Notes under the pieces: generated by a model
The model's input: the letters and a program-made list of their open reading frames with translations, nothing else
Told to the model about the DNA's origin: nothing
Databases searched by the model: none
Part shown: in pieces, positions 1 to 64,000 of the stretch
Numbering within the stretch: the first letter of the stretch is position 1
Layout: each line of letters opens with the position of its first letter
Assembly: GCA_021413905.1 (NCBI GenBank)
Contig: JAIOPO010000004.1
Location: forward strand, 1,597-65,596
DNA from: Candidatus Nomurabacteria bacterium
Lineage (GTDB): Bacteria > Patescibacteriota > Minisyncoccia > Phycocordibacterales > UBA9973
DNA length: 64,000 nt
Reading direction: 5' to 3'
Made by a program: the position numbers and the translations under genes

Positions 1-522
1 AAGTAAATTTTTACCTAGCAACACACTGTCTTGATCTGTGCTATTCAAATACGAACCGCGAATTATGAATTTTGAAATACCGGAAAACTTTTCTTCTTGT
101 ACAGGATCAATACCCAAAAGAGAACCACCAACACCGTCATTTTTTTCTCCCGGTTTTATGGTTTTACGATAGTCAGACTCCACAAAAGCACTACCAGTGT
201 ATCTTGTAGTATGATCTCTGTATCCCGGTATTGTTTTTATTATTTCTTCAACTTTTGGAGTTTGTTGTATCTCTGATCTATTTAAAAAAGGAGAAATCAC
301 AATATCACCAATAGCGTATTTTTTCTGTGCATCTTCGGAACCTTGAATAAGACCGATCAAAATACCAGACACAACTATCAAATTCAAAAAGGTCAATGTC
401 ATTACAAAAACAATCAAAGCGGTAGTCCATTTGTTAGCGTGTTTTATATCTCGCCAAGCCAAAAACCAACCAACGGATATATTTTGCGAAAAAGAATTTT
501 CTATTTTTATTTTATCCTTCAT
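1..522 (-). CDS. ABC transporter permease, FtsX/MacB-like (N-terminal part; gene runs off the window start)
   Basis: My own reverse-strand translation from the ATG at 522-520 gives MKDKIKIENSFSQNISVGWFLAWRDIKHANKWTTALIVFVMTLTFLNLIVVSGILIGLIQGSEDAQKKYAIGDI. That is an N-terminal TM helix followed by a loop, as in FtsX-like permeases. The start overlaps the stop of the upstream adaptor gene (TAATG coupling). Confidence 0.65.
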   Translation of the reverse strand, partial: MKDKIKIENSFSQNISVGWFLAWRDIKHANKWTTALIVFVMTLTFLNLIVVSGILIGLIQGSEDAQKKYAIGDIVISPFLNRSEIQQTPKVEEIIKTIPGYRDHTTRYTGSAFVESDYRKTIKPGEKNDGVGGSLLGIDPVQEEKFSGISKFIIRGSYLNSTDQDSVLLGKNLL

Positions 523-2063
523 TATTTATTTTGAATCAAAGCTATTTGATCATTCTCAGAAAGTCCAGAAACAATTTCTATCATATTATTATCTCCAATA
601 AAACCAGTCTGAACTTCTCTTTCTATGTATTTTTTACTTTTTATATTAGTTATAAAATCAACAAAATATTTTCCATCTTTTTGTATTATGCCGACATTTG
701 GTATAGCTAAAACATTATTCTTTTCTCCTGCTAAAATATTAACATTTGCATTCATGCCTGGACGAATGGTTTCATCTTTTTCATTTATTAATATTTTTAT
801 TTTATAATTAACCACTCCATTATTAGTCTCCGCAGAAGGATCTATTTGTGAAACAACACCAGTAAATGATTTATCTTTACCAAAAGCATCAAAAGTAATA
901 GAAACATTTTGACCTATTTTCAAATTTGCAATATTGGCTTCATTTATCAAAGCTTCAATGTATAAATTAGAAATATCTTGCAATGAAATAACAGCCTTTC
1001 CAACTTGAGATATTTCACCGTATTTTATATCAATTTTTGTAATAGTGCCGTCTGCTGGAGCACGAATAATAGTATCTTCATAAGCTGATTGCGCAGATTC
1101 TAAATTCCCTTCTGCTGACAAAATATCTGCATTCGCTAAATCAATATCAGATTGTCGTGCATTTGCTTTTTTTAAATTTAGTTCAGCTTGCTTTTGATCG
1201 ACTAAAGATTGCGCAGATGACAATGCTGACGTTTGAGTTTTCAATGCATTTTGATAAGCATTATAATTTGTTAAATAATTTGAAGCCTGTTTGTTTGGAA
1301 TAGAAACAACCCAGCTGTCTTGCACAGAATAATTTGTGGGAAATTGTATATATAAACCCGAATCTCCCAATGCTTGTGGAGAAGAATAACTTATTGATCC
1401 TGAAGTATTAAAAACACCTGAAGTATTAAAATAACCTCCATTACCACTTTGATATAAAGATATTTTTATATCTCCTTCTTTACCTAAAATATAAGTTCCT
1501 GATATGGTCGGAGATATTGCATTTGTAAATGAGCTGGTTGGATATGCTTGCAAATTTGAATTTAATAAATTTTGATATGCATTTGAAACTAAAACATTTT
1601 GAGCATTTTTAACATTTTCAAAGTCATTTTGAGAATTTTTCAAAGCAATCTCAGCTAAAACTATTTCTTCATTTGAAGCTCCTTGTAAAATTTTATTATA
1701 TTTTGCTTTAGCGGCGAGTAATGCTCCTTTTGCTTGTGTTAATACTGCTCCAGCTTGACCCTGATCAAGAGTCGCCAAGATTTGTCCTGTTTTTACAATA
1801 TCTCCAACATTAACTTTTACAGACTTTACAGTGCCTGTTTTATTAAAAGATAAATTTAAATCTGTTTTAGAAATAACTTGACCAGTGGCTTGTATATTTT
1901 TACTTAAATCTGAAAATTTAACTTGAGAAATTTGGATATTGTCACTCTTATCTCCTGAAAACATAAAAAAACCAACAATAGCGACAACTAAAAAACCAGC
2001 AATATACAAATTTCTTTTTTTAAATAAAAAACTTTTTATATTTTCAAGATTTATTTTATTCAT
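522..2063 (-). CDS. Efflux transporter periplasmic adaptor (HlyD/MacA family)
   Basis: The ORF track gives 522..2117. It has an N-terminal TM anchor, a lipoyl-like motif (VKSVKVNVGDIVKTGQILATLD), long coiled-coil segments and a C-terminal beta-barrel (TITKIDIKYGE). I prefer the start at Met19 (MNKINLENIK, 2063), which leaves the hairpin at about 2097-2126 intergenic. Confidence 0.75.
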   Translation of the reverse strand: MNKINLENIKSFLFKKRNLYIAGFLVVAIVGFFMFSGDKSDNIQISQVKFSDLSKNIQATGQVISKTDLNLSFNKTGTVKSVKVNVGDIVKTGQILATLDQGQAGAVLTQAKGALLAAKAKYNKILQGASNEEIVLAEIALKNSQNDFENVKNAQNVLVSNAYQNLLNSNLQAYPTSSFTNAISPTISGTYILGKEGDIKISLYQSGNGGYFNTSGVFNTSGSISYSSPQALGDSGLYIQFPTNYSVQDSWVVSIPNKQASNYLTNYNAYQNALKTQTSALSSAQSLVDQKQAELNLKKANARQSDIDLANADILSAEGNLESAQSAYEDTIIRAPADGTITKIDIKYGEISQVGKAVISLQDISNLYIEALINEANIANLKIGQNVSITFDAFGKDKSFTGVVSQIDPSAETNNGVVNYKIKILINEKDETIRPGMNANVNILAGEKNNVLAIPNVGIIQKDGKYFVDFITNIKSKKYIEREVQTGFIGDNNMIEIVSGLSENDQIALIQNK

Positions 2064-2151
2064 TATAAATTTATAATAACATATAAATATAAAACAAAAA
2101 AGGGCTCCTGAGAGCACCTTTTTTGAATCTTATTTTATTAAAAAATAAAAA

Positions 2152-2847
2152 TTATTTATGAGACATATCTTGTTTCAAATTAGACAAAAATTCACTAACA
2201 GAATCTTTTGCGCCTAATCCTAAAGCCAAAGCACCTCCGACAGCAAGCATACCGATGATGCCAGTGAAAAGGATACTCATATATGTATCAGCTACACCGA
2301 GTTGGCCCAATGCAATTATGAAAGCAAAAGTCCAAACAGCATACTTTGCGATAACACCAAGCATATTTGCTGAACGAAGATTCATAGCTTTTGAACCAGC
2401 TGTGATGAATTTTGACAAAGCATCAGCTACGATAGTAGCGATGATCAAAATAAATGCTGCAATAATAACTCTAGGCAAGAACATCAATACACCTTGTGTC
2501 AAAAATACAGAAACAGTATCAAGTCCTCCTACTAATTTCAAAGAAGGTAAAAGGAAAAGAACAATGATAAACCATTTAACAACTTGTCCAATAAAATAAC
2601 CTGAATTTAAATTCATTCCAGCCTTCTTGAAAAAATCACCGAAGCCTGCAGATTCTAAAAGTTTATCTACTTTTAACAAACCAAAAACATGTTCAAATGC
2701 TTTTGCAACAAGATTGCCAACCAACCAACCAATTATAAAAAGTACAACAGCCAAAATAAGTTTTGGAGCAAATTGTACAAAACCAAACCACAAATCTACG
2801 AGTGAAGAATTAAAAACATCACCCCATGTATACCAAATAGTATTCAT
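2152..2847 (-). CDS. Integral membrane protein with repeated TM-helix modules (MscS-N-terminal-like / conserved TM helix family)
   Basis: 231 aa with several hydrophobic helices and a repeated pattern (LILAVVLFIIGWLVGNLVAKAF ... VVKWFIIVLFLLPSLKLVG). The family assignment comes from pattern memory only. Confidence 0.45.
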   Translation of the reverse strand: MNTIWYTWGDVFNSSLVDLWFGFVQFAPKLILAVVLFIIGWLVGNLVAKAFEHVFGLLKVDKLLESAGFGDFFKKAGMNLNSGYFIGQVVKWFIIVLFLLPSLKLVGGLDTVSVFLTQGVLMFLPRVIIAAFILIIATIVADALSKFITAGSKAMNLRSANMLGVIAKYAVWTFAFIIALGQLGVADTYMSILFTGIIGMLAVGGALALGLGAKDSVSEFLSNLKQDMSHK

Positions 2848-2951
2848 AATAATAAATTTCGCTTTTGAGGCGAACAGCTAATAGCTGAAATTAATAATAA
2901 AACTTTTCTAAGTTCGACCTTATTAAAGCTCTAGTATTATTATATCAAATT

Positions 2952-3533
2952 CTACAACTTTTTTAAGATTTGTGTGGATAACTCTTTTGCTTGCAAAATA
3001 ATCTCATGAGGAAAATCTAGGATATCACGCACGAGCTTGTCATACATATTTAGTCTATATATAAAGTCTTTTGTTTCAAATACAGCATATACCAACTCTT
3101 TACCGATCTCAGCTTCCATTTTTTTTATATTATCTTCAATTTTTGATTTATTCAATTTATCACCAACCAATAACAAATCTACCCTGCTTTCCTTGTCTTT
3201 AATGAAAAAACCTGAAATAACCATAAATTTCAATTTTCCAACTTTTTTAAACATATCTAAAATAACATTATGTTCAAAAGTATCAGACTTTATTAAAAGA
3301 CTCTCGAATTCATTTGCATATCTAAAATTCATATCAAAATACCAATCATCATTGCGTTTTTTAACAAAACCCACAGAGCTCAAAAGACGTATTTCTCTAC
3401 GAACTGAATCTATCGCAACACGACTTCTTTTTGCCACATCTAAAGGAGTAAAAGCTTTGCTTTTATTTGATAAAAACAATCTCATAATCTTAACTCTAGC
3501 TTGATTTCCTAACAATTTTGCCAATATATCCAT
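2952..3533 (-). CDS. Winged-helix (ArsR/MarR-like) DNA-binding protein with uncharacterised C-terminal domain
   Basis: The N-terminus, LLGNQARVKIMRLFLSNKSKAFTPLDVAKRSRVAIDSVRREIRLLSSVGFVKKR, looks like a wHTH domain. Confidence 0.45.
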   Translation of the reverse strand: MDILAKLLGNQARVKIMRLFLSNKSKAFTPLDVAKRSRVAIDSVRREIRLLSSVGFVKKRNDDWYFDMNFRYANEFESLLIKSDTFEHNVILDMFKKVGKLKFMVISGFFIKDKESRVDLLLVGDKLNKSKIEDNIKKMEAEIGKELVYAVFETKDFIYRLNMYDKLVRDILDFPHEIILQAKELSTQILKKL

Positions 3534-3611
3534 GAATCATTTATAAACCTTTTTAAACAAAAAAACAAGCCTCCATAAGAAAACTTGTCTGTGTTCCAAT
3601 ATTTTTTTAAA

Positions 3612-4040
3612 TCATACTCTTCTTAACGGTTTAAACAAAAAAACTGTATCGAAAGTGAAGCAACTATTTGTATTTCCGAAACAAGTAGTAATCTCCAAAT
3701 TCCCTGATTCAGAAATAAAAATCTCTGCAAAAAGACAAGTCATGGCATCCTTATTTTCTTTAGTAAAACCAATCGGACTAAAACCAATTTTTACATTTTT
3801 GCCTGAAAAAATTTTTCTTAATTTTTCCTGATTTTTACCATTCAAAGTATCGAGAATATCATTCAATGATTCTTCTCTAAAGAAATCAATAGACTGAACC
3901 TCAAAAGCTTTCTTATAAATCTCTTCATAAGTAAAAGCTTGTTTATATCCAAGCTTTTTAGCTAAATTGAAAATAAAAAACTCTACTTCTGTCGTTTCCA
4001 TATTCTTTTGGTTTAAATGAAATAAACAATTAAAGGACAA
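3612..4040 (-). CDS. Hypothetical protein
   Basis: 142-aa ORF in a gap between supported genes. I recognise no motif. The start could be Met14 (4001). Confidence 0.35.
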   Translation of the reverse strand: MSFNCLFHLNQKNMETTEVEFFIFNLAKKLGYKQAFTYEEIYKKAFEVQSIDFFREESLNDILDTLNGKNQEKLRKIFSGKNVKIGFSPIGFTKENKDAMTCLFAEIFISESGNLEITTCFGNTNSCFTFDTVFLFKPLRRV

Positions 4041-4085
4041 CCCTATCCTGAGATGATATTAACTTTTTTTAAAAAAACACAAGTA

Positions 4086-4121
4086 AAAAGAAAAAGCCAC
4101 AATATATATTGTGGCTTTTTC
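4086..4121 (-). terminator. Rho-independent terminator downstream of rplL (bidirectional shape)
   Basis: Hairpin AGCCAC-aatatatatt-GTGGCT (4095-4116), flanked by an A-run on one side and a T-run on the other. Confidence 0.7.
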
Positions 4122-4140
4122 TAAATATTTGAAATTAAAT

Positions 4141-4506
4141 TTATTTAAGTTCAATTTTACCTCCTGCTTCTTCGATTTTCTTTTTCAATTCTTCAGCTTC
4201 AGCTTTCTTCATACCATCTTTCAATGTCGCTGGAGCGCCGTCTACCAAGTCTTTAGCTTCTTTCAAGCCAAGACCTAGAACTTCTTTTACGACTTTCATA
4301 ACAGCGATTTTTTGTTCACCTGCAGCCGCTAATACAACTGTAAATGAATCTTTTTCTTCAACTGCGTCTGCACCTGCTGCAGGACCAGCCACTGCTACTG
4401 CAGCAGCAGAAACTCCGAATTTTTCTTCAATAGCCTTTACTAAATCGTTAAGATCTAATACAGACATACCTTCTATTTTTTCTAACAAATCTTTAAATTT
4501 TTCCAT
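4141..4506 (-). CDS. rplL: 50S ribosomal protein L7/L12
   Basis: The sequence [45 protein letters not shown]...[41 protein letters not shown] is canonical L7/L12. Confidence 0.96.
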
Positions 4507-4532
4507 AATATTTTATTAATTAATATTTATAA

Positions 4533-5012
4533 TTATTTCTTTTTAGCAACCTCATTCAAACCTAATGCCAATCTTTGCATAGGAGATTTGAGCAAGAAAG
4601 CCAATCTTGAAAGCAACACTTCTCTGCCCGGGATAGTAGCGATTTCCATCATTCTACCACCATCTACGAATTTACCTTCAAAAATACCTCCCAAAATATT
4701 TAACATATTTTTATGAGTTTTTTGAAAATTGTAAATCTCACGAGCTGGAGCTATCTCATCTGCGGAATATGCCATTGCGACTTCTCCGCCAAGCTCTGGG
4801 ATTTCCCCTTCCGCTTTGCCAGTCAATGCGCGTTTCAACAAAGTCTTTCTTGAAACTTTATAAGAAACACCTTGATTTCTCAAGTCACGACGAAGAGATG
4901 TCTCATCTCCTGCTGTCATGCCATGAAAATTCACAAAGACAACAGATTTTGAACCGGAAACATTTGTCTCCAAATCCTTTATCATTTCTTCTTTTCTATT
5001 TTTTGTAAGCAT
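4533..5012 (-). CDS. rplJ: 50S ribosomal protein L10
   Basis: It lies directly upstream of rplL. The length and the sequence (VVFVNFHGMTAGDETSLRRDLRNQGVSYKVSRKTL) are typical of L10. Confidence 0.93.
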   Translation of the reverse strand: MLTKNRKEEMIKDLETNVSGSKSVVFVNFHGMTAGDETSLRRDLRNQGVSYKVSRKTLLKRALTGKAEGEIPELGGEVAMAYSADEIAPAREIYNFQKTHKNMLNILGGIFEGKFVDGGRMMEIATIPGREVLLSRLAFLLKSPMQRLALGLNEVAKKK

Positions 5013-5029
5013 AATTGATTTTATTTTTT

Positions 5030-5170
5030 AAATTAAAAAACGGCCTTTCAGCCGCAAATTTATACACCTAAATGTATCGACCCCTAGATAGGACCTCTTC
5101 CCTCGATAAACTCGGGATGCCTACCTTCATTGCGGTATTTAAAGTATAACACAAAACTATATTTTTGCAA
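5030..5170 (-). promoter_or_regulatory. Candidate rplJ promoter plus structured leader/attenuator
   Basis: On the minus strand: TTGCAA, 16 nt, then an extended -10 gTGtTATACT (about 5170-5142). A roughly 100-nt stretch follows that is more GC-rich than its surroundings. Its ends can pair (CCGCAA...TTGCGG). A small hairpin CGGC-tgaaag-GCCG and TTTTTT sit about 25 nt before the rplJ ATG. Confidence 0.35.
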
Positions 5171-5367
5171 ATGATTTTATTACAAACAAATCATCCAAAA
5201 TAATCAGTCAGAAAATAAGCAGTTAAACCTAAAATCAAAAGAAATAAAAAAATCAAAAGTGTCTTAAAAAAATGTTTATTTACCATCTTTTTATTATATA
5301 TGAAAATATAATATATTAAAAATATATAAAGCTTTATTTTAAAAATATTTTATGTATACTAATCTAT

Positions 5368-6651
5368 ATGGACAGATCAAGGAAAATGATACTTTTTGCG
5401 GGTGATATATCTATGTTATATATTGCAGGCTATTTAACACTCCTTATTCGTTTTGGTATTAAACAAGCTTCTAACGAAATACCGACTCATATTTTACCTT
5501 TTATTATTTGGACAATACTATTATCTATTATTTTTTATATTTTTAATCTTTACGAAACGACATCTGTAAAATTAACTTTTAAAAACTTAAAACAATTTTT
5601 ATTTGCATTATCTACGAGCATAGTCTCAGGTATAATGTTATTTTATTTATTTCCCTTTTCCATAACTCCAAAAACAAACTTATTATTGACTCAAATATTA
5701 TTTTCCTTATTTATTTTAATTTGGCGTAGATTTTACTACAATATTTTTTCAAAAAAATTTAAAAATCAAATTGCTTTCATTGGAAAAACAACACCTGAAT
5801 CAGAAATATTAATAAAAAATATAATTGAAAATCCACATATAGGATATTCATTTATTGGAAATTTTAAAAATTTCTCAGATTTACAAACAAGTAAAATAAA
5901 AATAAATACAATAGTTTATACTGAAAAAGATAATTCTATAAATTTGGAAGAGCTAAGCAAATCAGATTATGATTATCTAAACATAACAAAAGCATTTCAA
6001 ATCATTTTAAATAAAATACCGGTCAGTCTTATGGATAACGAAATTGCTTTAAATATTTTAGAAAACAAAAAGAACATTGTTTTTAACAGTATCAAAAGAT
6101 TAACTGATATAATATTTTCAATAACAATACTTATAATCACCTTACCAGTAACCATAATAACCGCACTTTTAATATTCATAGAAGACAGAAAAAATATATT
6201 TTATAAACAAATTCGTGTTGGTTACAAGAAAAAAAAATTTAATATAATAAAATTTCGTTCAATGAATATAAATGCCGAAAAAAATGGTGCTGTTTGGGCA
6301 ATAGAAAAAGATCCACGCACAACTTTTGTCGGAAAAATAATAAGAAAATTACATATAGATGAAATACCACAAATGATAAATATACTCAAAGGAGATATTT
6401 CACTAATAGGTCCCCGACCTGAAAGACCTGAATTTGTTGAAATTCTAGAAAAAGAAATTCCTTTTTACTTTTTACGTCAAACAATAAAACCTGGTTTCAC
6501 AGGCTGGGCACAAATAAAATTTCGATATGCACGATCAGTGGTAGACAGTAGAGAAAAATTTGAATACGATTTATATTATATCAACAATTGGAATTTGTTT
6601 TTAGACTTAGGAATTTTAATAAAAACAATTCAAATAATTTTTAGTCATTAA
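5368..6651 (+). CDS. Polyprenyl-phosphate glycosyl-1-phosphate transferase (WbaP/bacterial sugar transferase family)
   Basis: The C-terminal domain is KRLTDIIFSITILIITLPV...KFRSMNINAEKNGAVWAIEKDPRTTFVGKIIRKLHIDEIPQMINILKGDISLIGPRPERPEF. This is the Bac_transf signature. Confidence 0.9.
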   Translation: MDRSRKMILFAGDISMLYIAGYLTLLIRFGIKQASNEIPTHILPFIIWTILLSIIFYIFNLYETTSVKLTFKNLKQFLFALSTSIVSGIMLFYLFPFSITPKTNLLLTQILFSLFILIWRRFYYNIFSKKFKNQIAFIGKTTPESEILIKNIIENPHIGYSFIGNFKNFSDLQTSKIKINTIVYTEKDNSINLEELSKSDYDYLNITKAFQIILNKIPVSLMDNEIALNILENKKNIVFNSIKRLTDIIFSITILIITLPVTIITALLIFIEDRKNIFYKQIRVGYKKKKFNIIKFRSMNINAEKNGAVWAIEKDPRTTFVGKIIRKLHIDEIPQMINILKGDISLIGPRPERPEFVEILEKEIPFYFLRQTIKPGFTGWAQIKFRYARSVVDSREKFEYDLYYINNWNLFLDLGILIKTIQIIFSH

Positions 6652-7741
6652 TAATCTCTTTATAAATTTGTATTGTTTCTTGAATCATTTTTTCTAAAGA
6701 GAAATTATTTTTTGCTCGCAAAAAAGCATTTTGACTCATGCAAGTCAAAATATTTGGATTTTTATATAAATATTCAATATATTCAGCTAATTCTTGTGCT
6801 GTATTCTTTTTTAACAAAAAACCAATATCTGATGTTACTATTTCGGAAACACCTCCAACGTCACTTGCAATGACCGGCAAACCTTTAGAAATTGCTTCTA
6901 ATATAGAACGAGGTAATCCTTCTTGTTTAGTAGGTAAAATAAATAAGTCATTTTTTTCCAAAAAAGATAAAATTTCCAATCTAGATAAAGCACCCATAAA
7001 AATAACTTTTTCATTTAAATCATTTTGAATAACCAAAGAATTCAATTTGTCATAATTAGGACCATCACCCACAATATAAACAATAATATTATTTATAATA
7101 TCTTTAGGTAAAATATTTAAAGCATTTAAAAGTAATTCTGGTTTCTTTTGATTAGACAATCTACCCACAAATATTATAGATTTCAAACTTTCACGAATTA
7201 AAGGTTTTTCACTTGGTATCTCCGCTCCATTGTGTATATTTATTAATTTATAAAGAGGAGCAACTTTTAATTTAATAGCTAAATTTAAATCATATTTTGA
7301 AACACATATTATCTTTTTACAAAAATGAGAAGCCAATAATTCAGAAGGATATGTAATAATTTTTTGCAAAAAAGGTGAACCTTGTCCAAATGACCAACCA
7401 TGCGCAGTAAATATTGTTGGTTTTTTATTTAAAATAGACAATCTACCAAAAATTCCAGCAATACCACTATGGCAAGACACGATGTCTGGATCAAAACTAT
7501 CCACAGTATTTAAAATTATTTTTTTTGATTTTAAAAAATTTAAAAAACTATAAGAATTTTTAAAATAATCATTTGAAATAAAAATTCCACCCAAATCTTT
7601 TATCGCAAATTCCAACCATCCGCCAGGACTACTCATTACGGCCACATCGTGTCCTTCTTTTTTCAAAGCTCGACACAATTGAAATATATGTGTCTGTGCT
7701 CCCCCTTCTGTTGATTTAGTTATTAAAAAAAGTATTCTCAT
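6641..7741 (-). CDS. Glycosyltransferase family 4
   Basis: GT-B fold pattern: an N-terminal GGAQTH motif and a C-terminal EGLPRSILEAISKGLPVIASDVGGVSEIV (E-x7-E type). Confidence 0.85.
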   Translation of the reverse strand: MRILFLITKSTEGGAQTHIFQLCRALKKEGHDVAVMSSPGGWLEFAIKDLGGIFISNDYFKNSYSFLNFLKSKKIILNTVDSFDPDIVSCHSGIAGIFGRLSILNKKPTIFTAHGWSFGQGSPFLQKIITYPSELLASHFCKKIICVSKYDLNLAIKLKVAPLYKLINIHNGAEIPSEKPLIRESLKSIIFVGRLSNQKKPELLLNALNILPKDIINNIIVYIVGDGPNYDKLNSLVIQNDLNEKVIFMGALSRLEILSFLEKNDLFILPTKQEGLPRSILEAISKGLPVIASDVGGVSEIVTSDIGFLLKKNTAQELAEYIEYLYKNPNILTCMSQNAFLRAKNNFSLEKMIQETIQIYKEIIND

Positions 7742-7750
7742 AGATTAAAT

Positions 7751-8884
7751 TTAATTAAAAAGATTTTTAATTTTCAAAACAAGATTTTCCCATTTATAAT
7801 TTTCATAAACAAAATCCTTAGCTTCTTTTATTAAATTATTTTTTAAATTTAAATCTTGTAACATTAAAATCTTTTCTGCTATATCATTAGGATTAAATGG
7901 ATCACAAAACAAACCAGTTTTTTTATCAAATAGAAAATCTACAATACCGCCAACTTTTGTGCCAATAATAGGTAGACCAAAAGACATGGCTTCAATAAAA
8001 GAATTTCCTAATCCTTCTGAAAAAGAAGGCCTGATGAATATGTCAGCATATTTAAAATAACTTGGTATTTTTTTATGTTCCACATCACCAATAAAAAAAA
8101 CTCTATCATTTAATTTATGATCGAAAACTATTTTTTTTAATTTATTTTCAAGAAACCCTGAGCCAATAATTAATAATTTGTAATTATCAGATAAATAATT
8201 TAAAGACAAAATACAATTTGCTATATTATTTTTTTCAACTAACCTAGAGGTGGTTATTAAATAAATATCATCTTGTTTCTTGTTTAAAACAATATCAGAA
8301 TTCTGTTTTACATCAGAAGAAAAAATATTTATATCTACACCGTTAGGTATTATTTCAATTTTTTTTGCTCCCATTTCAACGGCAAAAAATGCCAAATAAT
8401 TAGAAATAACATGAACTATTTTAGCTCTTTTAAATATCAATTTATAAAAAGGCATTATGAAAAAAAATTTTCTTTTAATAATTTCTACAGATTTTCCTTC
8501 TTGAATAGTTAAAATATATGGAATTTTTGAATATAAAAAATTAAAAAACAAAACGGCAAACCCTGCATAACTTGCCATTAAAGACCAAGTGAAATCGTAT
8601 CTTTTTTTATTATTCAATTGAATTGCTTTAAATAAAGCAAGCAGAGGAAATATTATTTTTTGAAAAGAAAAAAATATTTCATTTTTTGTACACCAACCTA
8701 CATTATACACATTGATGTTTCCTATTTTTTTAAATAAAGAATTATTTTTTCTTAAAGTTATCATATCAAAAACAAAACCGTCATCCATACGATCAGTAAA
8801 TTCTTTTATTGCTATTTCTGCTCCACCGACAAATTCAGGCAAAAAAACAACAGAAAATATTAAAATTTTTTTACTATTTTTCAT
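7751..8884 (-). CDS. Glycosyltransferase family 4
   Basis: The C-terminal motif SFSEGLGNSFIEAMSFGLPIIGTKVGGIVDFL supports the call. I prefer the start at MKNSKKILIFS (8884), which overlaps the stop of the upstream gene by 11 nt. Confidence 0.8.
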   Translation of the reverse strand: MKNSKKILIFSVVFLPEFVGGAEIAIKEFTDRMDDGFVFDMITLRKNNSLFKKIGNINVYNVGWCTKNEIFFSFQKIIFPLLALFKAIQLNNKKRYDFTWSLMASYAGFAVLFFNFLYSKIPYILTIQEGKSVEIIKRKFFFIMPFYKLIFKRAKIVHVISNYLAFFAVEMGAKKIEIIPNGVDINIFSSDVKQNSDIVLNKKQDDIYLITTSRLVEKNNIANCILSLNYLSDNYKLLIIGSGFLENKLKKIVFDHKLNDRVFFIGDVEHKKIPSYFKYADIFIRPSFSEGLGNSFIEAMSFGLPIIGTKVGGIVDFLFDKKTGLFCDPFNPNDIAEKILMLQDLNLKNNLIKEAKDFVYENYKWENLVLKIKNLFN

Positions 8885-9671
8885 CTTTAAACAAGATACT
8901 TGGTTTAATAAAATCAAAGCCTAATTCTTGGGCATAATCGACTATTTCTAAAAATATTTTTTTATTTTCTTCGGACATCATGTGTAAATGATTCACCAAT
9001 ATGAAATTTCCATTGATTTTTTTTGCATACAATAAACCCTTTTTTAATATATCTAAACCCAGCTCAACACGAAAAGAATATGCTTCTTGATGCTTACCAC
9101 AATCAACAATATAAGGATAAGCTGGCATTTCCAAAGAAGATAAATTAAAAAAATTTAATTTATGTAAAATCATTTTAAGAATAACAAAAACATATTCTAT
9201 TCTAAATAAAAAATTTTTTGAACCCTTGCTTCTAATTATATTCATACGAGCATTTTCTATTGCTATTATGCCATTATTGGATATTTGATCATGTGGAGGA
9301 ACAAAAATATCAACTTTTCTTTTAAAAGTTTTTTCTAACTCTTCTTTACCTCTTAATGTTTCAATTTTTAAATTCTTATTTTGTAAATATTCAAAGACAT
9401 TATTTATTTTTTCATGAGTACAACCATGTTGAAAAATATCAATATTGATATTACTGTTTATATAATTTACCAAATCAATATTTTCTGACACTAAATACTC
9501 TTTTTTTTCTTCTGAAATATTCCAAGGATATACATCACTCAACGAAGAAACAAAAGGAATAACGGAAAGTCCAACTGATATATTTCTTTTAAAAATAGAA
9601 GAATACAGATTTTCAATATCTTGAGGTTTAGTAAAAAAATTCGTATCATCATCTCTTATAATAAATTTCAT
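8874..9671 (-). CDS. Polysaccharide deacetylase-like protein (DUF2334-type)
   Basis: The pattern MKFIIRDDDTNFF...GLSVIPFV...QHGCTHE...DIFVPPHD matches the RxDD / HG-x-H / fvPP pattern I associate with DUF2334/carbohydrate esterase folds. This is memory-based. Confidence 0.45.
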   Translation of the reverse strand: MKFIIRDDDTNFFTKPQDIENLYSSIFKRNISVGLSVIPFVSSLSDVYPWNISEEKKEYLVSENIDLVNYINSNINIDIFQHGCTHEKINNVFEYLQNKNLKIETLRGKEELEKTFKRKVDIFVPPHDQISNNGIIAIENARMNIIRSKGSKNFLFRIEYVFVILKMILHKLNFFNLSSLEMPAYPYIVDCGKHQEAYSFRVELGLDILKKGLLYAKKINGNFILVNHLHMMSEENKKIFLEIVDYAQELGFDFIKPSILFKDEK

Positions 9672-9672
9672 T

Positions 9673-10833
9673 TTATTTTATATTTTCTATTTTTAATATA
9701 TTTTCGTAAATACAAAAAACTTTCTCGTTAAAACATTCTTTTTTTAAAACCGCTTCTCTGCTCGCAACACCCATATCAATACATTCTTCTTTATTTGAAT
9801 ATAAATAATTTAATGCTTTTAAAATATCATCTGATTCACCTTCACGAACAATAATACCATGTTTTCTATCTTGAAAAAAATTCTCTGTATCTGTTGCATT
9901 TTTTGTGGTAATAACAGGCACACCGCAAGACATAGACTCCGCAACTGAACGACTAAAACCTTCGGTAAAAGAAGGTAATATGGTTACATCCGAAGAGCCT
10001 AAAATAAATTCCGGATTATTCACTATTCCCAATTCTTTTATTGAAATATCTTTTTTTATTATTTTTTCGTATTTTTCTTTCATCTCAATCGGCCAAAGAT
10101 TTTTTTTACCAAGAATAATTAATTTTTTATTAGGTATATCAAATTCTTGCCACGCATCTAAAACATATTGCAAACCTTTTAATATTCCAATATTAGAAGC
10201 AGGAAAAACAACAGTAAAGTAATTCTCATTTTTTTTTAATGGAACAAATCTTTCGGTATTAATATCCAAATTAGCAACAAAAATTTTATTTTCAGGGTAG
10301 CCATTTTCTACATATGTTTTTTTTGAAAAAGGAGACAAAGCAATTAAATAATCCATATTAAAAGCATAGTCTGCTTCAATAGTGTTTTTAGGGATTATTT
10401 TTATATTATTTTTTTCTAATTCTTTTTTCATTAAACTTTCGGTATGCAAAGGATGAGAGTTTACAGCAATACCAATACATAAATTATTATTTGTTTTGTT
10501 TATATTTATAGTCTTTGGAAATTTAGGAGGATGAAAAAAAACAATTTTATCTTTTAAAATAAATTTACTTGCAAAAAAATCAAAAAAATATTCTTCTATT
10601 TTCCTTGAAGGAAAATCTTTAAAGAATTTACCAAAACCTGCAATCAAAAAATGTAAAAATAATGGTAATGCTGAATACTGATAAAAATCTTTTTTTTTAT
10701 CAGTACCAATACGAGAAATGACCCCAAATATAGCTTTTTTATTTTCAAAATAATCAATCACTCCTGCAATATCCTCAGTTTTCAAATTTCTATATTTTCC
10801 CCTATCTGCATAAGTAACAAATAATGATTTCAT
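9673..10833 (-). CDS. Glycosyltransferase family 4
   Basis: The C-terminal motif PSFTEGFSRSVAESMSCGVPVITTKNATDTENF supports the call. I prefer the start at MKSLFVTYADRG (10833), which avoids overlap with the divergent flippase gene. Confidence 0.75.
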   Translation of the reverse strand: MKSLFVTYADRGKYRNLKTEDIAGVIDYFENKKAIFGVISRIGTDKKKDFYQYSALPLFLHFLIAGFGKFFKDFPSRKIEEYFFDFFASKFILKDKIVFFHPPKFPKTININKTNNNLCIGIAVNSHPLHTESLMKKELEKNNIKIIPKNTIEADYAFNMDYLIALSPFSKKTYVENGYPENKIFVANLDINTERFVPLKKNENYFTVVFPASNIGILKGLQYVLDAWQEFDIPNKKLIILGKKNLWPIEMKEKYEKIIKKDISIKELGIVNNPEFILGSSDVTILPSFTEGFSRSVAESMSCGVPVITTKNATDTENFFQDRKHGIIVREGESDDILKALNYLYSNKEECIDMGVASREAVLKKECFNEKVFCIYENILKIENIK

Positions 10834-10891
10834 AAATATGATATAGTATATCATATAAATACTCTTATTTAAAAAGTATTTATATATAAAA

Positions 10892-12130
10892 ATGTCTTTA
10901 AAAATCAACCTAAAATCCATACTAAGAGATAATTCAATAAATTACACCTTAAAGAATACCTCTCTGGCAATAGTTGGTAAAACTATAATTTTTATTTTTG
11001 GTTTTCTTTTAATGAAAGCTTTTTCTCATTTTACCAGCAAAGAAACAATTGGATTATATAATTATGTTATTGCTGTACTTACAATAATAAGTATAACCAC
11101 ATTACCAGGGACAACATCGGCTCTAGTGCGCGCAATATCTAATGGTAAAGAAGGTAGTTTTTTGCATATGACCAATGCGCGTTTACGTGGTGGAATATTT
11201 GCCTTCATTTTATCTTTTTGTATTGGTATTTTTTATATAATAAAGGGAAATAATACAATTGGTTATGTCTTTTTTGTCGGCGCTTTATGCACCCCTTTCA
11301 TAGACACCCTAAGCGAAATGGCATTTGCTTATTGGCAAGGTAAAAAAAATTTCAAAAAAAGTATCTATCTTTCTATAATTTATCAAATATTATTCACAAT
11401 ACCTTCAATTCTTGTTTTAATTTTTATAAAAAAAACAATCCTATTAATTAGCTTAATATTTTTATTTCAAGCATTAAGTGGTTTTTTGATTTATAAAACA
11501 ATATCTACGGAGAACAAAGAACGCGACATTGAATCAGAAAATTTTAGCCTGCATCTTACAATAGTAAACGGATTGCATACAATAGGTATGACAATAGACA
11601 GAATAATAATCTGGCATCTTTTTGGTAGCATATCATTGGCAATATATACATTTGCAATAATACCCATAACAAAATTAGAACAACTTATTCCTATTGAATT
11701 TTTATCTTTACCTCATTTAAGCAATCAAATAAAAATAACAAATAATAAAAAAGATATCAATGAAAAAACATTACTGCTTTTTATAATACTAATCCCGTTT
11801 ATTTTATTTGGCTGGTTTATTGCACCGCTTTTTTATAAAATAATTTTTCCAAATTTTCCTGAATCAATACATCTATTTAGGATCCTTCTTTTGTTACCAT
11901 TATGTGCTTTTTTTAGTTTACCAAAAACAGCATTAATAGCGTGGAAACAACAAGAAAAATTATATTATTTAGAATTTTTTTCAATACTCATAAAAATACC
12001 GACACTTATATTTTTTGGTTTAAAATTCGGCATGACTGGTATAGCAGAAGGTTTGGTTATATCTCGAATAATTGAAGGTATAATGATTGTATATTTATTC
12101 AATAAAGTAAAAATAAAAAATGAAAACTAG
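10892..12130 (+). CDS. Oligosaccharide/polysaccharide flippase (Wzx, MOP superfamily)
   Basis: 412 aa and polytopic (roughly 12 hydrophobic segments). It sits inside a glycan gene cluster. Confidence 0.7.
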   Translation: MSLKINLKSILRDNSINYTLKNTSLAIVGKTIIFIFGFLLMKAFSHFTSKETIGLYNYVIAVLTIISITTLPGTTSALVRAISNGKEGSFLHMTNARLRGGIFAFILSFCIGIFYIIKGNNTIGYVFFVGALCTPFIDTLSEMAFAYWQGKKNFKKSIYLSIIYQILFTIPSILVLIFIKKTILLISLIFLFQALSGFLIYKTISTENKERDIESENFSLHLTIVNGLHTIGMTIDRIIIWHLFGSISLAIYTFAIIPITKLEQLIPIEFLSLPHLSNQIKITNNKKDINEKTLLLFIILIPFILFGWFIAPLFYKIIFPNFPESIHLFRILLLLPLCAFFSLPKTALIAWKQQEKLYYLEFFSILIKIPTLIFFGLKFGMTGIAEGLVISRIIEGIMIVYLFNKVKIKNEN

Positions 12131-13097
12131 AAATTTTAAAAAACCTAAAACAATAATAGTAACGGGTTGTGCTGGTTTTATAGGAAGTAATTTTGTAAAA
12201 GTTTTCAAAAAAGAATTTCCAAAAACAAATATAGTTGGAATTGATGATTTGTCTACAGGAAAAATTGAAAATATAAGCAATCAAATAAAATTTTACAAAA
12301 AATCTATTTTAAATGAAAAAGAAATGGAAAAAATATTCAAAGAACATAAACCAGAATACATTTTTCATTTCGCAGCATTACCAAGAGTTTCATATTCAAT
12401 AGAAAATCCAATAAAAACAAGTGAAATCAATATCACAGGAACAATAATTCTTTTAGAAAAATCAAAAAAATACAAAATAAAAAGATTTATATTATCATCG
12501 TCATCATCTATTTACGGTGGAGCAAAAAAAATGCCAACAAGTGAAAACAATAATCAACCAAATCCAAAAAGCCCTTACGCTCTTCAAAAATATGTAGACG
12601 AACAATTTTGTAAATTATTTAGTGATTTATTTGAAATGGAAACAATCGCATTAAGATATTTTAATGTTTTTGGACCTGGTCAATATGGAAAATCTGCATA
12701 CACTACGGTTATTTCTGGATGGCTGGAATCAATATATTTTCCAAAAAACAAAAAAGGATTTATCGAAGGTGATGGTAGCCAAACTCGTGATTTTTGTTTT
12801 GTTGAAAATATAGTTTTTGCAAACATATGTGCAATGAAAGCCACTGGAGTATTTAAAGGTGAAATTTTTAATATCGGTAATAATATAAGAATTAGTTTAA
12901 AAGAAGTAAAAGAAAAAATAGAAAAATATACAAATAAAAAATTGGAGCTTGAGAAAAGACCAAGTAGATTCGGTGATGTTAAACATACACACGCTGACAT
13001 TAAAAAAGCAATGAAATATTTAAAATATAAACCATTAATTAGTTTCTCAGATGGACTAAAAAAGACAATAGAATGGTTTGAGATGAGAAGAAAATAA
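12120..13097 (+). CDS. NAD-dependent nucleotide-sugar epimerase/dehydratase (extended SDR)
   Basis: It has the Rossmann motif TGCAGFIGSNF, the catalytic YALQK (YxxxK) and SSSSIYG. Confidence 0.9.
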   Translation: MKTRNFKKPKTIIVTGCAGFIGSNFVKVFKKEFPKTNIVGIDDLSTGKIENISNQIKFYKKSILNEKEMEKIFKEHKPEYIFHFAALPRVSYSIENPIKTSEINITGTIILLEKSKKYKIKRFILSSSSSIYGGAKKMPTSENNNQPNPKSPYALQKYVDEQFCKLFSDLFEMETIALRYFNVFGPGQYGKSAYTTVISGWLESIYFPKNKKGFIEGDGSQTRDFCFVENIVFANICAMKATGVFKGEIFNIGNNIRISLKEVKEKIEKYTNKKLELEKRPSRFGDVKHTHADIKKAMKYLKYKPLISFSDGLKKTIEWFEMRRK

Positions 13098-13106
13098 AAA
13101 ATTATA

Positions 13107-13973
13107 TTATTCTGCAATAATATTTATTAATGGTATTGAATTATATTTTTCAATATAATCAGTAACTTTGTTTAAAACCTCAATCTGTTCTGGTTCTAAT
13201 ATTTTCATTCTTTTTGTAGCAATATAAAAATTGTCCTTATCCCCTTCTAAATAAAAAGTGTTAAAAAAACGTTCGTATATTTTCTTGGTAAAATCAGGAC
13301 TTGGATTAACATTTTGATTTAAACTAAATTCAAAATAATCTAACGCTGATTTATATTTTTCAGGACTAGTTGTAGCCAAAACCAAACCCATATAATAATG
13401 ACCTTCTGGAATTGAATTATTTTTATTTAAAGAATTATTCAACAAATCAATTGCTTCTTTTTTCATACCCCTATTACTCAAATTAAAAGCATAAGCGTAG
13501 ATCACGTCTTGTCTTTCTGGTGCCAAAGCAAAAGCTTGCTTGTAGTATTTTAAAGCTTTTTCATACATACTTTTATCATTATATAAATATCCATTTTGAT
13601 CATAAGCTTTTCCTAAAGAAAGATAATAATTATAATAAGCTGGTTTTTCTTTATCTAAATAATCAGAAAATTTATCAATAGCAAAATCAAATAAAGGATT
13701 TGATTGAGTCAAATCTCCGTTTTTATATTTGTTAAAAAATTCATTTACCATTGTATACCTGATCTGTCCTTGTATATAAGTATCAGGTGAAAATATAAAA
13801 GTTTTTTTAGTAAATTTCAAAGGATCATTTAATAAAATTGAAGTAAAATGTTTTGAAAACGTAACTGTTTGTATAAAAGGTATAAATGTCCAAAAAACAA
13901 AAAAAGAAGAAATAACAAAAGTGAAAAAATAACTAAATATTAATAATAAAATCTCTGTATTATTTTTTTTCAT
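13107..13973 (-). CDS. Membrane-anchored TPR-repeat protein
   Basis: It has an N-terminal TM helix and TPR-like repeats (LSLGKAYDQNGYLYNDKSMYEKALKYYKQAFALAPERQDVIYAYAFNLSNRGMKKEAIDLL). I prefer Met12 as the start. The gene overlaps the upstream Wzy_C gene. Confidence 0.6.
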   Translation of the reverse strand: MKKNNTEILLLIFSYFFTFVISSFFVFWTFIPFIQTVTFSKHFTSILLNDPLKFTKKTFIFSPDTYIQGQIRYTMVNEFFNKYKNGDLTQSNPLFDFAIDKFSDYLDKEKPAYYNYYLSLGKAYDQNGYLYNDKSMYEKALKYYKQAFALAPERQDVIYAYAFNLSNRGMKKEAIDLLNNSLNKNNSIPEGHYYMGLVLATTSPEKYKSALDYFEFSLNQNVNPSPDFTKKIYERFFNTFYLEGDKDNFYIATKRMKILEPEQIEVLNKVTDYIEKYNSIPLINIIAE

Positions 13974-15267
13974 AAAATTCTTGTACATTAAAAATAATAA
14001 ATCCAATAATTACATAAAAAAATAAATAAGAAGTAATAGTATCCATTGCAAATAAACCTTGAACAAAGAAAGCTGACAATAAAAACAAAACAAATGATAT
14101 TTCTATTCTAGATAAATTTTTTATTTTAAAAAGTTCCTTAAAAAGAAAAAACCATAAAGATAAATAAGCAAAAAGACCGAGTAGTCCATTCATTGACCAT
14201 ATATCCAACAACTTGTTATGAGTTCTATCAAATATTCCCCTATCAAAAGAAAACAATTCAGCTGGATATATTTTTTGCCATAAAAAAGAATAATTATCCC
14301 AACCCCAACCAAGTAAATTATTTTTAAAACTATTCAATTTAGGACTTAAGGACTGAACAGTTGTTTTAGCTAAAAGTAAACGAGCCTGTGTATTACCATC
14401 AGAGGTATCAAAATCTGCTAAACGAGAAAATCCAGGTATTTTTTGCCAGAACATAAAATGCCTGGTCATAAAAAATAAGGCACTAAAAGAAACGATTAGA
14501 ACAAGTATTCCAACAGATATTTTTTGTAAAGAATACTTATTTAAAAAATAAATATTTTTCCCTTTAAATACCAAATAAAAGAGAGCAAGAATTACACCTA
14601 AAAATATTCCCAACATCACCCCTCTTGATTCTGTAATCAAAATACCTAAAACAGAAAAGAGTCCGGCAAATATTCCAATAAACTTAAACCAATTATTATT
14701 CTCTTTTACACCTCTTGACCAAAACAAAAGACTAAAAAATAAAATAAAAAGCAAATAGACTGCCAAAAAAATAGGGTTATCTACCAAAGAACCAGGGCGT
14801 AAAGTTCCATTAAACTTCTCTACCATTTCAACTATAAATAAAATAAAACCTGAAAAAATACTAATTTGAAAAAAATCATACCAATCTTTTTTTTCAAAAA
14901 TTAAAATAAATAGAAAAAAGATAATATATAAAAAAGACAAACCGACAAGCCCTTCCCCGCGCTCCATTGTGCCAGTAAAAGCCACAGAAGGACTATAAGC
15001 AAAAATCGTACTTAAAACTAAAATAACATAAGAAAACAAAACACACCAAACAACTTTATTATTTTTAAATATTTGTATTTTTTCTATTATTTTTTTTCTA
15101 AATTTTAAATCAAGAGATATTAAAACAGTAAATAAAAATAGAGCTAAAAAAACCAAAGTTCTAAAAAAGAATACTTTTGGTGTAGTATATGGAATCAATA
15201 TGCTTTTCCAAAACACAACTGGAGTCAAAGCAGTAGCAAATAAAGACAATTTAAGTAAATTCTTCAT
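13960..15267 (-). CDS. O-antigen ligase/polymerase family (Wzy_C) membrane protein; possible O-oligosaccharyltransferase
   Basis: 435 aa and polytopic, with a central loop SRGVMLGIFLGVILALFYL typical of the Wzy_C region. It sits in the glycan cluster. Confidence 0.7.
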   Translation of the reverse strand: MKNLLKLSLFATALTPVVFWKSILIPYTTPKVFFFRTLVFLALFLFTVLISLDLKFRKKIIEKIQIFKNNKVVWCVLFSYVILVLSTIFAYSPSVAFTGTMERGEGLVGLSFLYIIFFLFILIFEKKDWYDFFQISIFSGFILFIVEMVEKFNGTLRPGSLVDNPIFLAVYLLFILFFSLLFWSRGVKENNNWFKFIGIFAGLFSVLGILITESRGVMLGIFLGVILALFYLVFKGKNIYFLNKYSLQKISVGILVLIVSFSALFFMTRHFMFWQKIPGFSRLADFDTSDGNTQARLLLAKTTVQSLSPKLNSFKNNLLGWGWDNYSFLWQKIYPAELFSFDRGIFDRTHNKLLDIWSMNGLLGLFAYLSLWFFLFKELFKIKNLSRIEISFVLFLLSAFFVQGLFAMDTITSYLFFYVIIGFIIFNVQEFYEKK

Positions 15268-15292
15268 ACTACTATATTAACAAATACAAAAC

Positions 15293-15324
15293 AAAAAACC
15301 ACCCCTTTCGGAGTGGTTTTTTGT
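15293..15324 (-). terminator. Rho-independent terminator after the large surface-protein gene
   Basis: Minus-strand hairpin CCACTCC-gaaa-GGGGTGG (15299-16), flanked by A and T runs. Confidence 0.75.
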
Positions 15325-15379
15325 TTCGATTACGATTCGAAAACGTTTCTACTGTCCTTAGACATTTAGATCAGATCTA

Positions 15380-18300
15380 CTAATTGTAGATTGTTGAACT
15401 GAATGTGTTAGGGAAGTTGTAGATATTAGCAGTACCAGTCAATGAACCACCAGCACCTGCAACGTCTGTCCAACTAAATGCTGAACCTGTCGCAAGAGAT
15501 GTTGTCATAGAAGCACCGTTAACACCTGTACCTGTAACAGCAGTTGGAGTTACATAGACACGGAATGTCTTTGAAGTTCCAGCTGGGATCAAGTATGAAC
15601 TACCAAAAGTAATTGTACTTGAACCTCCTGTTGTAGCAGAGAAAGCTGAGTTTGATACAGATACTGTTTGACCATCAGAAGTTACAACTGAAATGTTACT
15701 TGTTGATGTTGTACTTACAGTAGCAGCATTAAGAGCAACAGTTATTGGGAAAGCATCAAGAGAAATATCTCCTTTTGAATCCGCAGCGATTGTTACGTCT
15801 ATAGCTTCTGTAGCAGCTGCAGCAAGAGTTGCTGTAGGTTTAGAAGCAGTTACTGTAGGTTTAGAACCAACGAGTGTCATTGTTGTTGTTGAAGCAACTG
15901 GTGTTATAGCACCTGATGTTGTTGTACCACCGATTGTGTATTTTCTGTAAGTCAATTCAATGATTGAAGTTGAGCCAGAAGATACACCGTTTGTACCAAC
16001 ATGGTTGTAAGAAACATAAACATCAGTTTGTAGACCTGAACCACCGTTAGGAACAGTTAGGTTAACACCTGACAAATATGCCATACCGTAAGTTGTTACA
16101 GCAGCACTATTTGAGTGAGTAGCAGCAGATGTACTGTTAACACCACGAGTTACTGTCAAAGTTGTTCCAGAAACTGCTGTTACCAACATTTCTTCAGAAT
16201 CAACTAAGAATACAGAACCAACATCCATACCAGCAGCTGAAGTAACAGAAACTGAAGTAGCTGTTGTTGTTGTTATCGCAGCACTAAGAGTAGTAGCAGC
16301 AGGAGTTACTACTGGAGCTGTTAGAGATCCTACGCGGATTGATCCAACTGTACCAGCTGTACCTCTTGTTACAAATTTCAATTCAGAAACTGTAGCTGTA
16401 CCATTTGTAGCTGAGAATTTGAATGTTTGTTTTACAGCATCTGTAGCACCACCGTTTGCTGCAACGTATTGAGCAACTGTTGATGAAGAAGCAGTAAATG
16501 TAGGTGAACCGAATGTACCACTTGACATAGTGATTGTTTGACCTGTAGTAAATGCACTAGGAGTCAAAGTAACACTTGAAGAAGTACCGACTGCTGTAGG
16601 TTTTAACTTAGCAATCACTGTAGGAGAACCTGTTGTTGAACCAATATCAGCAAATACATCAACTGTCTTTGTTGCACCTGGAGCAAGCTCGAAGTTAACA
16701 GAGAAGTTGTTTACTGAATCTTGACCAGCCGCTGCTGTTGCAGGGTTGATTGGAGTTGAACCTGAACCTGAAGTTTCAGATGTTCTCAAATTTGCGTAGT
16801 TTGTAGATGCAGCTGTAGTAAGACTAAGAGTTACTGCAAGATTAGTTACGCGAATTGATTCAGAGGTACCTTGGTTTTGAAGAACGAAAGATCCGATCTT
16901 TGCACCAGTAGCATTTGGACTCAATGTGTAATCAGCATAACCAGTATTTTTTGATACTGATAATGTACCTGTTTGAATTGTCAAACCTGAAGTAGTAACA
17001 GAAGTAGCAGGAACATTAACTGAATAAAGTGATGTCATACCTTGTGCATTATTTGAACCAGTTGAGAGTGCTACAGTAATAGATCCATCAGAGTAGTTAA
17101 GGTTTGTACTATATGTTGTAAGATCTGCACGAACTTCAAGAATTGAATCAACTCCTGCAGGAACGATCAAAGATGAACCAAGTGTAAATGTAAGTGCTTG
17201 TGTAGTAGCACTTGTCATATTTGTACTTGAACCAACTTGTGAACCATTAAAGAATAAAGTCACATTATTAAGACCTGCAGCAGTAACTGCTGATTGTCCT
17301 GACAATGTAGGTGTAACTGTAAGAGTTTGAATCTTTACATCTTCACCATATCCATGAAGTTTGAATTTCGCAATAGCAGTATTTGTAGCACCACCAGTTA
17401 CGTTACTCATAAGTTGGAAAGCAGGGTCAACATTTGCAGTTACTGAACCGTAACTAACACTAATTTTACCTGCAGTATTTGAAGCAAATGCTGTTGGACA
17501 AGTACCTGAACAAGCAGCAATATTAATACCAAGTTGTGAATCAGTAACCATTAGATCAGCCGCATTTTGAATTGAAAATGTGAAATCTCTATTAGAACCT
17601 TTTTGAACATCTCCACGAACATCAATTGTATGTGTACCTGTGTTCAATGAAAGTGGGTTTGAACCAAAATCAAAGAAAGCATAGTTGTTAGATCCAACAG
17701 TTGTTGCTGAACCTATAGCTGTACCGTCTACATAAAGTTTGATGTTTTGAACAGCGTCAATTGGAGCAGATCCAACGACACGGAAGTTAGCACCTTTTAA
17801 GAATGCTGAACGTCCACTAACTGTCAAAGGAGCTGACCATACTGTGTATCCAGGAGAACCAGCATTAATAGTTGCTACTGGTACAGTGTTTGCACCAAGA
17901 GCAATCTGACTACTGTTACTTGGTATTGCAGAAACATAGAAAACATTAGCAGCAACATTAGCAGTATTTGCTGTTGTTGAACCTGTTACCATGTAACTTG
18001 TCAAAGTAACACCAAGAGATACTGATGAAACTGGTGACGCCATATCAACTTTAACAGAAAGAGTCTTTGAACCATTAACAGCGATATTTAAACCACTGAA
18101 AACGATTTGACCATTTGTGTTAACACTTGCTCCGTCAGTTAGACGCATATTTCCATCAAAAAGGTAGACACTAGAAATGTCAGCACTTGTTGAAAGACCT
18201 GTGCGTTGTAATGTTACGTTTGAAAGTGTTCCAGAACCTGTGAAAGTAAAGTGCGCAAGATCAGCCAAAGCTTGACTTGAAAGCACAGTTCCTGCAGCAG

Positions 18301-18661
18301 GATTATCTGTAGACAACATTACTGACAATGGGCCAGTAGGAGTTGGTGTTGGATTAGGAGTTGGAGTTGTTGTTCCAGCTACTTTTCCAAGAGTCATCTT
18401 TCCAGCGATACCATCAGCTTTTAAGCCGTTAGCTGTTTGGAAAGCCATAACTGCAGCTTTTGTTAATTTACCGAAGTATCCAGTTGCTGGAGTTACTCCG
18501 AGAGCTGTTTGGAGACATGTGACTCCAGAACTTCTCATACCGAACTTAAGAGTTGTAGTACCACAATCTGTCGCAGCACTTGCTACTGTAGCAACGCCTA
18601 CGAACATAACCATAGCAACCATAACTCCAAGAAGGAATTTTGATTTGAATAATTTATTCAT
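15380..18661 (-). CDS. Large secreted cell-surface protein: signal peptide, PG_binding_1-like domain, then about 950 aa of Thr/Ser/Ala/Gly/Val-rich beta-repeat region (S-layer-like candidate)
   Basis: Signal peptide MNKLFKSKFLLGVMVAMVMFVGVATVASA. A peptidoglycan-binding-like segment follows (CLQTALGVTPATGYFGKLTKAAVMAFQTANGLKADGIAGKMTLGKV), then a TTPTPNPTPTPTG linker. The remainder has low-complexity composition without charged runs. Confidence 0.85.
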   Translation of the reverse strand: MNKLFKSKFLLGVMVAMVMFVGVATVASAATDCGTTTLKFGMRSSGVTCLQTALGVTPATGYFGKLTKAAVMAFQTANGLKADGIAGKMTLGKVAGTTTPTPNPTPTPTGPLSVMLSTDNPAAGTVLSSQALADLAHFTFTGSGTLSNVTLQRTGLSTSADISSVYLFDGNMRLTDGASVNTNGQIVFSGLNIAVNGSKTLSVKVDMASPVSSVSLGVTLTSYMVTGSTTANTANVAANVFYVSAIPSNSSQIALGANTVPVATINAGSPGYTVWSAPLTVSGRSAFLKGANFRVVGSAPIDAVQNIKLYVDGTAIGSATTVGSNNYAFFDFGSNPLSLNTGTHTIDVRGDVQKGSNRDFTFSIQNAADLMVTDSQLGINIAACSGTCPTAFASNTAGKISVSYGSVTANVDPAFQLMSNVTGGATNTAIAKFKLHGYGEDVKIQTLTVTPTLSGQSAVTAAGLNNVTLFFNGSQVGSSTNMTSATTQALTFTLGSSLIVPAGVDSILEVRADLTTYSTNLNYSDGSITVALSTGSNNAQGMTSLYSVNVPATSVTTSGLTIQTGTLSVSKNTGYADYTLSPNATGAKIGSFVLQNQGTSESIRVTNLAVTLSLTTAASTNYANLRTSETSGSGSTPINPATAAAGQDSVNNFSVNFELAPGATKTVDVFADIGSTTGSPTVIAKLKPTAVGTSSSVTLTPSAFTTGQTITMSSGTFGSPTFTASSSTVAQYVAANGGATDAVKQTFKFSATNGTATVSELKFVTRGTAGTVGSIRVGSLTAPVVTPAATTLSAAITTTTATSVSVTSAAGMDVGSVFLVDSEEMLVTAVSGTTLTVTRGVNSTSAATHSNSAAVTTYGMAYLSGVNLTVPNGGSGLQTDVYVSYNHVGTNGVSSGSTSIIELTYRKYTIGGTTTSGAITPVASTTTMTLVGSKPTVTASKPTATLAAAATEAIDVTIAADSKGDISLDAFPITVALNAATVSTTSTSNISVVTSDGQTVSVSNSAFSATTGGSSTITFGSSYLIPAGTSKTFRVYVTPTAVTGTGVNGASMTTSLATGSAFSWTDVAGAGGSLTGTANIYNFPNTFSSTIYN

Positions 18662-19160
18662 AATATTATTTTTAATGTCCGCTTATCGGCTTCCGTCTCA
18701 GCTTTTTACGCTGAGAAAAATTTCCAAGGCGAACGATATGCCGTTAATTAGTTTCGACTTGCTCAATGTATTTTAATTACACGAGCAAAACTAAAAGCAT
18801 ATTTTTCTAATCACTATATTTTTAATTATAGTGAACAGATGAACTTTAATTGAAAACAAACACGTCTTGTTTTACAGAATATTATTCCGTAAAACTTTCG
18901 ATATTTAGTTTTCAATGATCTTGCCTTTGCTGTTTTTATTTAGAAACTTTTAAAGCAATTTCCAAACAAAAACAAGACAATTTTTGCAATGCACATACAA
19001 ACATAAATGTTTTCATATGCATCACAATATAAGTATAATACTTGCTGTAAATTACAGCAAATTATATGTGGATAAACAGCCTTTTCAGGCAATAATAACC
19101 ACTTGTTTATCTTAGCATTTTTTATACAAAAAAGCAATAAATTATTTAGATGATAAATAA

Positions 19161-20027
19161 TTAATTGATTGAATATTTTGACCAGCGTTTCTCTCCTGCT
19201 TTCTTAAGGACACCGGAGTTTACCATGGCGACTAATTCTCTTTGTAATGTCTTTTCTCCGCACGTAGAAAGATGTCCGTTAGAAGATTTAACAATGTCCT
19301 TTATCTCTGCAATAGTAGCGTCTTTTTTACCTTGTCCTTTAGATAAATCTTTTAAAATATTAACTATTTCGGATTGTCTGTCCTTTTTCAATTTATCAAA
19401 ATTATTAATTGGTTTTATTAGTGGCATCTTGTCCGTTAAAGCTTTCAACAAAGTGCTTCCCTTTTGGACACCGAGACGAGTAGTCTGATGGTTTACCGGA
19501 GCTGGAATCTGTATCGGATATTTCACAAAAAGCTGTCCTTTATTTTGATCTTTTTTATCTACAGAGTAATTATTTTTATTTTCAGTATTTAAAGAATTTT
19601 CAATATCTTTATCTTGCAAAAGAGTATCTAAAAATATATGTGTTTTATCTTGAGAAAATTCAATCAAAGAATCGTGTAATTTTACAAATTCTCTTTTTAA
19701 AATATCATGATTCATTTCAGAAATTAAATGCACTGTAAAGGCAATGTCCAATAGAGACAAAATCTGCTTAACATTACGGACACCATTATTTTTAAAGGTA
19801 GAAAATGTGTCTGATATAATTTCTACAGCCAATGTCCTTAATTGAATCCTGATAGGTTCATCAGTGTCCATTATGTCCGTAACCATGTATAAAGCGCTTA
19901 TAAGTTTATTTGTTTTTGAATAGGACCCGGAACCAAAACCTTCAGCTTGGTATGGGGCAGGTATTGACGTGGTGTCTTTTATAGAATTAGTCTTGGAAGT
20001 TTTATTTTCTTCAAACATATTGTCCAT
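19161..20027 (-). CDS. Hypothetical protein with C-terminal winged-helix-like domain
   Basis: 288 aa. The C-terminus, ATIAEIKDIVKSSNGHLSTCGEKTLQRELVAMVNSGVLKKAGEKRWSKYSI, resembles a wHTH. Confidence 0.45.
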   Translation of the reverse strand: MDNMFEENKTSKTNSIKDTTSIPAPYQAEGFGSGSYSKTNKLISALYMVTDIMDTDEPIRIQLRTLAVEIISDTFSTFKNNGVRNVKQILSLLDIAFTVHLISEMNHDILKREFVKLHDSLIEFSQDKTHIFLDTLLQDKDIENSLNTENKNNYSVDKKDQNKGQLFVKYPIQIPAPVNHQTTRLGVQKGSTLLKALTDKMPLIKPINNFDKLKKDRQSEIVNILKDLSKGQGKKDATIAEIKDIVKSSNGHLSTCGEKTLQRELVAMVNSGVLKKAGEKRWSKYSIN

Positions 20028-20124
20028 TATATATAAAGGACAAATAAATGCAAGATTATTATTTTCTATTTATACAAAATTAGACTTATCCACAATATTT
20101 TTTTTATGTTAAAATATAATCTAT

Positions 20125-22377
20125 ATGGCAAAAAAAGAAAAAAATTCTAATAAAAAAAATGGGGATAAAAGTGGACGTGTAAATAAAGATTATTCAATGA
20201 AAATATCTACACCAAAAGTAAACTTAAAATCTGAAACAAAACACACGATTGCTTCTATCGCGTGTTTCTTGTTAGCATTATTTTTAATAATGTCCGTATT
20301 TGATATGACAGGTATGGCGGGCAGATTTATTTATAAAGTTTTTCACTATTTATTTGGCTTAGGTTATGCATTATTACCCACTCTTTTTATTTTGCTCGGA
20401 TCTTCTTTTATAAAATCTGAATATCCTCACATAGGATGGGAACGCGCATTCAGTGGATTTTTATTTTTAATTTCAGGACTCGGTATCATAGATATCGCTT
20501 CTATGAAACATGCCGGTGGTATTTTAGGCGAAATCTCTGGAGCACCATTGGTGTATTTATTTGACCCAACAGCGAGTATTTTAATACTCGGTGCAATTCT
20601 AATAATTTCTATTTTAATAATGTTTGATACTCGTCCAGAATTTATTCCTTTCTTTAAAAAATTATGGGCAATAATCACAAGAAAAAAATCTACAGATATG
20701 GCAGAAGAAATAGACACTATACCAACAACAATAGAAAATAAAGAAGAGAAAGAAAAAGAAGAAGACAAAAAAGAAAACACTAGTGAGAAAATAAAAAAAG
20801 CGTTAGGTGTAAATAAGAAAATTTCAAAAGAAGACGAAGAGGAAGAAATGCCGATTAAAAAAATGCGAGCATTGCCATCTACCTACACCCCGCCTCCTTT
20901 GTCTCTACTTGAAGAAGACAAAGGTAAACCAAATACAGGAGATATAAAAGCAAATGCAAATATAATAAAACGCACACTTGCGAATTTCGGTATTGAAGTG
21001 GAAATGGATGAGATAACAGTCGGCCCGACTGTCACACGTTATGCTTTGAAACCTGCCGAAGGAGTAAAACTCTCTCGTATAGTCGGACTTCAAAGTGATT
21101 TGGCTTTAGCACTCGCAGCGCACCCTATCCGTATCGAAGCTCCAATCCCCGGCAAATCACTCGTAGGTATAGAAATTCCAAACAAAGTAAAATCAACAGT
21201 CGGACTCGCTACTCTTTTGGCTGATGACAAATTTAAAAATTCTCCAAAGCCCCTCAATATAGCACTCGGTCGTGGAATATCCGGAAAAGCTGTATTTGAT
21301 GATTTGGCAAAAATGCCACACGCGCTAATCGCAGGAACTACAGGTTCCGGAAAATCTGTCACCATACACTCTGTCATCACTTCCCTTTTATACAGAAATG
21401 GACCAGACGATTTGAAATTTATCATGGTTGACCCAAAAAGAGTGGAGCTGACTCTTTACAATAAAATTCCCCACCTGCTGACGCCTGTTATCACTGACGC
21501 AAAGAAAACAATTCTTGCTTTGAAATGGGCAGCAAAAGAAATGGATAGACGTTATGACATATTGGGAGCTGAATCTGTCCGCGACATTGAGTCATATCAC
21601 AGTACTATATTCAACAAAAATCAAAAGAAAACAAAAATAAATGAAAATGGCGAAGAAGTATCAGATGCACCAGAACGTATGCCATATATAGTCATTATCA
21701 TAGATGAATTGGCGGATATTATGATTGCATATCCTCGTGAACTTGAGAGCGCAATAGTGCGCCTCGCTCAAATGTCTCGTGCTGTTGGTATTCACCTCAT
21801 ACTTTCCACTCAACGTCCGGAAGTAAATGTCATTACAGGTCTGATCAAAGCTAATGTCCCCGCTCGTGTAGCCCTCAAAGTATCTTCTCAAATAGATTCT
21901 CGTACTATACTCGATGCCGGAGGAGCGGAAAAACTTTTGGGTGCCGGAGACATGCTTTATTCTTCAGGCAAAGCTCAACCAGAACGTTTGCAATCAGCAT
22001 ACATAACCGAAGGTGAAGTTAAAAAAGTTGTAAAATATTTATCTGATGCTTATGCTGATGAAATATTGGAAGAAATATCATTAACATCAGGTTCTATTTC
22101 AGCTGATAAAAGTATTTTTGAAAGTACTTTAGATGATGAAAACAGTGATGATGATGAACTTTATGAAGATGCTCGTGCTTGTATCATAGAAGCAGGCAAA
22201 GCTTCTACGTCATATTTGCAAAGAAAACTCAAAGTCGGTTATGCTCGTGCAGCGAGACTCATGGATATGCTCGAAGAGCGTGGAGTGATAGGTCCGGGTG
22301 ATGGCGCAAAACCTAGAGAAGTTTTGGAAAGAATAGAAAGAGATGAGACAGGCAATAATGTAAACACGATGGAATAA
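20125..22377 (+). CDS. ftsK: DNA translocase FtsK/SpoIIIE
   Basis: It has N-terminal TM helices, Walker A (GTTGSGKSV), IIIDELADIM, and a C-terminal gamma domain (ASTSYLQRKLKVGYARAARLMDMLEERGVIGP). Confidence 0.96.
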   Translation: MAKKEKNSNKKNGDKSGRVNKDYSMKISTPKVNLKSETKHTIASIACFLLALFLIMSVFDMTGMAGRFIYKVFHYLFGLGYALLPTLFILLGSSFIKSEYPHIGWERAFSGFLFLISGLGIIDIASMKHAGGILGEISGAPLVYLFDPTASILILGAILIISILIMFDTRPEFIPFFKKLWAIITRKKSTDMAEEIDTIPTTIENKEEKEKEEDKKENTSEKIKKALGVNKKISKEDEEEEMPIKKMRALPSTYTPPPLSLLEEDKGKPNTGDIKANANIIKRTLANFGIEVEMDEITVGPTVTRYALKPAEGVKLSRIVGLQSDLALALAAHPIRIEAPIPGKSLVGIEIPNKVKSTVGLATLLADDKFKNSPKPLNIALGRGISGKAVFDDLAKMPHALIAGTTGSGKSVTIHSVITSLLYRNGPDDLKFIMVDPKRVELTLYNKIPHLLTPVITDAKKTILALKWAAKEMDRRYDILGAESVRDIESYHSTIFNKNQKKTKINENGEEVSDAPERMPYIVIIIDELADIMIAYPRELESAIVRLAQMSRAVGIHLILSTQRPEVNVITGLIKANVPARVALKVSSQIDSRTILDAGGAEKLLGAGDMLYSSGKAQPERLQSAYITEGEVKKVVKYLSDAYADEILEEISLTSGSISADKSIFESTLDDENSDDDELYEDARACIIEAGKASTSYLQRKLKVGYARAARLMDMLEERGVIGPGDGAKPREVLERIERDETGNNVNTME

Positions 22378-22378
22378 A

Positions 22379-22735
22379 ATGAATAGAGATGCTAAAAAAA
22401 TATTCAGTATTGCTTCCCTCTCAGTATTGTTTTTAACAATACTTGTCTATGCTTTTTTCAGCTCAAGATCTTTAATCTTTGGAGTAAAAATTAAAAATGT
22501 AAATATAACAGACGGTGCAAAAGTAGAAAAAAATATTCTAGAAATTAAAGGAAATGCTAAAAATGCAATAAATATAACACTAAATGGACGTGAAATATCC
22601 ATAAATCAACAAGGTGATTTCGATGAGACAATTATATTACTTTCGGGGTATAATGTAATAGACATAAAAGCCAAAGACAAATTTGGCAAAGAAGATGAAA
22701 AAATTTTTCGCCTCATCGGCGAATTCGCCAAATAG
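22379..22735 (+). CDS. Small membrane-anchored protein with beta-sandwich-like ectodomain (hypothetical)
   Basis: 118 aa with a TM helix (IFSIASLSVLFLTILVYAFF). It starts 1 nt after the ftsK stop. Confidence 0.45.
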   Translation: MNRDAKKIFSIASLSVLFLTILVYAFFSSRSLIFGVKIKNVNITDGAKVEKNILEIKGNAKNAINITLNGREISINQQGDFDETIILLSGYNVIDIKAKDKFGKEDEKIFRLIGEFAK

Positions 22736-22768
22736 GCGAAATAATTATTAATAGTTTAAAAAAACAAT

Positions 22769-23824
22769 ATGATTAAAAAAGCAAAAAAAGCGGGCAATAG
22801 TGAAACAATGAATGACAGAGGTTTAGAAGATACACTAAAATCAATCCAAACTAAATTTGGAGAAGGAGCCATAATGAAACTTGGCGAAAAACCAAAAGTA
22901 GATGTGGACGTCGTCCCTACTGGTTCACTTGGTCTAGATATGGCCCTCGGTATCGGAGGTGTTCCTCGTGGCAGAATTATTGAAATATTCGGACCGGAAT
23001 CAAGTGGTAAAACTACTTTAGCTTTGCATATAGTCTCCGAAGCACAGAAAAAAGGTGGTGTGTGTGCATATATTGATGCCGAACATGCGATGGATCCTGT
23101 ATACGCAAAAGCTCTCGGAGTAAAAATAGACGATTTGTTGATTTCTCAACCAGACACAGGAGAACAAGGTCTTGAAATCACAGAGTCTCTCGTCCGTTCA
23201 GGGAAAATAGATGTCATTGTCATAGACTCTGTCGCAGCATTGACTCCAAAAGACGAAATCGAAGGTGATATGGGCCAAGCGCATGTCGGTCGCCAAGCTC
23301 GCCTTATGTCTCAAGCATTACGTAAACTCACAGCCATAGTCGCTCGCTCAAAGACTATTGTTATTTTCATTAACCAAATCCGTATGCAAATCGGTGTAAT
23401 GTTTGGTAATCCAGAAACAACAACCGGAGGTAAAGCTTTGAAATTCTACACTTCTATTCGCCTGGACATTCGCAGAATTGCACAAATTAAAAAAGGAGAA
23501 GAAGTAGTCGGAGGACGCACACGCGTAAAAGTCGTAAAAAACAAAGTTGCAGCTCCATTTAAACAAACTGAATTTGATATTATTTATGGTGAAGGTATTT
23601 CACACGAAGGTGAACTCATGGCTCTCGGAGAAAAACTCGGCATAATAGAAAAATCCGGAGCTTCATATTCAATGAAAGACAAAGAAGGAACTAAAGTTTC
23701 TATGGGACGTGGTTATGATGCTACTCGCACATGGCTAAAAGAAAATCCAAAAGTCGCAAAAGAAATTGAAAAAGAAGTAAAAAATCGCTTTAGTGAAATA
23801 CAAGTGGCGAGTTCGGGAGAATAA
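22769..23824 (+). CDS. recA: Recombinase RecA
   Basis: The motifs [47 protein letters not shown] and others are canonical RecA. Confidence 0.98.
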
Positions 23825-23866
23825 ATATTTAGTTGATTTTATAAAATATTTTGTTAATATAAATTT

Positions 23867-24445
23867 ATGGCAACATTAGAATACAGTGAAATACGAGAAA
23901 AGAAAATAATATTACATGATGATGAACCTTGTGAAGTTGTAGAAAGCCATGTAGCTCGCACACAACAACGCAAACCTCAAAACCAAGTAAAACTTAAAAG
24001 TTTAATAACTGGTAAGACATTTGCAGCGACATTTCATGTTTCTGACAAAGCAGACGAAGCAGAAATAGAGAAAAGAGATGTTAAATTCTTGTACCATAAC
24101 AAAGGTGAATATTGGTTCTGTGATCCAGCTGATCCTAAAAACAGATTCAAACTTGATGAAATGATGCTCGGTAATACCGTTAAATTCTTAAAAGCAAATG
24201 AAAATGTTTCTGCTTTGGTTTGGGATAATGATGGAGAAGAAAAAATAATAGGACTTAAATTACCTATCAAAATGCAATTCAAAGTAAAAGAAGCTCCCCC
24301 TGCAGTACGTGGAGACACTTCAAAAGGTGGTAATAAATTTATTGTCCTTGAAAATGGTGCATCTATCACTGCTCCGATGTTCATAAATGAAGGCGACACC
24401 GTGATAGTAAATACCGAAAACGGCGAATATTACGAAAGAGCGTAA
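23867..24445 (+). CDS. efp: Translation elongation factor P
   Basis: 192 aa with the three-domain EF-P pattern (HVARTQQRKPQNQVKLKSLITGK ... VKEAPPAVRGDTSKGGNK). Confidence 0.93.
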   Translation: MATLEYSEIREKKIILHDDEPCEVVESHVARTQQRKPQNQVKLKSLITGKTFAATFHVSDKADEAEIEKRDVKFLYHNKGEYWFCDPADPKNRFKLDEMMLGNTVKFLKANENVSALVWDNDGEEKIIGLKLPIKMQFKVKEAPPAVRGDTSKGGNKFIVLENGASITAPMFINEGDTVIVNTENGEYYERA

Positions 24446-24477
24446 ACATTTGACTAAAAATATAAAAAATGTAAACT

Positions 24478-24509
24478 AAAAACACCTACTAATTAGTAGG
24501 TGTTTTTAG
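24478..24509 (+). terminator. Rho-independent terminator after efp
   Basis: Hairpin ACACCTACT-aatt-AGTAGGTGT (24482-24503) followed by TTTTT. Confidence 0.8.
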
Positions 24510-24620
24510 TTCTTTTACATAGTGCTCCCCTGTTTTGAGTTTATTTAATAAAATAATTTCAAAACAGGGGAAGCCGAAAACCTGTTCCAGAGTAGGCACG
24601 ATCAAAAAAAATGAACAAAA

Positions 24621-25259
24621 ATGAAAAATCAAAAAAGTGATCAAAATTTACTTGAGCAAGAAATCTCACAAGAACTTGCCAATGCAGAAAAAATTGCAAA
24701 ACAAGTAATAGCTAAAAAAAACAGAGCTAATTCTTTAAAAGAAGAATTGGACAAAGCAAAAAAAATAAAAGTATCTAGCGTCGTTCATAAATATCAAAAC
24801 CATGCGACTACTGTTACATGGAAAGATATAGAGGAATTCAATATTAAAACCGATAAACTTCTCCTTGATATAATAGAAGAAGTTTTTCAAAAAAACAAAA
24901 CAGTTCACTCTCCAAAACAGACTTATTTTCATTCGAAAATAGAAGAGTACTCAACAGACTTTGAGGTAATCAAAAACCTTAAAATAAATACTTTTCTGAG
25001 TATTGAGGAAATAATAATACTCTGTTATGATCTTATTTTAACAGAAAGATCCGGTAGTGGGCCATTGTATAACTCGGATTTTAAAAAATCAAAAATCCTT
25101 AATCTTGGCTATATAAATCACCCAGATTTAGGACTTGCATCAATCAGACTGGAAAGAAAAAGACTAAACCATTCTGAAGGCGAAGCAAGAGAGTATCACT
25201 TGCATTTTTACAGTGAAACAAGGCGATATTACGCGGGAAATGAATTTCTCGTTAAATAA
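24621..25259 (+). CDS. Hypothetical protein
   Basis: 212-aa ORF bounded by strong terminators on both sides. It has an N-terminal coiled coil and no motif I recognise. Confidence 0.45.
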   Translation: MKNQKSDQNLLEQEISQELANAEKIAKQVIAKKNRANSLKEELDKAKKIKVSSVVHKYQNHATTVTWKDIEEFNIKTDKLLLDIIEEVFQKNKTVHSPKQTYFHSKIEEYSTDFEVIKNLKINTFLSIEEIIILCYDLILTERSGSGPLYNSDFKKSKILNLGYINHPDLGLASIRLERKRLNHSEGEAREYHLHFYSETRRYYAGNEFLVK

Positions 25260-25267
25260 AACAAAGC

Positions 25268-25298
25268 AAAAGCCCCCGACGAAGTCGGGGGCTTTTTT
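25268..25298. terminator. Terminator between the convergent hypothetical gene and rpsR
   Basis: Hairpin AGCCCCCGAC-gaa-GTCGGGGGCT (25271-25293) followed by TTTTTT. Confidence 0.8.
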
Positions 25299-25309
25299 AA
25301 TTGCATTTT

Positions 25310-25510
25310 TTATTTAGCTACGAAAGGCAATAATCCTAGAAATCTTGCTCTTTTGACTGCTGTCGATAGAGCGCGTTGATTTTTAGAAGTCACACCTGTG
25401 CGCTTGTGATTCATTATCTTTCCATTTGGATTCAAAAACTTTTTCAAGATTTCAATATCTTTATAGTCGATAAATTTTATGTTATTTGATGAGAAATAAT
25501 CTTGTTTCAT
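25310..25510 (-). CDS. rpsR: 30S ribosomal protein S18
   Basis: The sequence [50 protein letters not shown] is canonical S18. Confidence 0.95.
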
Positions 25511-25526
25511 AATTTTATATTAACTT

Positions 25527-25982
25527 TTAAAAAGGAATATCTTCAGGGTTTATATCTTCTTCAGGATATTCGATCATATCTGCTTCAGCTTCTTCCCCTT
25601 TTGGTCCGGAAGTCATCCCCGGAGCTGTTTGAGTACCACCACTAGAACCTGCATTACCCTTTGGGCCAAATTGAGTTCTGTCAGCGATAATTTCTGTGCG
25701 ATATTTCTTTGAACCGTCTTTATCGTCCCAACTTCTTGTTTGCATTCTGCCTTCCACTAACATTGAATTTCCTTTCTTCATATATTGAGCGACAGTCTCA
25801 GCTTGTCTACCGAAAACCACAACATTGTGATAATCAGCGGATTCTTGTTTAGCTCCATTTTTGTCTTTCCAAACACGATTTGTAGCCAAAGAAAACGAAC
25901 AAACTTTTATACCAGATGGTAATGCGCGAAGTTCCGGATCGCGAGTAAGATTTCCTATAACGATTGCTTTATTTAGATACAT
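25527..25982 (-). CDS. ssb: Single-stranded DNA-binding protein
   Basis: It has an OB fold (MYLNKAIVIGNLTRDPELR...), a Gly-rich tail and an acidic C-terminal tip (EDIPF). Confidence 0.95.
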   Translation of the reverse strand: MYLNKAIVIGNLTRDPELRALPSGIKVCSFSLATNRVWKDKNGAKQESADYHNVVVFGRQAETVAQYMKKGNSMLVEGRMQTRSWDDKDGSKKYRTEIIADRTQFGPKGNAGSSGGTQTAPGMTSGPKGEEAEADMIEYPEEDINPEDIPF

Positions 25983-26022
25983 AATTTATTTTTGGTTTTT
26001 TAAAAAACCTATTAATTAATAA

Positions 26023-26508
26023 TTAAGCCTCTACCATAGCATCGATTTCTTTATCGATTTCTTCTTTGTTTATTTCAACTGGAGTCTCTTCCCCTTCTTT
26101 CTTTGGAGAATGTTTGTATTTACCCATATCAGCACGGACAAATTTCTTTGTTGCGATAGTATTTTCTTTTACAGTTTTAGTTGTCAAAAATCTGATAACT
26201 TTAGGATCCAAGTCCATTTTCTTTTTCAAGTCAGCGACTTTTTCAGGATTCATTTCAAATTTAATCCAACCAAAATATGCAGTGTCAAATTTATTTCTGA
26301 TATTTTGCACAACTTTAAGCATTTGATATGCAAGGTTGATTTGTTTTGGCATTTCATCAGCAATAACTTCCCCACCCAAAGATGAGATAAGTTCTTTTAG
26401 ATTTCCATAAACAGCAGGCACTTCATCACCTGGAATTGTGGGAACCAAAAGATAACCGACTTCATACACGCGAGCATCAGAATCTGTATTTTTTATATTT
26501 TCTTCCAT
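26023..26508 (-). CDS. rpsF: 30S ribosomal protein S6 (with C-terminal extension)
   Basis: YEVGYLLVP...INLAYQM is S6-like and the gene sits in the conserved rpsF-ssb-rpsR order. At 161 aa it is longer than the roughly 100-aa core. Confidence 0.88.
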   Translation of the reverse strand: MEENIKNTDSDARVYEVGYLLVPTIPGDEVPAVYGNLKELISSLGGEVIADEMPKQINLAYQMLKVVQNIRNKFDTAYFGWIKFEMNPEKVADLKKKMDLDPKVIRFLTTKTVKENTIATKKFVRADMGKYKHSPKKEGEETPVEINKEEIDKEIDAMVEA

Positions 26509-26630
26509 TTTGTTTAAATTTTAAATTAATTAATATATGTCATGGCCATTGTCACATAAGGACAAATGCAGTACAGACGACCTGCTGTATTGAACATATA
26601 AGCTCATATTAGCGAAAAATAGCCTTGTTG

Positions 26631-27422
26631 TCAAACACTAAACACTCTTTTGGCATTTTTGATGATAGCTTCAGCCACTTCGTTCTCAGGAAGTTCTTTT
26701 ATGCGAGCAATGGCTTTCACAATTTCACACACCATATATGGTTCACAAGTTTTACCCCTATAAGGCACAGGGGCTGCGAAAGGCGCATCGGTCTCGGACA
26801 TTATATATTCCAAAGGCAAAAATCTAATAACTTCATCATAATCTGACGTGAAAGTAATAGGCCCATCAAAAGACATCGTAAAATCTATATTCATCGCGCG
26901 TTTTGCGATATTTATATCACCGACAAAAAAATGAAAATTGCCGGACAAAATAGAACCATGTTCTTTTTTATAATTTTCTAAAATATCGAGAGCGTCTTCA
27001 TATGCATCCATGCTCCCCTTTGATGGACGTGCGTGTATCATGAGAGGTTTTTTCATTTTAATTGCAAGCTCGATATGTTTCTTGAAAATTTCTTTTTGTT
27101 TTTCTTTTATATTTTCATCTGCTCCACGAAAATAATCCAATCCGCATTCTCCAACACAAACGACTTTTTTATCTTGCGCCAATATTTCATATTTTTCAAT
27201 ATTAAAAATTTCATTTGTATTATCTGTCGGATGAAGCCCAACTCCAGCCCAAACAAAATCATATTTATTGGCTATTTTTATAGCTTGTTTTGATGTCTCG
27301 TAATCCACACCGATAGTTATAGTGCTCACATTATTTTCTACCATGCGAGCAATAACCCCTTCATGGTCAGCATTGAGAGGTTCTAAATTCAAATGTGAAT
27401 GTATATCTATGTATTTCTGCAT
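26631..27422 (-). CDS. tatD: TatD-family metal-dependent hydrolase/DNase
   Basis: Motifs YIDIHSHLN, GECGLDY, PLMIHARP and ETDAPF. Confidence 0.9.
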   Translation of the reverse strand: MQKYIDIHSHLNLEPLNADHEGVIARMVENNVSTITIGVDYETSKQAIKIANKYDFVWAGVGLHPTDNTNEIFNIEKYEILAQDKKVVCVGECGLDYFRGADENIKEKQKEIFKKHIELAIKMKKPLMIHARPSKGSMDAYEDALDILENYKKEHGSILSGNFHFFVGDINIAKRAMNIDFTMSFDGPITFTSDYDEVIRFLPLEYIMSETDAPFAAPVPYRGKTCEPYMVCEIVKAIARIKELPENEVAEAIIKNAKRVFSV

Positions 27423-28897
27423 TAATCTTTTCGTAAAAACAAAGGCTCAATGGGCATTTTACCTGACTTCACTATTTCAATAATTTTTTTACTGGTTTCC
27501 GGAAGAACGGGCGTCAACATCTGACCTATATTATGCAATTTTATTACCAAATTTTTTATTATTTCCAACGCTTCTTCTTTGTTAGTTTTAACAAGTTTAA
27601 ACGGTTGTTTACTTTGAATTGTTTCATCTAATTCTGTAACATGTTCAAATACAATATTCATTGCTTCTGTAATATTAAAATTATTCATTGCAATCAATGC
27701 AGGCGTCCAGTCTTCAGACAATTGCATTTGTGGAATTTCTACAGGTTTTTCAAAATTCGTCTCCGCCATTTTCATAATTCTACTTGTTAAATTTCCCAAA
27801 CCATTCGCCAATTTTGCATTGTAACAATCTTTAAAACGCTCCATTGTCACAGGAGAATCTTCGAAAGAAGAAATTTCGGAAAGAAGAAAAAATCGCAAAG
27901 CGTCTGTACCATATTCATCCACGATATCTTTCGGATTTATAACATTACCCAAAGATTTTGACATTTTTACACCTCCTCCACCCATAATAAAACCATTGAT
28001 TATTATCTGATGAGAATTTGGCAAATCAGCTGCCATTAGCATCGCTTGCCACATTGCAGACTGAAAACGCAAATTGTCTTTTCCGCAATACTGCGTAGGG
28101 TTTCCATTTACCCAGTATTTTTGAAATTTCTCACTTGCGACAAGACTCTCCAAAGTATCCACACCTTCATCCGCCAATGTAGAAATATAATTCGTCAAAG
28201 CATCAAACCACACATACATCACATGTTCGCTATCGTTGGGCACTTCTATTCCCCACGGCATTTTATTTTTCAACCTTGAGATTGAAAAATCTTGCAAACC
28301 TCTTTCTACAAAAGATTTTATTTCATTAAATCTAAAATCAGGCACGACAAAATCCGGACGTTCTGCATAAAATTTATTCAATTTTTCTGTAAATGCACTA
28401 TATTTGAAAAAATAATTTTCTTCTTTGATTATTTCGAGCTTTGAACCCGGATGATCCGGACATTCGCCATTTTCATTTAATTCAGAATCGGTTTTTTCAC
28501 TTTCACAACCCACGCAATATTTTGTCTCATAATTTTTCTTGTAAATGTAGCCGTTGTTAAAACATTTCATCCAAAAATCTTTAGCAATGTTTTCATGTTT
28601 TTTATCTGTAGTGCGAATAAAATTCAAATCGTCGCTCATTCCAAAAATCTTCACGGATTCTTTGAAATTTAAAAAACTCTGATCTACAAATTCTTGCACG
28701 GAAATATTTTGCCCTTTTGCTTTTTCAAAAATCTTCATACCATGTTCATCCGTGCCAGTGTTAAAATAAACATCAAAATCTGCAAGCTTTTTATAACGAG
28801 CAATACTGTCAGCACGCACAAATTCAAGAGCATGACCCAAATGAAGATCTGCGTTCACATATGGCAAAGTTGTAGTAATGTAAAAACTATTTTTCAT
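27422..28897 (-). CDS. metG: Methionyl-tRNA synthetase
   Basis: It has a HIGH-type motif (PYVNADLHLGHA), KMSKS, and the zinc-knuckle region CVGCESEK...CPDH. Confidence 0.96.
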   Translation of the reverse strand: MKNSFYITTTLPYVNADLHLGHALEFVRADSIARYKKLADFDVYFNTGTDEHGMKIFEKAKGQNISVQEFVDQSFLNFKESVKIFGMSDDLNFIRTTDKKHENIAKDFWMKCFNNGYIYKKNYETKYCVGCESEKTDSELNENGECPDHPGSKLEIIKEENYFFKYSAFTEKLNKFYAERPDFVVPDFRFNEIKSFVERGLQDFSISRLKNKMPWGIEVPNDSEHVMYVWFDALTNYISTLADEGVDTLESLVASEKFQKYWVNGNPTQYCGKDNLRFQSAMWQAMLMAADLPNSHQIIINGFIMGGGGVKMSKSLGNVINPKDIVDEYGTDALRFFLLSEISSFEDSPVTMERFKDCYNAKLANGLGNLTSRIMKMAETNFEKPVEIPQMQLSEDWTPALIAMNNFNITEAMNIVFEHVTELDETIQSKQPFKLVKTNKEEALEIIKNLVIKLHNIGQMLTPVLPETSKKIIEIVKSGKMPIEPLFLRKD

Positions 28898-29963
28898 GGC
28901 TCATTCTGGCAAAAATCTTATCTTTTTCAATATCATTCAAAAATTCCATTATACAAACAGCAAAAGGAATAGCGAGTATTAAGCCCCACACTCCACCCAA
29001 ATCAAAACCGATCAACACTGCCAAAATCACAACCAAAGGAGACAAGCCGATAACTTTTCGCACTATTAAAGGAGCTAAAAGATAAACTTCAAATTGATGA
29101 ATTATTAAATATGCTCCGGCAACCATCAATGAACTGGACAATCCTCCGGACAAATACGCCAAAGCTATTGCAGGAATCATTGCTATTAAAAATCCATAAG
29201 GGACGAGTTCCACAATACCTGTCAAAATTGCAAGTAAAAATGCATATTGTATGCCAAGCAAAGACAAAACCAAATAAACCAAAATACCCACAAGTAAACC
29301 AAGCAACATTTGTCCCTTTATCCAAAGGGCTATCTTTCTGCGTGAGCGTTCCCACAAATCCACTGCATAATTTTCATGTTTAGCCGGCACAACAATACGT
29401 AAGAAATTCTCTATACCCTTTTCTTGAATAGATAAATAAAAAGAAATTATTATAATCATACCGACATTGAACAAACTTCCGAAAGCAACGGACAATGTTT
29501 GGAAAAATCCTCCGGAAAGATTTGAAATGAAAGCTTTTGAAGTTGCAAGCAATGTGCCAAGAGAAAAATTATGAGAAAGAGTATTTACAATATTTTTTGC
29601 TCCGGAGAAAGCATCATTTTGAAAGAAATCCAAGAAATTCGCATCTGGAATATATGATTCTAAAAATACTGAAAAATTATATATTTCAGTTATGAGCAAT
29701 GGAGCGAAAAGATAAAACAAACCCGCTAAAAATAAAATGGAAATAACATACAAAATAACAACAGTGGAAACTCTGCCAATACCTATCTTTTTAAATCTTG
29801 AAACAGCAGATTCCATAAAAGAAGCTATAACTATCGAGGTCAAAAAGACTAAAACAATATCTCTCAAGAAATATATTAAAAAGAAACCCAAACCCACTAA
29901 TACAGCACGAATCATTGTATTGGTAGATATGGACACATTTATATTTTTGTCTTTTTCTTGCAT
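28887..29963 (-). CDS. AI-2E family transporter (PerM-like permease)
   Basis: 358 aa and polytopic, with the characteristic C-terminal region LVELVPYGFLIAMIPAIALA...PLVVILAVLIG. Confidence 0.82.
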   Translation of the reverse strand: MQEKDKNINVSISTNTMIRAVLVGLGFFLIYFLRDIVLVFLTSIVIASFMESAVSRFKKIGIGRVSTVVILYVISILFLAGLFYLFAPLLITEIYNFSVFLESYIPDANFLDFFQNDAFSGAKNIVNTLSHNFSLGTLLATSKAFISNLSGGFFQTLSVAFGSLFNVGMIIIISFYLSIQEKGIENFLRIVVPAKHENYAVDLWERSRRKIALWIKGQMLLGLLVGILVYLVLSLLGIQYAFLLAILTGIVELVPYGFLIAMIPAIALAYLSGGLSSSLMVAGAYLIIHQFEVYLLAPLIVRKVIGLSPLVVILAVLIGFDLGGVWGLILAIPFAVCIMEFLNDIEKDKIFARMSHEK

Positions 29964-29985
29964 TTATACATTGTAACACTAAACA

Positions 29986-31254
29986 CTAAACTTTCAAAAA
30001 AGGCAGAAATTCTTTACTGTCATTAAATGGACCAATAAGAGCAAGATTTAATTTGTCATTTTTAAATATTTCTCTAGCCATATCACGCACTTGTTTTGGG
30101 GTCACCATCTTTATTTTTTTTGCTTTTTCTTCAGCTGATTCTATTTTCTTTAAAAGTATTTCTTGTCCTCCGTAAAAATTGGCAATATCATCTGTGGCTT
30201 CCAAACCCATTTTCATACCGGAAATAAAAATCTCTTTTACTTTATTTAATTCTTTTTCTGAAACAAGTTCATCTTTTAATTTTGAACATTCTTCCAATAT
30301 CGCAGTGATGACTTCTTTGACACGCTTATTGTCCACACCAGAAGAAATCTGAAATACTCCGTGGTCAGTATACGGGTCTGTATTTGCGCGAACATAATAA
30401 CAAACTCCCATTTCTTCGCGAAGTTTATAAAAAAGTCTGGAGCTCATCCCTGCACCCAAAACACCGGACAATACGGACAGTATTGCATTTTTTTTGTTAA
30501 AAATATCAAATGCGCGAAAACCTAAAACAAAATGTGTTTGATCTGTGGCTTTATGTTTTATTTTAATATTTGGCTTATCTTGTTTTTCAATTGTCTTTAT
30601 TTTTCCAAATTTTTTATCATTCTTTAAATCACCAAAAGCTTTTTTAATTTCCTGCATCATTTCTTTTTCAGATACTCCCCCTGCGACGACCACCGTTGTG
30701 GCTTTTGGAACATATTGTTCTTTTTTATATTTAACAAAATCATCGCGTTTCATTTTTTTAATATTCTCAATCGGACCGGCAATATTCCAACCCGCAGGCT
30801 GATCTCCATACAATACTTCCATAAGCATGTCTTGCACATGACGCATTGGTAAATCTTCATACATATTTATTTCTTCTATTATCACTCCTTTTTCTTTTTC
30901 CATTTCAGTTTCTGGAAAAGTGGAATTCAAATAAATATCAGAAACTACATCAAAAATTTTCTTGAAATGTTTCACATCACTTTTTGCATAATAACCTGTA
31001 TATTCTTGGCCGGTAAAAGCATTGTATTGCGCTCCCATAGTGTCTAACTCTGTAGAAATATCACGCGCAGTCGGACGCTTTACAGTACCCTTGAAACACA
31101 TATGTTCCAAAAAATGTGATAAACCGTTTAACTCTCGAGTCTCATATTTGGAACCTGTTTCCACCAACACCAAAGCTGTCACCGTCGGGCTTTCTTTCAT
31201 TGGTATTGTAATAACTCGTAACCCATTCTTTAAAATTGTTTTTTTAGCTTTCAT
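29986..31254 (-). CDS. M16-family zinc peptidase (insulinase/pitrilysin-like)
   Basis: It carries the inverted zinc motif HFLEHMCFKG (HxxEH) near the N-terminus. The 422-aa length is typical. Confidence 0.9.
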   Translation of the reverse strand: MKAKKTILKNGLRVITIPMKESPTVTALVLVETGSKYETRELNGLSHFLEHMCFKGTVKRPTARDISTELDTMGAQYNAFTGQEYTGYYAKSDVKHFKKIFDVVSDIYLNSTFPETEMEKEKGVIIEEINMYEDLPMRHVQDMLMEVLYGDQPAGWNIAGPIENIKKMKRDDFVKYKKEQYVPKATTVVVAGGVSEKEMMQEIKKAFGDLKNDKKFGKIKTIEKQDKPNIKIKHKATDQTHFVLGFRAFDIFNKKNAILSVLSGVLGAGMSSRLFYKLREEMGVCYYVRANTDPYTDHGVFQISSGVDNKRVKEVITAILEECSKLKDELVSEKELNKVKEIFISGMKMGLEATDDIANFYGGQEILLKKIESAEEKAKKIKMVTPKQVRDMAREIFKNDKLNLALIGPFNDSKEFLPFLKV

Positions 31255-31264
31255 GCCTTTTATA

Positions 31265-31762
31265 TTAGCACATTTTTGAAAGTGTTTCTTTTATCTCTTT
31301 ATTATTATGAACAATGAAAACTTGTTTTGTATCTTTATAGCTTTCAGCTAAGACAAGCATTTCTTTGTTTGGCCATAGGAGAATGTATTTTATTAAATCA
31401 AAACTAATCTTTTGTTTTGCTCCATCTGGTTTATCAAATGGCTTATCTGTATTAAAAATTCTTACAAAAGCTCTCCATACACATCTCCACTTTGGAAAAT
31501 CAAAAAATATAATTACATCAGCTCTTTCTAATCTACTAGGAAGAGTTTTTTTATAATTACCATCAATAATCCATTTGTCTTGTTTTACAAATGGCTCTAC
31601 TGCATTTTTAAATTCCATTTTTGTGGAATATACTTCTTTCCAGTCTTTAGTCCAGTACAATTTATCAAGATGCACCACTGGTAAATCTAATTTCTTTCCA
31701 AGCTCATTTGCCAATGTAGACTTCCCTGATCCAGATACTCCAAAAATAGTTATTCGATCCAT
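31265..31762 (-). CDS. P-loop NMP-kinase-like protein (adenylate kinase / topology-modulation FlaR-like family)
   Basis: It has Walker A (IFGVSGSGKSTLA) and a length of about 165 aa. Confidence 0.65.
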   Translation of the reverse strand: MDRITIFGVSGSGKSTLANELGKKLDLPVVHLDKLYWTKDWKEVYSTKMEFKNAVEPFVKQDKWIIDGNYKKTLPSRLERADVIIFFDFPKWRCVWRAFVRIFNTDKPFDKPDGAKQKISFDLIKYILLWPNKEMLVLAESYKDTKQVFIVHNNKEIKETLSKMC

Positions 31763-31795
31763 AAAATTATTCTATCACAGAATTCCAATAACTCA

Positions 31796-31815
31796 ATCTA
31801 CGCCATGGCGTAGAT
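31796..31815. repeat. Perfect 20-bp palindrome ATCTACGCCATGGCGTAGAT (copy 1)
   Basis: The sequence is self-complementary as read. It lies between the Cas2-like gene stop (31823) and the kinase-like gene promoter. Confidence 0.9.
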
Positions 31816-31822
31816 ATAAAAT

Positions 31823-32200
31823 CTACATACTACTCTTTTTTGTATCATAAGGTTTAGCTAATTTAAAAGTTTTAAAGTTATCCCCTATTTTTATTTCTTT
31901 CAAATAGCTCGTAAAATCTTTCGGTAAGGGTGAAGGTCCTACCCAAACACTTTTTTGAATCATTACATAACCGAACTTAATTAAATGCCTACGAAACCAA
32001 TCGCGTTCTTTCTTTTGCTCACTAGGAATGTCGTACATGATGATTAAATTTTTTACAGAATCTTTTTGAAAAGGTGACAAAAAAGAGCCAAGATAAAGCC
32101 GCTTTGGATTTTTTATTATTGAATTTTTCTTTTCGCTAATTAAAATGGGTAAACCAAAAGAATTTACTTTTACACCTTTATAATATTTAGACATGAACAT
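31823..32200 (-). CDS. Small Cas2-like / PaaX-central-domain-like protein (orphan)
   Basis: The segment NLIIMYDIPSEQKKERDWFRRHLIKFGYVMIQKSVWVG follows the Cas2 ferredoxin-fold pattern (hydrophobic-YDI ... helix ... G-x-x-x-Q-x-SV). The window holds no CRISPR array and no other cas gene. The start may be the second ATG (32194). Confidence 0.4.
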   Translation of the reverse strand: MFMSKYYKGVKVNSFGLPILISEKKNSIIKNPKRLYLGSFLSPFQKDSVKNLIIMYDIPSEQKKERDWFRRHLIKFGYVMIQKSVWVGPSPLPKDFTSYLKEIKIGDNFKTFKLAKPYDTKKSSM

Positions 32201-32218
32201 ATTATACCACCAAAATTC

Positions 32219-32238
32219 ATCTACGCCATGGCTGAGAT
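32219..32238. repeat. Near-identical copy of the 20-bp palindrome (ATCTACGCCATGGCTGAGAT; GT to TG swap)
   Basis: Direct comparison with 31796-31815. This copy sits immediately upstream of the extended -10 (TGGTATAAT, 32209-32201) of the Cas2-like gene. Confidence 0.85.
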
Positions 32239-32288
32239 GTAAGAAAAGTTATTCTTTCTATTCGAAATAAAAGCTTTTAGTTGATTAT

Positions 32289-32933
32289 TTAATAACTAAA
32301 GTCTTGTATCTTTAAAAATACAAGATTATCTTTTTTATTATCGTCATAAAAACCATTTATAAATTTCTCGAAAACATCCCATTCTTTATGGTATCCATAA
32401 ATAAATTTATTATATTGTTTTAAATATTTTGGCAAAAATTTCATAAACGCAAATTCAGAAAGAATATAATGAGTTCCAATTTGAATATCACTTAATTCAA
32501 TACTTTTCTTTTTAAAAGGATTTTCTATCAAAACATTTTTTGTTGCTTGATTTATATCTTTTTCAAAGTCTTTATTTGTAAAATATAAATTTTTAACGTA
32601 ATTATATTCTTTTTTATAATCATTATTATTTTCAATATTTTCTTTTTGCCAATCAAAAACTAGAATATGACTTTCATTAAGATTTTGATTTTTAATAGAT
32701 CTTTTTACTCTATTTTTAAAATTATTACCTTGAGGAATTGCTTTTTTACCACGTGCAATATTTTCTGAATAACCAAGAGCTAGGTATGTTGAAATTGCTG
32801 GAACATCTGGAATAAATATTCCTAAATTTAAATACTCATCTGAATATTTTTTTAATATCCTATCAATAACCTCTTGTTTAAAGTAGCCATTACCAGGACT
32901 CATCCCTATAACTAAAAAATCTTCTACGTTCAT
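32289..32933 (-). CDS. tRNA-dependent cyclodipeptide synthase (CDPS), NYH-type
   Basis: FLVIGMSPGNGYF matches the CDPS catalytic-Ser motif (G-[IM]-S-P-x-N-x-[YF]-F). HYILSEFAFM matches the Y-x-x-x-E motif. YGYHKEW matches the Y-H pair of the NYH subfamily. The roughly 215-aa length is typical. Confidence 0.8.
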   Translation of the reverse strand: MNVEDFLVIGMSPGNGYFKQEVIDRILKKYSDEYLNLGIFIPDVPAISTYLALGYSENIARGKKAIPQGNNFKNRVKRSIKNQNLNESHILVFDWQKENIENNNDYKKEYNYVKNLYFTNKDFEKDINQATKNVLIENPFKKKSIELSDIQIGTHYILSEFAFMKFLPKYLKQYNKFIYGYHKEWDVFEKFINGFYDDNKKDNLVFLKIQDFSY

Positions 32934-32935
32934 TT

Positions 32936-34264
32936 CTAATTCAATTTATTTTTTATATAAGAAATTAATTCAGAAATTTTTATTCTTTCTTGGTTTCCGG
33001 TATCTCGATCGCGGATAGTCACAGTATCCAAAAGCTCTGGATTTTCACCAAGGGTGTCGAAGTCGATGACGATGCACCACGGCGTGCCGATTTCGTCTTG
33101 TCGGCGATAACGCTTGCCGATGTTGCCATTGTCATCCCAAGCCACACGGCCGAATTCTTTTTTTAACATAGAAAATACTTCCCTACTTTTTGATACTAAT
33201 TCTGGTTTATTTTTCAACAGTGGAGACACAGCACAAAGCACAGGGGCAATTTGTGGACGAAGTTTTAAATATATACGAACTTCTCCACCCATTTCATCTT
33301 CAGTATATGCAGATAATAATATAGCTAATAATGCCCTCTCTACACCAAATGAAGGCTCTATCACATGTGGAGTAATCTTTTCGCTGTTCTCCTCGTCTAC
33401 ATATTCAAGCTTGTGTATCTTCAAATCAAAATCTCCTCGATATGCAAGACCGAAAAGCTCTTTTCGGCCAAAAGGATAATCAAACTCAAAATCTACTGTG
33501 CGTTTTGAGTAGTGTGCCAAATCTTCTGATACTACTTCAAGCTCGTGTACTTTATTCATATCAATACCCACGCTACTCATCCATAAATGCATTTCATTTT
33601 TCAATTCATTAAAAGCATTTTCCCAATTATTTTCTCGTACAAAATATTCTATTTCCATTTGCTCAAATTCACGAGAACGAAAAATAAAATCTCTGGGTGT
33701 AATTTCATTTCTAAAAGCTTTACCAATTTGAGCAATACCAAATGGAATCTTTGGATGATGTGTGTCCACAATGTTTTTAAAATTCACAAATATTCCTTGT
33801 GCAGTCTCTGGGCGAAGATATGAAATAGCAGAGGAATCTTCTGAGGCTCCCACTTTTGTTTGAAACATCATATTGAATTGGCGAGCTTCCCCTAGTTTGC
33901 CTCCACAATCAGCACAATTATTTTTATCTTCAATTTGATCTATTCGAAAACGATGCTGACATTTTTCACATTCTACCATTGGATCTGCAAAATGCTCCGC
34001 ATGTCCGGTAGCTTGCCACACTTCTTGACGCATCAAGATTGCAGCACGAATACCATACATATCTTCACGATTAGAAACAAATTTTTCCCACCAAGAATTT
34101 TTTATATTATTTAAAATTTCATTTCCAAAATGCCCATAATCCCAAGTGCCCGCAAATCCCCCGTAAATTTCAGAACCCGGAAAAATAAAACCGCGTCTCT
34201 TACAAAGACTCACTATTTTTTCCATTAACTCACTTTCTTCTTTTTTATTTTCTTTATTAGACAT
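32936..34264 (-). CDS. glyQS: Glycyl-tRNA synthetase (class II, homodimeric GlyQS type)
   Basis: Supporting segments are RRGFIFPGSEIYGGFAGTWDYG, the class II motifs (FRNEITPR, GVERALLAIL) and the C-terminal anticodon-binding domain. Confidence 0.95.
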   Translation of the reverse strand: MSNKENKKEESELMEKIVSLCKRRGFIFPGSEIYGGFAGTWDYGHFGNEILNNIKNSWWEKFVSNREDMYGIRAAILMRQEVWQATGHAEHFADPMVECEKCQHRFRIDQIEDKNNCADCGGKLGEARQFNMMFQTKVGASEDSSAISYLRPETAQGIFVNFKNIVDTHHPKIPFGIAQIGKAFRNEITPRDFIFRSREFEQMEIEYFVRENNWENAFNELKNEMHLWMSSVGIDMNKVHELEVVSEDLAHYSKRTVDFEFDYPFGRKELFGLAYRGDFDLKIHKLEYVDEENSEKITPHVIEPSFGVERALLAILLSAYTEDEMGGEVRIYLKLRPQIAPVLCAVSPLLKNKPELVSKSREVFSMLKKEFGRVAWDDNGNIGKRYRRQDEIGTPWCIVIDFDTLGENPELLDTVTIRDRDTGNQERIKISELISYIKNKLN

Positions 34265-34276
34265 ATTTATATTAAA

Positions 34277-36217
34277 TTATTGTATAACAGTATTGGACCC
34301 TGCCGAAGCATTCGAATCATTTGATAAACTTATATTAAGCGTGCCTTTATTGACCTGTATATTCACATTAGCAAAATCATCGTGTCCCGTCAAAACGAGA
34401 TTATTTACCAATGTCGGAGATGTAGCCACTTGAGAAGAAGAAGGAGTAAATGCTAATTGAAAAGATATTTCTCTATCGGCTTCTGTAATACCAGTTCCGC
34501 GTGGAATACCGCCGATATTCCAAACTAAATCATGAGTTGAAGGATTGTAATTCAAATCTTCATTTGCCGGAGAAATACTTCCGACAAATCTGACCCATGG
34601 TGGCAATGTCGTCATGAGTTGAGCTTTGGAAATATTGTTGGCTGTATTTGAAAGAGTCCAGACTACTGTATAGGTAGTCTCTTGTCCGACTTTCGGAGGA
34701 ATGGGTCCATTATTTTTAAATGAACCGGAATAATACAAAATTTTATTTGCAATACCTAAATCAGAAGTGATACGAATTATTTTTGATTCAGAATTATTTA
34801 ATTGTTGCAATACATTGCCTTCTACAGCTTGTTTGCCATTTATAGAAACATCGATATTTACAGTGGGTGAATTTGCAATACTCCCTGCAGAAAATAAAGA
34901 TATTGGAGAAAATGAAAAAGACAAAGCACCAGACGCTCCGGGTTCTACTTCAGACAAAGTACTATCAGCATTTTTATCCCAAATAATAGTATTTTGATTT
35001 GAATCATAAAATCCACCTTGTGTATTTATGGTTTTCCTATTCACAGCATTGCCGGAAATCTTTGCGACAATTTGCAAATCATTTACTTTTGTAGGTAAAT
35101 TATTTACCCAATTTATTTGTCCTTGTATTGGTGTTTTAGAATCCACTGCGTATTCTCTTTGGTATACTCCATTTATAAAAAGCTGAGCATCGATAAATGG
35201 TTTTTTGATATTTATAGTATGACCTAAAGAATTAAATACAATACCTATCAAAGTCTTGTCATTGTCAGCTTGTGAACCACTCCAAACATGAAAAGTTTTA
35301 TCTTCACCATCGGAAACATCGGACATTTTGCCTAAAATTGTAATATTGCTTTCTGCTCCTGGAGCCAAATCACCCAAAGACCAAACGTTATTACCAAAAG
35401 AAGGCATCGGTATTGCTTTATCAAATTGAAAACCAATAGGATAATCCACTCTTAACAACATTTTATTTACTGTTTTTGTTGAATTGAGAGTCGCTTTTAT
35501 ATTCAAAGTAATATCTTGATTCGGACTTGCTTCTGTCGGCGCATCTATGGATAAATTAATCGGGGCTGAACTTATAGACACAGGATAATCTTTTTCTTTT
35601 ACGAAAATAGCATTGGAGCCTTCGACCCTGTATTCAATTGAAATCTTTACTGGTTGAATACTGTCTTGTTCTCCAAACAAAACTATTTTTGTATTTTCAG
35701 TATGAACAGATCCGGCTGATACCGTTCCGATTGATTGACGCAAATGCGACATATTTCCGGAAGCATCACTGGAGCCTTTTGGATAATCAATAACGAGATC
35801 CACTAATTGCAAATCGGCATTATTTCTATTTGTTATTTCTATTTGCAAAGGCAATTCTTCCCCACCGGCAGTAAAAGTATTTCCCAAAACAGCAATATCT
35901 ATATTGTCATTCGACACTGTATTTCCGCCAAAGAAAAAAGAATACGAAGCAAATAACATAGCCAATATAAAAAAACCTATCGAGAACATAAAGAATTTCT
36001 TGAACATTGAAGTTTTCATAAAAAATTTATTCATAGTATTTTCTTGTTTTTCCGTAGCCCAAACATCAGGCACGTCTATTTCTTTTGATTCTGAAAAACT
36101 CGTATGATATGGGTCGTGCACTTTATAACCCTTGCTAAACAATCTGACTTTCATCTCTTCAAGTCTATTTAATTTACCTTTATCATTTTCTAACATCTGA
36201 TAATTATACCATTTCAA
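34277..36217 (-). CDS. Large membrane-anchored protein with repeated beta-sandwich ectodomains (hypothetical)
   Basis: 646 aa. A short cytoplasmic N-terminus is followed by one TM helix (FFMFSIGFFILAMLFASYSFFF) and a long extracytoplasmic region with CARDB/DUF11-like character. Confidence 0.55.
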   Translation of the reverse strand: MKWYNYQMLENDKGKLNRLEEMKVRLFSKGYKVHDPYHTSFSESKEIDVPDVWATEKQENTMNKFFMKTSMFKKFFMFSIGFFILAMLFASYSFFFGGNTVSNDNIDIAVLGNTFTAGGEELPLQIEITNRNNADLQLVDLVIDYPKGSSDASGNMSHLRQSIGTVSAGSVHTENTKIVLFGEQDSIQPVKISIEYRVEGSNAIFVKEKDYPVSISSAPINLSIDAPTEASPNQDITLNIKATLNSTKTVNKMLLRVDYPIGFQFDKAIPMPSFGNNVWSLGDLAPGAESNITILGKMSDVSDGEDKTFHVWSGSQADNDKTLIGIVFNSLGHTINIKKPFIDAQLFINGVYQREYAVDSKTPIQGQINWVNNLPTKVNDLQIVAKISGNAVNRKTINTQGGFYDSNQNTIIWDKNADSTLSEVEPGASGALSFSFSPISLFSAGSIANSPTVNIDVSINGKQAVEGNVLQQLNNSESKIIRITSDLGIANKILYYSGSFKNNGPIPPKVGQETTYTVVWTLSNTANNISKAQLMTTLPPWVRFVGSISPANEDLNYNPSTHDLVWNIGGIPRGTGITEADREISFQLAFTPSSSQVATSPTLVNNLVLTGHDDFANVNIQVNKGTLNISLSNDSNASAGSNTVIQ

Positions 36218-36238
36218 ACAAAATTTTAAAATGTCTTT

Positions 36239-36820
36239 TTACAAATGTGTTTCTTTTAAAGCACGATTTATTTCATTTAATATTTTCAAACGATTTTTAC
36301 CCATTTCAAAAATCAAATCTTCTTCAAATGGTGATTTTGTGAATTTTCCAAAATCATCCCCCGCTCCGACATAACCTAAATTATTTAGAATACGCAATAC
36401 CATGACAGATTCTATATTTTTTATTTCTTCTTTATTTTCAGCTTTTTCCAAAACCGAAAAACCTGAAATCAAATCGGTAAACAAAATATCATTTTTTTCT
36501 TCTCCCGCCAACAGGCGTTTCAGTAAACGCGCAATATTAAAAATTATTGCGAAAGTATCCGGATTTCTAGAAAGATTCTCTAGAGCATTTGTTTTCGATG
36601 CACTAGTCAAACGCCAAAAATCTTTACCCCGCACGAGGTCGAGTTTGATATAAGAAAAATCCTGCAAAACATAACGAAGTTTCGAAGACATTTTTCGCAC
36701 ACCTTGCGCAGATGCAAAAATCATCCCTAAATCACGCGTAAAAATGTAATAACATTTCCCCGCCTCGCCATAATTCTTGCTTCCCAATATTATTCCCTCC
36801 GTGTGATAAATGTGATGCAT
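36239..36820 (-). CDS. recO: DNA repair protein RecO (short form)
   Basis: The N-terminal OB-fold pattern TEGIILGSKNYGEAGKCYYIFTRDLGMIFASAQGVRK is typical of RecO. Confidence 0.75.
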   Translation of the reverse strand: MHHIYHTEGIILGSKNYGEAGKCYYIFTRDLGMIFASAQGVRKMSSKLRYVLQDFSYIKLDLVRGKDFWRLTSASKTNALENLSRNPDTFAIIFNIARLLKRLLAGEEKNDILFTDLISGFSVLEKAENKEEIKNIESVMVLRILNNLGYVGAGDDFGKFTKSPFEEDLIFEMGKNRLKILNEINRALKETHL

Positions 36821-36864
36821 AAAATTAAACTAAACCTTTCCTAAAGGGAAAGATTTTCATACCT

Positions 36865-39800
36865 TTATTCTATCACAACCTTAAATACCAATTCGTTGAT
36901 TTTTATTTCATTGCCGTCATTTTTTGTAAAATCAATTTGTTTAACGCCGACAATCTTCAAAAATTCATCTTTGAATTTATTTATTATTTCTTTGCCTTTT
37001 TCATCAGTATCAATTTTCAACACTATCAAATCACTAGGCATCAAACCTTTTGTTTTCCGCATATCTTGCACAGCTCGCACTAGCTCGCGATAATTGCCTT
37101 CTATTTTTAATTCTGGTGTGATTTCTGTATCTAATTTTATAACATCTTCTACATTTTCAGATTTAATAAATTCAACATTTTTTATATTCAATTCTTCTTT
37201 TAGAATCTCTATATAATTTATATTAAATTCATGATAAAAAATTTGAATATTACTCAAAGGCTGTCTTACGGGAATTCCTGATTTTTGTCTTTCTTTTAAA
37301 CCAGATGAAACAATTTCTCTGACTTGTTTCATATTTTCTAAAATTTCATCATTAAAATTTAAAATATTTACTTCCGGCCATTCTGCCAAATGTACAGATT
37401 CTACATCATTTTTATTTTTTAATTTTTGCCAAATATCTTCGGACGCAAAAGGCGCAAATGGGGCCATAATTTTCACTAAATTTTTCAACACAAAATACAG
37501 AGTTTGTTTTGCTTCGATATCTCCATTTTTAATTCTCTCTCTTGAACGACGCAAATACCAAGTAGAAAGATCATCGATAAAATCACGAACAGCACGCACT
37601 GGTTCCAATGTTCTATAATTGTCTAAATTATCTGTTACAGTTTTATTCAATTCATTTAAACGCGCCAAAATCCATTGATCTAAAATATTTTCAGATTTTA
37701 ATTCTGTGAATACTTCTAATTGTGGATCTCTATAGAGTTCATAAAAAGCGACGACGTTATAAAGCAAACCAAAAAATTGACGATGAATTTCCATGACAGT
37801 TCTCTCATCAAAATTCTTTGATTCACCCGGTTGATTTACGGAATACATCCAAAGACGAATAGTGTCCGCGCCATATTTTTCAAACATAAGCCAAGGGTCC
37901 ACGACATTTCCTTTTGACTTTGACATTTTTTGTCCATTTGCGTCTAAGATATGCCCCAAACAAACGACATTTTTATAAGCATTACCAGGTTCATCAGAAA
38001 GTAAATTTATAACTGCATGCAAAGTATAAAACCATCCGCGAGTCTGATCTATCGCTTCAGAAATATAATCCGCTTTTATCGGATTAAAATCAATCTCTTT
38101 ACCCAGAATATGATTTTGAGCATAAGGCATAGCCCCAGAATCAAACCACACATCCATCACTTCTCCCGTGCGAATCATTTTTTGACCATTATCTTCCAAA
38201 ACTATCTCATCAATATATGGCTTATGAAAATCCAATTCGTAATTTGCATTATGAGGTAATGGCACAAAATCTAATTCCTTGATTTCAGCATTTTGAAAAA
38301 AATGAAAATCTTTTTTATCTAAAATCATTTTTAATGTTTCTTTTACATTTTTTCCTTCAATACCTGCACACAACAACCAAGCAGGACCACCATGAGTCAC
38401 AAATAAAATATTTTTGTCTTTGTATTTTTCTTCAACATCATACAAAAATGCTGTCATACGATTTTTCACATCTTGATATGATTCATCATCCTCTACATGC
38501 AAATTAAAATTTGCTTCCGTTTTTATGTGATATTTATGATATTCTTCCCAATTCTTTCCATCAAAAGAATACGCTCCTATTTCTCGCAGTCTTTCATCTT
38601 TGATAATATTTTCTTTATTCAATCCCAATTTTTGAGCGACGATTTCCGCAGTTTCAATAGTACGAGTAAAATCAGAAGTAAATATCAAATCAATTTTTTT
38701 ATCTTTCAGAAATTCTGCGGAAATTTCCACTTGCTCTTTACCGTCTTTATCTAAATGCCATTTACCTGAAGGTTGTGTGCAAATTATATTTTTTTTATTT
38801 GCTTCTGTTTCTCCATGTCTCATTACAAAATATTTATTGCCTGATTTTTTAGTATATTTTTTCAAATCAGCCAAAGAACCGACAACTTTATAAGAGCCAT
38901 CTTCTTTTTGCCAAACAGGTATCGGTGTACCCCAATATCTATCTCTGGATATAGCCCAATCTTTTATACCATCAAGCCATTCACCAAAACGTCCTTTTTT
39001 AATATATTCCGGCTCCCAATTTATTTTTTCATTTCCTGCGAGCAATTGTTCGCGAAGCGCACTCATGCGGAAATACCAAGAAGAACGTGCGTAATAAATG
39101 AGCGGTGTATCACAACGCCAACAATGCGGATAGCTATGCATATAATTTTCTTTTTTAAACAAAAGACTTCGTTCTGTTAAATGATTTATTATATCCACAG
39201 CCAAAGTAGGTTTACCGTTCTCATCTGTTTCTTTTACATATCTACCTGCTAAGAAATCCGTACCGATGACGAATTTTCCTTCTTCATTTACTGTATGATA
39301 TTTAGGCAAACCGACTTTTGTACCAAGCTCAAAATCATCTGCTCCATACATAACAGCGGTATGCACTATACCCGTACCGTCAGTAGTCGTAACAAAATCC
39401 GCTCCGTAAATTTTAAAAGCATTTTTTATTTTTTCATCATCTTTAGCCAAATCTTTTAAATATGGGAACAATGGTTCGTATTCCATACCAATCATTTCAC
39501 TGCCTTTATGTTCAGCAATAATTTCATACGGCTGATTTAATATTTCCAATCTTTCTTTTGCCAACACTAAAATCTCATCACCGACTTTTGCCTCAACGTA
39601 AATAAAATCATTACCAACTGCAAGTCCGACATTTCCCGGTAAAGTCCAAGGCGTTGTCGTCCATGCCAAAAAATATGCGTGATCGAAATTTTTAATTTTA
39701 AATTTTATATATACGGACAAATCTTTCACATCCTTATATGCTCCCGGTTGTGAGAGTTCATGACTTGAGAGGGCCGTACCACAACGTGTACACCAAGGCA

Positions 39801-40344
39801 AAACCTTAAAATCTTTATATAAAAATCCTCTATCATTTATTTTCTTTACAACACCCCACAATGCTTCTATATAACTGTTTTCATATGTCACATATGGATT
39901 TTCTTGGTCAATCCAATAACCCATTCTTTCTGTAAATTTATTCCAAAATTCCAAATATTCCCAAACATTCTCTTTACACTTTTGATTAAAAAGTTTTACA
40001 CCATAATTTTCTATTTCTTTTTTTGATTTTAAACCAAGAGCTTTTTCCACAGCCAATTCAACAGGCAAACCATGTGTATCCCAACCCCCTTTTCTACCAA
40101 CATGAAAACCTTGCATTGTTTTGTAACGAGGAACAACATCTTTGAAAGAACGAGCTTCTAAATGATGAATACCTGGTTTACCATTTGCTGTCGGTGGTCC
40201 TTCATAAAAAATATAATCTCCTTTTGGATTATCTTTTCGATTTATCGTCTTTTCAAAAATTTTATTTTCTTTCCAGAATTCTAAAACTTTTTCCTCACGC
40301 AAAGCTGTCTCACTTTTTGTAATATTTTCTTTATTTTCAGACAT
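36865..40344 (-). CDS. ileS: Isoleucyl-tRNA synthetase (type 2) carrying an inserted histidine-phosphatase (PGAM-like) domain
   Basis: IleRS features are the HIGH region (PPTANGKPGIHHLEA), the editing-domain motif WTTTPWTLP, DVWFDSG and KMSKS. Between PIPVW and DFHKPYID there is a segment of about 190 aa with RHGETEAN, FTSDFTRTIETA, REIGAYSFDG and VTHGG. Confidence 0.95.
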   Translation of the reverse strand: MSENKENITKSETALREEKVLEFWKENKIFEKTINRKDNPKGDYIFYEGPPTANGKPGIHHLEARSFKDVVPRYKTMQGFHVGRKGGWDTHGLPVELAVEKALGLKSKKEIENYGVKLFNQKCKENVWEYLEFWNKFTERMGYWIDQENPYVTYENSYIEALWGVVKKINDRGFLYKDFKVLPWCTRCGTALSSHELSQPGAYKDVKDLSVYIKFKIKNFDHAYFLAWTTTPWTLPGNVGLAVGNDFIYVEAKVGDEILVLAKERLEILNQPYEIIAEHKGSEMIGMEYEPLFPYLKDLAKDDEKIKNAFKIYGADFVTTTDGTGIVHTAVMYGADDFELGTKVGLPKYHTVNEEGKFVIGTDFLAGRYVKETDENGKPTLAVDIINHLTERSLLFKKENYMHSYPHCWRCDTPLIYYARSSWYFRMSALREQLLAGNEKINWEPEYIKKGRFGEWLDGIKDWAISRDRYWGTPIPVWQKEDGSYKVVGSLADLKKYTKKSGNKYFVMRHGETEANKKNIICTQPSGKWHLDKDGKEQVEISAEFLKDKKIDLIFTSDFTRTIETAEIVAQKLGLNKENIIKDERLREIGAYSFDGKNWEEYHKYHIKTEANFNLHVEDDESYQDVKNRMTAFLYDVEEKYKDKNILFVTHGGPAWLLCAGIEGKNVKETLKMILDKKDFHFFQNAEIKELDFVPLPHNANYELDFHKPYIDEIVLEDNGQKMIRTGEVMDVWFDSGAMPYAQNHILGKEIDFNPIKADYISEAIDQTRGWFYTLHAVINLLSDEPGNAYKNVVCLGHILDANGQKMSKSKGNVVDPWLMFEKYGADTIRLWMYSVNQPGESKNFDERTVMEIHRQFFGLLYNVVAFYELYRDPQLEVFTELKSENILDQWILARLNELNKTVTDNLDNYRTLEPVRAVRDFIDDLSTWYLRRSRERIKNGDIEAKQTLYFVLKNLVKIMAPFAPFASEDIWQKLKNKNDVESVHLAEWPEVNILNFNDEILENMKQVREIVSSGLKERQKSGIPVRQPLSNIQIFYHEFNINYIEILKEELNIKNVEFIKSENVEDVIKLDTEITPELKIEGNYRELVRAVQDMRKTKGLMPSDLIVLKIDTDEKGKEIINKFKDEFLKIVGVKQIDFTKNDGNEIKINELVFKVVIE
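38266..38835 (-). other. Histidine phosphatase superfamily (branch 1) domain embedded in ileS
   Basis: My hand mapping places the RHG codons at 38820-38812. The domain ends at ...KELDF (38266). Confidence 0.75.
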
Positions 40345-40388
40345 AATAGGATTTTAGCATAAATTGAACTTTTTTCCAGCCCAAAAAA

Positions 40389-41738
40389 TTAAAAAGAATT
40401 CAAATAATTTTTGTGCATCTTTTGAGTTTCTTCTTTTGAGAGTTTACCGAAAACTTTCACCGCTTCGGAAGATTGATCTTTGAAAAAAATATCTTTTTCT
40501 AAAATATCTGGATGCACTTTAAAAGCTCTATCATTTATGCCGAGCAAATACAAACCCGACAATCTACGCACACGAGAAAGCGCCACATATCCTTGCCCGT
40601 ATTCAAAAACTTGTGACAAATCCATAATAGCCGAATCGAGCGACATTCCCTGGCTTTTATGCACTGTCATCGCCCATGCCAAACGCAAAGGCACTTGCGA
40701 AATCATCGCGCGCACTTTGCCATTTTCTTCGACAACCCAATCCAATGGTGAAACTGTAAAACTTTTTCCGTTTTTCTTTTTAATTATCGGGTAACCGGTA
40801 AACTCTTCAAAATCCTCCACTACACCGAGTGTGCCATTCACATAACCTTCTTTCGGATTGTTTTTCGTGCACATTACCACTGCACCGATTTTAAGCGTCA
40901 AAATTTCCGGTGACAAGCATCCTTTCTTGAGTGACATTACCAAAGGTTCACGCCCTTCGGAAACCATTTCAAAAATTCTTTTCTCTTCACTTATTTTTTC
41001 AAGCTCAATATTATTTATCTGATCCACATTATAATTGTGCGAAAAAAGTTTCGTGACATCGTCTGGCACATCGTCTAAAATGGTTTGCCTAGCTGTGACG
41101 TATTCCATATGCTCGTCATTTATTTTATCTGCGCGTATTGCCGAAAGTAAATTTAAAAAATCCGGATCATCCTGACGATGTTGTTCTGTCAGATAGCAAA
41201 TGACCAAGCCCGCCCTACCCCAAGACACTGCGTCATATGCAAAAATACTTTTCTTTTTTTCTATCAAAAGACTATTTTGTTTTTCTTCTGTATTGCTACG
41301 CACTATCGGTGGCAATTGAAAAAAATCTCCAACTAAAATTATTTGTATTCCGCCAAAAGCTTCACTGTTTTGTTTTACTTCTCTGCACACTGCGTCTATC
41401 ATATCGAGCATATTTGCCGTTAGCATTGATATCTCATCAATTATCAAAACACGCGTTTTCCTAATGCGTCTTGAAATATATTCAGTGCTCGCTATTTTGT
41501 CCAATTCGTATTTATCAAGTTTCGTGCGTATACCTATGCCACTCCAAGAGTGTATCGTCATCCCGCCTATATGCGTCGCGGCTATACCTGTTGATGCGGT
41601 TATCGCGGGCTCCACGCCATTGTTACGCAAATAATTCACAAAAGAATTGATAGTATAACTTTTACCTGCCCCCGGCTCGCCAGTCAAAAAAACATTCGCT
41701 CCCGTTTTTAAAATATTTAGCGCTTGCTCTTGGGTCAT
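40389..41738 (-). CDS. PIF1/RecD-family 5'-3' DNA helicase
   Basis: It has Walker A (GEPGAGKSYT), DEISML, the QLPPI motif, and a C-terminal TVHKSQG ... ALSRV. Confidence 0.85.
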   Translation of the reverse strand: MTQEQALNILKTGANVFLTGEPGAGKSYTINSFVNYLRNNGVEPAITASTGIAATHIGGMTIHSWSGIGIRTKLDKYELDKIASTEYISRRIRKTRVLIIDEISMLTANMLDMIDAVCREVKQNSEAFGGIQIILVGDFFQLPPIVRSNTEEKQNSLLIEKKKSIFAYDAVSWGRAGLVICYLTEQHRQDDPDFLNLLSAIRADKINDEHMEYVTARQTILDDVPDDVTKLFSHNYNVDQINNIELEKISEEKRIFEMVSEGREPLVMSLKKGCLSPEILTLKIGAVVMCTKNNPKEGYVNGTLGVVEDFEEFTGYPIIKKKNGKSFTVSPLDWVVEENGKVRAMISQVPLRLAWAMTVHKSQGMSLDSAIMDLSQVFEYGQGYVALSRVRRLSGLYLLGINDRAFKVHPDILEKDIFFKDQSSEAVKVFGKLSKEETQKMHKNYLNSF

Positions 41739-41779
41739 TAAACTATTCTACTACATACGCACGAGTAAAGAAACGAAAA

Positions 41780-42409
41780 TTATTCTACTTTCCAAGAATT
41801 CTCATCAAAATATAACTTTGATGCATCCATATCCTTCTTATAAAAGAGAACACTGTAACTTTTTCCATTATAATCGTAAAAAACAAACTTAATCTCTTCA
41901 AAATTAAGAACTAATTTAAAATCTGTTGATTTTTCTTTTTCAACAACAAAACTAACATAATAAGAATTAGCTTTATCTTGTTTTAAATAAGTTATAAACA
42001 AAAGATCTTTATCTGATGGAATTCTCAAGATATTTTTTTTACCATTGTTAAATTTATATTCAACATCGTCAGATTTATAAGCTTTAGCAGAATAATACTT
42101 TTCATCTCCTGGGTATTTTACAAATACATCAAAATCTTTTATATTTATTGCTTTCTTTAGAACTGTTAAAGAAACCTGTAAAGTATACCCAAAACCATTT
42201 ATAGTTTTATTTTCTAAGTTAATATCTGTATGTGTATAAGAGATACTTGGACTCCCAGTAAGACTTATAATTCTACCATTAATTTCTGGCTTAATTGGCC
42301 AATAAGGCCTACTAGCAATGATTAAAGCTAAAATAGAAATTACTATAGTTGCCCAATCTTTAAAAGAAAAAGATTCACAATTATTTACCATAAAATTTAT
42401 TATACACAT
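41780..42409 (-). CDS. Hypothetical membrane-anchored protein
   Basis: 209 aa with one N-terminal TM helix (WATIVISILALIIA). I recognise no motif. Confidence 0.4.
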   Translation of the reverse strand: MCIINFMVNNCESFSFKDWATIVISILALIIASRPYWPIKPEINGRIISLTGSPSISYTHTDINLENKTINGFGYTLQVSLTVLKKAINIKDFDVFVKYPGDEKYYSAKAYKSDDVEYKFNNGKKNILRIPSDKDLLFITYLKQDKANSYYVSFVVEKEKSTDFKLVLNFEEIKFVFYDYNGKSYSVLFYKKDMDASKLYFDENSWKVE

Positions 42410-42420
42410 AATATTAATTA

Positions 42421-44136
42421 CTACATTCTCTCCGGCAATTTAATGCCCAAAAGCCAAAGACCATTTTGCATTGTGGTTAGGAATGATTTTGTGAGAGAAA
42501 TATAATACGGAGAATATTTGTCTTCCGAATTTAAGATTTGTGTTTGTGCGTAAAAAGAATTGAAGCTGGAAGCCAAAGCTGTCAGATATGTGGCAATGTG
42601 ATGCGGTTCTAGTTCTTCATATGAGTGAACGACGACTTCCGGGAAACGATAAATTATTTTTTCTAATTCAGAAATTTGTTCAGGAATTTCTGAAGCTTTT
42701 TTTATTTCACCAGCTTTCACGAGGATTGATTTCGCGCGCATTGCGGAATATTGTAAATATGGACCGGAATCCCCTTCAAAAGAAATTGATTTTTCAAAAT
42801 CATAAATAATATCAGAACCCAAAGATGAGCGAAGAATAGAATATTTCAAAGCAGACACGCCAACAATTTCTGAAACTTTCTTTTTTTCTTCTTCGGTGAA
42901 ATCTCTGTCTTGGATTTTCTCCAATACTACATCCATAGAATCCCGCAACAAAGATTCCCCTGTTATGACATTGCCTTTTCGTGAAGACATCTTGCCGGAA
43001 GCAAGGCGCATCATACCGTGCGTGATATGTTTCATTCTTTTTTCAAGTTCCGGATGCATCAATGCAATCGCTTGCTGGACGACTTTCATATATTCTCCTT
43101 GCTCGATGGCTGTATCAACTATAGAAATATCCGGATTTTCTTTTTCAAACTTTATCATTGTCAGTCCTATTTCTTTCGTCTCATAAAGCGGTATGCCTTG
43201 AGAAGTCAAAAATACTCGCGTATGAAGTTTCGGATTATATTTTTCTGCGTGAAAAACTATAGCGCCTTCTGATTCTTCAAAGACATTTGGCACATTTGCG
43301 CGGACAATTTTCTCACCTATAGGCGCCATCTCACTTTCAAAAAAATAATAATCAAATTTTGTGCCAAGAATTTTATAAATTTCTTCAAATGCTTCAAGAG
43401 TAACTTTCCTACCCCAATCATAAATTTTATTTATTTCCGCATCGCTCCTGTCGTAAACTTTTTTATTTATTATGTCGATTTCTTTTTTCGCTTCTTGGTC
43501 ATTGTCATACAAATCACTGCCTTTTGAATAGCACTCACCAATATATTGAGCAAGAACAGAAGCAGGCGCAGATTCATCTGCCGGAGCACCTGCTTTATAC
43601 ATCCCATAAATCGCTTTCGCAATATGCGGACCGACGTCGCCTTGATAATTTGCACGGATAGTTTTCGCTCCGGAGAATTCCACAATTCTCGAAACTGATT
43701 CCCCAATAGCATTACTCATCAAATGCCCAATATGAAAAGGCTTGAAAGGATTTGGCTGAGTGTATTCCACCATTACTTTTTTGCCAGACAATACTTCATT
43801 TTTCCCCCAATCTTCTCCTTTATGTAAAATATCTTTTACATAATCACTGAAAAATTCTCTTGTTAAATAAAAATTAATAAACCCTGCGCCGGCTATTTGA
43901 ATAGTGTCTACTCCTACTATTCCTTTTTCATTTGTATCTTCATAAAGTTCAGCAATTAGTTTCTCTGCTAAATCTATTGGTTTCATTTTTAATTTTTTCG
44001 CGCAAACCATAGCGACATTTGTAGAATAATCCCCATTCTTTAAATCTTCCGGATGCTCCACGACAAAATTCATCTCTTCGTTTATATCAAGTTTTTTTAA
44101 CGCCTCTTTTATTAAATTTTCTATTTGTTGTTTCAT
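42421..44136 (-). CDS. argS: Arginyl-tRNA synthetase
   Basis: It has a HIGH-type motif (PNPFKPFHIGHLMS), the MSSRKG (KMSKS-like) motif and the C-terminal DALR anticodon-binding domain. I prefer the start at MKQQIENL (44136), directly after the dut stop. Confidence 0.94.
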   Translation of the reverse strand: MKQQIENLIKEALKKLDINEEMNFVVEHPEDLKNGDYSTNVAMVCAKKLKMKPIDLAEKLIAELYEDTNEKGIVGVDTIQIAGAGFINFYLTREFFSDYVKDILHKGEDWGKNEVLSGKKVMVEYTQPNPFKPFHIGHLMSNAIGESVSRIVEFSGAKTIRANYQGDVGPHIAKAIYGMYKAGAPADESAPASVLAQYIGECYSKGSDLYDNDQEAKKEIDIINKKVYDRSDAEINKIYDWGRKVTLEAFEEIYKILGTKFDYYFFESEMAPIGEKIVRANVPNVFEESEGAIVFHAEKYNPKLHTRVFLTSQGIPLYETKEIGLTMIKFEKENPDISIVDTAIEQGEYMKVVQQAIALMHPELEKRMKHITHGMMRLASGKMSSRKGNVITGESLLRDSMDVVLEKIQDRDFTEEEKKKVSEIVGVSALKYSILRSSLGSDIIYDFEKSISFEGDSGPYLQYSAMRAKSILVKAGEIKKASEIPEQISELEKIIYRFPEVVVHSYEELEPHHIATYLTALASSFNSFYAQTQILNSEDKYSPYYISLTKSFLTTMQNGLWLLGIKLPERM

Positions 44137-44137
44137 T

Positions 44138-44566
44138 TTATTTATGTCCTGTGCTACCTTCCCTGCTATCACCACGCACCGTATCAGTCAAATCTTCCAC
44201 TTCTTCTACAATATCACAATGTTCGAATTTTTGTATCAACATCTGAGCAATTTTATTTCCTTTTTCCAAAGTCACTTCCTTATCAGAAGTATTTAGCATA
44301 CACATAATTATTTCTCCGCGATAACCAGCATCAATGACTCCACCCATAACTTTTAAACCCATATTAAAAGAAATACTGGATTTATCCCAAATCAAACCCA
44401 CATATCCTTCGGGTATTTCCACAGCCACACCAGTATGTATTTTCATTTGTTTTCCGGCAGGAATCGTAACATCATTCACAGTATAAAAATCCATACCCGC
44501 ATCCCCCGGATGTCCGTGTGTCAGCAATTTTGCATCATTATTTAATTTTTTTACTTTTAGTTGCAT
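44138..44566 (-). CDS. dut: dUTP diphosphatase
   Basis: Motifs GDAGMDF, GVIDAGYRGEI and RGDSREGSTG. Confidence 0.93.
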   Translation of the reverse strand: MQLKVKKLNNDAKLLTHGHPGDAGMDFYTVNDVTIPAGKQMKIHTGVAVEIPEGYVGLIWDKSSISFNMGLKVMGGVIDAGYRGEIIMCMLNTSDKEVTLEKGNKIAQMLIQKFEHCDIVEEVEDLTDTVRGDSREGSTGHK

Positions 44567-44582
44567 GAATTTTACTTAATTT

Positions 44583-45272
44583 TTATTTTACTACTTTTTT
44601 AACTATCTCATAAACCTCCTCGTGTATATCTTCTCGAGTGCAAATTTGATTTTTATTTGCGCAATTTATTTTTACAAAGTTTTTTAAATAAGAAGAAAGC
44701 CACAATGCACTTTTACGAGAATTTTCTAAAAAATCAACATCGCTCTCATGCACATCTTTTTTCTTTTTCAAATATTCTCTTTTCATTTTAGATTGACGTT
44801 CTTTCATTAAATCCAAACTAATACTAACAGGCAAAGATAAATACAATGTCATATCTGGACGAGGAATCTTAAAAACTTCGTATTCCATTTCATCTAACCA
44901 TTTTATAAATTCTGATCTTTTTTTAGCGTTTTTTATTTTACCCCCCTGGTGAATCTGATTCGCGGAAACGTATCTATTAGCTATGATTATTTTTCCTTGT
45001 TTTAACCATTTTACAATATTTTCTTTTGTCTCCCATCTATCAGCGGCATACAAAACAGAAGCTATCTTTGGATGCACATTTAAAAAATTATAATATTGTT
45101 CAGAAAGACAGTGTCCGATAAATTTACCAAAAAAATTATTATAGTATTCTGGAAAATCCAACATCTCTACTTTGTGTCCTTCTTTTTTCAAACGTTTGAT
45201 CAGTAAATCCACCTGTGTCGCTTTCCCCGACCCATCAGTGCCATCTATTACTATGAGTTTTCCTTTTTTCAT
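44583..45272 (-). CDS. tmk: Thymidylate kinase
   Basis: It has the P-loop (IVIDGTDGSGKATQ) and DRY-like (ANRYVSAN) motifs. I prefer MKKGKLIV as the start. Confidence 0.88.
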   Translation of the reverse strand: MKKGKLIVIDGTDGSGKATQVDLLIKRLKKEGHKVEMLDFPEYYNNFFGKFIGHCLSEQYYNFLNVHPKIASVLYAADRWETKENIVKWLKQGKIIIANRYVSANQIHQGGKIKNAKKRSEFIKWLDEMEYEVFKIPRPDMTLYLSLPVSISLDLMKERQSKMKREYLKKKKDVHESDVDFLENSRKSALWLSSYLKNFVKINCANKNQICTREDIHEEVYEIVKKVVK

Positions 45273-45279
45273 ATTATTT

Positions 45280-46524
45280 TTACACAAACTTTTTAGGTAT
45301 TGGGAATTTTTTGGCGAGTTGTTTTATCTTCTTTGCAATTTCTTCTTTTTTCTTTTTATTGTCTTTATTGCGTAATGTTTCAAGCAAAAGCTCTGCTACG
45401 AGTGCGCATTCTTTTTCTTTAAATCCGCGTGTTGTGATAGCTGGAGTGCCGAAACGAATTCCAGATGGATCAAGCGGTTTACGAGTATCCCCTGCAATAG
45501 AATTCATATTTAAAGTCATACCCACTTCATCCAAAACAGTCTGCGCTTCTTTACCAGTAACACCGAGAGAGCCGAAAACATCTGCAAGTATCAAATGATT
45601 ATCTGTGCCTCCGCCGATCATTCGCACTTTGTTTTTCTTCATAACCTTTTCCATCGCTTTCGCATTTTTCAAAACTTGTTTTGCGTATTTTTTAAATGCC
45701 GGAGTTAATGCTTCTCCGAAAGCCACAGCTTTAGCAGCGATAGTATGCATATGTGGACCACCTTGAATGCCAGGGAAAATAGCTTTATCTATTTTTTTCG
45801 CAATTTCTTCACTCTCGCGTGTCAAAATAATTCCTCCACGTGGTCCGCGCAAAGTCTTGTGTGTAGTGGAAGTAATAATATCAAAACCATCATCAAAAGG
45901 ATTTCGCAATACTCCGGCTGCGATGAGCCCTGCAATATGCGCCATATCCGCCATCGTGATAGCACCAACTTCTTTTGCAATACTGACAAACTTTTTATAA
46001 TCAAGAGTTCTGGAGTATGCAGAAAATCCGGCAATGATTAATTTTGGTTTAGTTTCTTTTGCAACTCGGAGCATGTCCTCATAATCAATTTCACCTGTCT
46101 CCGGATTTTTCATTTTGTAAGTGACAAATTTATAAATCTTTGCCGGCAATGTCATTGGATGTCCGTGTGTCAAATGCCCTCCATGAGAGAGATCCATACC
46201 GAGCACTGTGTCTCCTGGCTCAAGGAGCGCTGAATAAACAGCCAAGTTTGCCGGAGCGCCAGAATGTGGCTGAACATTTGCAAATTTACATTTGAAAAGT
46301 TTACATACACGTTCTATTGCAAGGCGTTCCACTGCGTCAGTCCAATCTTGCCCTCCATAGTACCGCCTACCCGGATAACCTTCAGAATATTTATTAGTAA
46401 AAATCGAGCCATTTGCAGTCAGCACATCAGCGGATACATAATTTTCAGATGGTATAAGTTCCAATCCTTCGGATTGTCTTTTAGCTTCGTTTTTAATAAA
46501 CTGCTCGATTTTTTTGTCTTTCAT
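45280..46524 (-). CDS. glyA: Serine hydroxymethyltransferase
   Basis: Supporting segments are LELIPSENYVS, the PLP-lysine motif TSTTHKTLRGPRGG, and others. Confidence 0.97.
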   Translation of the reverse strand: MKDKKIEQFIKNEAKRQSEGLELIPSENYVSADVLTANGSIFTNKYSEGYPGRRYYGGQDWTDAVERLAIERVCKLFKCKFANVQPHSGAPANLAVYSALLEPGDTVLGMDLSHGGHLTHGHPMTLPAKIYKFVTYKMKNPETGEIDYEDMLRVAKETKPKLIIAGFSAYSRTLDYKKFVSIAKEVGAITMADMAHIAGLIAAGVLRNPFDDGFDIITSTTHKTLRGPRGGIILTRESEEIAKKIDKAIFPGIQGGPHMHTIAAKAVAFGEALTPAFKKYAKQVLKNAKAMEKVMKKNKVRMIGGGTDNHLILADVFGSLGVTGKEAQTVLDEVGMTLNMNSIAGDTRKPLDPSGIRFGTPAITTRGFKEKECALVAELLLETLRNKDNKKKKEEIAKKIKQLAKKFPIPKKFV

Positions 46525-46588
46525 CAGTATTTAATATAATTAATTTTAATATACTCATTCTATCATATTATTAACACAACAAGGAAAG

Positions 46589-47458
46589 TTATTTTAAAAA
46601 AGAAAAATTAAAAGTTTTTCCGTTTGATTTCATCACTATTGTGCCTAATAAATCAGTACGAAAAACCTTTGCTTTAAACTGATTTAGAATATCCAGAGTT
46701 TCCTTGTGCGGATGTCCGTATTTATTATTTTTACCATCTGAAATCATCGCATATATAGGAGAAACAGCCTGCATAAATTCAGGTGAAGTGGAGGTATGCG
46801 AACCGTGATGCCCGACTTTTAAAATCGTCGATTTTAAAAGTCGGGCATCATTTTCCTTTAACACTATCCTCTCCGTCAATTTTGTCGCATCCCCCGTCAA
46901 CATCACCGAAGTTTCTCCGTACGACAAACGCGCAATCACCGATCCATCATTCGTCTCCCAGTTCGCAACATCTCTATCCGGAAATAAAATATCAATTACT
47001 GCTCCGCCACCAAGATTCAACCTCATTCCCTTTTTTACTAAAATGTCCGGAATATTTTGCCTTTTTATTTCTGCTTCTAAATTCTTATAAGTTTTCGAAT
47101 TATTAAATGTTCCCGGCTCAAAAACTTTTCCTACTTTATAATTTTTCAAAATATCTAAAAATCCTGCAATGTGATCTGCATCCGGATTAGTGATAACAAT
47201 AGCATCTATTTTTTTATCATATATCGGCATCACTTGAGAAAGCGGACTTAAAACTTTATGTGCTAGACCTGCATCAAACATCACCTGCACCCCAGCCGGC
47301 GATTCTATAAAAAGCCCGTCCCCTTGCCCGATATCAAGCATAGCAAAAGTCAGACCACGATGAACATTTTGTCTGTCTAAAGAAAAAATATAAATATTTA
47401 CACCTAAAAGCATCACTGCAAGAATCAACAAATAGTATTTTTTGCAATTTTCAAACAT
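46589..47458 (-). CDS. Membrane-anchored MBL-fold hydrolase (ComEC C-terminal beta-lactamase-like domain encoded as a separate gene)
   Basis: An N-terminal TM helix is followed by FAMLDIGQGDGLFIESPAG...VITNPDADHIAG...KVGHHGS. Confidence 0.8.
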   Translation of the reverse strand: MFENCKKYYLLILAVMLLGVNIYIFSLDRQNVHRGLTFAMLDIGQGDGLFIESPAGVQVMFDAGLAHKVLSPLSQVMPIYDKKIDAIVITNPDADHIAGFLDILKNYKVGKVFEPGTFNNSKTYKNLEAEIKRQNIPDILVKKGMRLNLGGGAVIDILFPDRDVANWETNDGSVIARLSYGETSVMLTGDATKLTERIVLKENDARLLKSTILKVGHHGSHTSTSPEFMQAVSPIYAMISDGKNNKYGHPHKETLDILNQFKAKVFRTDLLGTIVMKSNGKTFNFSFLK

Positions 47459-47472
47459 GCTATAATATTACC

Positions 47473-48066
47473 ATGCAACAATTTATACAAAAAGAATTTA
47501 ATTTAAAAGATTTAAAAGGAATTTCAAATAAAAACATTGAAGAGCATTTGAAGCTTTATGCAGGATACGTGAAAAGTGCAAACTTGATAGTGGAAAAAAT
47601 TAGCGAACTTATGGCTGACCCAGAGAAGAATACTTACACTATCGGCGAATTGCAAAGAAGATTTGGTTTTGAATTCAACGGAATGAGAAATCACGAATAC
47701 TATTTCAAGTCTTTGGAAGGCGGAGCGAAACCATTGCCAGAAAATTCTGAATTAAAAACTGCTATTGAAAAACAAGCGCCATCTTTTGATGCTTGGCTTA
47801 GTGGTTTTAAAATGCTCGCTATGACTCGCGGAGTCGGCTGGGCAGTTTTGTATTACGATAAACAAACAGACCAATTAATACATACTTGGGTAGACGAACA
47901 GCATTTAGGACAATTAAATGGCTTGCCATATATCCTCGGTATTGATATGTGGGAACACGCTTACGTTTATGATTACCCCACTTCTGAAAAGAAAAAATAT
48001 GTGGAAGCGTTTTTTGAAAATCTAAATTGGGAGGTTATTGAGCAGAATTTTTTAAACTCCCGCTAA
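47473..48066 (+). CDS. sodA: Fe/Mn-family superoxide dismutase
   Basis: Supporting segments are HLKLYAGYV, FNGMRNHEYYF, and the C-terminal DMWEHAYVYDY (D-x-W-E-H-A-Y). Confidence 0.88.
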   Translation: MQQFIQKEFNLKDLKGISNKNIEEHLKLYAGYVKSANLIVEKISELMADPEKNTYTIGELQRRFGFEFNGMRNHEYYFKSLEGGAKPLPENSELKTAIEKQAPSFDAWLSGFKMLAMTRGVGWAVLYYDKQTDQLIHTWVDEQHLGQLNGLPYILGIDMWEHAYVYDYPTSEKKKYVEAFFENLNWEVIEQNFLNSR

Positions 48067-49501
48067 ACAACCAATAAGCAAAATAAATATAAATAGCTAT
48101 TGTCAAAATCAACGGAAAATTTGGCACAGCGAAAGCAGCAAAAGGCAGATGCGAAAAGAAGCTTATAGTGCTGAGTTCATAGTGCAATAAAAGATAAGAA
48201 ATATATCCAAAAGGCAAAGCTAAAATATGCCAGATAAGTCCGGCAAAACCTGTAATAAAACCAAAAATCATAGTGATAGGAATAAAAGGCAAAATCATAA
48301 TATTTGCCGGCAATGCCACTATTGAAAGATTACCCATTTTGTAAAGTATAAATGGTAAAACGAAAACATAAGCAGAAAACGTGACACACACAACATCGCG
48401 CAAGCCCCATCTTTTTGTAATCCAATAAAAATATTTTTCCATTTTCGGCGAGACGAATATCACAGCCACTGTGGCAATAAAAGAAAGCTGAAAAGAAACA
48501 TCGTATACTAAAATATACGGATTAAATAAAATCATAATTACTCCTGCGAGGACTAATGCTCGCGCAATGTCATATGTGCGCCCTGTCGCGCGAGCTATGA
48601 GTGCCAAACTCGCCATCATTCCCGCTCGCACAGCCGTGGACTGCCCGCCCGCCATCACAACAAAAAGCAAAATACCAAGTATTCCCATTCCGAAACCAAA
48701 ATTCCTCGGCAGAAATGCAAAAGCTTTCATTATCCATTCGGCGACTATCGTGACATTGTATCCAGACAAAGCGACTATATGTATCGTGCCAGTATCAATA
48801 AATTTCTGCCTCATTGCTTGATCAAAAGAAGAACGCTCACCTAAAATCAGCCCGCCCATCAAAAGCGATTCTGGTTCTCGTATCGCCATATTCATTTTCT
48901 CCAAGAATTTTTCTTTCGCAGAAAATAAAATACTTTTTATAAAATTGCCATTATCTCGCGACAATATTTCAATCTTCGGATATTGCATCACATAAAAAAT
49001 CCCGTCTTTACGCAAATAATTTACATAATCAAATTCTTTACCTTGATCTGTCAAAAAATTCTCTGGTTTTTCTAAAATCCCTGAGAAATTTATTTCGTCG
49101 CCGTATTTATAATCTTCATCCAGCCCCGCAGATAATAGTATTTTTGTTTTGTATCCATTATCATCTGCCTTTATTGTCAGCTTCACATTGTTTTCTCTGC
49201 CATCTGGCTCGTCTATTATTTCTCCGTGAAGTGCCACTTTTTTGCCAAGCTGTGATTCGAAAACATACGGCGCAGGTTTATCTGCAATATGAAATCTAAA
49301 AATTCCAAAAGAAAATGCAATTATAAAAATACTCACTAATATGCCAATATTATTTTTAGAAATTAAATTAAAAAATATAAATAAAAATACAGATATCAAA
49401 CCGAGAAATAAAGCAAAGTATAAATTTATCTCAACCAAAGAACGTAAAAGAATTCCGAAAGCAAATCCGAAACATAATAAATAAAAAATTTTATCTCGCA
49501 T
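48035..49501 (-). CDS. comEC: ComEC/Rec2 competence channel protein (DUF4131 + competence domains, no MBL domain)
   Basis: 488 aa and polytopic. It has an OB-like N-terminal periplasmic segment and a competence-domain region (FIDTGTIHIVALSGYNVTIV). Confidence 0.83.
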   Translation of the reverse strand: MRDKIFYLLCFGFAFGILLRSLVEINLYFALFLGLISVFLFIFFNLISKNNIGILVSIFIIAFSFGIFRFHIADKPAPYVFESQLGKKVALHGEIIDEPDGRENNVKLTIKADDNGYKTKILLSAGLDEDYKYGDEINFSGILEKPENFLTDQGKEFDYVNYLRKDGIFYVMQYPKIEILSRDNGNFIKSILFSAKEKFLEKMNMAIREPESLLMGGLILGERSSFDQAMRQKFIDTGTIHIVALSGYNVTIVAEWIMKAFAFLPRNFGFGMGILGILLFVVMAGGQSTAVRAGMMASLALIARATGRTYDIARALVLAGVIMILFNPYILVYDVSFQLSFIATVAVIFVSPKMEKYFYWITKRWGLRDVVCVTFSAYVFVLPFILYKMGNLSIVALPANIMILPFIPITMIFGFITGFAGLIWHILALPFGYISYLLLHYELSTISFFSHLPFAAFAVPNFPLILTIAIYIYFAYWLFSGSLKNSAQ

Positions 49502-49502
49502 T

Positions 49503-49970
49503 TTAGTGAGTTATTAATTCTATTGGTTCCCCGTCTGCAAAGCTCGTCGCTATCACATCTGCGCGTTCATTGTATTTTATTCCTGAATGCCCTTCTACGT
49601 AAGTCCATTTTATTTTAAAATCTTTTACCAAATCATAAAGCTCTATCCAAAGCTCTTTGTTTAAAACAGGTTTTTTCGCCGTATTTCGCCAATTATTTTT
49701 TTGCCAATTAAAAATCCATTCTGTGATTCCCAATATCACATATTTTGAATCAGAACATATTTCAATGTCTCCATTAAACTTGATATGTTTTAAATATTTC
49801 AACGCTCCTATCGGCGCAGAAAGTTCCATTTGATTATTTGTAGCGTGGTCTGCCCTGCCTCCCAATTCATGTACCTTTTCACCCGAAATCACAATAGCCC
49901 CCCATCCGCCTTTCCCCGGATTCCCCCTCGCCGCCCCGTCTGTATAAATAATTACTTTTTCATTTTGCAT
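49503..49970 (-). CDS. rnhA: Ribonuclease HI
   Basis: Motifs IYTDGAARGNPGKGGWGAIV, TNNQMEL, SDSKYV and NERAD. Confidence 0.92.
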   Translation of the reverse strand: MQNEKVIIYTDGAARGNPGKGGWGAIVISGEKVHELGGRADHATNNQMELSAPIGALKYLKHIKFNGDIEICSDSKYVILGITEWIFNWQKNNWRNTAKKPVLNKELWIELYDLVKDFKIKWTYVEGHSGIKYNERADVIATSFADGEPIELITH

Positions 49971-49982
49971 ATTTATATTATA

Positions 49983-51758
49983 TTACATAATATCAACAAT
50001 CCTAAGCCTCAGCTCTTCACGACCGCGGAAACGAGATAAATCAAAAGTCGCCAGTAAGTTTACAGACAATCCTTCGGCTAAAGGAATTTTAAAGGAATCT
50101 AAGCCAGAGAAAAATGAAATCGCTGTGGCTTTTTTGTTATTATCGGAAAAAATAATTTCTAGATGTTCTTGTGAATTATTTTTTCCGAATTTTTTCAATT
50201 TTTCTATTTTCACATTTTCAAAAAGAAAAATAGGCTTTGGATTTTCACAACCAAATGGCGCCATTTTTTCTATTTCTTTCCAATTTTTCATATTTACGTC
50301 AGTGAGAGATAATTTTAAATCAAAAAGTGTGGGAGATTGCTTTTCTGTAGCCGAGGACTGTCTGAGCGTAGCGAGTTCCGCAGGCAAAGAAAAAATATCA
50401 CCTGCACTTTTTGCACGAATATTTACAAAAGAACTAGACAAAGCTTCCTCCAAAAAATGCACTTTTTCTGTATGCACTGTAAATCCTCCCGCGCCTTCGT
50501 GCCCGCCAAATTCCAAGAAATACTCACGTGTTTCTGTCATCAACTCAACAACAGACACTGAGCCATCTGACCGACAAGAACCTTTTATAAAATCATTCTC
50601 ATCTTTACCCCACACAAACACGGGCTTTTTATGTTCATCACAAATCTTACCCGCAACAAGACCGAGCACACCCACTTTCCATTCCGGATGCCCTATAACT
50701 ATCACTTCGTTCATTTCACGTTTCTCGAATTTTTTATTCACATCTTTCATAATACCAGCAACCATTTTTTTTCTTTCGTCATTTATTTTCGTCAAATGAT
50801 TTGCCAAAATTCCTGCCTCCGTTTCATCTTGCGTTGCCAACAATTCAAAAGCTCGGCGCGGATCATCCATACGCGATGCAGCATTAAGTCGAGGCGTCAC
50901 CATAAAACCAATATCGTCTTCAGAAATATATTTCTGATCTATGCTCATCTTTGCCAAAAGTTTTTGCAAACCCGGACGCGGAGATTTCCTAAAAACTTTC
51001 AAACCAAAATATGCAATCACTCTATTTTCTCCCAACAACGGCACCATGTCAGAAAGTGTCGCTAGCCCCGCCATATCAAGCAACCATTTCTCCCAAGAGA
51101 GAGGCGCGGGTATTGTGTTTTCTGTAGCCGAGGACTGTCTGAGCGTAGCGAGTTCCGCAGGCAAAGGAAACACAATACCCGCGCCTCCATACTTCTTCAA
51201 AAAACCTTGCACCAATTTAAAAACAACCCCAGACCCACATAACATTTTTTCCGAATATTCGTCTACTTTCGGATTCAAAATAGCATACGCTCGCGGAAGC
51301 TCTGCGTGCGGAATATGGTGATCTGTAATTATAACATCAATGCCGTACACAATAGCTTGAGCTACTTCTGCCACAGCTGTGATGCCTAAATCAATCGTGA
51401 TTAAAAGCTTCACACCGTCTGCGTCCATTTTTTTTACCATTTCCAAATTCAAACCATATCCTTCAGAATTTCTTTGCGGAATATATACTTCAAAATTTTT
51501 ATAATTTAATTTATTAAAAAAGTCATTCAATATCACCGCGCCTGGAATGCCGTCGCAATCATAATCCGCATATACCAATATTTTTTCTCCAGCTTCCATC
51601 GCTTCAAAAATCCGCACGCAAGCTTTTTCCATATCGCGCATTAAAAAAGGATCGTGCATATCGCGTTCATAATTTGGATTTAGGAAAATCTCTTTTTGCT
51701 CGGCTGTTGTAATGCCTCGTTTTTCCAATAATTCATTTAATAGGCTACTTGGTTGCAT
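49983..51758 (-). CDS. recJ: Single-stranded-DNA-specific exonuclease RecJ
   Basis: It has DHH motifs (YADYDCDG, ITIDLGI, ITDHH) and the DHHA1 motif GGHEGAGG. I prefer the start at MQPSSLLNELLEKRGI (51758). The ORF-track extension to 51908 would run across the HIT gene start. Confidence 0.9.
   Translation of the reverse strand: MQPSSLLNELLEKRGITTAEQKEIFLNPNYERDMHDPFLMRDMEKACVRIFEAMEAGEKILVYADYDCDGIPGAVILNDFFNKLNYKNFEVYIPQRNSEGYGLNLEMVKKMDADGVKLLITIDLGITAVAEVAQAIVYGIDVIITDHHIPHAELPRAYAILNPKVDEYSEKMLCGSGVVFKLVQGFLKKYGGAGIVFPLPAELATLRQSSATENTIPAPLSWEKWLLDMAGLATLSDMVPLLGENRVIAYFGLKVFRKSPRPGLQKLLAKMSIDQKYISEDDIGFMVTPRLNAASRMDDPRRAFELLATQDETEAGILANHLTKINDERKKMVAGIMKDVNKKFEKREMNEVIVIGHPEWKVGVLGLVAGKICDEHKKPVFVWGKDENDFIKGSCRSDGSVSVVELMTETREYFLEFGGHEGAGGFTVHTEKVHFLEEALSSSFVNIRAKSAGDIFSLPAELATLRQSSATEKQSPTLFDLKLSLTDVNMKNWKEIEKMAPFGCENPKPIFLFENVKIEKLKKFGKNNSQEHLEIIFSDNNKKATAISFFSGLDSFKIPLAEGLSVNLLATFDLSRFRGREELRLRIVDIM
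50321..50413 (-). repeat. In-frame GC-rich hairpin element inside recJ, copy A (93 bp)
   Basis: It shares a 49-bp core (50341-50389, ttttctgtagccgaggactgtctgagcgtagcgagttccgcaggcaaag) with copy B. The core is flanked by imperfect inverted arms whose outer 9 bp pair perfectly (caaaaagtg / cactttttg). Confidence 0.8.
51101..51187 (-). repeat. In-frame GC-rich hairpin element inside recJ, copy B (87 bp)
   Basis: It carries the same 49-bp core (51118-51166). The core is flanked by a perfect 20-bp inverted repeat: gaggcgcgggtattgtgttt (51101-20) and aaacacaatacccgcgcctc (51168-87). Confidence 0.85.
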
Positions 51759-51794
51759 AAAGACAATTTTAACACAGTTTGATATAATATTGAT

Positions 51795-52205
51795 ATGGAA
51801 GAGTGTATATTTTGTAAAATAATAAAAGGGCAAATCCCTAGCACGAAAATTTATGAGGATGATAAAACCCTCGCCTTTTTGGATATTGCGCCAGTAAACA
51901 TCGGGCACGCTTTAATAATACCTAAAGAACATTATGCAAATATATATGAAACTCCGGAAGACACTATGTCAGACATAATAAAAGTAGCTAAAAAAATATC
52001 TCTCGCTGTGAAAGAAGCAGTAAAAGCAGAAGGAGTAAATATTACAATGAACAATAACCACGCTGCCGGGCAAGTAATATTCCATTCACACATTCACGTC
52101 ATCCCCCGTTTCTCAAACGATGGCTTTGAACTCTGGCACGGTAAAAGAGCATACGAAGATGACGAAATGAAATCTGTTGCTGAAAATATTACTTCAAAGC
52201 TTTAA
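51795..52205 (+). CDS. HIT-family nucleotide hydrolase/transferase
   Basis: It has CIFCKII and the histidine triad HSHIHVIP. Confidence 0.9.
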   Translation: MEECIFCKIIKGQIPSTKIYEDDKTLAFLDIAPVNIGHALIIPKEHYANIYETPEDTMSDIIKVAKKISLAVKEAVKAEGVNITMNNNHAAGQVIFHSHIHVIPRFSNDGFELWHGKRAYEDDEMKSVAENITSKL

Positions 52206-53232
52206 TTAAATTTTTATCATTAAAAAATTTAGAAAGTTTATACCCCCTACAATGAGACAAAATTCCTAAATAAGAAAACTTTGACTCTTTGAATAAATTT
52301 TGTTTCACTTTTCGTAAAATTCTTTTTTTAGTGGAAGTTCGCAAAACTTTATAATGTGTAAGAACTACATAACCAAGAAAATCCACTCCTTGCGATACTT
52401 TTCTAATTTCAACTTTTTTGGGATGTAATTTTAATTTAAGTTTCTCTTCTAAAAATTCGGAAATTTTTGGTAAAAGTAATTCAAGAAAATATTTATCTTT
52501 TGAAACGCACACGAAATCGTCACAATATCTTGCATAATATTTTACTTTTAAAACATGTTTCATAAACTGATCAAAAACATTCATATAAACATTTGCAAAA
52601 AGTTGACTTGTCACATTACCAAGAGGAAGACCTTTGCCTTCTAATTTTTCAAAACTTTTTATAATATTTTCTAAAAGCCATTTGGTTTCCAAGCACTCAA
52701 TTTTTTCAAAAAGAATTTTCTTTAAAATTTCGTGATCTATTGAATCAAAAAATTTAGAAATATCACACTTTAATACCCAAGCATTATTTTTATAATTTTT
52801 TGTTTCTTTTCTTAAAAAACTTTCAAGACGCTCAACTCCCGCGTGAGTGCCTTTATTAAATCGGCAAGCATAAGAATCATAAATAAAAGATGGATCATAA
52901 ATTTTATAAAGTTGGCGAAAAACAGCTTGATGCACTACCCTGTCTCGAACCTGTGCTTTGTGTATATGTCTTATTTTGGGGTCGCAAACATAAAAAGGCA
53001 CATATGGCTCATTTATATATGTTTTTCTTCGTAGAGAAAAATGAATATCCAAGATATTTTTTTCTAAATTAAATTCAAATTTCTGTATATCAGTTTTTTT
53101 ATTTTTTCCACGACGAAACTCTCGCCACGCAGACAAAAGATTGGAAGTGGAAATAATATGATAGAATAAATCACTATGATGACCCCCCCACTTACTTCCA
53201 ATAAAATTATCGAGCTCCCTGTTATTCTCCAT
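52189..53232 (-). CDS. Diversity-generating retroelement reverse transcriptase
   Basis: RT motifs present include VRDRVVHQAV, SYACRFNKGTHAG and KCDISKFFDSIDH. It also has the DGR-diagnostic LPLGNVTSQLFANVY ([ILV]GxxxSQ) and YARYCDDFV (YxDD). A TR/VR pair lies adjacent. Confidence 0.9.
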   Translation of the reverse strand: MENNRELDNFIGSKWGGHHSDLFYHIISTSNLLSAWREFRRGKNKKTDIQKFEFNLEKNILDIHFSLRRKTYINEPYVPFYVCDPKIRHIHKAQVRDRVVHQAVFRQLYKIYDPSFIYDSYACRFNKGTHAGVERLESFLRKETKNYKNNAWVLKCDISKFFDSIDHEILKKILFEKIECLETKWLLENIIKSFEKLEGKGLPLGNVTSQLFANVYMNVFDQFMKHVLKVKYYARYCDDFVCVSKDKYFLELLLPKISEFLEEKLKLKLHPKKVEIRKVSQGVDFLGYVVLTHYKVLRTSTKKRILRKVKQNLFKESKFSYLGILSHCRGYKLSKFFNDKNLIKALK

Positions 53233-53562
53233 GTAAAGAGATTATATAAAATAATATATCAATTGGGAATAAAAATGCCGAAACAAAATAAATTGGGCAT
53301 ACATAAAGTGTTGGAAGAAAAAACATTACTAATACTTACTACATTAATTGATTCAGCACTTAGAAGTAGGCAAGACAAAATACAAACTCTAAATCAAGCT
53401 CGTAGAGATATTGAAGTCTTGAAACATCTTATTCGCCTAGAATATGAATTAAATATAATACAAGAGAAATCTTATATAAATTTATCAGCGATGCTTGAAA
53501 ATATCTCTATGATGACAACCGGTTGGATAAAGTCTCTCGGAACACAAAAGCCCCTCTATTGA
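53176..53562 (+). CDS. avd: Avd-like accessory variability determinant (four-helix-bundle protein)
   Basis: LYKIIYQLGIKMPKQNKLGIHKVLEEKTLLILTTLIDSA...LKHLIRLEYELNII...ISMMTTGWIKSL follows the four-helix-bundle/Avd pattern, and helix 1 needs the upstream residues. An extended -10 (TGATAGAAT, 53159-67) lies 8 nt before the ATG at 53176. The alternative start is 53275. The long form overlaps the RT 5' end by 57 nt on the opposite strand. Confidence 0.72.
   Translation: MMTPPLTSNKIIELPVILHVKRLYKIIYQLGIKMPKQNKLGIHKVLEEKTLLILTTLIDSALRSRQDKIQTLNQARRDIEVLKHLIRLEYELNIIQEKSYINLSAMLENISMMTTGWIKSLGTQKPLY
53241..53246 (-). promoter_or_regulatory. -10 box (TATAAT) 8 nt upstream of the RT start codon
   Basis: The minus strand reads ttTATAATctctttacATG. 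There is no SD, so the arrangement looks leaderless. Confidence 0.4.
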
Positions 53563-53865
53563 GGAGCTTTATGAGAAACTTCTGACGGAGACCGTTGTCG
53601 GAATTACGGTTGTCGCGATTGTCGTTGCTGATGTTGAACTGACCATTGTCGTTGCGGTTCATGTTCATCGCGTTACCGTCTGAATCGAGGGCTCTTTCTG
53701 TGAGTGTCCACCAATATCACCACATATCTTTTTCAAAATATGTTGAATTTTCCGGCACTAAAGCCGTCTCTGTTTGGAATCTAAATTCCCTAGACTCTCG
53801 CAGGCAGTTTCTATTGTTTGGCAAACTGTCATCACATTTTTTAAACGGATCAGCTTAACAGCCGA
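53545..53865 (-). ncRNA. Predicted DGR TR-containing RNA (promoter-proximal spacer, TR, 3' hairpin)
   Basis: The upstream bound is the extended -10 at 53870-53878. The downstream bound is the hairpin GCTCCTC-aata-GAGGGGC (53567-53550) followed by TTTT on the minus strand. The transcript limits are inferred, not observed. Confidence 0.45.
53583..53693 (-). repeat. DGR template repeat (TR), 111 bp
   Basis: It aligns colinearly with 53958-54068 at an offset of 375. In the VR reading frame it contains 11 AAY codons (8 AAC, 3 AAT, hand count). Confidence 0.88.
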
Positions 53866-53869
53866 GTTA

Positions 53870-53878
53870 ATTATAACA
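53870..53878 (-). promoter_or_regulatory. Extended -10 promoter (TGTTATAAT) for the TR RNA
   Basis: On the minus strand, ttTGtTATAATtaac follows the target-gene terminator directly. Confidence 0.45.
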
Positions 53879-53885
53879 AAATTGT

Positions 53886-53926
53886 AAAAAAAAGTTCCCC
53901 TTGAATTAAAAAATCCAAAGGGAACA
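53886..53926 (-). terminator. Rho-independent terminator of the DGR target gene
   Basis: Minus-strand hairpin GTTCCCTTTGG-attttttaatt-CAAGGGGAAC followed by TTTTTTTT. It may also serve as the hairpin that DGR homing often needs just 3' of the VR. Confidence 0.7.
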
Positions 53927-53944
53927 AGATAATAGTCAAGAGGT

Positions 53945-54691
53945 TTAGAAACCTACTTGACGGAGACCGTGGTCGGAAAGACGGCCGCCGCGATGGCCGC
54001 TGCCGATGTAGAACTGACCATAGTCGCGGCGGATCATGAACATCGCGTGCCCGCCTGAATCGAGGGCTGCAAAACGTGTGAGTCCTTTGACATCATACAT
54101 TTTACTAGTCTCAGTCCGATGACGAAAAGCGGCGATGATGCCTTCTTTCGGCACCATAAACTTGGTGCCGGCTTCGATACCGTCATCATAGCTTTTGCCT
54201 AGCATGTCGGGCTCGTCTCCGCCGACGTGGCACATGGGATAGTCGCCTTCGGGGCGCGCTTGCTGTTCGCGAATTGCATCGGTGATGCTGTCGTAATATT
54301 TCCATACAGCATCCTTTCCGAACTTTTTCGCATAGGCTTCAAGTGCCTGATCCTCGGTGATGTCGGAAAAAATAACCTCAAGGCGAGACATTTTTTCAGT
54401 TTTCACCGGCAAAGAAAGTTTCGTCCAGTCAACCTGACGGTTGAAGAATTTTTTGTAAAATATTTCTATCTTACGTTTTTCTTCAGTCCAGTGGTCAACT
54501 TTTACACCGAGAACTTCTTCGCAGAATTTCTCGGTCAGTTCTTCAAGCTCTTTTTTGTCACTCAAGACAAAGTGTTGCGCTTGGTCAAAACTGAAACCTC
54601 CATCGCCCAGCACACGAATAATGGTGCCGGCAATTTTAAAACCAATTGCAGACAACTGCCCCGTGGTTGCGGGTTTTTGCTGATTTGTCAT
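53945..54691 (-). CDS. DGR target (variable) protein, 248 aa, C-terminal VR
   Basis: It contains the VR in its last roughly 41 codons (...ALDSGGHAMFMIRRDYGQFYIGSGHRGGRLSDHGLRQVGF*). A strong SD (AAAGGAGGAGTCTT-ATG) precedes the start. Its GC content and codon usage differ sharply from those of its neighbours. Confidence 0.88.
   Translation of the reverse strand: MTNQQKPATTGQLSAIGFKIAGTIIRVLGDGGFSFDQAQHFVLSDKKELEELTEKFCEEVLGVKVDHWTEEKRKIEIFYKKFFNRQVDWTKLSLPVKTEKMSRLEVIFSDITEDQALEAYAKKFGKDAVWKYYDSITDAIREQQARPEGDYPMCHVGGDEPDMLGKSYDDGIEAGTKFMVPKEGIIAAFRHRTETSKMYDVKGLTRFAALDSGGHAMFMIRRDYGQFYIGSGHRGGRLSDHGLRQVGF
53958..54068 (-). repeat. DGR variable repeat (VR), 111 bp
   Basis: It has 20 hand-counted mismatches to the TR. 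Nineteen are at TR adenines (coding/minus strand) and one is at a TR thymine. It ends 10 nt before the stop codon. Confidence 0.88.
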
Positions 54692-54857
54692 AAGACTCCT
54701 CCTTTAAAAAGAACATTAATTTGTTGAGCCAAAAACCACAAAGGTTATCAAGGGTGCTCATACCCTTAATATCTAAAGTATACACCTTTTAGAGTAAAAA
54801 GTCAAGAGCTAAAAATAGCTGTAAAATAAAGCTTTTCCCTATGTCAGACATATGTAT

Positions 54858-55925
54858 TTATTTCAAAGCTTTAATTCCAGGCAAGGTGCCATTAGCGAGA
54901 AAGTCCAGTGTCGCCCCTCCGCCAGTGGAAACAAAAGAAAATTTGTCTTCCATTTTATTTTCAGAAATTAAAGATACCGTGTCTCCTCCACCAATAATGC
55001 TTTCAGCTTTAGAATTGGCAACCAACTTCAAAACACTTTTTGTGGCTCCACCATTCAATACTTCGTATTTCCCCAAAGGTCCGTTCCAGAGAATCATTTT
55101 AGCTTTCCTTATTATTAGTGCGAGATTTTTTATTGATTCAGACCCAACATCTAAAATGATTTCATCTTTTTGTACTTCAGTTACTTTTTTATTTATAAAA
55201 GTCCCATCAGTTTTTTTTACCACTACATCAGTAGGTAAAATAAGTTTTTTATTATTTATAAATTTATTAATCCCAAAGTCACTTTCATCAACAAGAGACT
55301 TACCCACTTCATAACCTTTCGCTTTCAAAAAGTCATTTACTAGAGCGCCCCCTATGAAAATATTATCAGCGAGATTTAAATACTTTTTAATCAAAGGCAT
55401 TTTAGTGGAAAACTTCGCTCCGCCTAGAATAAACAAAAATGGATGCTTTGGATTTTTCATAACCTTGGAAAGATTTTTCACTTCTTCTTCAAGCTGAAAG
55501 CCCGCATAGCTGGGCAAATATTTTGGAACGCCGACAACAGATGCATGCGCTCTATGAGAAACAGAAAATGCGTCATTCACATAAATGTCTGCGAGACTTG
55601 CCAAATGTTTCGCAAAATCTTTATCATTCTTTTCTTCACCGGGGAATTTACGAACATTTTCAAAAAATTCTATTTTGTTTTTAGGAATTTTAGAAAGAGT
55701 AAAAAAATTTTTAATCACTGGCTCAAGTGAAGCTGTACCGTCTTTACCTAAATGAGTTAGCAAAATTACTTGCGCACCTTTTTTTAATAAATAATTTATA
55801 GTTGGCAAAGATTTGCGAATACGAAAATCATCTTCAACCTTGCCATTTTTAATAGGCACATTGAAATCCACCCTCACGAGAACTCTTTTACCTTTTATGT
55901 TTTTTAATTTTTTGATTGATTGCAT
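54858..55925 (-). CDS. pgk: Phosphoglycerate kinase
   Basis: Supporting segments are RVDFNVP, LTHLG, AFSVSHRAHAS, GGAKFSTK and the C-terminal STGGGATLDFL. Confidence 0.95.
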   Translation of the reverse strand: MQSIKKLKNIKGKRVLVRVDFNVPIKNGKVEDDFRIRKSLPTINYLLKKGAQVILLTHLGKDGTASLEPVIKNFFTLSKIPKNKIEFFENVRKFPGEEKNDKDFAKHLASLADIYVNDAFSVSHRAHASVVGVPKYLPSYAGFQLEEEVKNLSKVMKNPKHPFLFILGGAKFSTKMPLIKKYLNLADNIFIGGALVNDFLKAKGYEVGKSLVDESDFGINKFINNKKLILPTDVVVKKTDGTFINKKVTEVQKDEIILDVGSESIKNLALIIRKAKMILWNGPLGKYEVLNGGATKSVLKLVANSKAESIIGGGDTVSLISENKMEDKFSFVSTGGGATLDFLANGTLPGIKALK

Positions 55926-55990
55926 TTTTTTATTATGAAGCAGAAACTTGTTTTTTAAAAGCCTTGGTAGGAGCGACGGCGACGGACAGA

Positions 55991-56014
55991 GAAAGTTTTC
56001 AACAGAAAACTTTC
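55991..56014. terminator. Perfect 10-bp-stem hairpin in the tpiA-pgk spacer (terminator or processing-site candidate)
   Basis: GAAAGTTTTC-aaca-GAAAACTTTC. No clean U-tract follows on the minus strand, so its function is uncertain. Confidence 0.3.
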
Positions 56015-56021
56015 GTGCTTT

Positions 56022-56798
56022 TTAAAAATTAGTTTCTGCGGAGCTTACTATTGATAAAAACTTCTTCACATCCAAACTATCCCTGCCGACTAAAAATCCA
56101 TCTGCGCCTTCCGCCAAAAAACCCTGCACATTTTCCGGATGCACAGAACCGCCATAAATTATTCTGGGCATATTTATTTTAATTCCAAATTTATCTGACA
56201 AAATTTTCTTTACATAAATACTCATCTCACGAAATTCCGCAGGAGTAGCTTCCCTTTTTGCATTCTTACCAATAGCCCAGATTGGTTCATACGCAATAAT
56301 CATTCTTGAAATATTTTCTTTTGATATTTTTTCTAAACATTCTTCGATTTGTTTTTTAATAAAAATCAAATATTCATGATTTTCATCTCTTTCATTTTCA
56401 CCAAAACAAAAAACAGGAACAAGGCTTGAATCTAATGCCATTTTTATTTTTTTATTTACATCTTGATTACTTTCCCCGCTTAGCGGGGCAAGCACCCCTG
56501 CGCGTCTTTCTGAATGCCCTAATATTACATATTTTGCTTTTATGTTTATCAACATTTCTGCTGACACTTCTCCGGTATAAGACCCAACACCATTTTCCAA
56601 ACAAATATTTTGTGCTCCTAAAGAAACTTTTTTTGATATTTTGCCCAACTTTTCCAAATATAAAAATGGCGGACAAATAGCCACTTCTGTTTTTTTATTT
56701 TTTAAATTTTTAGAAATTCCAGAAAAGATTTTCTCCGCTTCTTTCATAGTCAACGGATTCATTTTCCAATTACCAATAATTATTTTCTTTAAAATCAT
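56022..56798 (-). CDS. tpiA: Triosephosphate isomerase
   Basis: Motifs GNWKMN, ILGHSERR, AYEPIWAIG and YGGSV. Confidence 0.93.
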   Translation of the reverse strand: MILKKIIIGNWKMNPLTMKEAEKIFSGISKNLKNKKTEVAICPPFLYLEKLGKISKKVSLGAQNICLENGVGSYTGEVSAEMLINIKAKYVILGHSERRAGVLAPLSGESNQDVNKKIKMALDSSLVPVFCFGENERDENHEYLIFIKKQIEECLEKISKENISRMIIAYEPIWAIGKNAKREATPAEFREMSIYVKKILSDKFGIKINMPRIIYGGSVHPENVQGFLAEGADGFLVGRDSLDVKKFLSIVSSAETNF

Positions 56799-56801
56799 AA
56801 T

Positions 56802-56831
56802 ACTATTATAACAAAAAAATCCCCATTTGGG
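56802..56831 (-). terminator. Rho-independent terminator after the 617-aa secreted protein gene
   Basis: Hairpin ATCCCCA-tt-TGGGGAT (56809-24), flanked by A7 and T7 runs. Confidence 0.75.
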
Positions 56832-56857
56832 GATTTTTTTGTAAAGTTAAATTAAAT

Positions 56858-58711
56858 TTACTTAACACACATTTTCATAGGTCCAGCACTTGTTATATTA
56901 TATGAAGTGCCAGAGCTACCAGTAGTTAAACCCATTGTAGCAACACCAACACCAAGATCTTGTACTGTAAAACCAGTAGGACAAGAACACCCAGCAGTAA
57001 AAGTGTTTGATTTTAAACAAGTTGAATTATCAAAACCAACAATATAAGAACCTCCAAAACCATAAGTAGCTCCCCGAATAGTTGAAGTAGATCCAGCAAT
57101 AACAACATTCCCAGAATTTGTTAAAACTCCAAAAGAGTCTATACCGCCAGTAAGATAAGATTTACCATTTACAGTTAAAGCATGACCAGAAACTGGTGTT
57201 GTGCCTATAGCAACATTTCCACTTCCATAAGTAATATCATTTCCTGACACAGTCCAAGATGGTGATGGTAATGTTTGCCAACTTGCTAAACCATTAGCAT
57301 CAGAAGTTAAAACTTTTCCAGCTCCAGGTGAACCACCAGAAATTTTTATTTTTCCATTTACATCTAGATTTGTTGCAGGAGTTGAAGTACCAATACCTAC
57401 ATATTTATTATTTGTATTATAAATACTTGTATTACCAGTCTCTGGATCTGTTGCAGAAGCCCAAGGTGAAGTTACAGTTCCACCACCAGTAGCTGGTGTC
57501 TGCCAACTTGCCAAACCATTAGCATCAGAAGTCAAAACTTTTCCAGCTCCAGGTGAACCACCAGCAACAGTAAGTTGCCCAGGAATTTTAAAATTAGCCG
57601 GACCATAGACATTGCCTGTCGCTGTCGGAGTATTACCAGTGCCTAATATAAAAGTTTTTTCATTTGGATACCAAGATATATTTCCATGCGCAACGCCAGA
57701 TCCTCCAAAAAATATTCCTTGACTAGCTGTACCAGCACCACCCGCTGTACCATTCAAATAAAAACCACCATTTGAATTTAAAGTATTCGCTACACCTAAA
57801 TCACCGTTTACAGACAAAGTATTTGTCGGTGTATTTGTACCAATTCCAACTTTTCCTGCTGTGTAAAAAATATCATTTGTGGAACCGATGCCTGTTCCAG
57901 CAGACCAATAAGAACTAGCAGTGGAAGCAGAACCTATATCAGTCCAAGCTGTTCCATTACAAAACTGCATTTTCATTGGCATCAGTAAATTATTATATCT
58001 TTGAGTACCAGCTAATGCTGTAGTACAAGGAGCATTTGTATTACCAATTTTTACAGTACCAGAAACATCAGCATTTCCATTTATTTTTAAACCGGTAGCA
58101 GTAATCAAACCATCTGAAGTAAGTCCCGCATCAAAAATCGCAGAAGTCATACTACGAAGACCTCCTAAAACAATATTTGCTGACTGTAAAAAAGTAGGAC
58201 CTGCAACAGTCAATCCATCAGAAATCTGAACATCACCACGAACATCAAGACGAGAGGTTGGAGAAGTTGTACCAATACCAACACTTCCATTATCTTGGAA
58301 AGTCATTATTGAGCCAGTTGTACCAGTATTAAAAGCACCGTTTACTGTTTCTTTTAATCTGCCTATATGAAATTTCCATCCTGTTTTATCACCAAAACGC
58401 AAATAACCAGCATTTGGTGAAGAATCACTTTTATTCAACATAAAAGAACCCAGAGATAGATTGTCAGAAGTAACAGTACCAGACGAAGTAATCCCTTGAT
58501 CAAAAATAGAAGGACCAAAAGATCTAAAACCATTTACCAAAACAGATCCTGGTTTATATTGAGTAGAAGTACTTACATTCAAAGGAGCTGAGACATTAGC
58601 ATTTGGAGGTGTTCCTGTTGGATTTTGCCATACAGCCAAAGCTTGAACAGAAAAAGCAATAGCCAAAATAACAAATGCTGATTTAAATATTGTTTTGTTT
58701 ATATAATTCAT
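56858..58711 (-). CDS. Secreted Gly/Thr/Ser-rich repeat protein with tail-fibre-like GxxGxVLTSDxxGxxSW modules
   Basis: It has a signal peptide (FKSAFVILAIAFSVQALA). The module GGSPGAGKVLTSDANGLASWQT is duplicated and the C-terminus is Cys-containing. Confidence 0.7.
   Translation of the reverse strand: MNYINKTIFKSAFVILAIAFSVQALAVWQNPTGTPPNANVSAPLNVSTSTQYKPGSVLVNGFRSFGPSIFDQGITSSGTVTSDNLSLGSFMLNKSDSSPNAGYLRFGDKTGWKFHIGRLKETVNGAFNTGTTGSIMTFQDNGSVGIGTTSPTSRLDVRGDVQISDGLTVAGPTFLQSANIVLGGLRSMTSAIFDAGLTSDGLITATGLKINGNADVSGTVKIGNTNAPCTTALAGTQRYNNLLMPMKMQFCNGTAWTDIGSASTASSYWSAGTGIGSTNDIFYTAGKVGIGTNTPTNTLSVNGDLGVANTLNSNGGFYLNGTAGGAGTASQGIFFGGSGVAHGNISWYPNEKTFILGTGNTPTATGNVYGPANFKIPGQLTVAGGSPGAGKVLTSDANGLASWQTPATGGGTVTSPWASATDPETGNTSIYNTNNKYVGIGTSTPATNLDVNGKIKISGGSPGAGKVLTSDANGLASWQTLPSPSWTVSGNDITYGSGNVAIGTTPVSGHALTVNGKSYLTGGIDSFGVLTNSGNVVIAGSTSTIRGATYGFGGSYIVGFDNSTCLKSNTFTAGCSCPTGFTVQDLGVGVATMGLTTGSSGTSYNITSAGPMKMCVK
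57276..57339 (-). repeat. Intragenic 64-nt repeat, copy 1
   Basis: It matches 57501-57564 with 2 mismatches by eye. The period is 225 nt (75 aa). Confidence 0.85.
57501..57564 (-). repeat. Intragenic 64-nt repeat, copy 2
   Basis: See copy 1. Confidence 0.85.
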
Positions 58712-58762
58712 ATTTTTAATTTAATTAATAATTTATTCTAATAATTATAACATATATTACTT

Positions 58763-60061
58763 TTAATTCGCCGCGCCATCTGTTTTTATTTTGATATTTG
58801 GACTCAATCCTTGTCCTGGTTCAACATATTTTGGATCTCCAGGCTTTGGAGTAGTATCATTTGGATTTTTTATTCCACTAGATACAAATACCGGATTAGC
58901 ATCTATCTTAGAACCATCAACAGTATTAAAACAATACAAATCATATCTGGTAGGATTGTACAAGACATCAACTTTTTTTGAAGAAATAGAATCAGACAAA
59001 TTTCCATTCCAACCTTGTATAGTACTAGCATTGTTAGAACTGCTTGCCACACAACTTTTAATGGAAACATTTGAATTCCAATTCAAAGTGACAGTTGAAG
59101 GCAAAGAAGCTACAGAACCAGGAGTAGCATAAAATGTAATACTTGGAATATTTACACCGATTGAGACATTACTATTTGCTGTGGTGCCAGCAGTTAATCC
59201 ATCACAATTGATAGTATAAGTAATATTTTGAATCAAAGAAGAAGTCGTGAAAGTACCAGAAGGAGAAGGAACTTTTATTTTATCTGAATTCAAAGAATTA
59301 GCGATGACACATCCTTCTGCACTATTTACCAAATTCAAACCAGTCCAAGACAATGTAACTTTTGAATTTTTTGGAACAGAATATGAATTAGAACTCAAAC
59401 TAACAACAGGAACAGTAATAGGATCATAAGAAACACTATAAGGTATTTTTAAATCTGAAAAATTAATCCAACCAACAATATCAGAACCCCAAGCGTAACC
59501 ATTTATTTTTTTTGTTTCTTTATCAAAAGAAACTTTATAATCTTTACCATTAAGACTCACCCATCCATCCCAACCACCATTAGAAGTATTATTCCCAGCA
59601 AAACCTAAACAAGTATTTGTATTAGATGCAACAGAACAAAATCTTGCCCAACCTGTAACAATCCCAGTAGATAAATCAAGTTTTGCATTTTCTGATACAG
59701 TACCAGAGCCAATTGGAAAATCAGAGAGTCCTCCGAATTTCAACCAACCATAATTAGGAGACCAAGCATAACCGGAAATAATTCCAGTATCTGGGTTTAT
59801 ATTTACTCCATAAGAAGAACTTGCACAGGAATTATTGTCTTTACAATTAAAACTTAAAAAACCAACACCTCCAGTTTCTTCATTAGGAAAATCTTGAGTA
59901 TTATTATAAGGCAATAAATCCATCCAAGATCCACCCCAAGCATAACCGGAAACATTGTCTATATTACTAGAATTTACAAAACTAAAAAAACCCAAAAACA
60001 ATAAAAAGGAAGCAGTAATAAATACAGAAACCCACTTTTTTTTAAAATTATTTTTTTGCAT
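58763..60061 (-). CDS. Secreted protein with repeated GYAW-x-x-x-GW-[IL]-x-F modules and C-terminal Ig-like region
   Basis: It has a signal/anchor segment (WVSVFITASFLLFLGFFSFV). The motifs SGYAWGGSWMDL, SGYAWSPNYGWLKF, TGWARF and NGYAWGSDIVGWINF recur. Confidence 0.7.
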   Translation of the reverse strand: MQKNNFKKKWVSVFITASFLLFLGFFSFVNSSNIDNVSGYAWGGSWMDLLPYNNTQDFPNEETGGVGFLSFNCKDNNSCASSSYGVNINPDTGIISGYAWSPNYGWLKFGGLSDFPIGSGTVSENAKLDLSTGIVTGWARFCSVASNTNTCLGFAGNNTSNGGWDGWVSLNGKDYKVSFDKETKKINGYAWGSDIVGWINFSDLKIPYSVSYDPITVPVVSLSSNSYSVPKNSKVTLSWTGLNLVNSAEGCVIANSLNSDKIKVPSPSGTFTTSSLIQNITYTINCDGLTAGTTANSNVSIGVNIPSITFYATPGSVASLPSTVTLNWNSNVSIKSCVASSSNNASTIQGWNGNLSDSISSKKVDVLYNPTRYDLYCFNTVDGSKIDANPVFVSSGIKNPNDTTPKPGDPKYVEPGQGLSPNIKIKTDGAAN

Positions 60062-60063
60062 AT

Positions 60064-60351
60064 TTATTGTTTTTTAACAGAACCTAGTTCTTGTAATACT
60101 TTATCATTATCAATAGATTTTATTGATGGATTTGGAATAGAATTCAAATCTTTCAATATTTCTTCTGGATTTCTCATGTTATCGGAAGACTTATACTGCA
60201 TTAATTCTTTTGTAGCGGGATCTGTAATTTCAACATTTATATTTTGATTTAATTTTTGTGTATTTTTTGATTGAAAATATAAAAATCCAACAACCAACAA
60301 TACTAAAAAAATCAAAATAACTAAAAATAAAACTAAAGTTCTTTTAGACAT
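60064..60351 (-). CDS. Small membrane-anchored protein (hypothetical)
   Basis: It has a TM helix (LVLFLVILIFLVLLVVGFLYF). I prefer MSKRTLV as the start. Its stop lies 2 nt from the start of the downstream gene. Confidence 0.4.
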   Translation of the reverse strand: MSKRTLVLFLVILIFLVLLVVGFLYFQSKNTQKLNQNINVEITDPATKELMQYKSSDNMRNPEEILKDLNSIPNPSIKSIDNDKVLQELGSVKKQ

Positions 60352-60493
60352 ATACAATATTATACAACTAAAGCATATTAATTGAAACAAAATTTTGACT
60401 CTTGTGTGGATAAACGAAGTATGATATACTGCATTTCAGTAGAGTCCTGCGAAACAGGGCTTTTTATATTAAAAAATTAAATAAAATAGACAT

Positions 60494-61681
60494 ATGTTGG
60501 ACATAAAAACATTTAAATCAGCATTAGAACAACTTGAACAAGAAAGAAAAATACCCAAAGAAAAGGTATTGGATGCTATTGAACAAGCCATGGCTGCAGC
60601 TTATAAAAAAGATTACGGCAAAAAAGGGCAAATAGTCCGTGCTAAATTTGATATGGAAACAGGTAAAACTGACTTTTTTCAAATTAAAATAGTTGTCGAT
60701 GACACAATAGTCCGAATGGAAGAAAAAAGCGAAGAAAATAATGAAGAATACACAAAAGACGAAGACGAACGTCCATATTTCAATGATGAACATCATATTT
60801 TACTTGAAGATGCTAGAAAAATTAAAAAGGATGTTGAATTAAACGATGAAGTAGTATTCCCTCTTGAACCAAAAGAAGATTATGGACGTATTGCGGCTCA
60901 AACAGCAAAACAAGTCATTATTCAAAGAATTAGAGAAGCTGAACGTACATCTATAATAGACGAATACGGCATAAAAGAAGGTCAAATCATCTCTGGTGTT
61001 GTTCAAAAAGTTGAAAGAGGTAATGTTTATATAGATTTTAACCGTGCAACAGGTATTTTACCCGCTGAAGAACAAATTCCTGGTGAATTTTTCCAAAGAG
61101 GACAACGTGTACGTGTTTACCTATATTCAGTAGAAGATACACCAAGAGGCATAAATCTTCGTCTTTCTCGTACACATCCTAAATTCTTGCAAGAATTATT
61201 TACTGTTGAAGCTCCTGAAATCGCAAGTGGAGTAGTAGAAATAAAGTCCATTGCCCGCGAAGCAGGATCACGTTCCAAAATCACAGTGCATTCAAATGAT
61301 TCTCACATAGACCCAGTTGGATCTTGTGTTGGACAAAAAGGTGCTCGTGTAAATACTGTTACAACAGAGCTCGGTGGTGAAAAAATCGATATTATTCCAT
61401 GGTCAGAAGACCCTAAAGAATTTATTACAAATTCTCTTTCTCCAGCGAAAGTTCTTTCTATTGAAGTTGATGAAAAAGAACACAAAGCTGTGGTAGAAGT
61501 AGCAAATGATCAATTATCCCTGGCTATCGGTAAAGGCGGACAAAATGTGCGTTTGGCAGCGAAACTCACAGGCTGGAGAATCGACATAAAGGGCGACGGC
61601 ACAGAAGTGGCAAAAACAGATGGAAATAAAGTTGAAATTGCAGAAGATATAGCTCCTTCAGTTGAAGAATCAATGGAATAA
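60494..61681 (+). CDS. nusA: Transcription termination/antitermination factor NusA
   Basis: It has the N-terminal domain, an S1 domain (GQIISGVVQKVERGNVYIDF) and two KH domains (GSCVGQKGARV, AIGKGGQNVRLA). Confidence 0.95.
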   Translation: MLDIKTFKSALEQLEQERKIPKEKVLDAIEQAMAAAYKKDYGKKGQIVRAKFDMETGKTDFFQIKIVVDDTIVRMEEKSEENNEEYTKDEDERPYFNDEHHILLEDARKIKKDVELNDEVVFPLEPKEDYGRIAAQTAKQVIIQRIREAERTSIIDEYGIKEGQIISGVVQKVERGNVYIDFNRATGILPAEEQIPGEFFQRGQRVRVYLYSVEDTPRGINLRLSRTHPKFLQELFTVEAPEIASGVVEIKSIAREAGSRSKITVHSNDSHIDPVGSCVGQKGARVNTVTTELGGEKIDIIPWSEDPKEFITNSLSPAKVLSIEVDEKEHKAVVEVANDQLSLAIGKGGQNVRLAAKLTGWRIDIKGDGTEVAKTDGNKVEIAEDIAPSVEESME

Positions 61682-61722
61682 TATATAATTAATATATTAA
61701 AAAATAAATAAAAAATAAAAAC

Positions 61723-62259
61723 ATGAATCTTTGGCACGACATAACAATAGGAAAAAATTCTCCGGAAGAATTCAATTGCATAATTGAAATTCCAAAAGGG
61801 TCACACAATAAATACGAGATAGACAAAGAAACCGGTTTGATAAAACTCGATAGAGCCAACTACGGACCGGCGGCGTATCCTTTTGACTACGGCTTTGTCC
61901 CTCAAACTCTCTGGGAAGACGGCGATGCGCTAGATGTGATTTTACTTTCCACATTTCCTGTGAATACAGGAGTCTTGGTAAATGCCCGTCCTGTGGCTCT
62001 TTTAGAAATGACAGATTCAGGTGAATCAGATTACAAGATAATCGCTGTGCCTGTGGAAGACAGAAGATGGGAAGATGTGAAAGACTTGGCAGATTTAAAC
62101 AATCATTCCCTGCGCGAATTCCAGAATTTCTTTGAAACTATAAAGCAATTAAAGGGCAAGCCTGCTGTAGTCGAAATACACGGGTATAAAGGAAAAGCTG
62201 AAGCTATAGAAGCCATAGAAAAAGCGCAAAAACTTTACTCTGAAAAGTTTGGTAAATAA
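61723..62259 (+). CDS. ppa: Inorganic pyrophosphatase (family I)
   Basis: Motifs IEIPKGSHNKYEID, YPFDYGFVPQT and DGDALDV. Confidence 0.95.
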   Translation: MNLWHDITIGKNSPEEFNCIIEIPKGSHNKYEIDKETGLIKLDRANYGPAAYPFDYGFVPQTLWEDGDALDVILLSTFPVNTGVLVNARPVALLEMTDSGESDYKIIAVPVEDRRWEDVKDLADLNNHSLREFQNFFETIKQLKGKPAVVEIHGYKGKAEAIEAIEKAQKLYSEKFGK

Positions 62260-62321
62260 AATATTAGGTATATAATATTAGCAGGTCTAATTATTATAAG
62301 TTTTTTAATGTGCAAAATTTT

Positions 62322-63023
62322 ATGAAAAAATATTTAGGATTGTTTATAGTTTTAATTATGACTTTTAGTTTAGCGAATATAGCAAAAGCGGAAGATGGAG
62401 CAAGTGAAAATTCAGATGATTCATTAAAAACAGGATTGCAACAAGAAAGACAAGATATGCGTGAAGGTATCAAAGAAAACAGATTAAAAATGCGCGCGCA
62501 AATTTTAGGTGACAAACAAGGTTTAAAAGAAGATTTAAAAAATGAAAGAGATACTTTTCATGATGACCTAAAATCAAAAATGGATGCATTTAAAATTGAA
62601 GTAGAGAAACAAAAATCTGATTTTAAAACAAATATAAAAACAAAAAGAAGTGAATTTAGAAAAAATGCCGAAGAAGTAAAAACAACAAAATTCACTGGAG
62701 CAATCACAAGTATTGAAGCAATACAAACAAAACTCTCAGAGAGAATTGCAAAAATGACAACAGATGGAAAGGATACAAAAACAGCAAAAGAATATCTTGA
62801 TGCTTCTGTTAAAGATTTAGCTGACGCAAAAATAAAAATAGCAGAAATAAAAATTCCTACTACTGACACAGCATTAACAGCTGATGATTTTGCTCAAATA
62901 AAAATCACAGTACGTGATGCGAGAAATCTATTAGAAAAAGCAAAAAATGATTTGCAAAATGCTATTAAAAGTCTAAAAACTGCAAACACTGCAAAAACAT
63001 CTGCAGAAAATACAAATCAATAA
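62322..63023 (+). CDS. Secreted Lys/Glu-rich coiled-coil protein (hypothetical)
   Basis: It has a signal peptide (MKKYLGLFIVLIMTFSLANIAKA) followed by charged helical repeats. Confidence 0.45.
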   Translation: MKKYLGLFIVLIMTFSLANIAKAEDGASENSDDSLKTGLQQERQDMREGIKENRLKMRAQILGDKQGLKEDLKNERDTFHDDLKSKMDAFKIEVEKQKSDFKTNIKTKRSEFRKNAEEVKTTKFTGAITSIEAIQTKLSERIAKMTTDGKDTKTAKEYLDASVKDLADAKIKIAEIKIPTTDTALTADDFAQIKITVRDARNLLEKAKNDLQNAIKSLKTANTAKTSAENTNQ

Positions 63024-63054
63024 ATTATTATCAACATTAATTAATAAAAAAATT

Positions 63055-63267
63055 ATGGAACAAAAATCAAATGGTGCATTAATAAGTTTGATAATTATAG
63101 TTGCTTTGCTTGTTATTGGTGGATTTTATTTATATCAAAATAAAATGAAAGAAAATGCAAAAACAAAAGAAATTCAAATTCAACAACAAGTACAACAAGA
63201 TGATTTGTCAGACATTGAGACAGATTTAAACAACACAGATCTAGAAAGTATAGATAAAAATCTGTAA
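63055..63267 (+). CDS. Small single-pass membrane protein (hypothetical)
   Basis: 70 aa with a TM helix (ALISLIIIVALLVIGGFYL). A terminator follows. Confidence 0.4.
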   Translation: MEQKSNGALISLIIIVALLVIGGFYLYQNKMKENAKTKEIQIQQQVQQDDLSDIETDLNNTDLESIDKNL

Positions 63268-63285
63268 AAATAAAAAATAAAATTA

Positions 63286-63313
63286 AAATACACAGGATAT
63301 CCTGTGTATTTTA
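63286..63313 (+). terminator. Rho-independent terminator
   Basis: Hairpin ATACACAGG-atat-CCTGTGTAT followed by TTTT. Confidence 0.75.
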
Positions 63314-63351
63314 ATTTTGACAAAATGAGTCAATAAATATAATATGGAAAT

Positions 63352-64000
63352 ATGAATATAAAAATAAACAAATTACCAAAAAGTGAAGTGGAAATAGACG
63401 GCGAACTAAATGCTGATATTTTTGAAAGTTATTACGAAAAAGCTTTAAAACACTTAGGTGAACACGTAGAAATAGATGGATTCAGAAAAGGAAAAGCACC
63501 AGAAAATGTGTTAATTTCTAAAATACCTGAAATAAAAATATTGGAAGAAATGGCGGAAATGGCATTAGGTGAACATTACCCAAAAATATTGGAAGAAAAC
63601 AAAATAGATGCTATTGGCAATCCTCAAATTTCTATCATCAAACTTGCTCGCAAAAACCCTTTGGCTTTTAAAATAAAGACAGCTGTAATACCGGAAATAA
63701 AACTCCCTGAATACAAAAAACTCGCAAAAAAAATAATGTCTGAAAAAAACGAAGGAGGGAAAGATCTTGAAGTTACAGATGAAGATGTTGAAAATACTAT
63801 TATGGATATCCGTAAATCTCGCGCACCAAAGAAACACATGACTGAAGCTCACACCCATGAAGACGGCACAGTACACACACCCACTGAAGAAGAAAAAAAT
63901 ACCGAACCAGAACTTCCTGAATTCAATGACGAATTTGTGCAAGCGCTTGGACCCTTTGAAAATGTAGAAGATTTTAAAATAAAACTTCGCGAAAATATAA
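63352..64000 (+). CDS. tig: Trigger factor (N-terminal part; runs off the window end)
   Basis: My own translation gives MNIKINKLPKSEVEIDGELNADIFESYYEKALKHLGEHVEIDGFRKGKAPENVL... The GFRKGKAP signature is typical of the trigger-factor ribosome-binding domain. The frame stays open to 64000. Confidence 0.85.
   Translation, partial: MNIKINKLPKSEVEIDGELNADIFESYYEKALKHLGEHVEIDGFRKGKAPENVLISKIPEIKILEEMAEMALGEHYPKILEENKIDAIGNPQISIIKLARKNPLAFKIKTAVIPEIKLPEYKKLAKKIMSEKNEGGKDLEVTDEDVENTIMDIRKSRAPKKHMTEAHTHEDGTVHTPTEEEKNTEPELPEFNDEFVQALGPFENVEDFKIKLRENI

What the first reader, a model, noticed from the sequence alone, without database searches (positions are those of the whole stretch)
38266..38835. A full histidine-phosphatase (PGAM-like) domain is inserted in the catalytic core of IleRS
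The 1159-aa ileS product is colinear with type-2 IleRS: HIGH region, WTTTPWTLP editing domain, DVWFDSG and KMSKS. The exception lies between ...GTPIPVWQKEDGSYKVVGSLADLKKY and ...DFHKPYIDEI, where other IleRSs have a short, often zinc-binding connective peptide.

Here that position holds about 190 aa with all four histidine-phosphatase signature segments:
- RHGETEAN (catalytic RHG)
- FTSDFTRTIETA
- LREIGAYSFDG
- LFVTHGG (second catalytic His)

The reading frame is continuous, so this is a domain insertion and not a gene fusion at a terminus. I am not aware of a phosphatase embedded in a class I aaRS. Possible roles are speculative: hydrolysis of a phosphorylated nucleotide by-product, acting on a tRNA end phosphate, or regulation.
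Basis: partly seen in the sequence, partly recalled or inferred. Interest (0 to 1): 0.7.

Follow-up and report, generated by a model that had tools for sequence, protein, structure and literature searches.

The report
Phosphatase domain nested inside isoleucyl-tRNA synthetase
A complete, apparently active phosphatase domain sits in a surface loop of the essential enzyme that charges tRNA with isoleucine; in related ultra-small (CPR) bacteria the same phosphatase is a separate gene right next to that enzyme's gene, which points to an undescribed partnership of unknown chemistry.

Summary
The ileS ORF (36865-40344, minus strand, 1159 aa) is one continuous type-2 IleRS. About 205 aa (residues 498-703) replace a loop of about six residues, and they contain a full branch-1 histidine phosphatase (HP) domain (Pfam PF00300, E = 5e-34). 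It is not an artefact. All 120 closest IleRS clusters, more than 100 further 50%-identity clusters and 28 CPR/Patescibacteria species genomes carry it. The catalytic Arg-His-Arg-His set is invariant in 161 of 161 nested IleRS domains.

New findings:
- The closest free-standing HP genes lie between argS and ileS. ileS starts within 100 nt downstream in 42 of 52 informative loci. No locus has both the free-standing and the nested form.
- ValRS of Gracilibacteria/Peregrinibacteria carries one to four HP copies, mostly at the homologous site.
- Some IleRSs carry extra copies at other sites.

The domain resembles the small metabolite phosphatases PspA and PhoE. The substrate is unknown. My best reading is an autonomous phosphomonoesterase tied to IleRS; action on the tRNA end is the main rival. 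I found no publication describing it. Verdict: new variant of a known kind, interest about 0.66.

The parts
36865..40344 (-). ileS ORF, 1159 aa plus stop. A bifunctional IleRS with a nested histidine phosphatase (NCBI MCE9585375.1, named 'class I tRNA ligase family protein', Candidatus Nomurabacteria).
38854..40344 (-). IleRS residues 1-497: first half of the Rossmann fold, the CP1 editing domain (WTTTPWTLP at 39637-39663), and the sequence up to the WAISRDRYWGTPIPVW element and the helix GSLADLKKY.
40162..40173 (-). GIHH (aa 58-61), the non-canonical GXHH form of the class I HIGH signature.
   Evidence: and the sequence itself; the best PDB hit 8c8w is the GVHH mutant; PMC10485003
38236..38853 (-). 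The inserted segment, aa 498-703. It consists of the linker TKKSG, the HP domain, and the linker FVPLPHNANYE. It replaces a loop of about six residues found in uninterrupted CPR IleRSs.
38260..38829 (-). Histidine phosphatase (branch 1, PhoE/PspA-like) domain, aa 506-695. The Pfam match covers aa 506-676.
38797..38820 (-). RHGETEAN: the nucleophile His510, with Arg509 and Asn516.
   Evidence: Arg and His each 161/161; Asn 145/161
38647..38682 (-). FTSDFTRTIETA: the second phosphate-binding Arg561, with Ser557.
   Evidence: Ser 161/161, Arg 161/161
38557..38589 (-). LREIGAYSFDG: the probable proton-donor Glu588.
   Evidence: Glu 153/161, Asp 6/161
38386..38406 (-). LFVTHGG: the second catalytic His651.
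   Evidence: His 161/161
36868..38235 (-). IleRS residues 704-1159: LDFHKPYIDE, DVWFDSG (38134-38154), KMSKS (37915-37929), the anticodon-binding domain and the type-2 C-terminal domain (DUF5915).
42421..44175 (-). argS (ArgRS, 584 aa, no insert). It lies upstream of ileS on the same strand. In sister lineages the free-standing HP gene sits between argS and ileS.

Best explanation
The gene encodes a two-enzyme protein.

**Host (shown).** The host is a complete type-2 isoleucyl-tRNA synthetase of the GXHH class. Its synthetic site, editing domain and tRNA-binding domains are all intact.

**Insert (shown).** A complete PhoE/PspA-like branch-1 histidine phosphatase is nested in a peripheral connective-peptide loop. 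This is the loop of the second zinc knuckle, between SRxRxWG and DVWFDSG.

**Origin (inferred).** The nested domain is the relocated form of a free-standing phosphatase gene. In sister CPR lineages that gene sits directly between argS and ileS, and the two arrangements are mutually exclusive in the loci examined. The nesting is old, mostly vertically inherited, and present across Paceibacteria-type and Peregrinibacteria-type CPR.

**Mechanism (inferred).** The domain is catalytically active through the usual phospho-histidine mechanism: His510 is the nucleophile, Arg509, Arg561 and His651 bind the phosphate, and Glu588 is the proton donor. I think it works as an autonomous phosphomonoesterase whose dosage and location are locked to IleRS. 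It most likely acts on a small phosphorylated compound, such as a nucleotide-type by-product or a sugar or metabolite phosphate. I do not think it takes part in aminoacylation chemistry.

**My estimates for the layers:**
- architecture: about 0.97
- active phosphatase: about 0.8
- genuine functional tie to IleRS: about 0.7
- small-molecule rather than macromolecular substrate: about 0.45
For: **Architecture**
- Pfam and NCBIfam calls; a pure insertion relative to 8c8w and to uninterrupted CPR IleRS.
- The full-length AF2 model has pLDDT 86 and pTM 0.78, and the IleRS body matches 8c8v and 1ile.

**Reality and age**
- All 120 best IleRS clusters carry PF00300.
- The junction-spanning query found 104 representatives of 50%-identity clusters at E <= 1e-30. 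Most of the 150 listed carry the insert, mostly at residue ~450-500.
- 28 species genomes have continuous 1130-1490 aa ORFs.
- Insert and body identities co-vary (r = 0.54; insert mean 33%, body mean 46%).
- Insert GC is close to the rest of the gene (0.295 vs 0.331).

**Activity**
- Arg-His-Arg-His is invariant in 161/161 nested IleRS domains; Glu in 153/161 plus Asp in 6/161.

**Tie to IleRS**
- The closest free-standing HPs are followed by ileS and preceded by argS.
- In the metagenome scan, 42 of 52 informative free-standing HP genes have ileS within 100 nt downstream, and 29 of 53 have argS within 150 nt upstream.
- 20 loci have the nested form, and none has both forms.
- argS is upstream of HP-containing ileS in at least 14 genome loci and in the window.

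**Small-molecule leaning**
- The nearest solved folds are ~200-aa metabolite phosphatases with the same cap: PspA, 6s2q, PhoE, HFP, GpgP (TM about 0.75-0.77, ~196 of 198 columns aligned).
- An excised knuckle+HP module (P0003) has been recruited into a NeuB-type sugar cluster.
- The domain is not consistently basic.
- The operon form shows that covalent tethering is not required for function.
Against: - No substrate is identified. No curated HP subfamily model reaches its cutoff.
- For a freely diffusing substrate, covalent nesting gives no kinetic benefit. Yet nesting recurs at the homologous site in ValRS (71 of 87 copies), at additional IleRS sites, and in tandem arrays. That hints at an advantage from being physically on the synthetase.
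- The linkers are conserved and modelled with high confidence, which suggests fixed docking and not a passive passenger.
- I could not obtain model coordinates, so I do not know where the HP pocket points.
- Some CPR IleRS loci have neither form of the HP (L031, L061, L067, L074), so it is not indispensable.
Confidence: 0.55

Rival explanations
1. tRNA-end phosphatase acting in cis. The nested HP removes a blocking 2'- or 3'-phosphate (or pyrophosphate, or an opened cyclic phosphate) from A76 of the tRNA bound to the synthetase. That restores the diol that class I enzymes acylate.
For: - Only a substrate held by the synthetase gains from covalent nesting.
- The same connective-peptide site is used in both IleRS and ValRS.
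- Linkers are conserved and confidently modelled.
- The gene partnership is with tRNA synthetases specifically (argS-HP-ileS).
- From my own knowledge: class I enzymes acylate the 2'-OH, and toxins that phosphorylate or cleave tRNA 3' ends are known.
Against: - The domain has the full cap of small-metabolite phosphatases, not the open site of SixA or Sts-like macromolecule phosphatases.
- Its charge is variable, and acidic in the window copy (net -6).
- Two to four tandem copies per enzyme are unnecessary for one tRNA end.
- Damage to tRNA ends would not be specific to Ile and Val.
- The free-standing operon form works untethered.
- I know of no HP-family enzyme that acts on RNA ends.
Confidence: 0.2
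2. Passenger with no functional tie. The connective-peptide loop is simply the most insertion-tolerant place in class Ia synthetases. A housekeeping phosphatase that happened to be the upstream gene was captured there and is kept only for its own unrelated metabolic role.
For: - CPR IleRS and ValRS tolerate other foreign domains: an IS200-like Y1 transposase and GNAT in P0097, HD in P0271, and DUF559 and HU-type Pfam hits in ValRS relatives.
- The insert evolves faster than the body.
- Some CPR ileS loci lack the HP altogether.
- The fold is a generic PhoE-like phosphatase.
Against: - The adjacency to ileS is very consistent (42 of 52), and the nested and adjacent forms are mutually exclusive.
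- Nesting recurs in ValRS at the homologous site, with multiple retained copies.
- Catalytic conservation is 161/161 over deep divergence.
- The other foreign domains are sporadic, whereas the HP is clade-wide.
Confidence: 0.15
3. Non-catalytic structural or regulatory module. The HP fold replaces the zinc knuckle as a scaffold, or binds phosphate, pyrophosphate or a nucleotide as a sensor that tunes IleRS.
For: - The flanking zinc-knuckle cysteines are lost in 33 of 71 members, including the window.
- Some ValRS copies have Asn in place of the second His (9 of 80).
- Linkers are conserved.
Against: - In IleRS every catalytic residue, including the nucleophile His and the proton donor, is retained. 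A pure scaffold would not need them, although a ligand sensor might.
- The free-standing form cannot be a scaffold.
Confidence: 0.08
4. Artefact or self-splicing element: a misassembly, a frameshift joining two genes, or an intein-like element removed after translation.
For: None found. The only apparent split (L025) looked like one at first.
Against: - The same continuous architecture appears in hundreds of independent assemblies.
- The L025 break is a run of N in a scaffold.
- The insert has no intein boundary residues: no N-terminal Cys or Ser nucleophile, and the residue after 'HN' is Ala (sequence).
- Pfam finds only His_Phos_1 in the segment.
Confidence: 0.01

Closest known systems
Type-2 isoleucyl-tRNA synthetase with the non-canonical GXHH signature (e.g. 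Priestia megaterium IleRS2, PDB 8c8u/8c8v/8c8w; Thermus 1ile)
   Same: - Colinear over the whole length and passes TIGR00392.
- Predicted fold TM 0.82-0.91 normalised to target.
- Editing domain, KMSKS, and type-2 C-terminal domains are present.
- GIHH corresponds to the GXHH variant linked to mupirocin hyper-resistance (PMC10485003).
   Different: - About 205 extra residues forming a second catalytic domain sit in the loop of the second zinc knuckle.
- The knuckle cysteines are lost in the window's enzyme.
Small branch-1 histidine phosphatases: PspA phosphoserine phosphatase (4ij5), PhoE/YhfR (1h2e, 1ebb), mycobacterial hydrolase (6s2q), GpgP Rv2419c (4qih), riboflavin-pathway HFP (9mmh)
   Same: - Same fold and size, TM about 0.75-0.77.
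- Same catalytic residues.
- Above the Pfam PF00300 cutoff.
   Different: - Only about 22% identity.
- Below the curated cutoff of every NCBIfam subfamily: CobC 83 vs 163, archaeal dPGM 78 vs 225, PspA 58 vs 350, SixA 37 vs 75.
- Nested in, or encoded next to, a tRNA synthetase.
- Substrate unknown.
IleRS with an added N-acetyltransferase domain (NCBIfam NF040702, ileS_w_GNAT)
   Same: It is a precedent for an IleRS that carries a second, unrelated catalytic domain. One relative here (P0097) has both an HP insert and a C-terminal GNAT.
   Different: The window protein scores 315 bits against a cutoff of 1999 for that model. Here the extra domain is a phosphatase, and it is internal.
Bifunctional RNase H / acid phosphatase (NCBIfam NF005567, PRK07238; M. 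tuberculosis Rv2228c type)
   Same: An HP (CobC-like) domain is covalently joined to an enzyme that acts on nucleic acid, and the rationale is still unclear (the latter point is from my own knowledge). The insert matches the HP part of that model (63 bits, aa 499-655).
   Different: That case is an end-to-end fusion, not nested. The partner enzyme differs, and the score is below the family cutoff of 326.
Idiosyncratic connective-peptide modules of class Ia synthetases (CP1 editing domain, CP2, CP3, zinc knuckles, the leucine-specific domain of LeuRS)
   Same: The mode of evolution is the same: a whole module is inserted into a surface loop of the Rossmann-fold domain. PMC11685878 lists CP core, CP1, CP2 and CP3 for yeast IleRS.
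   Different: Known CP modules are synthetase-specific folds that serve editing or tRNA handling. This one is a ready-made enzyme from an unrelated superfamily.

Membership tests
Isoleucyl-tRNA synthetase (TIGR00392, type 2) | Whole-protein score above the curated equivalog cutoff | tested here: met
   861.5 bits against a cutoff of 621.4, matched in two stretches split by the insert.
Isoleucyl-tRNA synthetase (TIGR00392, type 2) | Class I signature motifs (HIGH-type and KMSKS) | tested here: met
   KMSKS at aa 806-810. The HIGH position reads GIHH, the GXHH variant shown to be functional in IleRS2 (PMC10485003).
Isoleucyl-tRNA synthetase (TIGR00392, type 2) | CP1 editing domain and anticodon-binding/type-2 C-terminal domains; overall fold | tested here: met
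   WTTTPWTLP and GTGIVHTA motifs are present. Pfam finds Anticodon_1 and DUF5915. The model matches 8c8v at TM 0.82 and 1ile at TM 0.91.
Isoleucyl-tRNA synthetase (TIGR00392, type 2) | Isoleucine-specific aminoacylation activity | not testable with these tools
   Needs an enzyme assay.
Histidine phosphatase superfamily, branch 1 (PF00300) | Score above the Pfam gathering threshold | tested here: met
   118 bits against 21.7, E = 5.4e-34, aa 506-676.
Histidine phosphatase superfamily, branch 1 (PF00300) | Catalytic core: RHG nucleophile His, two Arg, second His, acidic proton donor | tested here: met
   R509, H510, R561, H651 and E588 are present. Across nested IleRS domains, Arg-His-Arg-His is 161/161 and Glu 153/161.
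Histidine phosphatase superfamily, branch 1 (PF00300) | Alpha/beta HP fold | tested here: met
   The HP-only model has pLDDT 93.8. Foldseek to PspA, PhoE and GpgP gives E about 1e-14 and TM about 0.77.
Histidine phosphatase superfamily, branch 1 (PF00300) | Phosphatase activity through a phospho-histidine intermediate | not testable with these tools
   Needs an assay with an H510A control.
Cofactor-dependent phosphoglycerate mutase (dPGM; 'PGAM' proper) | Score above the curated cutoffs of the dPGM models | tested here: not met
   NF038349 77.7 vs 225; TIGR01258 29.8 vs 81.7; GpmB NF002901 48.4 vs 261. The domain is about 190 aa, and solved mutases align less well than the small phosphatases. 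'PGAM-like' describes the fold only.
Alpha-ribazole phosphatase CobC / phosphoserine phosphatase PspA / SixA | Score above the curated equivalog cutoffs | tested here: not met
   TIGR03162 83.3 vs 162.9; NF045917 58 vs 350; TIGR00249 36.6 vs 74.5.
Intein (self-splicing insert) | N-terminal Cys/Ser nucleophile, C-terminal His-Asn followed by Cys/Ser/Thr, Hint-domain blocks | tested here: not met
   The insert begins with TKKSG. 'PHN' is followed by Ala. No Hint/intein Pfam hit is present.

The most novel reading that the evidence does not exclude
The phosphatase is a working part of aminoacylation quality control or maintenance in CPR bacteria. It would be a dedicated partner of IleRS and ValRS that acts on something held by the synthetase. 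Candidates are a phosphorylated or pyrophosphorylated tRNA 3' end, pyrophosphate or another nucleotide by-product at the active site, or a phosphorylated residue of the enzyme itself. On this reading, repeated nesting at the same connective-peptide site, and in tandem arrays, reflects selection for physical coupling. That would be a new kind of auxiliary catalytic domain in class I synthetases, comparable in principle to the acquisition of the CP1 editing domain.
Probability: 0.3. Interest if true: 0.85.

Novelty: new variant of a known kind. Interest (0 to 1): 0.66.

Why it matters
Aminoacyl-tRNA synthetases are among the best-studied enzymes. Their added domains have repeatedly revealed new biology, such as editing, tRNA handling and signalling.

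This case is a clade-wide, deeply conserved link between a synthetase and a catalytically intact phosphatase. The link shows up in three independent genomic ways: as an operon neighbour, nested in IleRS, and nested (often in several copies) in ValRS. No phosphate-ester step is known in aminoacylation, so the partnership points to an unrecognised need in the translation apparatus of CPR bacteria, organisms with minimal genomes that rarely keep dispensable domains.

It also gives a clean natural example of a neighbouring gene becoming a nested domain. And it flags that automatic annotation currently hides these enzymes under the name 'class I tRNA ligase family protein'.

Tried and rejected
- **Misassembly or frameshift:** rejected because of the many independent assemblies. 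The one apparent split (L025) is a scaffold gap of Ns.
- **Intein:** no boundary residues and no Hint domain.
- **Recent horizontal insertion:** insert GC and GC3 are only slightly below the rest of the gene, and insert and body identities co-vary.
- **Recent proliferation of a mobile domain:** copies within one protein are only 23-36% identical, as divergent as copies in different proteins.
- **True phosphoglycerate mutase, CobC, PspA or SixA:** all below the curated cutoffs.
- **General RNA-binding surface:** domain charge is variable and acidic in the window. This is weak evidence only.
- **Other HP copies:** none elsewhere in the window and none in the flanks of nested loci.
- **Distant free-standing HPs (P0014, P0017):** their contexts are unrelated, near a glycoside hydrolase and Wzy/AI-2E genes, so only the closest subfamily is tied to ileS.
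- **Model geometry:** I could not measure where the HP pocket points, because the AF2 coordinates are not exposed to scripts.
- **Unavailable or failed runs:** the afdb50 library was not available; the first locus search with a 13-sequence alignment failed for lack of conserved columns; one paper search was rejected for a term that was too short.
- **Literature:** seven searches for any description of a phosphatase in a tRNA synthetase found nothing relevant. Two recent IleRS phylogenomic papers do not mention it.
Full report
**1. The observation**

The window holds one uninterrupted ORF on the minus strand, 36865-40344, of 1159 aa. Pfam finds class I synthetase domains (tRNA-synt_1 in two stretches, Anticodon_1, DUF5915). 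Between them it finds His_Phos_1 at aa 506-676 (E = 5.4e-34, 118 bits against a cutoff of 21.7). The NCBIfam ileS equivalog scores 861 bits against a cutoff of 621, again in two stretches.

The solved type-2 IleRS 8c8w aligns with residues 10-497 and 689-1100 of the query (chain residues 7-477 and 472-891), so nothing of the host is missing. Alignment with uninterrupted CPR IleRSs narrows the insertion to aa 498-703 (window 38236-38853). Those enzymes have about six residues there, between the helix '...ELKxAS' and 'DLHKD...'.

**2. It is real, old and widespread**

- The window protein is NCBI MCE9585375.1, named only 'class I tRNA ligase family protein', from a Candidatus Nomurabacteria assembly.
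- All 120 best-scoring IleRS clusters (59-76% identical to the query) carry PF00300.
- An exhaustive search of 1.84 billion cluster representatives, using the insert plus short flanks, gave 104 hits at E <= 1e-30. Most of the 150 listed proteins carry the junction-spanning region, and the full-length ones have it at about residue 450-500.
- In species-representative genomes, 28 loci carry it. All are Patescibacteria/CPR except a few short contigs with other labels (one 'Spirochaetia', two 'Gammaproteobacteria') that I suspect are mis-binned. The groups are Nomurabacteria and Paceibacteria-type, Yanofskybacteria, Spechtbacterales, and Peregrinibacteria/Peribacteria. The ORFs are continuous and 1130-1490 aa long.
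- The one apparent split (L025) is a run of N in a scaffold.
- Insert and body identities co-vary (r = 0.54), and the insert evolves faster (mean 33% against 46%). Insert GC is close to the rest of the gene.

Misassembly, frameshift, recent transfer and intein are therefore rejected.

**3. The host is a complete IleRS**

The full-length AlphaFold model (74-sequence alignment, pLDDT 86, pTM 0.78) superposes on solved IleRS2 structures with TM 0.82 (8c8v) and 0.91 (1ile) normalised to the target. The KMSKS and editing-domain motifs are intact.

The HIGH position reads GIHH. This is the non-canonical GXHH signature that Brkic et al. showed to be functional only in IleRS2 and to confer mupirocin hyper-resistance (PMC10485003). 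The best PDB sequence hit is their GVHH mutant.

The insertion lies in the loop of the second zinc knuckle (CxxC...CxC). That knuckle flanks the insert in 28 of 71 family members and is lost in 33 of 71, including the window. The literature lists CP core, CP1, CP2 and CP3 as the connective peptides of IleRS (PMC11685878). From my own knowledge I take this site to be the CP3 position, but I did not verify the residue ranges.

**4. The insert is a catalytically intact PhoE/PspA-like phosphatase**

Across 161 near-complete nested IleRS domains, the nucleophile His, both Arg and the second His are invariant (161/161). The proton-donor position is Glu in 153 and Asp in 6. Identity of these proteins to the window's junction-spanning query is only about 30-50%.

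The domain modelled alone has pLDDT 93.8. Its nearest solved structures are ~200-residue metabolite phosphatases: PspA phosphoserine phosphatase, mycobacterial hydrolase 6s2q, PhoE, the riboflavin-pathway HFP, and GpgP (TM about 0.75-0.77, about 22% identity). The mutases rank lower. No curated subfamily model (CobC, dPGM, PspA, GpmB, SixA) reaches its cutoff. 'PGAM-like' is therefore correct for the fold only.

**5. New: the phosphatase is a gene partner of ileS**

The closest free-standing relatives (P0007-P0009, about 40% identical to the insert) are CPR genes.
- P0009 is followed, after 3 bp, by an uninterrupted IleRS (TIGR00392 857 bits, one stretch).
- P0008 is followed by an IleRS N-terminus.
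- P0007 and P0009 are preceded by an ArgRS C-terminus.

A metagenome scan seeded with these three proteins returned 80 loci.
- 60 have a free-standing HP. Of the 52 with at least 300 nt of downstream sequence, 42 have ileS starting within 100 nt, and 3 more have it within 1.3 kb.
- ArgRS lies within 150 nt upstream in 29 of 53.
- The other 20 loci have the HP nested in IleRS.
- No locus has both forms.
- No nested locus from the genome scan has a second HP in its flanks.

argS lies upstream of HP-containing ileS in at least 14 genome loci (3 bp apart in L002). It does so in the window too, where a PIF1-like helicase and a 209-aa ORF sit between them. Both IleRS signature subtypes (GIHH and HYGH) occur in both arrangements, and about 11-13% of HP domains have their nearest neighbour in the other arrangement. 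More than one nesting or un-nesting event is therefore likely.

This is Rosetta-stone-type evidence for a functional tie, except that the fusion is by nesting and not end to end.

**6. New: the same theme in ValRS, and in multiple copies**

- Among 120 relatives of a ValRS-like hit (P0091), 71 carry HP domains, one to four per protein. They are mostly from Gracilibacteria/Peregrinibacteria, for example MCK5460626.1.
- 71 of 87 copies sit at the homologous site, between 'RIPVW' and 'DTWFSS'. Nine sit between PQWF and SRQxxWG.
- ValRS copies are less strictly conserved: 51 of 80 have the full catalytic set, and 9 of 80 have Asn in place of the second His.
- IleRSs of the Peregrinibacteria type have tandem doubles at the main site. 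Others have extra copies after WFDSG or just before the anticodon-binding domain.
- Copies within one protein are only 23-36% identical, so these are old events and not a recent burst.
- A Nomurabacteria ValRS (P0389, 931 aa) lacks the insert, as does the window's ArgRS.

**7. How it most likely works**

*Shown:* the architecture, its conservation, intact catalytic residues, the metabolite-phosphatase fold, and the gene partnership.

*Inferred:* the domain is active by the standard phospho-histidine mechanism and serves a function tied to IleRS.

On the substrate the evidence pulls two ways.
- **For a small substrate and an autonomous module.** The cap is the same as in PspA and PhoE. The domain's charge is not basic. 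The operon form works untethered. The whole knuckle+HP module (P0003) has been excised and recruited into a NeuB / UDP-GlcNAc-epimerase / CMP-transferase sugar cluster, where a sugar-phosphate phosphatase is plausible.
- **For action on something held by the synthetase.** Nesting recurs at the same site in two paralogous enzymes. The linkers are conserved and confidently modelled. And for a freely diffusing substrate, proximity gives no kinetic gain.

I commit to the autonomous phosphomonoesterase reading at moderate confidence (0.55 overall, about 0.45 for the small-molecule part). The tRNA-end phosphatase is the main rival (0.2).

I could not measure where the HP pocket points, because the model coordinates are not exposed.

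**8. Comparison with what is known, and novelty**

The host is a member of type-2 IleRS, and the insert is a member of HP branch 1. Both membership tests are met, apart from enzyme activity, which cannot be tested here. It is not a dPGM, CobC, PspA or SixA by the curated cutoffs.

Precedents exist for extra catalytic domains on IleRS (NCBIfam ileS_w_GNAT) and for HP domains fused to nucleic-acid enzymes (the RNase H/acid phosphatase type). I found none for a phosphatase in or beside a tRNA synthetase. Seven full-text searches found nothing, and two recent IleRS phylogenomic studies do not mention it. The sequences are in public databases but carry generic names.

I rate it a new variant of a known kind, with interest about 0.66. 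The architecture and partnership are solid and unexpected, but the chemistry is unknown.

**9. Limits**

- Locus scans were capped at 80 loci, and they were seeded with particular motifs, so the proportions are not prevalence estimates.
- The metagenome scan was seeded with free-standing HPs and is therefore biased toward that form.
- Whole genomes could not be surveyed for second ileS copies, other HP genes or pyrophosphatases.
- The literature library excludes most subscription journals.

Noticed in passing
window 40162-40173 (aa 58-61 of IleRS): The class I HIGH signature reads GIHH. This is the non-canonical GXHH form reported to be tolerated only by type-2 IleRS and to confer mupirocin hyper-resistance (PMC10485003). 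GIHH is the commonest form among the HP-nested IleRSs from genomes (14 of 29), but HYGH-type enzymes also carry the insert.
   Followed up: partly
L081 5001-5870 and L082 3101-3970 (protein P0003): A 289-aa free-standing gene consists of the HP domain plus remnants of the IleRS zinc-knuckle flanks (CAAC...SLEELKKK upstream, FICSQCGGEM downstream). It sits in a NeuB / UDP-GlcNAc 2-epimerase / CMP-transferase sugar cluster. It looks like an excised knuckle+HP module reused elsewhere, and its proton-donor Glu is replaced by Val.
   Followed up: partly
proteins P0091, P0287, P0291 and others (ValRS relatives): ValRS of Gracilibacteria/Peregrinibacteria carries one to four HP domains, mostly at the site homologous to the IleRS insertion. 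P0091 has four copies and P0287 has three in tandem. Some copies have Asn in place of the second catalytic His and may be inactive.
   Followed up: partly
protein P0271 (1335 aa): An IleRS with the HP insert additionally ends in an HD-type phosphohydrolase domain (PF01966/PF13023, aa ~1140-1207). That makes a second phosphohydrolase on the same synthetase.
   Followed up: no
protein P0097 (1066 aa): An IleRS that carries three foreign domains: an IS200-like Y1 transposase domain inside the editing-domain region (aa 340-461), the HP insert (aa 680-854), and a C-terminal GNAT acetyltransferase. Some ValRS relatives also show DUF559 (PF04480) and HU (PF00216) Pfam hits. CPR class Ia synthetase genes seem unusually tolerant of in-frame foreign domains.
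   Followed up: no
proteins P0127, P0140, P0151: Some IleRSs have additional HP copies at other positions. One lies between DCWFESG and the DQTRGWF element (P0127). One lies immediately before the Anticodon_1 domain (P0140, P0151). P0127 appears to begin a third copy near its truncated C-terminus.
   Followed up: partly
window 24564-24598 (+): The only Rfam match at gathering threshold in the window is the DUF805b cis-regulatory RNA motif (RF02914, 41.5 bits). It lies just upstream of the 212-aa ORF at 24621-25259.
   Followed up: no
window 32939-44175 (-): Three tRNA synthetase genes lie on one strand within 11 kb: argS (42421-44175), ileS, and a class II enzyme (tRNA-synt_2b + HGTP_anticodon, 32939-34264). 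They are interspersed with a PIF1-like helicase, recO, and two ORFs without Pfam hits (209 aa at 41783-42409; 646 aa at 34280-36217).
   Followed up: partly
window 8001-14000: GC content drops to about 0.25 over roughly 6 kb, against about 0.33 for the window as a whole. I did not examine this.
   Followed up: no
L001, L014, L015: Three HP-containing ileS loci come from MAGs labelled Spirochaetia or Gammaproteobacteria. The contigs are short (8-26 kb) and the genes are CPR-like, so mis-binning or mislabelling seems likelier than presence outside CPR.
   Followed up: no

Follow-up and report, generated by a model that had tools for sequence, protein, structure and literature searches.

In-frame palindromic insertions in a Nomurabacteria recJ gene and a candidate family of conserved-loop hairpins across bacterial phyla

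The recJ gene of a Candidatus Nomurabacteria bacterium contains two in-frame hairpin insertions with an identical core, and we put at roughly 0.6 the probability that these are selfish, non-autonomous DNA palindromes that behave like the Rickettsia palindromic elements (RPEs), REPs and MITEs and are tolerated in linkers of RecJ. The status of both segments as insertions, the patchy occupation of the first site in both orientations, the presence of the element in frame in other host genes, the existence of a multi-copy family across phyla and the covariation of its stems are established. The DNA analysed, referred to here as the window, is a 64-kb stretch of a metagenome-derived contig. Its recJ coding sequence lies on the minus strand (49983..51758, ATG at 51758) and encodes 591 amino acids, scoring 471.7 bits against TIGR00644 recJ in an NCBIfam profile search and matching a Candidatus Nomurabacteria RecJ from NCBI with 100% identity. 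The DHH domain of the protein covers residues 59–191 and DHHA1 residues 352–441, with the RecJ_OB domain starting at residue 480.

The initial annotation, made from the window alone, described two copies of a 49-bp core in recJ with the same orientation and reading frame. The core, TTTTCTGTAGCCGAGGACTGTCTGAGCGTAGCGAGTTCCGCAGGCAAAG, does match exactly at two positions, 50341-50389 (copy A) and 51118-51166 (copy B), both on the plus strand, which is the strand that bears the loop motif and is antisense to recJ. The cores are 777 bp apart and identical at 49/49 positions; the 64-kb window holds no third copy with three or fewer mismatches, and dinucleotide-shuffled versions of the window gave 0 matches. 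Both encode the peptide LPAELATLRQSSATE in a common frame, at residues 199–213 and 458–472. The whole unit of copy B extends over 51101..51187 (87 bp, 29 codons, RecJ residues ~191–221) and is bounded by the perfect 20-bp inverted repeat that had been proposed, with the arm GAGGCGCGGGTATTGTGTTT (51101-51120) pairing throughout with 51168-51187. Its apical loop (51135..51155) is the conserved 21 nt CTGTCTGAGCGTAGCGAGTTC, with the mini-hairpin motif GCGTAGC, of the GCGNAGC type, at the centre (51143-51149), and the same 21/22-mer is found at hairpin tips elsewhere. The unit of copy A (50321..50413; 93 bp, 31 codons, RecJ residues ~451–478) has the same 21-nt loop at 50358..50378, with GCGTAGC at 50366-50372, and imperfect arms with complete pairing in the outermost 9 bp, again as first described; complementarity of the arms is 70% over 37 nt. 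The difference in base composition also held on recalculation, with a GC content of 57.5% for unit B, 46% for unit A and 55% for the core, against 37.7% for the remainder of recJ and 32.8% for the window. Both copies fold far more stably than shuffled sequences, with z-scores of −8.4/−9.0 for copy B and −3.2/−4.2 for copy A; the fold energy of copy B is −54.7 kcal/mol (z −9.0), and that of copy A is −34.4 kcal/mol on the plus strand compared with −26.9 kcal/mol on the minus strand. The two units occupy variable linkers, as had been suggested, B between DHH and DHHA1 and A between DHHA1 and the OB domain.

Comparison with orthologues bears directly on the proposal that these segments are insertions. 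Both are absent from ~97 of 120 RecJ orthologues at ~70% identity, and this identifies both as insertions. In the usual RecJ the first site has the sequence KKYGEYFKIKDGAEKW and the second HKVKRDKxExEVNYDVKSDL, and the insert peptide is missing from both. The first site is lengthened in 23 of the 120 proteins, and 22 of these (~20% of the set) have a related element there; 19 read xAELAxLxQSS and three read EDCLSxASSxxKK, which corresponds to the opposite orientation. The second-site copy (A) is absent from all 119 other orthologues (119/119). Carriers of the first-site element are not monophyletic at the level of protein identity; the carrier P0012 is 90.8% identical to the non-carrier P0069 and only ~85% identical to other carriers. 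The host codons that are replaced differ from carrier to carrier. At the DNA level, seven orthologous copies share a conserved inner region of ~45 nt, while their outer arms are all different and almost perfectly paired, and GCAG replaces GTAG in most of the orthologous copies. P0012 and P0028 have homologous left arms with compensated arm changes and cores in opposite orientations. No target-site duplication could be defined by comparing filled and empty recJ sites. A constant net length of insertion, with host-derived arms growing outwards, was considered and found no support, as the gains range from 17 to 29 codons and reach 36 in the nested P0099.

An AlphaFold2 model of the window RecJ (mean pLDDT 83, pTM 0.82) has only two long segments with pLDDT below 50, residues 194–217 and 454–476, which are the two inserts. 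We suggest that the inserts survive in recJ because they keep the reading frame, contain no stop codon and add only a disordered surface loop. A word-index search of proteins with the insert peptide gave no match, no more than five significant matches came from profile comparison with 1.84 billion proteins, and comparison with NCBIfam and Pfam at E values up to 10 gave no family match, in libraries that may lack RPE models. The element has host genes other than recJ; it lies in frame in a P-type ATPase and in the RecG of a Kaiserbacteria genome. Further in-frame copies lie at gene ends, at the 3′ end of ComEC and the C-terminus of a PurQ-like protein.

These host genes invite comparison with the RPEs. 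RPE-1 to RPE-10 (Ogata et al., 2000, via PMC10969869) are in-frame palindromes of ~100–150 bp in unrelated housekeeping genes, which lengthen the protein by a peptide where the fold allows it and encode no transposase. The recJ units are likewise short palindromes placed in frame in a housekeeping gene at fold-compatible positions, without a transposase and in a host with a reduced genome; they are shorter (87–93 bp) and the host belongs to the Patescibacteria. The initial annotation had interpreted them as RPE-like selfish hairpins, and as a description of behaviour this stands: the two units keep the frame and are missing from most orthologues, and the element is also in frame in the RecG helicase and the P-type ATPase. 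It does not, however, belong to the Rickettsia RPE families, since the peptides have no match in NCBIfam or Pfam, libraries that may lack RPE models, and the host is a member of the CPR. Here it is the loop that is conserved and not the whole element, and the same loop occurs in many phyla, mostly between genes.

The central 21 nt, CTGTYTGAGCGNAGCGAGTTY, cap long hairpins whose stems are unrelated to one another and covary; such hairpins were found in Bacteroidota, Pseudomonadota, Nitrospirota, Spirochaetota, Bacillota, Fusobacteriota and Patescibacteria. The exact 22-mer is present at hairpin tips at 44 loci among 185,579 species-representative genomes, in many phyla, and at least 120 metagenome loci with the hairpin-tip motif are included among the matches listed; the element is absent from 5,426 complete E. 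coli genomes. Complete sequences that have it include Ralstonia GMI1000 and ~130 related megaplasmids, Ilyobacter polytropus DSM 2926 and Nitrospirales OZ241905.1. The loop varies only at positions 5, 12 and 21 and rarely at 11, which holds in copies that lay outside the selection imposed by the search pattern, and the N of GCGNAGC can be A, T, C or G. A covariation check on the arms, one of the tests first put forward for the recJ copies, gave a clear answer for the family: 88% of cells are paired compared with 45% in shuffles, the covariation score is 1.10 compared with 0.26, none of 500 shuffles reaches 1.10 and slid controls do not exceed 0.34. Pairs of the G-U/G-T type favour the motif strand (442 vs 233), an excess which fits single-stranded DNA and RNA equally well. 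Members of the Nomurabacteria subfamily have the inner stem TTTTGYAGCC / GGCAAAA. Copies outside the CPR have additional conserved hairpins, H2 and H3, downstream, together with a non-Watson-Crick internal loop GAGGA/CGCAG; H2 and H3 are missing from the recJ copies. Searches of Rfam 15 with the window and at least 30 loci, at gathering and permissive thresholds, returned only weak generic miRNA-hairpin matches far below threshold. As a literature string the loop sequence returned unrelated primers or nothing, and keyword searches on in-frame palindromes in the CPR, hairpins with a conserved loop and triplex RNAs of bacteria brought up no relevant paper. To judge from these searches, the hairpin tip is part of an as yet uncatalogued repeat family present in at least seven bacterial phyla.

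The majority of copies in the family are intergenic, often as inverted doublets. Their placement resembles that of selfish repeats: of 48 copies only 4 are flanked by divergent genes, and orientation with respect to tandem genes is unbiased (15 vs 16). Of the copies in coding sequence, 10 of 11 fold better on the motif strand, regardless of the orientation of the host gene, and inverted doublets resembling REPINs occur in other phyla.

The structure of the element has three layers. The first is the strongly conserved apical module CGAGGA-CTGTYTGAGCGNAGCGAGTTC-CGCAG, whose GCGNAGC centre can form a very stable mini-hairpin; the second, a conserved inner stem; and the third, the outer arms, which differ from copy to copy yet stay complementary. 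The hairpin would form in single-stranded DNA on the motif strand, and its movement may depend on an enzyme that acts in trans from another locus, perhaps one of the HUH/Y1 type or another hairpin-recognising enzyme that reads the loop. Complementarity of the arms could be kept through hairpin-templated correction or by selection, and recombination between the arms, or template switching between them, might invert the loop in place. Recent copying within the genome or gene conversion would account for the 49/49 identity of the recJ cores.

Clustering of ORFs, all against all, within 3 kb of ~170 copies yielded no shared family, transposase or RAYT. The lack of a shared protein there and of a target-site duplication counts against a selfish element, as does the presence of only two copies in the 64-kb window, both in one gene. 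A regular-expression screen for HUH...Y in the window and at all loci, which is a weak test confined to the neighbourhood of the copies, picked up one HUH/Y1-like ORF, 2.8 kb from the copy at locus L073. The ORFs adjoining Nitrospirales copies are RlmN or spurious. A neighbouring reverse transcriptase was rejected as the mobiliser; it is part of a diversity-generating retroelement of the classical type, which has a TR/VR pair of its own, and other loci have no reverse transcriptase. A tRNA is nearby at only 1 of 60 loci. There was no exact match in viral contigs, and annotated phages gave only short matches at chance level, in addition to a true copy on one faecal contig (unverified).

It is possible, and we put it forward tentatively, that the apical module of 21–32 nt, (CGAGGA-)CTGTYTGAGCGNAGCGAGTTY(-CGCAG), defines an uncatalogued, horizontally spreading hairpin element, found from the CPR to the Bacteroidota and Pseudomonadota, with an invariant loop read by portable or universal machinery and a stem that is free to vary, colonising coding sequence in frame either way. 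It would then represent a novel type of mobile element or of structured RNA or single-stranded DNA.

The main rival explanation, which is less likely, is that the hairpin is a functional structured module, either an RNA from the motif strand or a priming or nicking signal in single-stranded DNA, with 18–20 invariant loop nucleotides that bind a conserved cellular or mobile-element factor, and that the recJ copies have spread from it or been exapted; an RNA from the recJ copies would then be antisense to the recJ mRNA. A structured RNA or DNA signal had been the alternative in the initial annotation, and it remains a rival for the family as a whole, because the apical 21–32 nt are widespread, mostly intergenic and present in many phyla. 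Known REP, MITE and RPE families are lineage-specific and have conserved arms. The combination seen here, with 18 loop positions invariant across phyla and variable arms, is more typical of a functional RNA or a protein-binding site. The near-invariance of the loop outside the search-pattern selection, the strong stem covariation, the bias of G-U pairs and of folding in coding copies towards the motif strand, and the conservation of H2, H3 and the GAGGA/CGCAG internal loop in non-CPR copies all argue in the same direction. So too do two parallels from elsewhere. TwoAYGGAY RNA (RF01731) consists of hairpins with conserved terminal loops, extreme variation in copy number and divergent doublets that suggest expansion in the manner of a mobile element (bioRxiv 10.64898/2026.09.22.753630), and the present family resembles it in all three respects; it differs in loop sequence and architecture, TwoAYGGAY has not been reported inside coding sequences, and this family is without an Rfam match. 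Mini-hairpins of GCGNAGC DNA are known at single-stranded DNA replication and priming signals (PMC13037366). The loop centre here has the form GCG-N-AGC with N free (A/T/C/G), as expected of the unpaired base of a GNA triloop, but GCGNAGC is a structural motif and not an element family, and a replication role for the recJ copies or their relatives is hypothetical. Against a functional module stand the random orientation relative to neighbouring genes and the failure to find any consistent gene context around the copies, the lack of an Rfam match even at permissive thresholds, the very patchy spread (44 loci in 185,579 species genomes for the exact 22-mer), and the absence of H2 and H3 from recJ. 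Promoter-like matches at the recJ copies are no more frequent than chance, and a terminator or promoter role for these copies, for which nothing rose above that level, was rejected. Insertion into coding sequence in both directions is also hard to square with a strand-specific function in cis. For H2, a pyrimidine/purine hairpin, a triple-helix check comparing mirror with direct repeats gave 16 vs 20 with 29 ties, and the idea that GCGNAGC forms a mini-hairpin at its tip was set aside, as 24 occurrences were seen compared with 5.8 expected, yet without a clean position at the hairpin tip.

The presence of both orientations at one site among different orthologues, both open in frame, raises the question of intragenic invertons, in which the short asymmetric core would flip between its arms and RecJ would be recoded in a programmed, phase-variable way, its linker peptide alternating between LPAELAxLxQSS and EDCLSxASSAGK. 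The homologous arms and opposed cores of P0012 and P0028 would fit such a switch, and the conserved loop is open in five of its six frames. We nevertheless consider it improbable: the peptides lie in disordered linkers without predicted structure, most members of the family are intergenic, and inversion between inverted repeats is a passive by-product expected of any palindrome. That the identical cores (49/49, 777 bp apart on a metagenome-derived contig) arose as an artefact of assembly or library preparation (a collapsed repeat, chimera or hairpin adapter, for instance) is highly implausible, given that both units are in frame with unique recJ sequence running on at either side, that related elements occupy the same site in independently assembled RecJ genes (NCBI, JGI, ENA), that the motif is found in cultured strains, including the complete Ilyobacter polytropus DSM 2926 and Ralstonia GMI1000 plasmid records, and that to our knowledge it is unlike any common sequencing adapter.

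Returning to the selfish palindromic element, two further classes deserve comparison. REPs and REPINs are mobilised by RAYT transposases (Nunvar, 2010, PMC2817692; Bertels and Rainey, 2011, PMC3116915). Like the present family they are GC-rich imperfect palindromes thought to form single-stranded DNA hairpins, occur as singlets and inverted doublets, favour the 3′ ends of genes and avoid promoter regions, and AGCGNAGCG, the mini-hairpin of the family loop, also occurs in the loops of several enterobacterial REPs. Both window copies have a GTAG (GTAGCC...) just 5′ of the inner stem, reminiscent of the REP head, whereas most orthologous copies have GCAG and those of other phyla unrelated bases. 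In REPs the stem and the GT(A/G)G head are kept within each lineage and change from one lineage to the next; in the present family it is the loop that stays the same across phyla, and the stem that varies. REPs are also extragenic, whereas the two window copies are intragenic singlets, with doublets and multi-copy genomes seen in other phyla. No cognate RAYT could be linked to copies of the family (within 3 kb of ~170 copies, a weak test). Bacterial MITEs inside genes include ERIC, Correia/NEMIS, Nezha and others (reviewed in PMC10969869), and like the recJ units they are small and non-autonomous, with inverted repeats and occasional in-frame fusions to host ORFs. The arms of the present element are its least conserved part, however, and neither a target-site duplication, a transposase nearby nor a related autonomous insertion sequence was found.

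In-frame selfish palindromes are best known from Rickettsia, and the same phenomenon is now seen in housekeeping genes (RecJ, RecG) of the CPR/Patescibacteria. Linkers of RecJ have apparently been invaded repeatedly, by at least two hairpin families that are unrelated to each other, which bears on how proteins gain insertions in reduced genomes. With ~18 loop nucleotides invariant across at least seven phyla, free stems and no Rfam family or associated protein found, the hairpin family directs attention to a loop-recognising factor, whose discovery might uncover a novel mode of mobilisation or a signal of a new kind in structured RNA or single-stranded DNA. In Ralstonia and gut Bacteroidota copies are numerous enough for experimental testing; among the matches listed, Ralstonia megaplasmids have one to six matching places each, and the Ilyobacter plasmid has 12.

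The 49-nt core occurs exactly twice in the window, on the + strand at 50341–50389 and 51118–51166, as the initial annotation had it, and both copies encode the peptide LPAELATLRQSSATE in the same frame (RecJ residues 199–213 and 458–472). Shuffled sequence gave no match, and no third copy was found in the 64 kb with up to 3 mismatches allowed. The host ORF, on the − strand, is RecJ (TIGR00644, 471.7 bits). Its domains are DHH, DHHA1 and RecJ_OB, and a Candidatus Nomurabacteria RecJ at NCBI, encoded on an 86-kb contig, matches it with 100% identity. The arms described earlier were re-found: copy B (51101–51187, 87 bp) has perfect 20-bp inverted arms, and copy A (50321–50413, 93 bp) has imperfect arms whose outer 9 bp are perfect. 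The core is indeed richer in GC (55%) than the remainder of recJ (37.7%) or the entire window (32.8%). When folded, as that annotation had recommended, both copies were far more stable than shuffles (z-scores −3.2 to −9.0), the + strand giving the more stable fold in each.

In an alignment of 120 RecJ orthologues (~70% identity), likewise recommended, the first site falls between DHH and DHHA1 and the second separates DHHA1 from the OB fold; most sequences lack the insert peptide there, having KKYGEYFKIKDGAEKW and HKVKRDKxExEVNYDVKSDL, respectively. Both segments are thus insertions, and the variable linkers to which they had been assigned are inter-domain linkers. An AlphaFold2 model of RecJ based on 60 orthologues has good overall confidence (mean pLDDT 83, pTM 0.82), and its sole long stretches with pLDDT below 50, residues 194–217 and 454–476, coincide exactly with the two inserts, so that RecJ most likely tolerates both as disordered loops.

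We consider the recJ units to be selfish, non-autonomous palindromic insertions, with a probability of about 60%. Their behaviour matches the original proposal of selfish in-frame hairpins resembling Rickettsia palindromic elements (RPE), being in frame, placed in linkers and paralleled in other coding hosts, although they are not members of RPE families, their peptides matching no NCBIfam or Pfam family. Further in-frame copies lie in the RecG helicase of a Kaiserbacteria genome (sense orientation), in a P-type ATPase, in one Nomurabacteria genome at the 3′ end of the ComEC gene, and C-terminally in a PurQ-like protein. Of the six frames that the conserved loop offers, five are open, and all coding copies use one complementary pair of frames. 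An absence of stop codons, together with the in-frame and linker positions, would allow the units to survive within coding sequence.

The first site has been occupied repeatedly. It is lengthened in 23 of the 120 orthologues, 22 of them carrying a related element; 19 read xAELAxLxQSS and the other three have EDCLSxASSxxKK, encoded by the same DNA lying the other way round. The carriers do not form a clade (the carrier P0012 shares 90.8% identity with the element-free P0069 but only ~85% with other carriers), and the displaced host codons differ among them. DNA retrieved for seven orthologous recJ copies retains the inner ~45 nt, TTTTGYAGCCGAGGA-loop-CGCAGGCAAAA. The outer arms differ in every copy and are nearly perfectly complementary, with a weak RGGGGWTT signature as their only common feature; such copy-specific arms probably reflect correction templated by the hairpin or selection that maintains pairing.

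The element belongs to a much wider hairpin family. The central 22-mer was found exactly at 44 loci in a one-genome-per-species collection, and a slightly degenerate pattern, CTGTYTGAGCGWAGCGAGTTY, gave at least 120 metagenome matches; each collection was scanned with one pattern, so that the family is at least as large and as taxonomically broad as these counts show. Hosts of the 22-mer include Bacteroidota (Parabacteroides, Bacteroides, Zhouia), Nitrospirales with several copies per chromosome, Beta- and Gammaproteobacteria, Spirochaetota, Lachnospiraceae (Bacillota) and, within Patescibacteria, Saccharibacteria and Kaiserbacteria. An Ilyobacter (Fusobacteriota) plasmid has 12 matching places and Ralstonia megaplasmids up to six each (1–6 among the matches listed); the element was found neither in 5,426 E. 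coli genomes nor in the viral contigs searched. RB43-like T4-type phages share a 17-nt stretch, GAGCGAAGCGAGTTCCG (601–617 of locus L167, phage RB43), within an intergenic region that has many GCGAAGC motifs; it is probably not a family member, its hairpin context differing. The family motif always caps a long hairpin (median 38 enclosing pairs) whose stem sequences are unrelated between copies. The covariation test that had been called for was applied to seven loop-adjacent pairs in 41 distinct copies: 88% of cells are paired (45% in shuffles), all four Watson–Crick pair types are present at each pair, and the score of 1.10 (shuffles 0.26, slid controls at most 0.34) was attained by none of 500 shuffles. 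Plain stems account for 132 of 186 copies; the remaining 54 have a conserved non-Watson–Crick internal loop, CGAGGA...CGCAG, and the recJ copies are of this subtype.

In copies not selected by the search pattern, loop variation is limited to positions 5, 12, 21 and rarely 11, with all four bases occurring at position 12. The loop centre, GCG-N-AGC, is a DNA mini-hairpin motif of extraordinary stability, N being its unpaired base (PMC13037366), and tandem sheared pairs could form from the GA/GA on either side. We retain as a serious rival, albeit an unlikely one, the explanation that the hairpin is a functional module of RNA or single-stranded DNA, mainly because the loop is invariant across phyla, which is unusual for selfish repeats.

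In the recJ copies of P0012 and P0028 the left arms are homologous (ISFATCNF and ISFASRNF), changes in the arms are compensated and the cores point in opposite directions, which argues that the asymmetric core was inverted in situ between its arms. That the unit is an intragenic inverton seems to us improbable. In P0099 the element is nested or in part duplicated (…IFLPAEKETVGNKVFLPAELAS…), and P0003 and P0004, identical outside the insert, differ by a four-codon indel at its edge, comparisons that indicate ongoing rearrangement. An assembly artefact is scarcely credible, as the element is present in independent assemblies and in the genomes of cultured strains.

Returning to selfish insertion, the hairpin would form on one strand, at the DNA level, and be mobilised in trans by some other factor. 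A DNA-level element is favoured by the position of copies at the 3′ ends of genes, their random orientation to transcription, the doublets, the patchy taxonomic distribution and a loop centred on a DNA mini-hairpin, which enterobacterial REP loops have too; the strand and DNA-versus-RNA arguments are statistical. The motif strand folds better in 10 of 11 coding copies whatever the gene orientation, part of the difference being due to the constant core, and G-U/G-T pairs number 442 on this strand versus 233 on the opposite one. In low-GC loci, orientation relative to tandem genes is unbiased (15 versus 16) and divergent promoter regions are avoided (4 of 48 copies). Most copies are intergenic, with a handful of ~175 in genuine long ORFs. 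Many form outward-facing inverted doublets, 200–1200 bp apart; one (L050, 3778–4967) surrounds a single Abi_alpha/PDC-S47 candidate defence gene in the manner of a small cassette. Many copies outside CPR genomes have a pyrimidine/purine hairpin (H2) downstream and then a small GC hairpin (H3). H2 is conserved, lies 40–200 nt downstream of the loop in loci such as L163, L066, L085 and L136, and is built from two runs of pyrimidines and one of purines (for example CCTTTCTTTTGC tt ACTTTTCTTTGG cgaa GCAAAGAAAAGT). A triple helix or alternative pairing may form there; a mirror-versus-direct repeat comparison favoured neither (16 against 20, with 29 ties).

The units differ from REP/RAYT elements and from MITEs in defining features. 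The GT(A/G)G head of REP, present as GTAG in both window copies, is GCAG in most orthologous copies and is not conserved. As for MITEs, no target-site duplication was found, and conservation in this element is lowest in the arms. No common protein family within 3 kb and no tRNA association emerged, and no RAYT or transposase is linked to family copies apart from a single HUH/Y1-like ORF (RAYT- or IS200-like; L073, about 494–1081, − strand), 2.8 kb from a family member, the only one returned by a regular-expression screen of all loci. No Rfam family matches the element even at permissive thresholds, and the family may already have been described elsewhere in the literature. A c-di-GMP-I riboswitch (L071, 618–711) ~250 nt upstream of a member on a gut-metagenome contig may be coincidence.

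Among the 120 orthologues, only this genome carries the second-site copy. In its arms and peptide tail (TEKQSPTL, against SEKQIPTP), copy A is similar to the copy that P0084 has at the first site, and its 49-nt identity with copy B may reflect recent within-genome copying or gene conversion. Other orthologues have unrelated repeated peptides at the second linker, including QDLKGAQGLAL, SDNxxxCPTSK and, around residue 436 of the P0067 recJ (L172), NTPSALGTSPYVGGGQVGVNF, encoded by a different GC-rich hairpin (−37 kcal/mol). This suggests that additional in-frame hairpin families exist in Nomurabacteria, and linkers in RecJ thus appear to act as landing sites in general.

A complete diversity-generating retroelement adjoins recJ on the − strand (52189–54691), with an RVT_1 reverse transcriptase (52189..53232), a template repeat (53583–53693) and a variable repeat (53958–54068) at the 3′ end of the ORF 53945..54691; 30 of the template-to-variable differences are A-to-N. 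PGK and TIM occupy this position in orthologous loci, so the retroelement is an insertion. The sole Rfam match in the window is a DUF805b RNA (RF02914; 24564–24598, + strand; 41.5 bits, above the gathering score), and a perfect 22-bp palindrome with a 1-nt spacer, TGATGCCCGACTTTTAAAATCG / CGATTTTAAAAGTCGGGCATCA, at 46806–46850 is unrelated to the recJ element.

Follow-up and report, generated by a model that had tools for sequence, protein, structure and literature searches.

A probable CPR-type diversity-generating retroelement of architecture B3 in Candidatus Nomurabacteria and the putative structured RNA that carries its template

Two 111-bp repeats that align without gaps beside a reverse transcriptase (RT) gene raise the question of whether this locus is an intact diversity-generating retroelement (DGR), to which kind it belongs, and in what RNA its template is carried. 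The locus was analysed within a window of 64,000 nt from Candidatus Nomurabacteria bacterium (GCA_021413905.1, contig JAIOPO010000004.1, positions 1,597-65,596 of the forward strand), for which a first-pass annotation had proposed a complete DGR with an adenine-specific pair of template repeat (TR) and variable repeat (VR). That proposal is borne out by the adenine bias of the repeats, a bRT-like RT, an Avd homologue, a target modelled with a C-type-lectin fold, and the recurrence of the cassette. We consider it very probable that the locus is a chromosomal, apparently intact CPR-type DGR of architecture B3, working through an RNA and homing mechanism of the type proposed below. Its features are collected in Table 1.

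Table 1. Coordinates of the DGR features within the window
Feature	Position	Strand	Basis or remark
DGR reverse transcriptase, 347 aa	52189-53232	-	RVT_1 E 1.9e-25; LGNVTSQ (I/LGxxxSQ) and YCDD
avd, four-helix-bundle-like, long form, 128 aa	53176-53562	+	bAvd and DivGenRetAVD profile matches
RT promoter-like site, TTCCCA-17-TATAAT	53241-53269	- (inside avd, antisense)	Consensus scan, 10/12; consensus match only
Stem-loop AGCTCCTC-AATA-GAGGGGCT, then TTTGTGTT	53541-53568	-	Terminator-like on the TR strand
Conserved 3′ box GAAGTTTCTC	53573-53582	-	Directly after TR; near-invariant in all TR-bearing loci
Template repeat (TR)	53583-53693	-	Ungapped alignment; 36 adenines, 11 AAY codons
Structured 5′ domain (171-nt model)	53694-53863	-	Covariation; between TATAAT box and TR; noncoding
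Near-invariant box TAGAAACTGCCTG of the 5′ domain	53801-53813	-	
TATAAT (-10-like) box	53870-53875	-	6 nt upstream of the RNA domain; TATAMT in 13/13 aligned loci
Hairpin and T8 downstream of VR	53886-53925	-	Terminator scan; 14-bp stem (53894-53925), then T8
Target (variable protein) gene, 248 aa	53945-54691	-	NCBI: hypothetical protein K8Q94_02090
Variable repeat (VR)	53958-54068	-	Aligned to TR; target residues 208-245 of 248
Target promoter-like site, TTGACT-17-TATACT	54777-54805	-	Consensus scan, 10/12 matches; consensus match only

The repeat pair and the diversified protein

Programmatic alignment of the minus strand paired TR with VR over 111 bp without gaps, at an offset of 375 bp and with 20 mismatches. 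Nineteen of these fall at TR adenines (8 A>G, 6 A>T and 5 A>C) in a repeat composed of 36 A, 34 C, 23 G and 18 T residues (p = 1.2e-10, Fisher exact test, A vs. non-A), and the sole exception is a T>G change that is silent (GGT>GGG). The first-pass annotation had arrived at the same figures by hand, including the GGT/GGG exception and the number of AAY codons in the target frame, and the computed mismatches are not spread over the four bases. Translation in that frame gives ALDSDGNAMNMNRNDNGQFNISNDNRDNRNSDNGLR for TR and ALDSGGHAMFMIRRDYGQFYIGSGHRGGRLSDHGLR for VR. TR adenines number 15, 18 and 1 at codon positions 1, 2 and 3; 22 TR codons are variable, none of which can be converted to a stop codon, and the theoretical repertoire is ~10^19 proteins. 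No second VR-like copy was found within the 64-kb window.

TR and VR share a 3′ end, the GC-rich 13-mer ACGGTCTCCGTCA, which also codes for a conserved GLRQ. Immediately beyond it the two sequences part, with AGTAGGTTTCTAA following in VR and GAAGTTTCTCATA in TR, a pattern that fits an IMH/IMH* pair of putative function. The 13-mer had been described as a small palindrome closing both repeats; it is indeed present at both ends, but its palindromic character is not kept in relatives, which read GGTCCTCGTCAG at this position. The strong hairpin previously noted after VR was recovered by the terminator scan as a 14-bp stem followed by T8. It is terminator-like, shaped as an intrinsic terminator for the target gene would be, and might double as a post-IMH inverted repeat. 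Related loci carry a hairpin of other sequence at the same place.

The first ~95 residues of the target make up a helical domain, which is followed by a C-terminal domain with a predicted C-type-lectin fold. Searches of the 248-aa protein detected no signal peptide or transmembrane segment and no Pfam match, FGE-sulfatase and DUF1566 included, and the protein is probably cytoplasmic. The first-pass annotation had suggested that VR might be displayed on a C-type-lectin or similar fold, and an AF2 model (pLDDT 92) gives the C-terminal half this fold. In the model, the diversified segment forms the last strands in the domain with the C-type-lectin fold. A Foldseek search with the model returned nothing significant. 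Members of the target family (~250 aa) number at least 75 in Nomurabacteria and Paceibacteria; some loci of the family have two targets, and many of its cassettes are decayed. When the family is aligned, the hypervariable columns are the VR residues, which are held in the scaffold ALDSxGxAMxMxRxxxGxFxVxxxxRxxRxxxxGLRQVxF. At the sequence level the target matches neither TvpA (2y3c), Mtd (1yu0) and TaqVP (5vf4) nor the FGE-sulfatase superfamily; in comparison with the three named proteins it is much smaller (248 aa), has a helical N-terminal domain and lacks an export signal.

Reverse transcriptase, Avd and class of element

DGR RTs were recognised by (I/L)GxxxSQ in place of the group II motif QGxxxSP, together with an intact YxDD. 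The enzyme encoded here reads LGNVTSQLFANVY and YARYCDD, and both motifs, like the 248-aa ORF, are as first annotated. Its best match in the PDB is bRT (8ub7; E 1.1e-48, 169 bits), with a margin of ~95 bits over other solved RTs, whereas group II and retron RTs reach at most 74 bits (E ~1e-19). It keeps the counterparts of bRT R74, I76, G182, Q187, D138 and D215/216, with L in place of I181. Identity to phage DGR RTs is 35-42%, and matching phage records number 171, among them Bordetella phages, ANMV-1 and VP58.5. Judged by its sequence, the RT belongs with the DGR RTs, with catalytic and template-contacting residues kept, and similarity favours the Bordetella DGR enzyme over the retron and group II RTs that the first-pass annotation had named as the competing placements.

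Among NCBIfam models with curated cut-offs, the group II RT/maturase model TIGR04416 (group_II_RT_mat) scored 146 bits against a cut-off of 300, retron St85 69 against 235, Drt2 74 against 390 and Drt3a 89 against 200; Rfam found no group II intron or retron RNA. These weak matches, and the names "retron-type" and "maturase family" carried by relatives in databases, are what could be cited for an RT from some different class of retroelement or defence system (group II intron, retron or DRT/UG) beside an ordinary partial duplication, an explanation that is scarcely tenable given scores so far under the cut-offs, the lead of bRT and the Rfam result, and given that a plain duplication would not limit 19 of 20 differences to one base, nor do so again in 19 further loci.

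The Avd-like four-helix-bundle ORF of the first-pass annotation matches Pfam bAvd (E 4e-9; 37.3 bits against a gathering score of 40) as well as NCBIfam DivGenRetAVD (E 2e-10, under its cut-off), both matches being significant though below curated cut-offs. Gene callers start avd at 53275 (95 aa). Only with the long form, whose start overlaps that of RT head-to-head by 57 nt, does the bAvd match reach profile position 7, and relatives keep residues 4-127 with 46-82% identity. An avd gene lies at the same place in those related loci whose contigs extend that far. Unlike all other parts of the cassette, to which it runs antisense, the ORF is encoded by the plus strand, a feature that the earlier annotation had missed.

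The core order of TR (minus strand), avd (plus strand) and RT (minus strand) is that of architecture B3, defined as target-TR-(avd)-RT with avd reversed and found in 90% of the CPR set of Wu et al. 2018 (PMC5758913). For DGR clade 2, which is restricted to Patescibacteria, Roux et al. 2021 (PMC8144416) report that targets typically lack any recognisable or transmembrane domain, and they anticipated new C-Lec variants there. The element, its target domain and its layout had been called uncharacterised, a view that cannot be maintained since the layout is B3 and Pfam-less targets were already typical. Because both layout and target type have been published, and because 19 further like loci exist, the element belongs to a known kind. 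It resembles the B3 and clade 2 DGRs in gene order and strands (target with 3′ VR, TR, reverse-strand avd, RT), in its cellular, chromosomal location in a Patescibacteria genome, and in a target devoid of Pfam or TM domains; VR appears to lie in a divergent C-Lec-type domain, matching the anticipation for clade 2, and we find no difference in kind. The element itself is thus one more example of a large, well-catalogued class, and DGRs are enriched in CPR genomes.

A structured RNA domain and the flanks of TR

The noncoding segment that precedes TR has a predicted architecture in which P1 forms an interrupted hairpin and a long-range helix closes around hairpins P2 and P4 (P3 is a by-eye sighting only), with GGTGATATnGATGG as a conserved single-stranded stretch. 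RNAalifold predicted 39 pairs, and compensatory changes are seen in 30. Pair counts gave 95-96% paired positions vs. 36-50% when partners were slid, and none of 500 shuffles reached the observed values. A covariance model of the domain (R1) has one match in the window, at this site, over its full length and with 155.7 bits. The model matches 30 loci, among them 6/6 of the distant CPR DGR loci sampled, whose targets are other proteins and whose RTs share only 56-58% identity. Four more metagenome loci have the domain beside avd, plus the RT where the contig extends that far. In every intact locus the domain ends 0-35 nt before TR.

At gathering thresholds, an Rfam search of the whole window returned only DUF805b, which lies elsewhere, and matches up to E = 10 at 53400-54000 were noise, with no family for 53694-53863. 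The covariance model did not match the DGR loci of BPP-1, ANMV-1 or Vibrio phage VP58.5, and a structured RNA domain 5′ of TR is not mentioned in Wu et al. 2018 (PMC5758913) or Roux et al. 2021 (PMC8144416).

On the other side of TR, the conserved 3′ box marks the point at which TR and VR part, much as IMH* departs from IMH. Its GUUUC can pair with the GAAAC of the 5′ box. Positions of the resulting 7-bp duplex are 93.8% paired, vs. at most 57% with partners slid, and three pairs show compensatory changes; five loci have an A.C mismatch (GUCUC), and the covariation rests on four cells only. The stem-loop that follows has the avd stop codon (53560-53562) in its loop, and the hairpin is common to the TR strand and the convergent avd. 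A post-TR hairpin of other sequence, with a T-rich tract (TTTTGTGTT in most), occupies the same position in 20/20 loci. Handa et al. (bioRxiv 10.1101/2023.10.23.563531) describe stem-loops just downstream of TR for 207 of the 278 DGRs that contain Avd. The TATAAT box is a putative promoter of the TR-containing RNA.

State of the cassette and proposed role of the RNA

The layout described here, with adenine-only mismatches, is shared by the 19 further loci examined, and decay is common in the family. One relative (L010) has lost RT and most of avd while keeping target, RNA domain and TR, with 19/19 mismatches at A, and in three others (L012, L017 and L023) only target and RNA domain are left. 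Since decayed relatives are still adenine-only, such mismatches prove past, not present, activity. The sole other assembly of the locus, a Logan contig from run SRR15633504, is identical and possibly represents the source data of the MAG itself; the 90% cluster has a single member, and public assemblies yielded no variant VR. The decay of relatives, the absence of variant VRs from those assemblies and the one non-A mismatch are compatible with a recently inactivated cassette whose TR/VR differences record past homing, with no current diversification. We regard this as quite improbable, as the RT is full length with its catalytic Asp residues and SQ motif, the avd ORF is intact, the RNA domain matches its model from end to end, TR is free of indels and the one change at a base other than A is silent.

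The preferred reading, an intact DGR, can be set against the Bordetella BPP-1 DGR (mtd-avd-TR-brt) and its RNP (Handa et al., bioRxiv 10.1101/2023.10.23.563531; PDB 8ub7). Both have homologous RTs (E 1e-48), with template and dNTP contacts conserved here, Avd as accessory protein, adenine-specific differences, a GC-rich 3′ end of TR and VR followed by IMH/IMH*-like divergence, and a stem-loop directly 3′ of TR. A duplex between the 5′ and 3′ flanks of TR (predicted here) and a C-type-lectin-fold target (modelled here) also appear to be common to both. In BPP-1, avd lies upstream of TR on the same strand and provides the 5′ strand of the stop duplex, whereas avd is antisense here. The protein-binding RNA of BPP-1 is all in a 140-nt spacer 3′ of TR; in contrast, the 3′ tail here is only ~45 nt and a 171-nt structured domain stands 5′ of TR. 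A further contrast is that the host here is cellular and the target no tail fibre.

From these comparisons we infer a discrete noncoding RNA of ~320 nt, which would run on the minus strand from the TATAAT box to the stem-loop and U tract at ~53541 and consist of the multi-helix 5′ domain, TR, the short conserved 3′ box and the terminal stem-loop. Its ends, its promoter and the protein contacts of its 5′ domain are putative. Pairing of the 5′ GAAAC with GUUUC just 3′ of TR would enclose the template, resembling the Bordetella stop duplex, and the terminal stem-loop would be the positional counterpart of the Bordetella Avd-binding stem-loop. The 5′ domain probably scaffolds RT-Avd, serving as an RT-docking element whose Bordetella counterpart is in the 3′ spacer. 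RT-Avd would copy TR into cDNA, misincorporating opposite adenines, and the cDNA would replace VR by homing directed by the shared GC-rich 13-mer and the diverging flank. In this way up to 22 codons for the ligand-binding face could be recoded, giving ~10^19 variants of a protein that is probably cytoplasmic.

Alternatively, the 171-nt domain may not be a scaffold at all, but a leader, regulator or independent small RNA, for instance one controlling TR transcription or target termination, and the post-TR hairpin merely a terminator that serves the TR RNA and avd from either side. Its position after the target terminator and a TATAAT box fits such a role, as does a 3′ hairpin that follows an A tract, precedes a U tract and holds the avd stop codon. 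This alternative is possible but unlikely. The domain keeps within 35 nt of TR in every intact locus and tracks the RT/Avd lineage over unrelated target families, its 5′ box is complementary, with compensatory changes, to the box just 3′ of TR, and RNA flanking TR is needed for cDNA synthesis in the one biochemically studied DGR. Retention of the domain where TR, avd and RT have been lost would also be expected of an independent RNA, although slow decay would equally leave it in such loci.

Returning to the scaffold, a wider proposition is evenly balanced in our estimation: that B3 DGRs use a self-contained ~320-nt RNA with its own promoter and terminator, in which the scaffold has moved from the 3′ spacer to a 5′ domain with a GAAAC:GUUUC clamp, and that this undescribed RNA family, absent from Rfam, marks CPR DGRs and their remnants and defines a minimal RNA for reconstitution.

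For the target family, the analysis assigns a fold, that of C-type lectins, to ~250-aa proteins devoid of Pfam matches. For the element, it places the template within a strongly covarying RNA whose large structured part is 5′ of TR, vs. 3′ in the only DGR studied biochemically. Should the domain prove to be the RT-Avd scaffold, a CPR DGR could be reconstituted from a concrete minimal RNA, such elements could be traced in fragmentary MAGs by a sensitive marker of sequence and structure, and a natural rearrangement of the DGR RNA elements would be at hand with which the generality of the architectural rules of the Bordetella RNP may be tested.

Composition of the retroelement

The template repeat (TR) and variable repeat (VR) of the window were compared by scripted alignment. 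They align without gaps at a spacing of 375 bp and differ at 20 positions, 19 of which are TR adenines (8 changed to G, 6 to T and 5 to C); the sole remaining mismatch is a silent T-to-G change (GGT to GGG). With 36 A, 34 C, 23 G and 18 T residues in the minus-strand TR, the bias toward adenines over other bases had a p value of 1.2e-10 (Fisher exact test). In the frame of the target gene the TR contains 11 AAY codons, and its adenines are distributed 15/18/1 over codon positions 1/2/3. Twenty-two codons are variable, none of which can reach a stop codon, and the corresponding repertoire is ~10^19 proteins. The first-pass annotation had arrived by hand at the same 20 mismatches, 19 adenine positions, 36 adenines and 11 AAY codons, and the adenine bias that it proposed to confirm programmatically was borne out. 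With TR adenine positions left out of the comparison, a two-strand search of the window recovered the TR and a single VR and no further copy. One feature of that annotation was not retained: the palindrome in the 13-mer common to TR and VR was dropped, being without conservation in relatives. A small hairpin immediately 3′ of VR (AGGTT..AACCT) was likewise rejected for lack of conservation.

Among solved structures, the RT matched bRT, the enzyme of the Bordetella diversity-generating retroelement (DGR; 8ub7, E = 1.1e-48, 169 bits), followed by group II and retron RTs at ~73 bits. Counterparts of bRT residues R74, I76, G182, Q187, D138 and D215/216 are retained in the 8ub7 alignment, with leucine in place of I181. 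Scores against the group II maturase, retron St85, Drt2 and Drt3a models of NCBIfam were far under every cut-off. Phage records matching the RT numbered 171, at 35-42% identity, and included Bordetella phages, ANMV-1 and VP58.5. For avd, the 95-aa form chosen by gene callers scores 34.6 bits against Pfam bAvd, from profile position 25, and a 128-aa form scores 37.3 bits, from position 7. Because relatives conserve residues 4-33 of the long form and its bAvd match is longer, the 128-aa form is probably the true extent of the gene. The long form and the RT start overlap by 57 nt, head to head on opposite strands (53176-53232), so the promoter of either gene must sit within the other, and a candidate RT promoter was located there (see table). 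In relatives, the conserved portions of Avd and RT meet within a few nucleotides. The adenine-biased TR/VR pair, bRT-like RT and Avd-like ORF support the interpretation of this element as a DGR.

Coordinates of features in the window and of the RNA domain in decayed related loci (L-numbers)
Feature	Position	Strand	Remarks
Target	53945-54691	minus	NCBI K8Q94_02090, Candidatus Nomurabacteria MAG
VR	53958-54068	minus	
RNA domain	53693-53863	minus	only match of covariance model R1, 155.7 bits
TR	53583-53693	minus	
Avd-like ORF	53176-53562	plus	Pfam bAvd match
Candidate RT promoter TTCCCA-17-TATAAT	53241-53269		inside avd; consensus-type site
RT	52189-53232	minus	347 aa; RVT_1 match
recJ-like ORF	49983-51908	minus	
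Palindromic element, first copy	50321-50413		in frame in recJ-like ORF
Palindromic element, second copy	51101-51187		in frame in recJ-like ORF
DUF805b RNA motif (RF02914)	24564-24598	plus	41.5 bits, above gathering score
RNA domain, L012	6831-7002		after target homologue
RNA domain, L017	6811-6947		after target homologue
RNA domain, L023	6726-6879		after target homologue

On the minus strand the element reads: target with VR, terminator, 250 nt of noncoding sequence, TR, antisense avd and RT. This is the layout of the CPR DGRs designated B3, TR-(avd)-RT with avd reversed, which make up 90% of the CPR set (Wu et al. 2018, PMC5758913). DGR clade 2 is cellular and restricted to Patescibacteria; recognisable domains, transmembrane ones included, are typically absent from its targets, and new C-Lec variants were predicted there (Roux et al. 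2021, PMC8144416). The first-pass view that layout and target were uncharacterised therefore does not hold, since the former is B3 (PMC5758913) and domain-less targets are typical of clade 2 (PMC8144416); the element belongs to an already known kind of DGR.

The target had no match in Pfam or NCBIfam. Its 75 relatives in the protein database are all ~250 aa and devoid of Pfam domains, and those with named sources are all from Nomurabacteria, Paceibacterota or Patescibacteria. In the family alignment the body is conserved, and the final ~40 residues consist of fixed scaffold positions interleaved with hypervariable ones (ALDSxGxAMxMxRxxxGxFxVxxxxRxxRxxxxGLRQVxF); at the level of sequence, this alternation matches the outcome of repeated DGR rewriting. 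An AlphaFold2 model (pLDDT 92, pTM 0.81, 69 sequences) places four helices at the N terminus, ahead of an alpha/beta domain that bears VR on its last strands. Structural comparison returned PorK (8.1), SUMF2 (7.7), EgtB/OvoA (about 7) and the DGR variable proteins TvpA (6.8), Mtd (5.3) and TaqVP (4.9). Foldseek against the PDB gave nothing significant for the target, hence the fold relationship is remote. No signal peptide or transmembrane segment was found in the target, residues 10-30 being modelled as helix. The G+C content of the target without VR is 46%, compared with 33% for the window, 28% for RT, 51% for TR and 64% for VR; in 11 related loci, target G+C equals or exceeds the locus value by 0-10 points and RT is always 3-10 points below it.

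Structured RNA on both sides of the TR

The sequence from the end of VR to avd was aligned in 13 loci. A TATAMT box is followed after 6-8 nt by ~170 nt containing invariant blocks, and hairpins within this RNA domain vary in sequence while pairing is retained. Judging from this alignment, the VR-TR "spacer" is constrained rather than free to vary. For structure analysis, 20 sequences were placed in a plain MAFFT alignment, including 3 metagenome loci, retrieved by DNA pattern, whose TR and target are of another kind. The DNA pattern TTYGCCNNNNNNTAGAAACTGCCTG had 17 matches in metagenome contigs, 9 of them true; the other 8, including both viral_contigs matches, were discarded as chance occurrences in unrelated, mostly GC-rich sequence. 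RNAalifold predicted P1, which is an interrupted hairpin, together with two internal hairpins and a long-range closing helix of 12 bp. The closing helix (CUGCGAGAGUC / GACACUCACAG) begins within a near-invariant box, UAGAAACUGCCUG (the 5′ box), and finishes just short of TR. A third internal hairpin candidate, CGGC..GCCG in the window, was seen by eye and is misaligned in the MAFFT alignment.

Base pairing was retained in 95.4% of cells across the 20 sequences, as opposed to 36-50% when partners were slid, and compensatory changes occurred in 30 of the 39 predicted pairs, versus 9-12 with slid partners. For each of the five pair measures, the observed value was not attained in any of 500 shuffles. 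The covariance model R1, built on the 20-sequence alignment, matched the window once (see table). It also matched all six loci retrieved via RT homologues only 56-58% identical; in these, TR begins at most 35 nt from the end of the domain and differs, at adenines only, from a VR of another class. In a 30-sequence R1 alignment, 96% of cells were paired (38-48% with slid partners) and 35 of 39 pairs had compensatory changes. R1 found no match in BPP-1, ANMV-1 or Vibrio phage VP58.5, and no Rfam family matches the RNA domain, the DUF805b RNA motif being the only Rfam match in the window.

Immediately 3′ of TR lies a near-invariant 3′ box, CAGAAGUUUCUC. In 20 of 20 loci it is followed by a stem-loop of 7-18 bp, different in sequence in nearly every locus, and then by a U-rich tract that in most loci reads UUUUGUGUU. 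As the avd stop codon is in the loop, this arrangement resembles a bidirectional terminator placed where the TR RNA and avd converge. The GUUUC(U) of the 3′ box and the (A)GAAAC of the 5′ box are complementary, and covariants were found: GAAAU with AUUUC in two unrelated loci, and GGAAC with GUUCC and UGAAAC with GUUUCA in one locus each. In five loci GUCUC faces GAAAC, creating an A·C mismatch. The resulting 7-bp duplex was 93.8% paired, versus at most 57% with slid partners, and compensatory changes were present in three pairs, a number reached by 4 of 500 shuffles. This covariation, on little variation, is supportive of a duplex between the boxes. An alternative pairing of the 3′ box with the 10 nt immediately 5′ of TR (ACAGAAAGA) was inconsistent among loci and was dropped.

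Relatives, mobility and decay

A survey of one genome per species identified 25 target-family loci. The full layout was repeated in 11 of these, and L010 retains a TR without RT; in all 12, VR and TR are 355-401 bp apart and mismatches are adenine-biased. One locus, L030, has a single TR and two VRs, at 6491 and 9099 on the RNA-motif strand, in two target genes that flank RT on both sides (A-mismatches 18/18 and 16/17). The window element is chromosomal, given its flanking housekeeping genes (HIT, RecJ, PGK and TIM). In L046-L051 the cassette occupies differing neighbourhoods among genomes, with neighbours that include peptidase S9 and SerRS; DDE transposase; PolX and NUDIX; AbiEii and phage integrase; UvrC and Ddl; and NDK and a beta-CASP protein. 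These varied neighbourhoods suggest that the cassette relocates as a unit. The recJ-like ORF of the window contains two copies of a palindromic element with a common 65-nt core (91% identical), each an inverted repeat with 34-37-nt arms and each translating to ...LPAELATLRQSSATE...; these in-frame copies are reminiscent of Rickettsia RPEs.

Because all of its parts are intact, the window DGR is likely to be active. The sole other assembly of this locus is identical. In the target family, decay is frequent. L010 (6001-7200, DATKGV010000004.1; identical in sequence to L039) has an intact target, RNA domain and TR, with 19/19 mismatches at A, while avd is reduced to its last 18 codons and RT is absent within 6 kb, making it an orphaned or decayed cassette. 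Twelve target loci had been read as lacking a DGR, a reading that does not stand for the four that carry the RNA domain (L011, L012, L017 and L023). In the last three of these, the cassette stops at or just past the TR start and TR, avd and RT are deleted; these are decayed cassettes. Such orphan targets keep a VR-like composition, G+C-rich and A-poor, in their C-terminal 120 nt. In L011 (5044-5330, DATKGV010000013.1) the RNA domain precedes an AAC-rich, TR-like stretch that has no match to the VR of the adjacent target, with no RT nearby; L011 carries a foreign TR. Diversification of orphan targets in trans, driven by a DGR at another site of the same genome, was rejected for the L010 TR and L011 VR, which are from the same MAG and do not match. 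At the contig end of L035 (3251-3470), an A-poor VR-like sequence occupies the place of TR before the contig stops; the assembly has probably joined TR and VR into a chimera through their shared repeat, a warning for DGR calling on short contigs.

Comparison with the Bordetella RNP

The Bordetella DGR RNA consists of a short avd segment, TR and a 140-nt spacer, the elements of which are, from 5′ to 3′, the stem-loop bound by Avd, the priming adenosine, a strand whose pairing to the upstream avd segment forms the cPRT stop duplex, a thumb ring that is single-stranded and a long interrupted bRT-binding stem (Handa et al., bioRxiv 10.1101/2023.10.23.563531). The stem-loop that follows TR in the window and the 5′/3′ duplex are plausible counterparts of the first and third of these. 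In contrast to the 140-nt Bordetella spacer, the 3′ tail in the window extends only ~45 nt, as far as antisense avd and an end that resembles a terminator, with the large structured part located 5′ of TR. The docking scaffold may have shifted to the 5′ side of TR in B3 elements. A survey of other DGRs, CPR included, limited folding to 40 nt on the 5′ side and 100 nt on the 3′ side of TR (Handa et al., bioRxiv 10.1101/2023.10.23.563531). We found no description of structured RNA in CPR DGRs in the literature searched, and none of the terms for RNA structure, spacers or noncoding sequence that were looked for occurs in Wu et al. 2018. The covarying RNA domain 5′ of TR, for which no description was found, is the most interesting result of this analysis, and it is directly testable.
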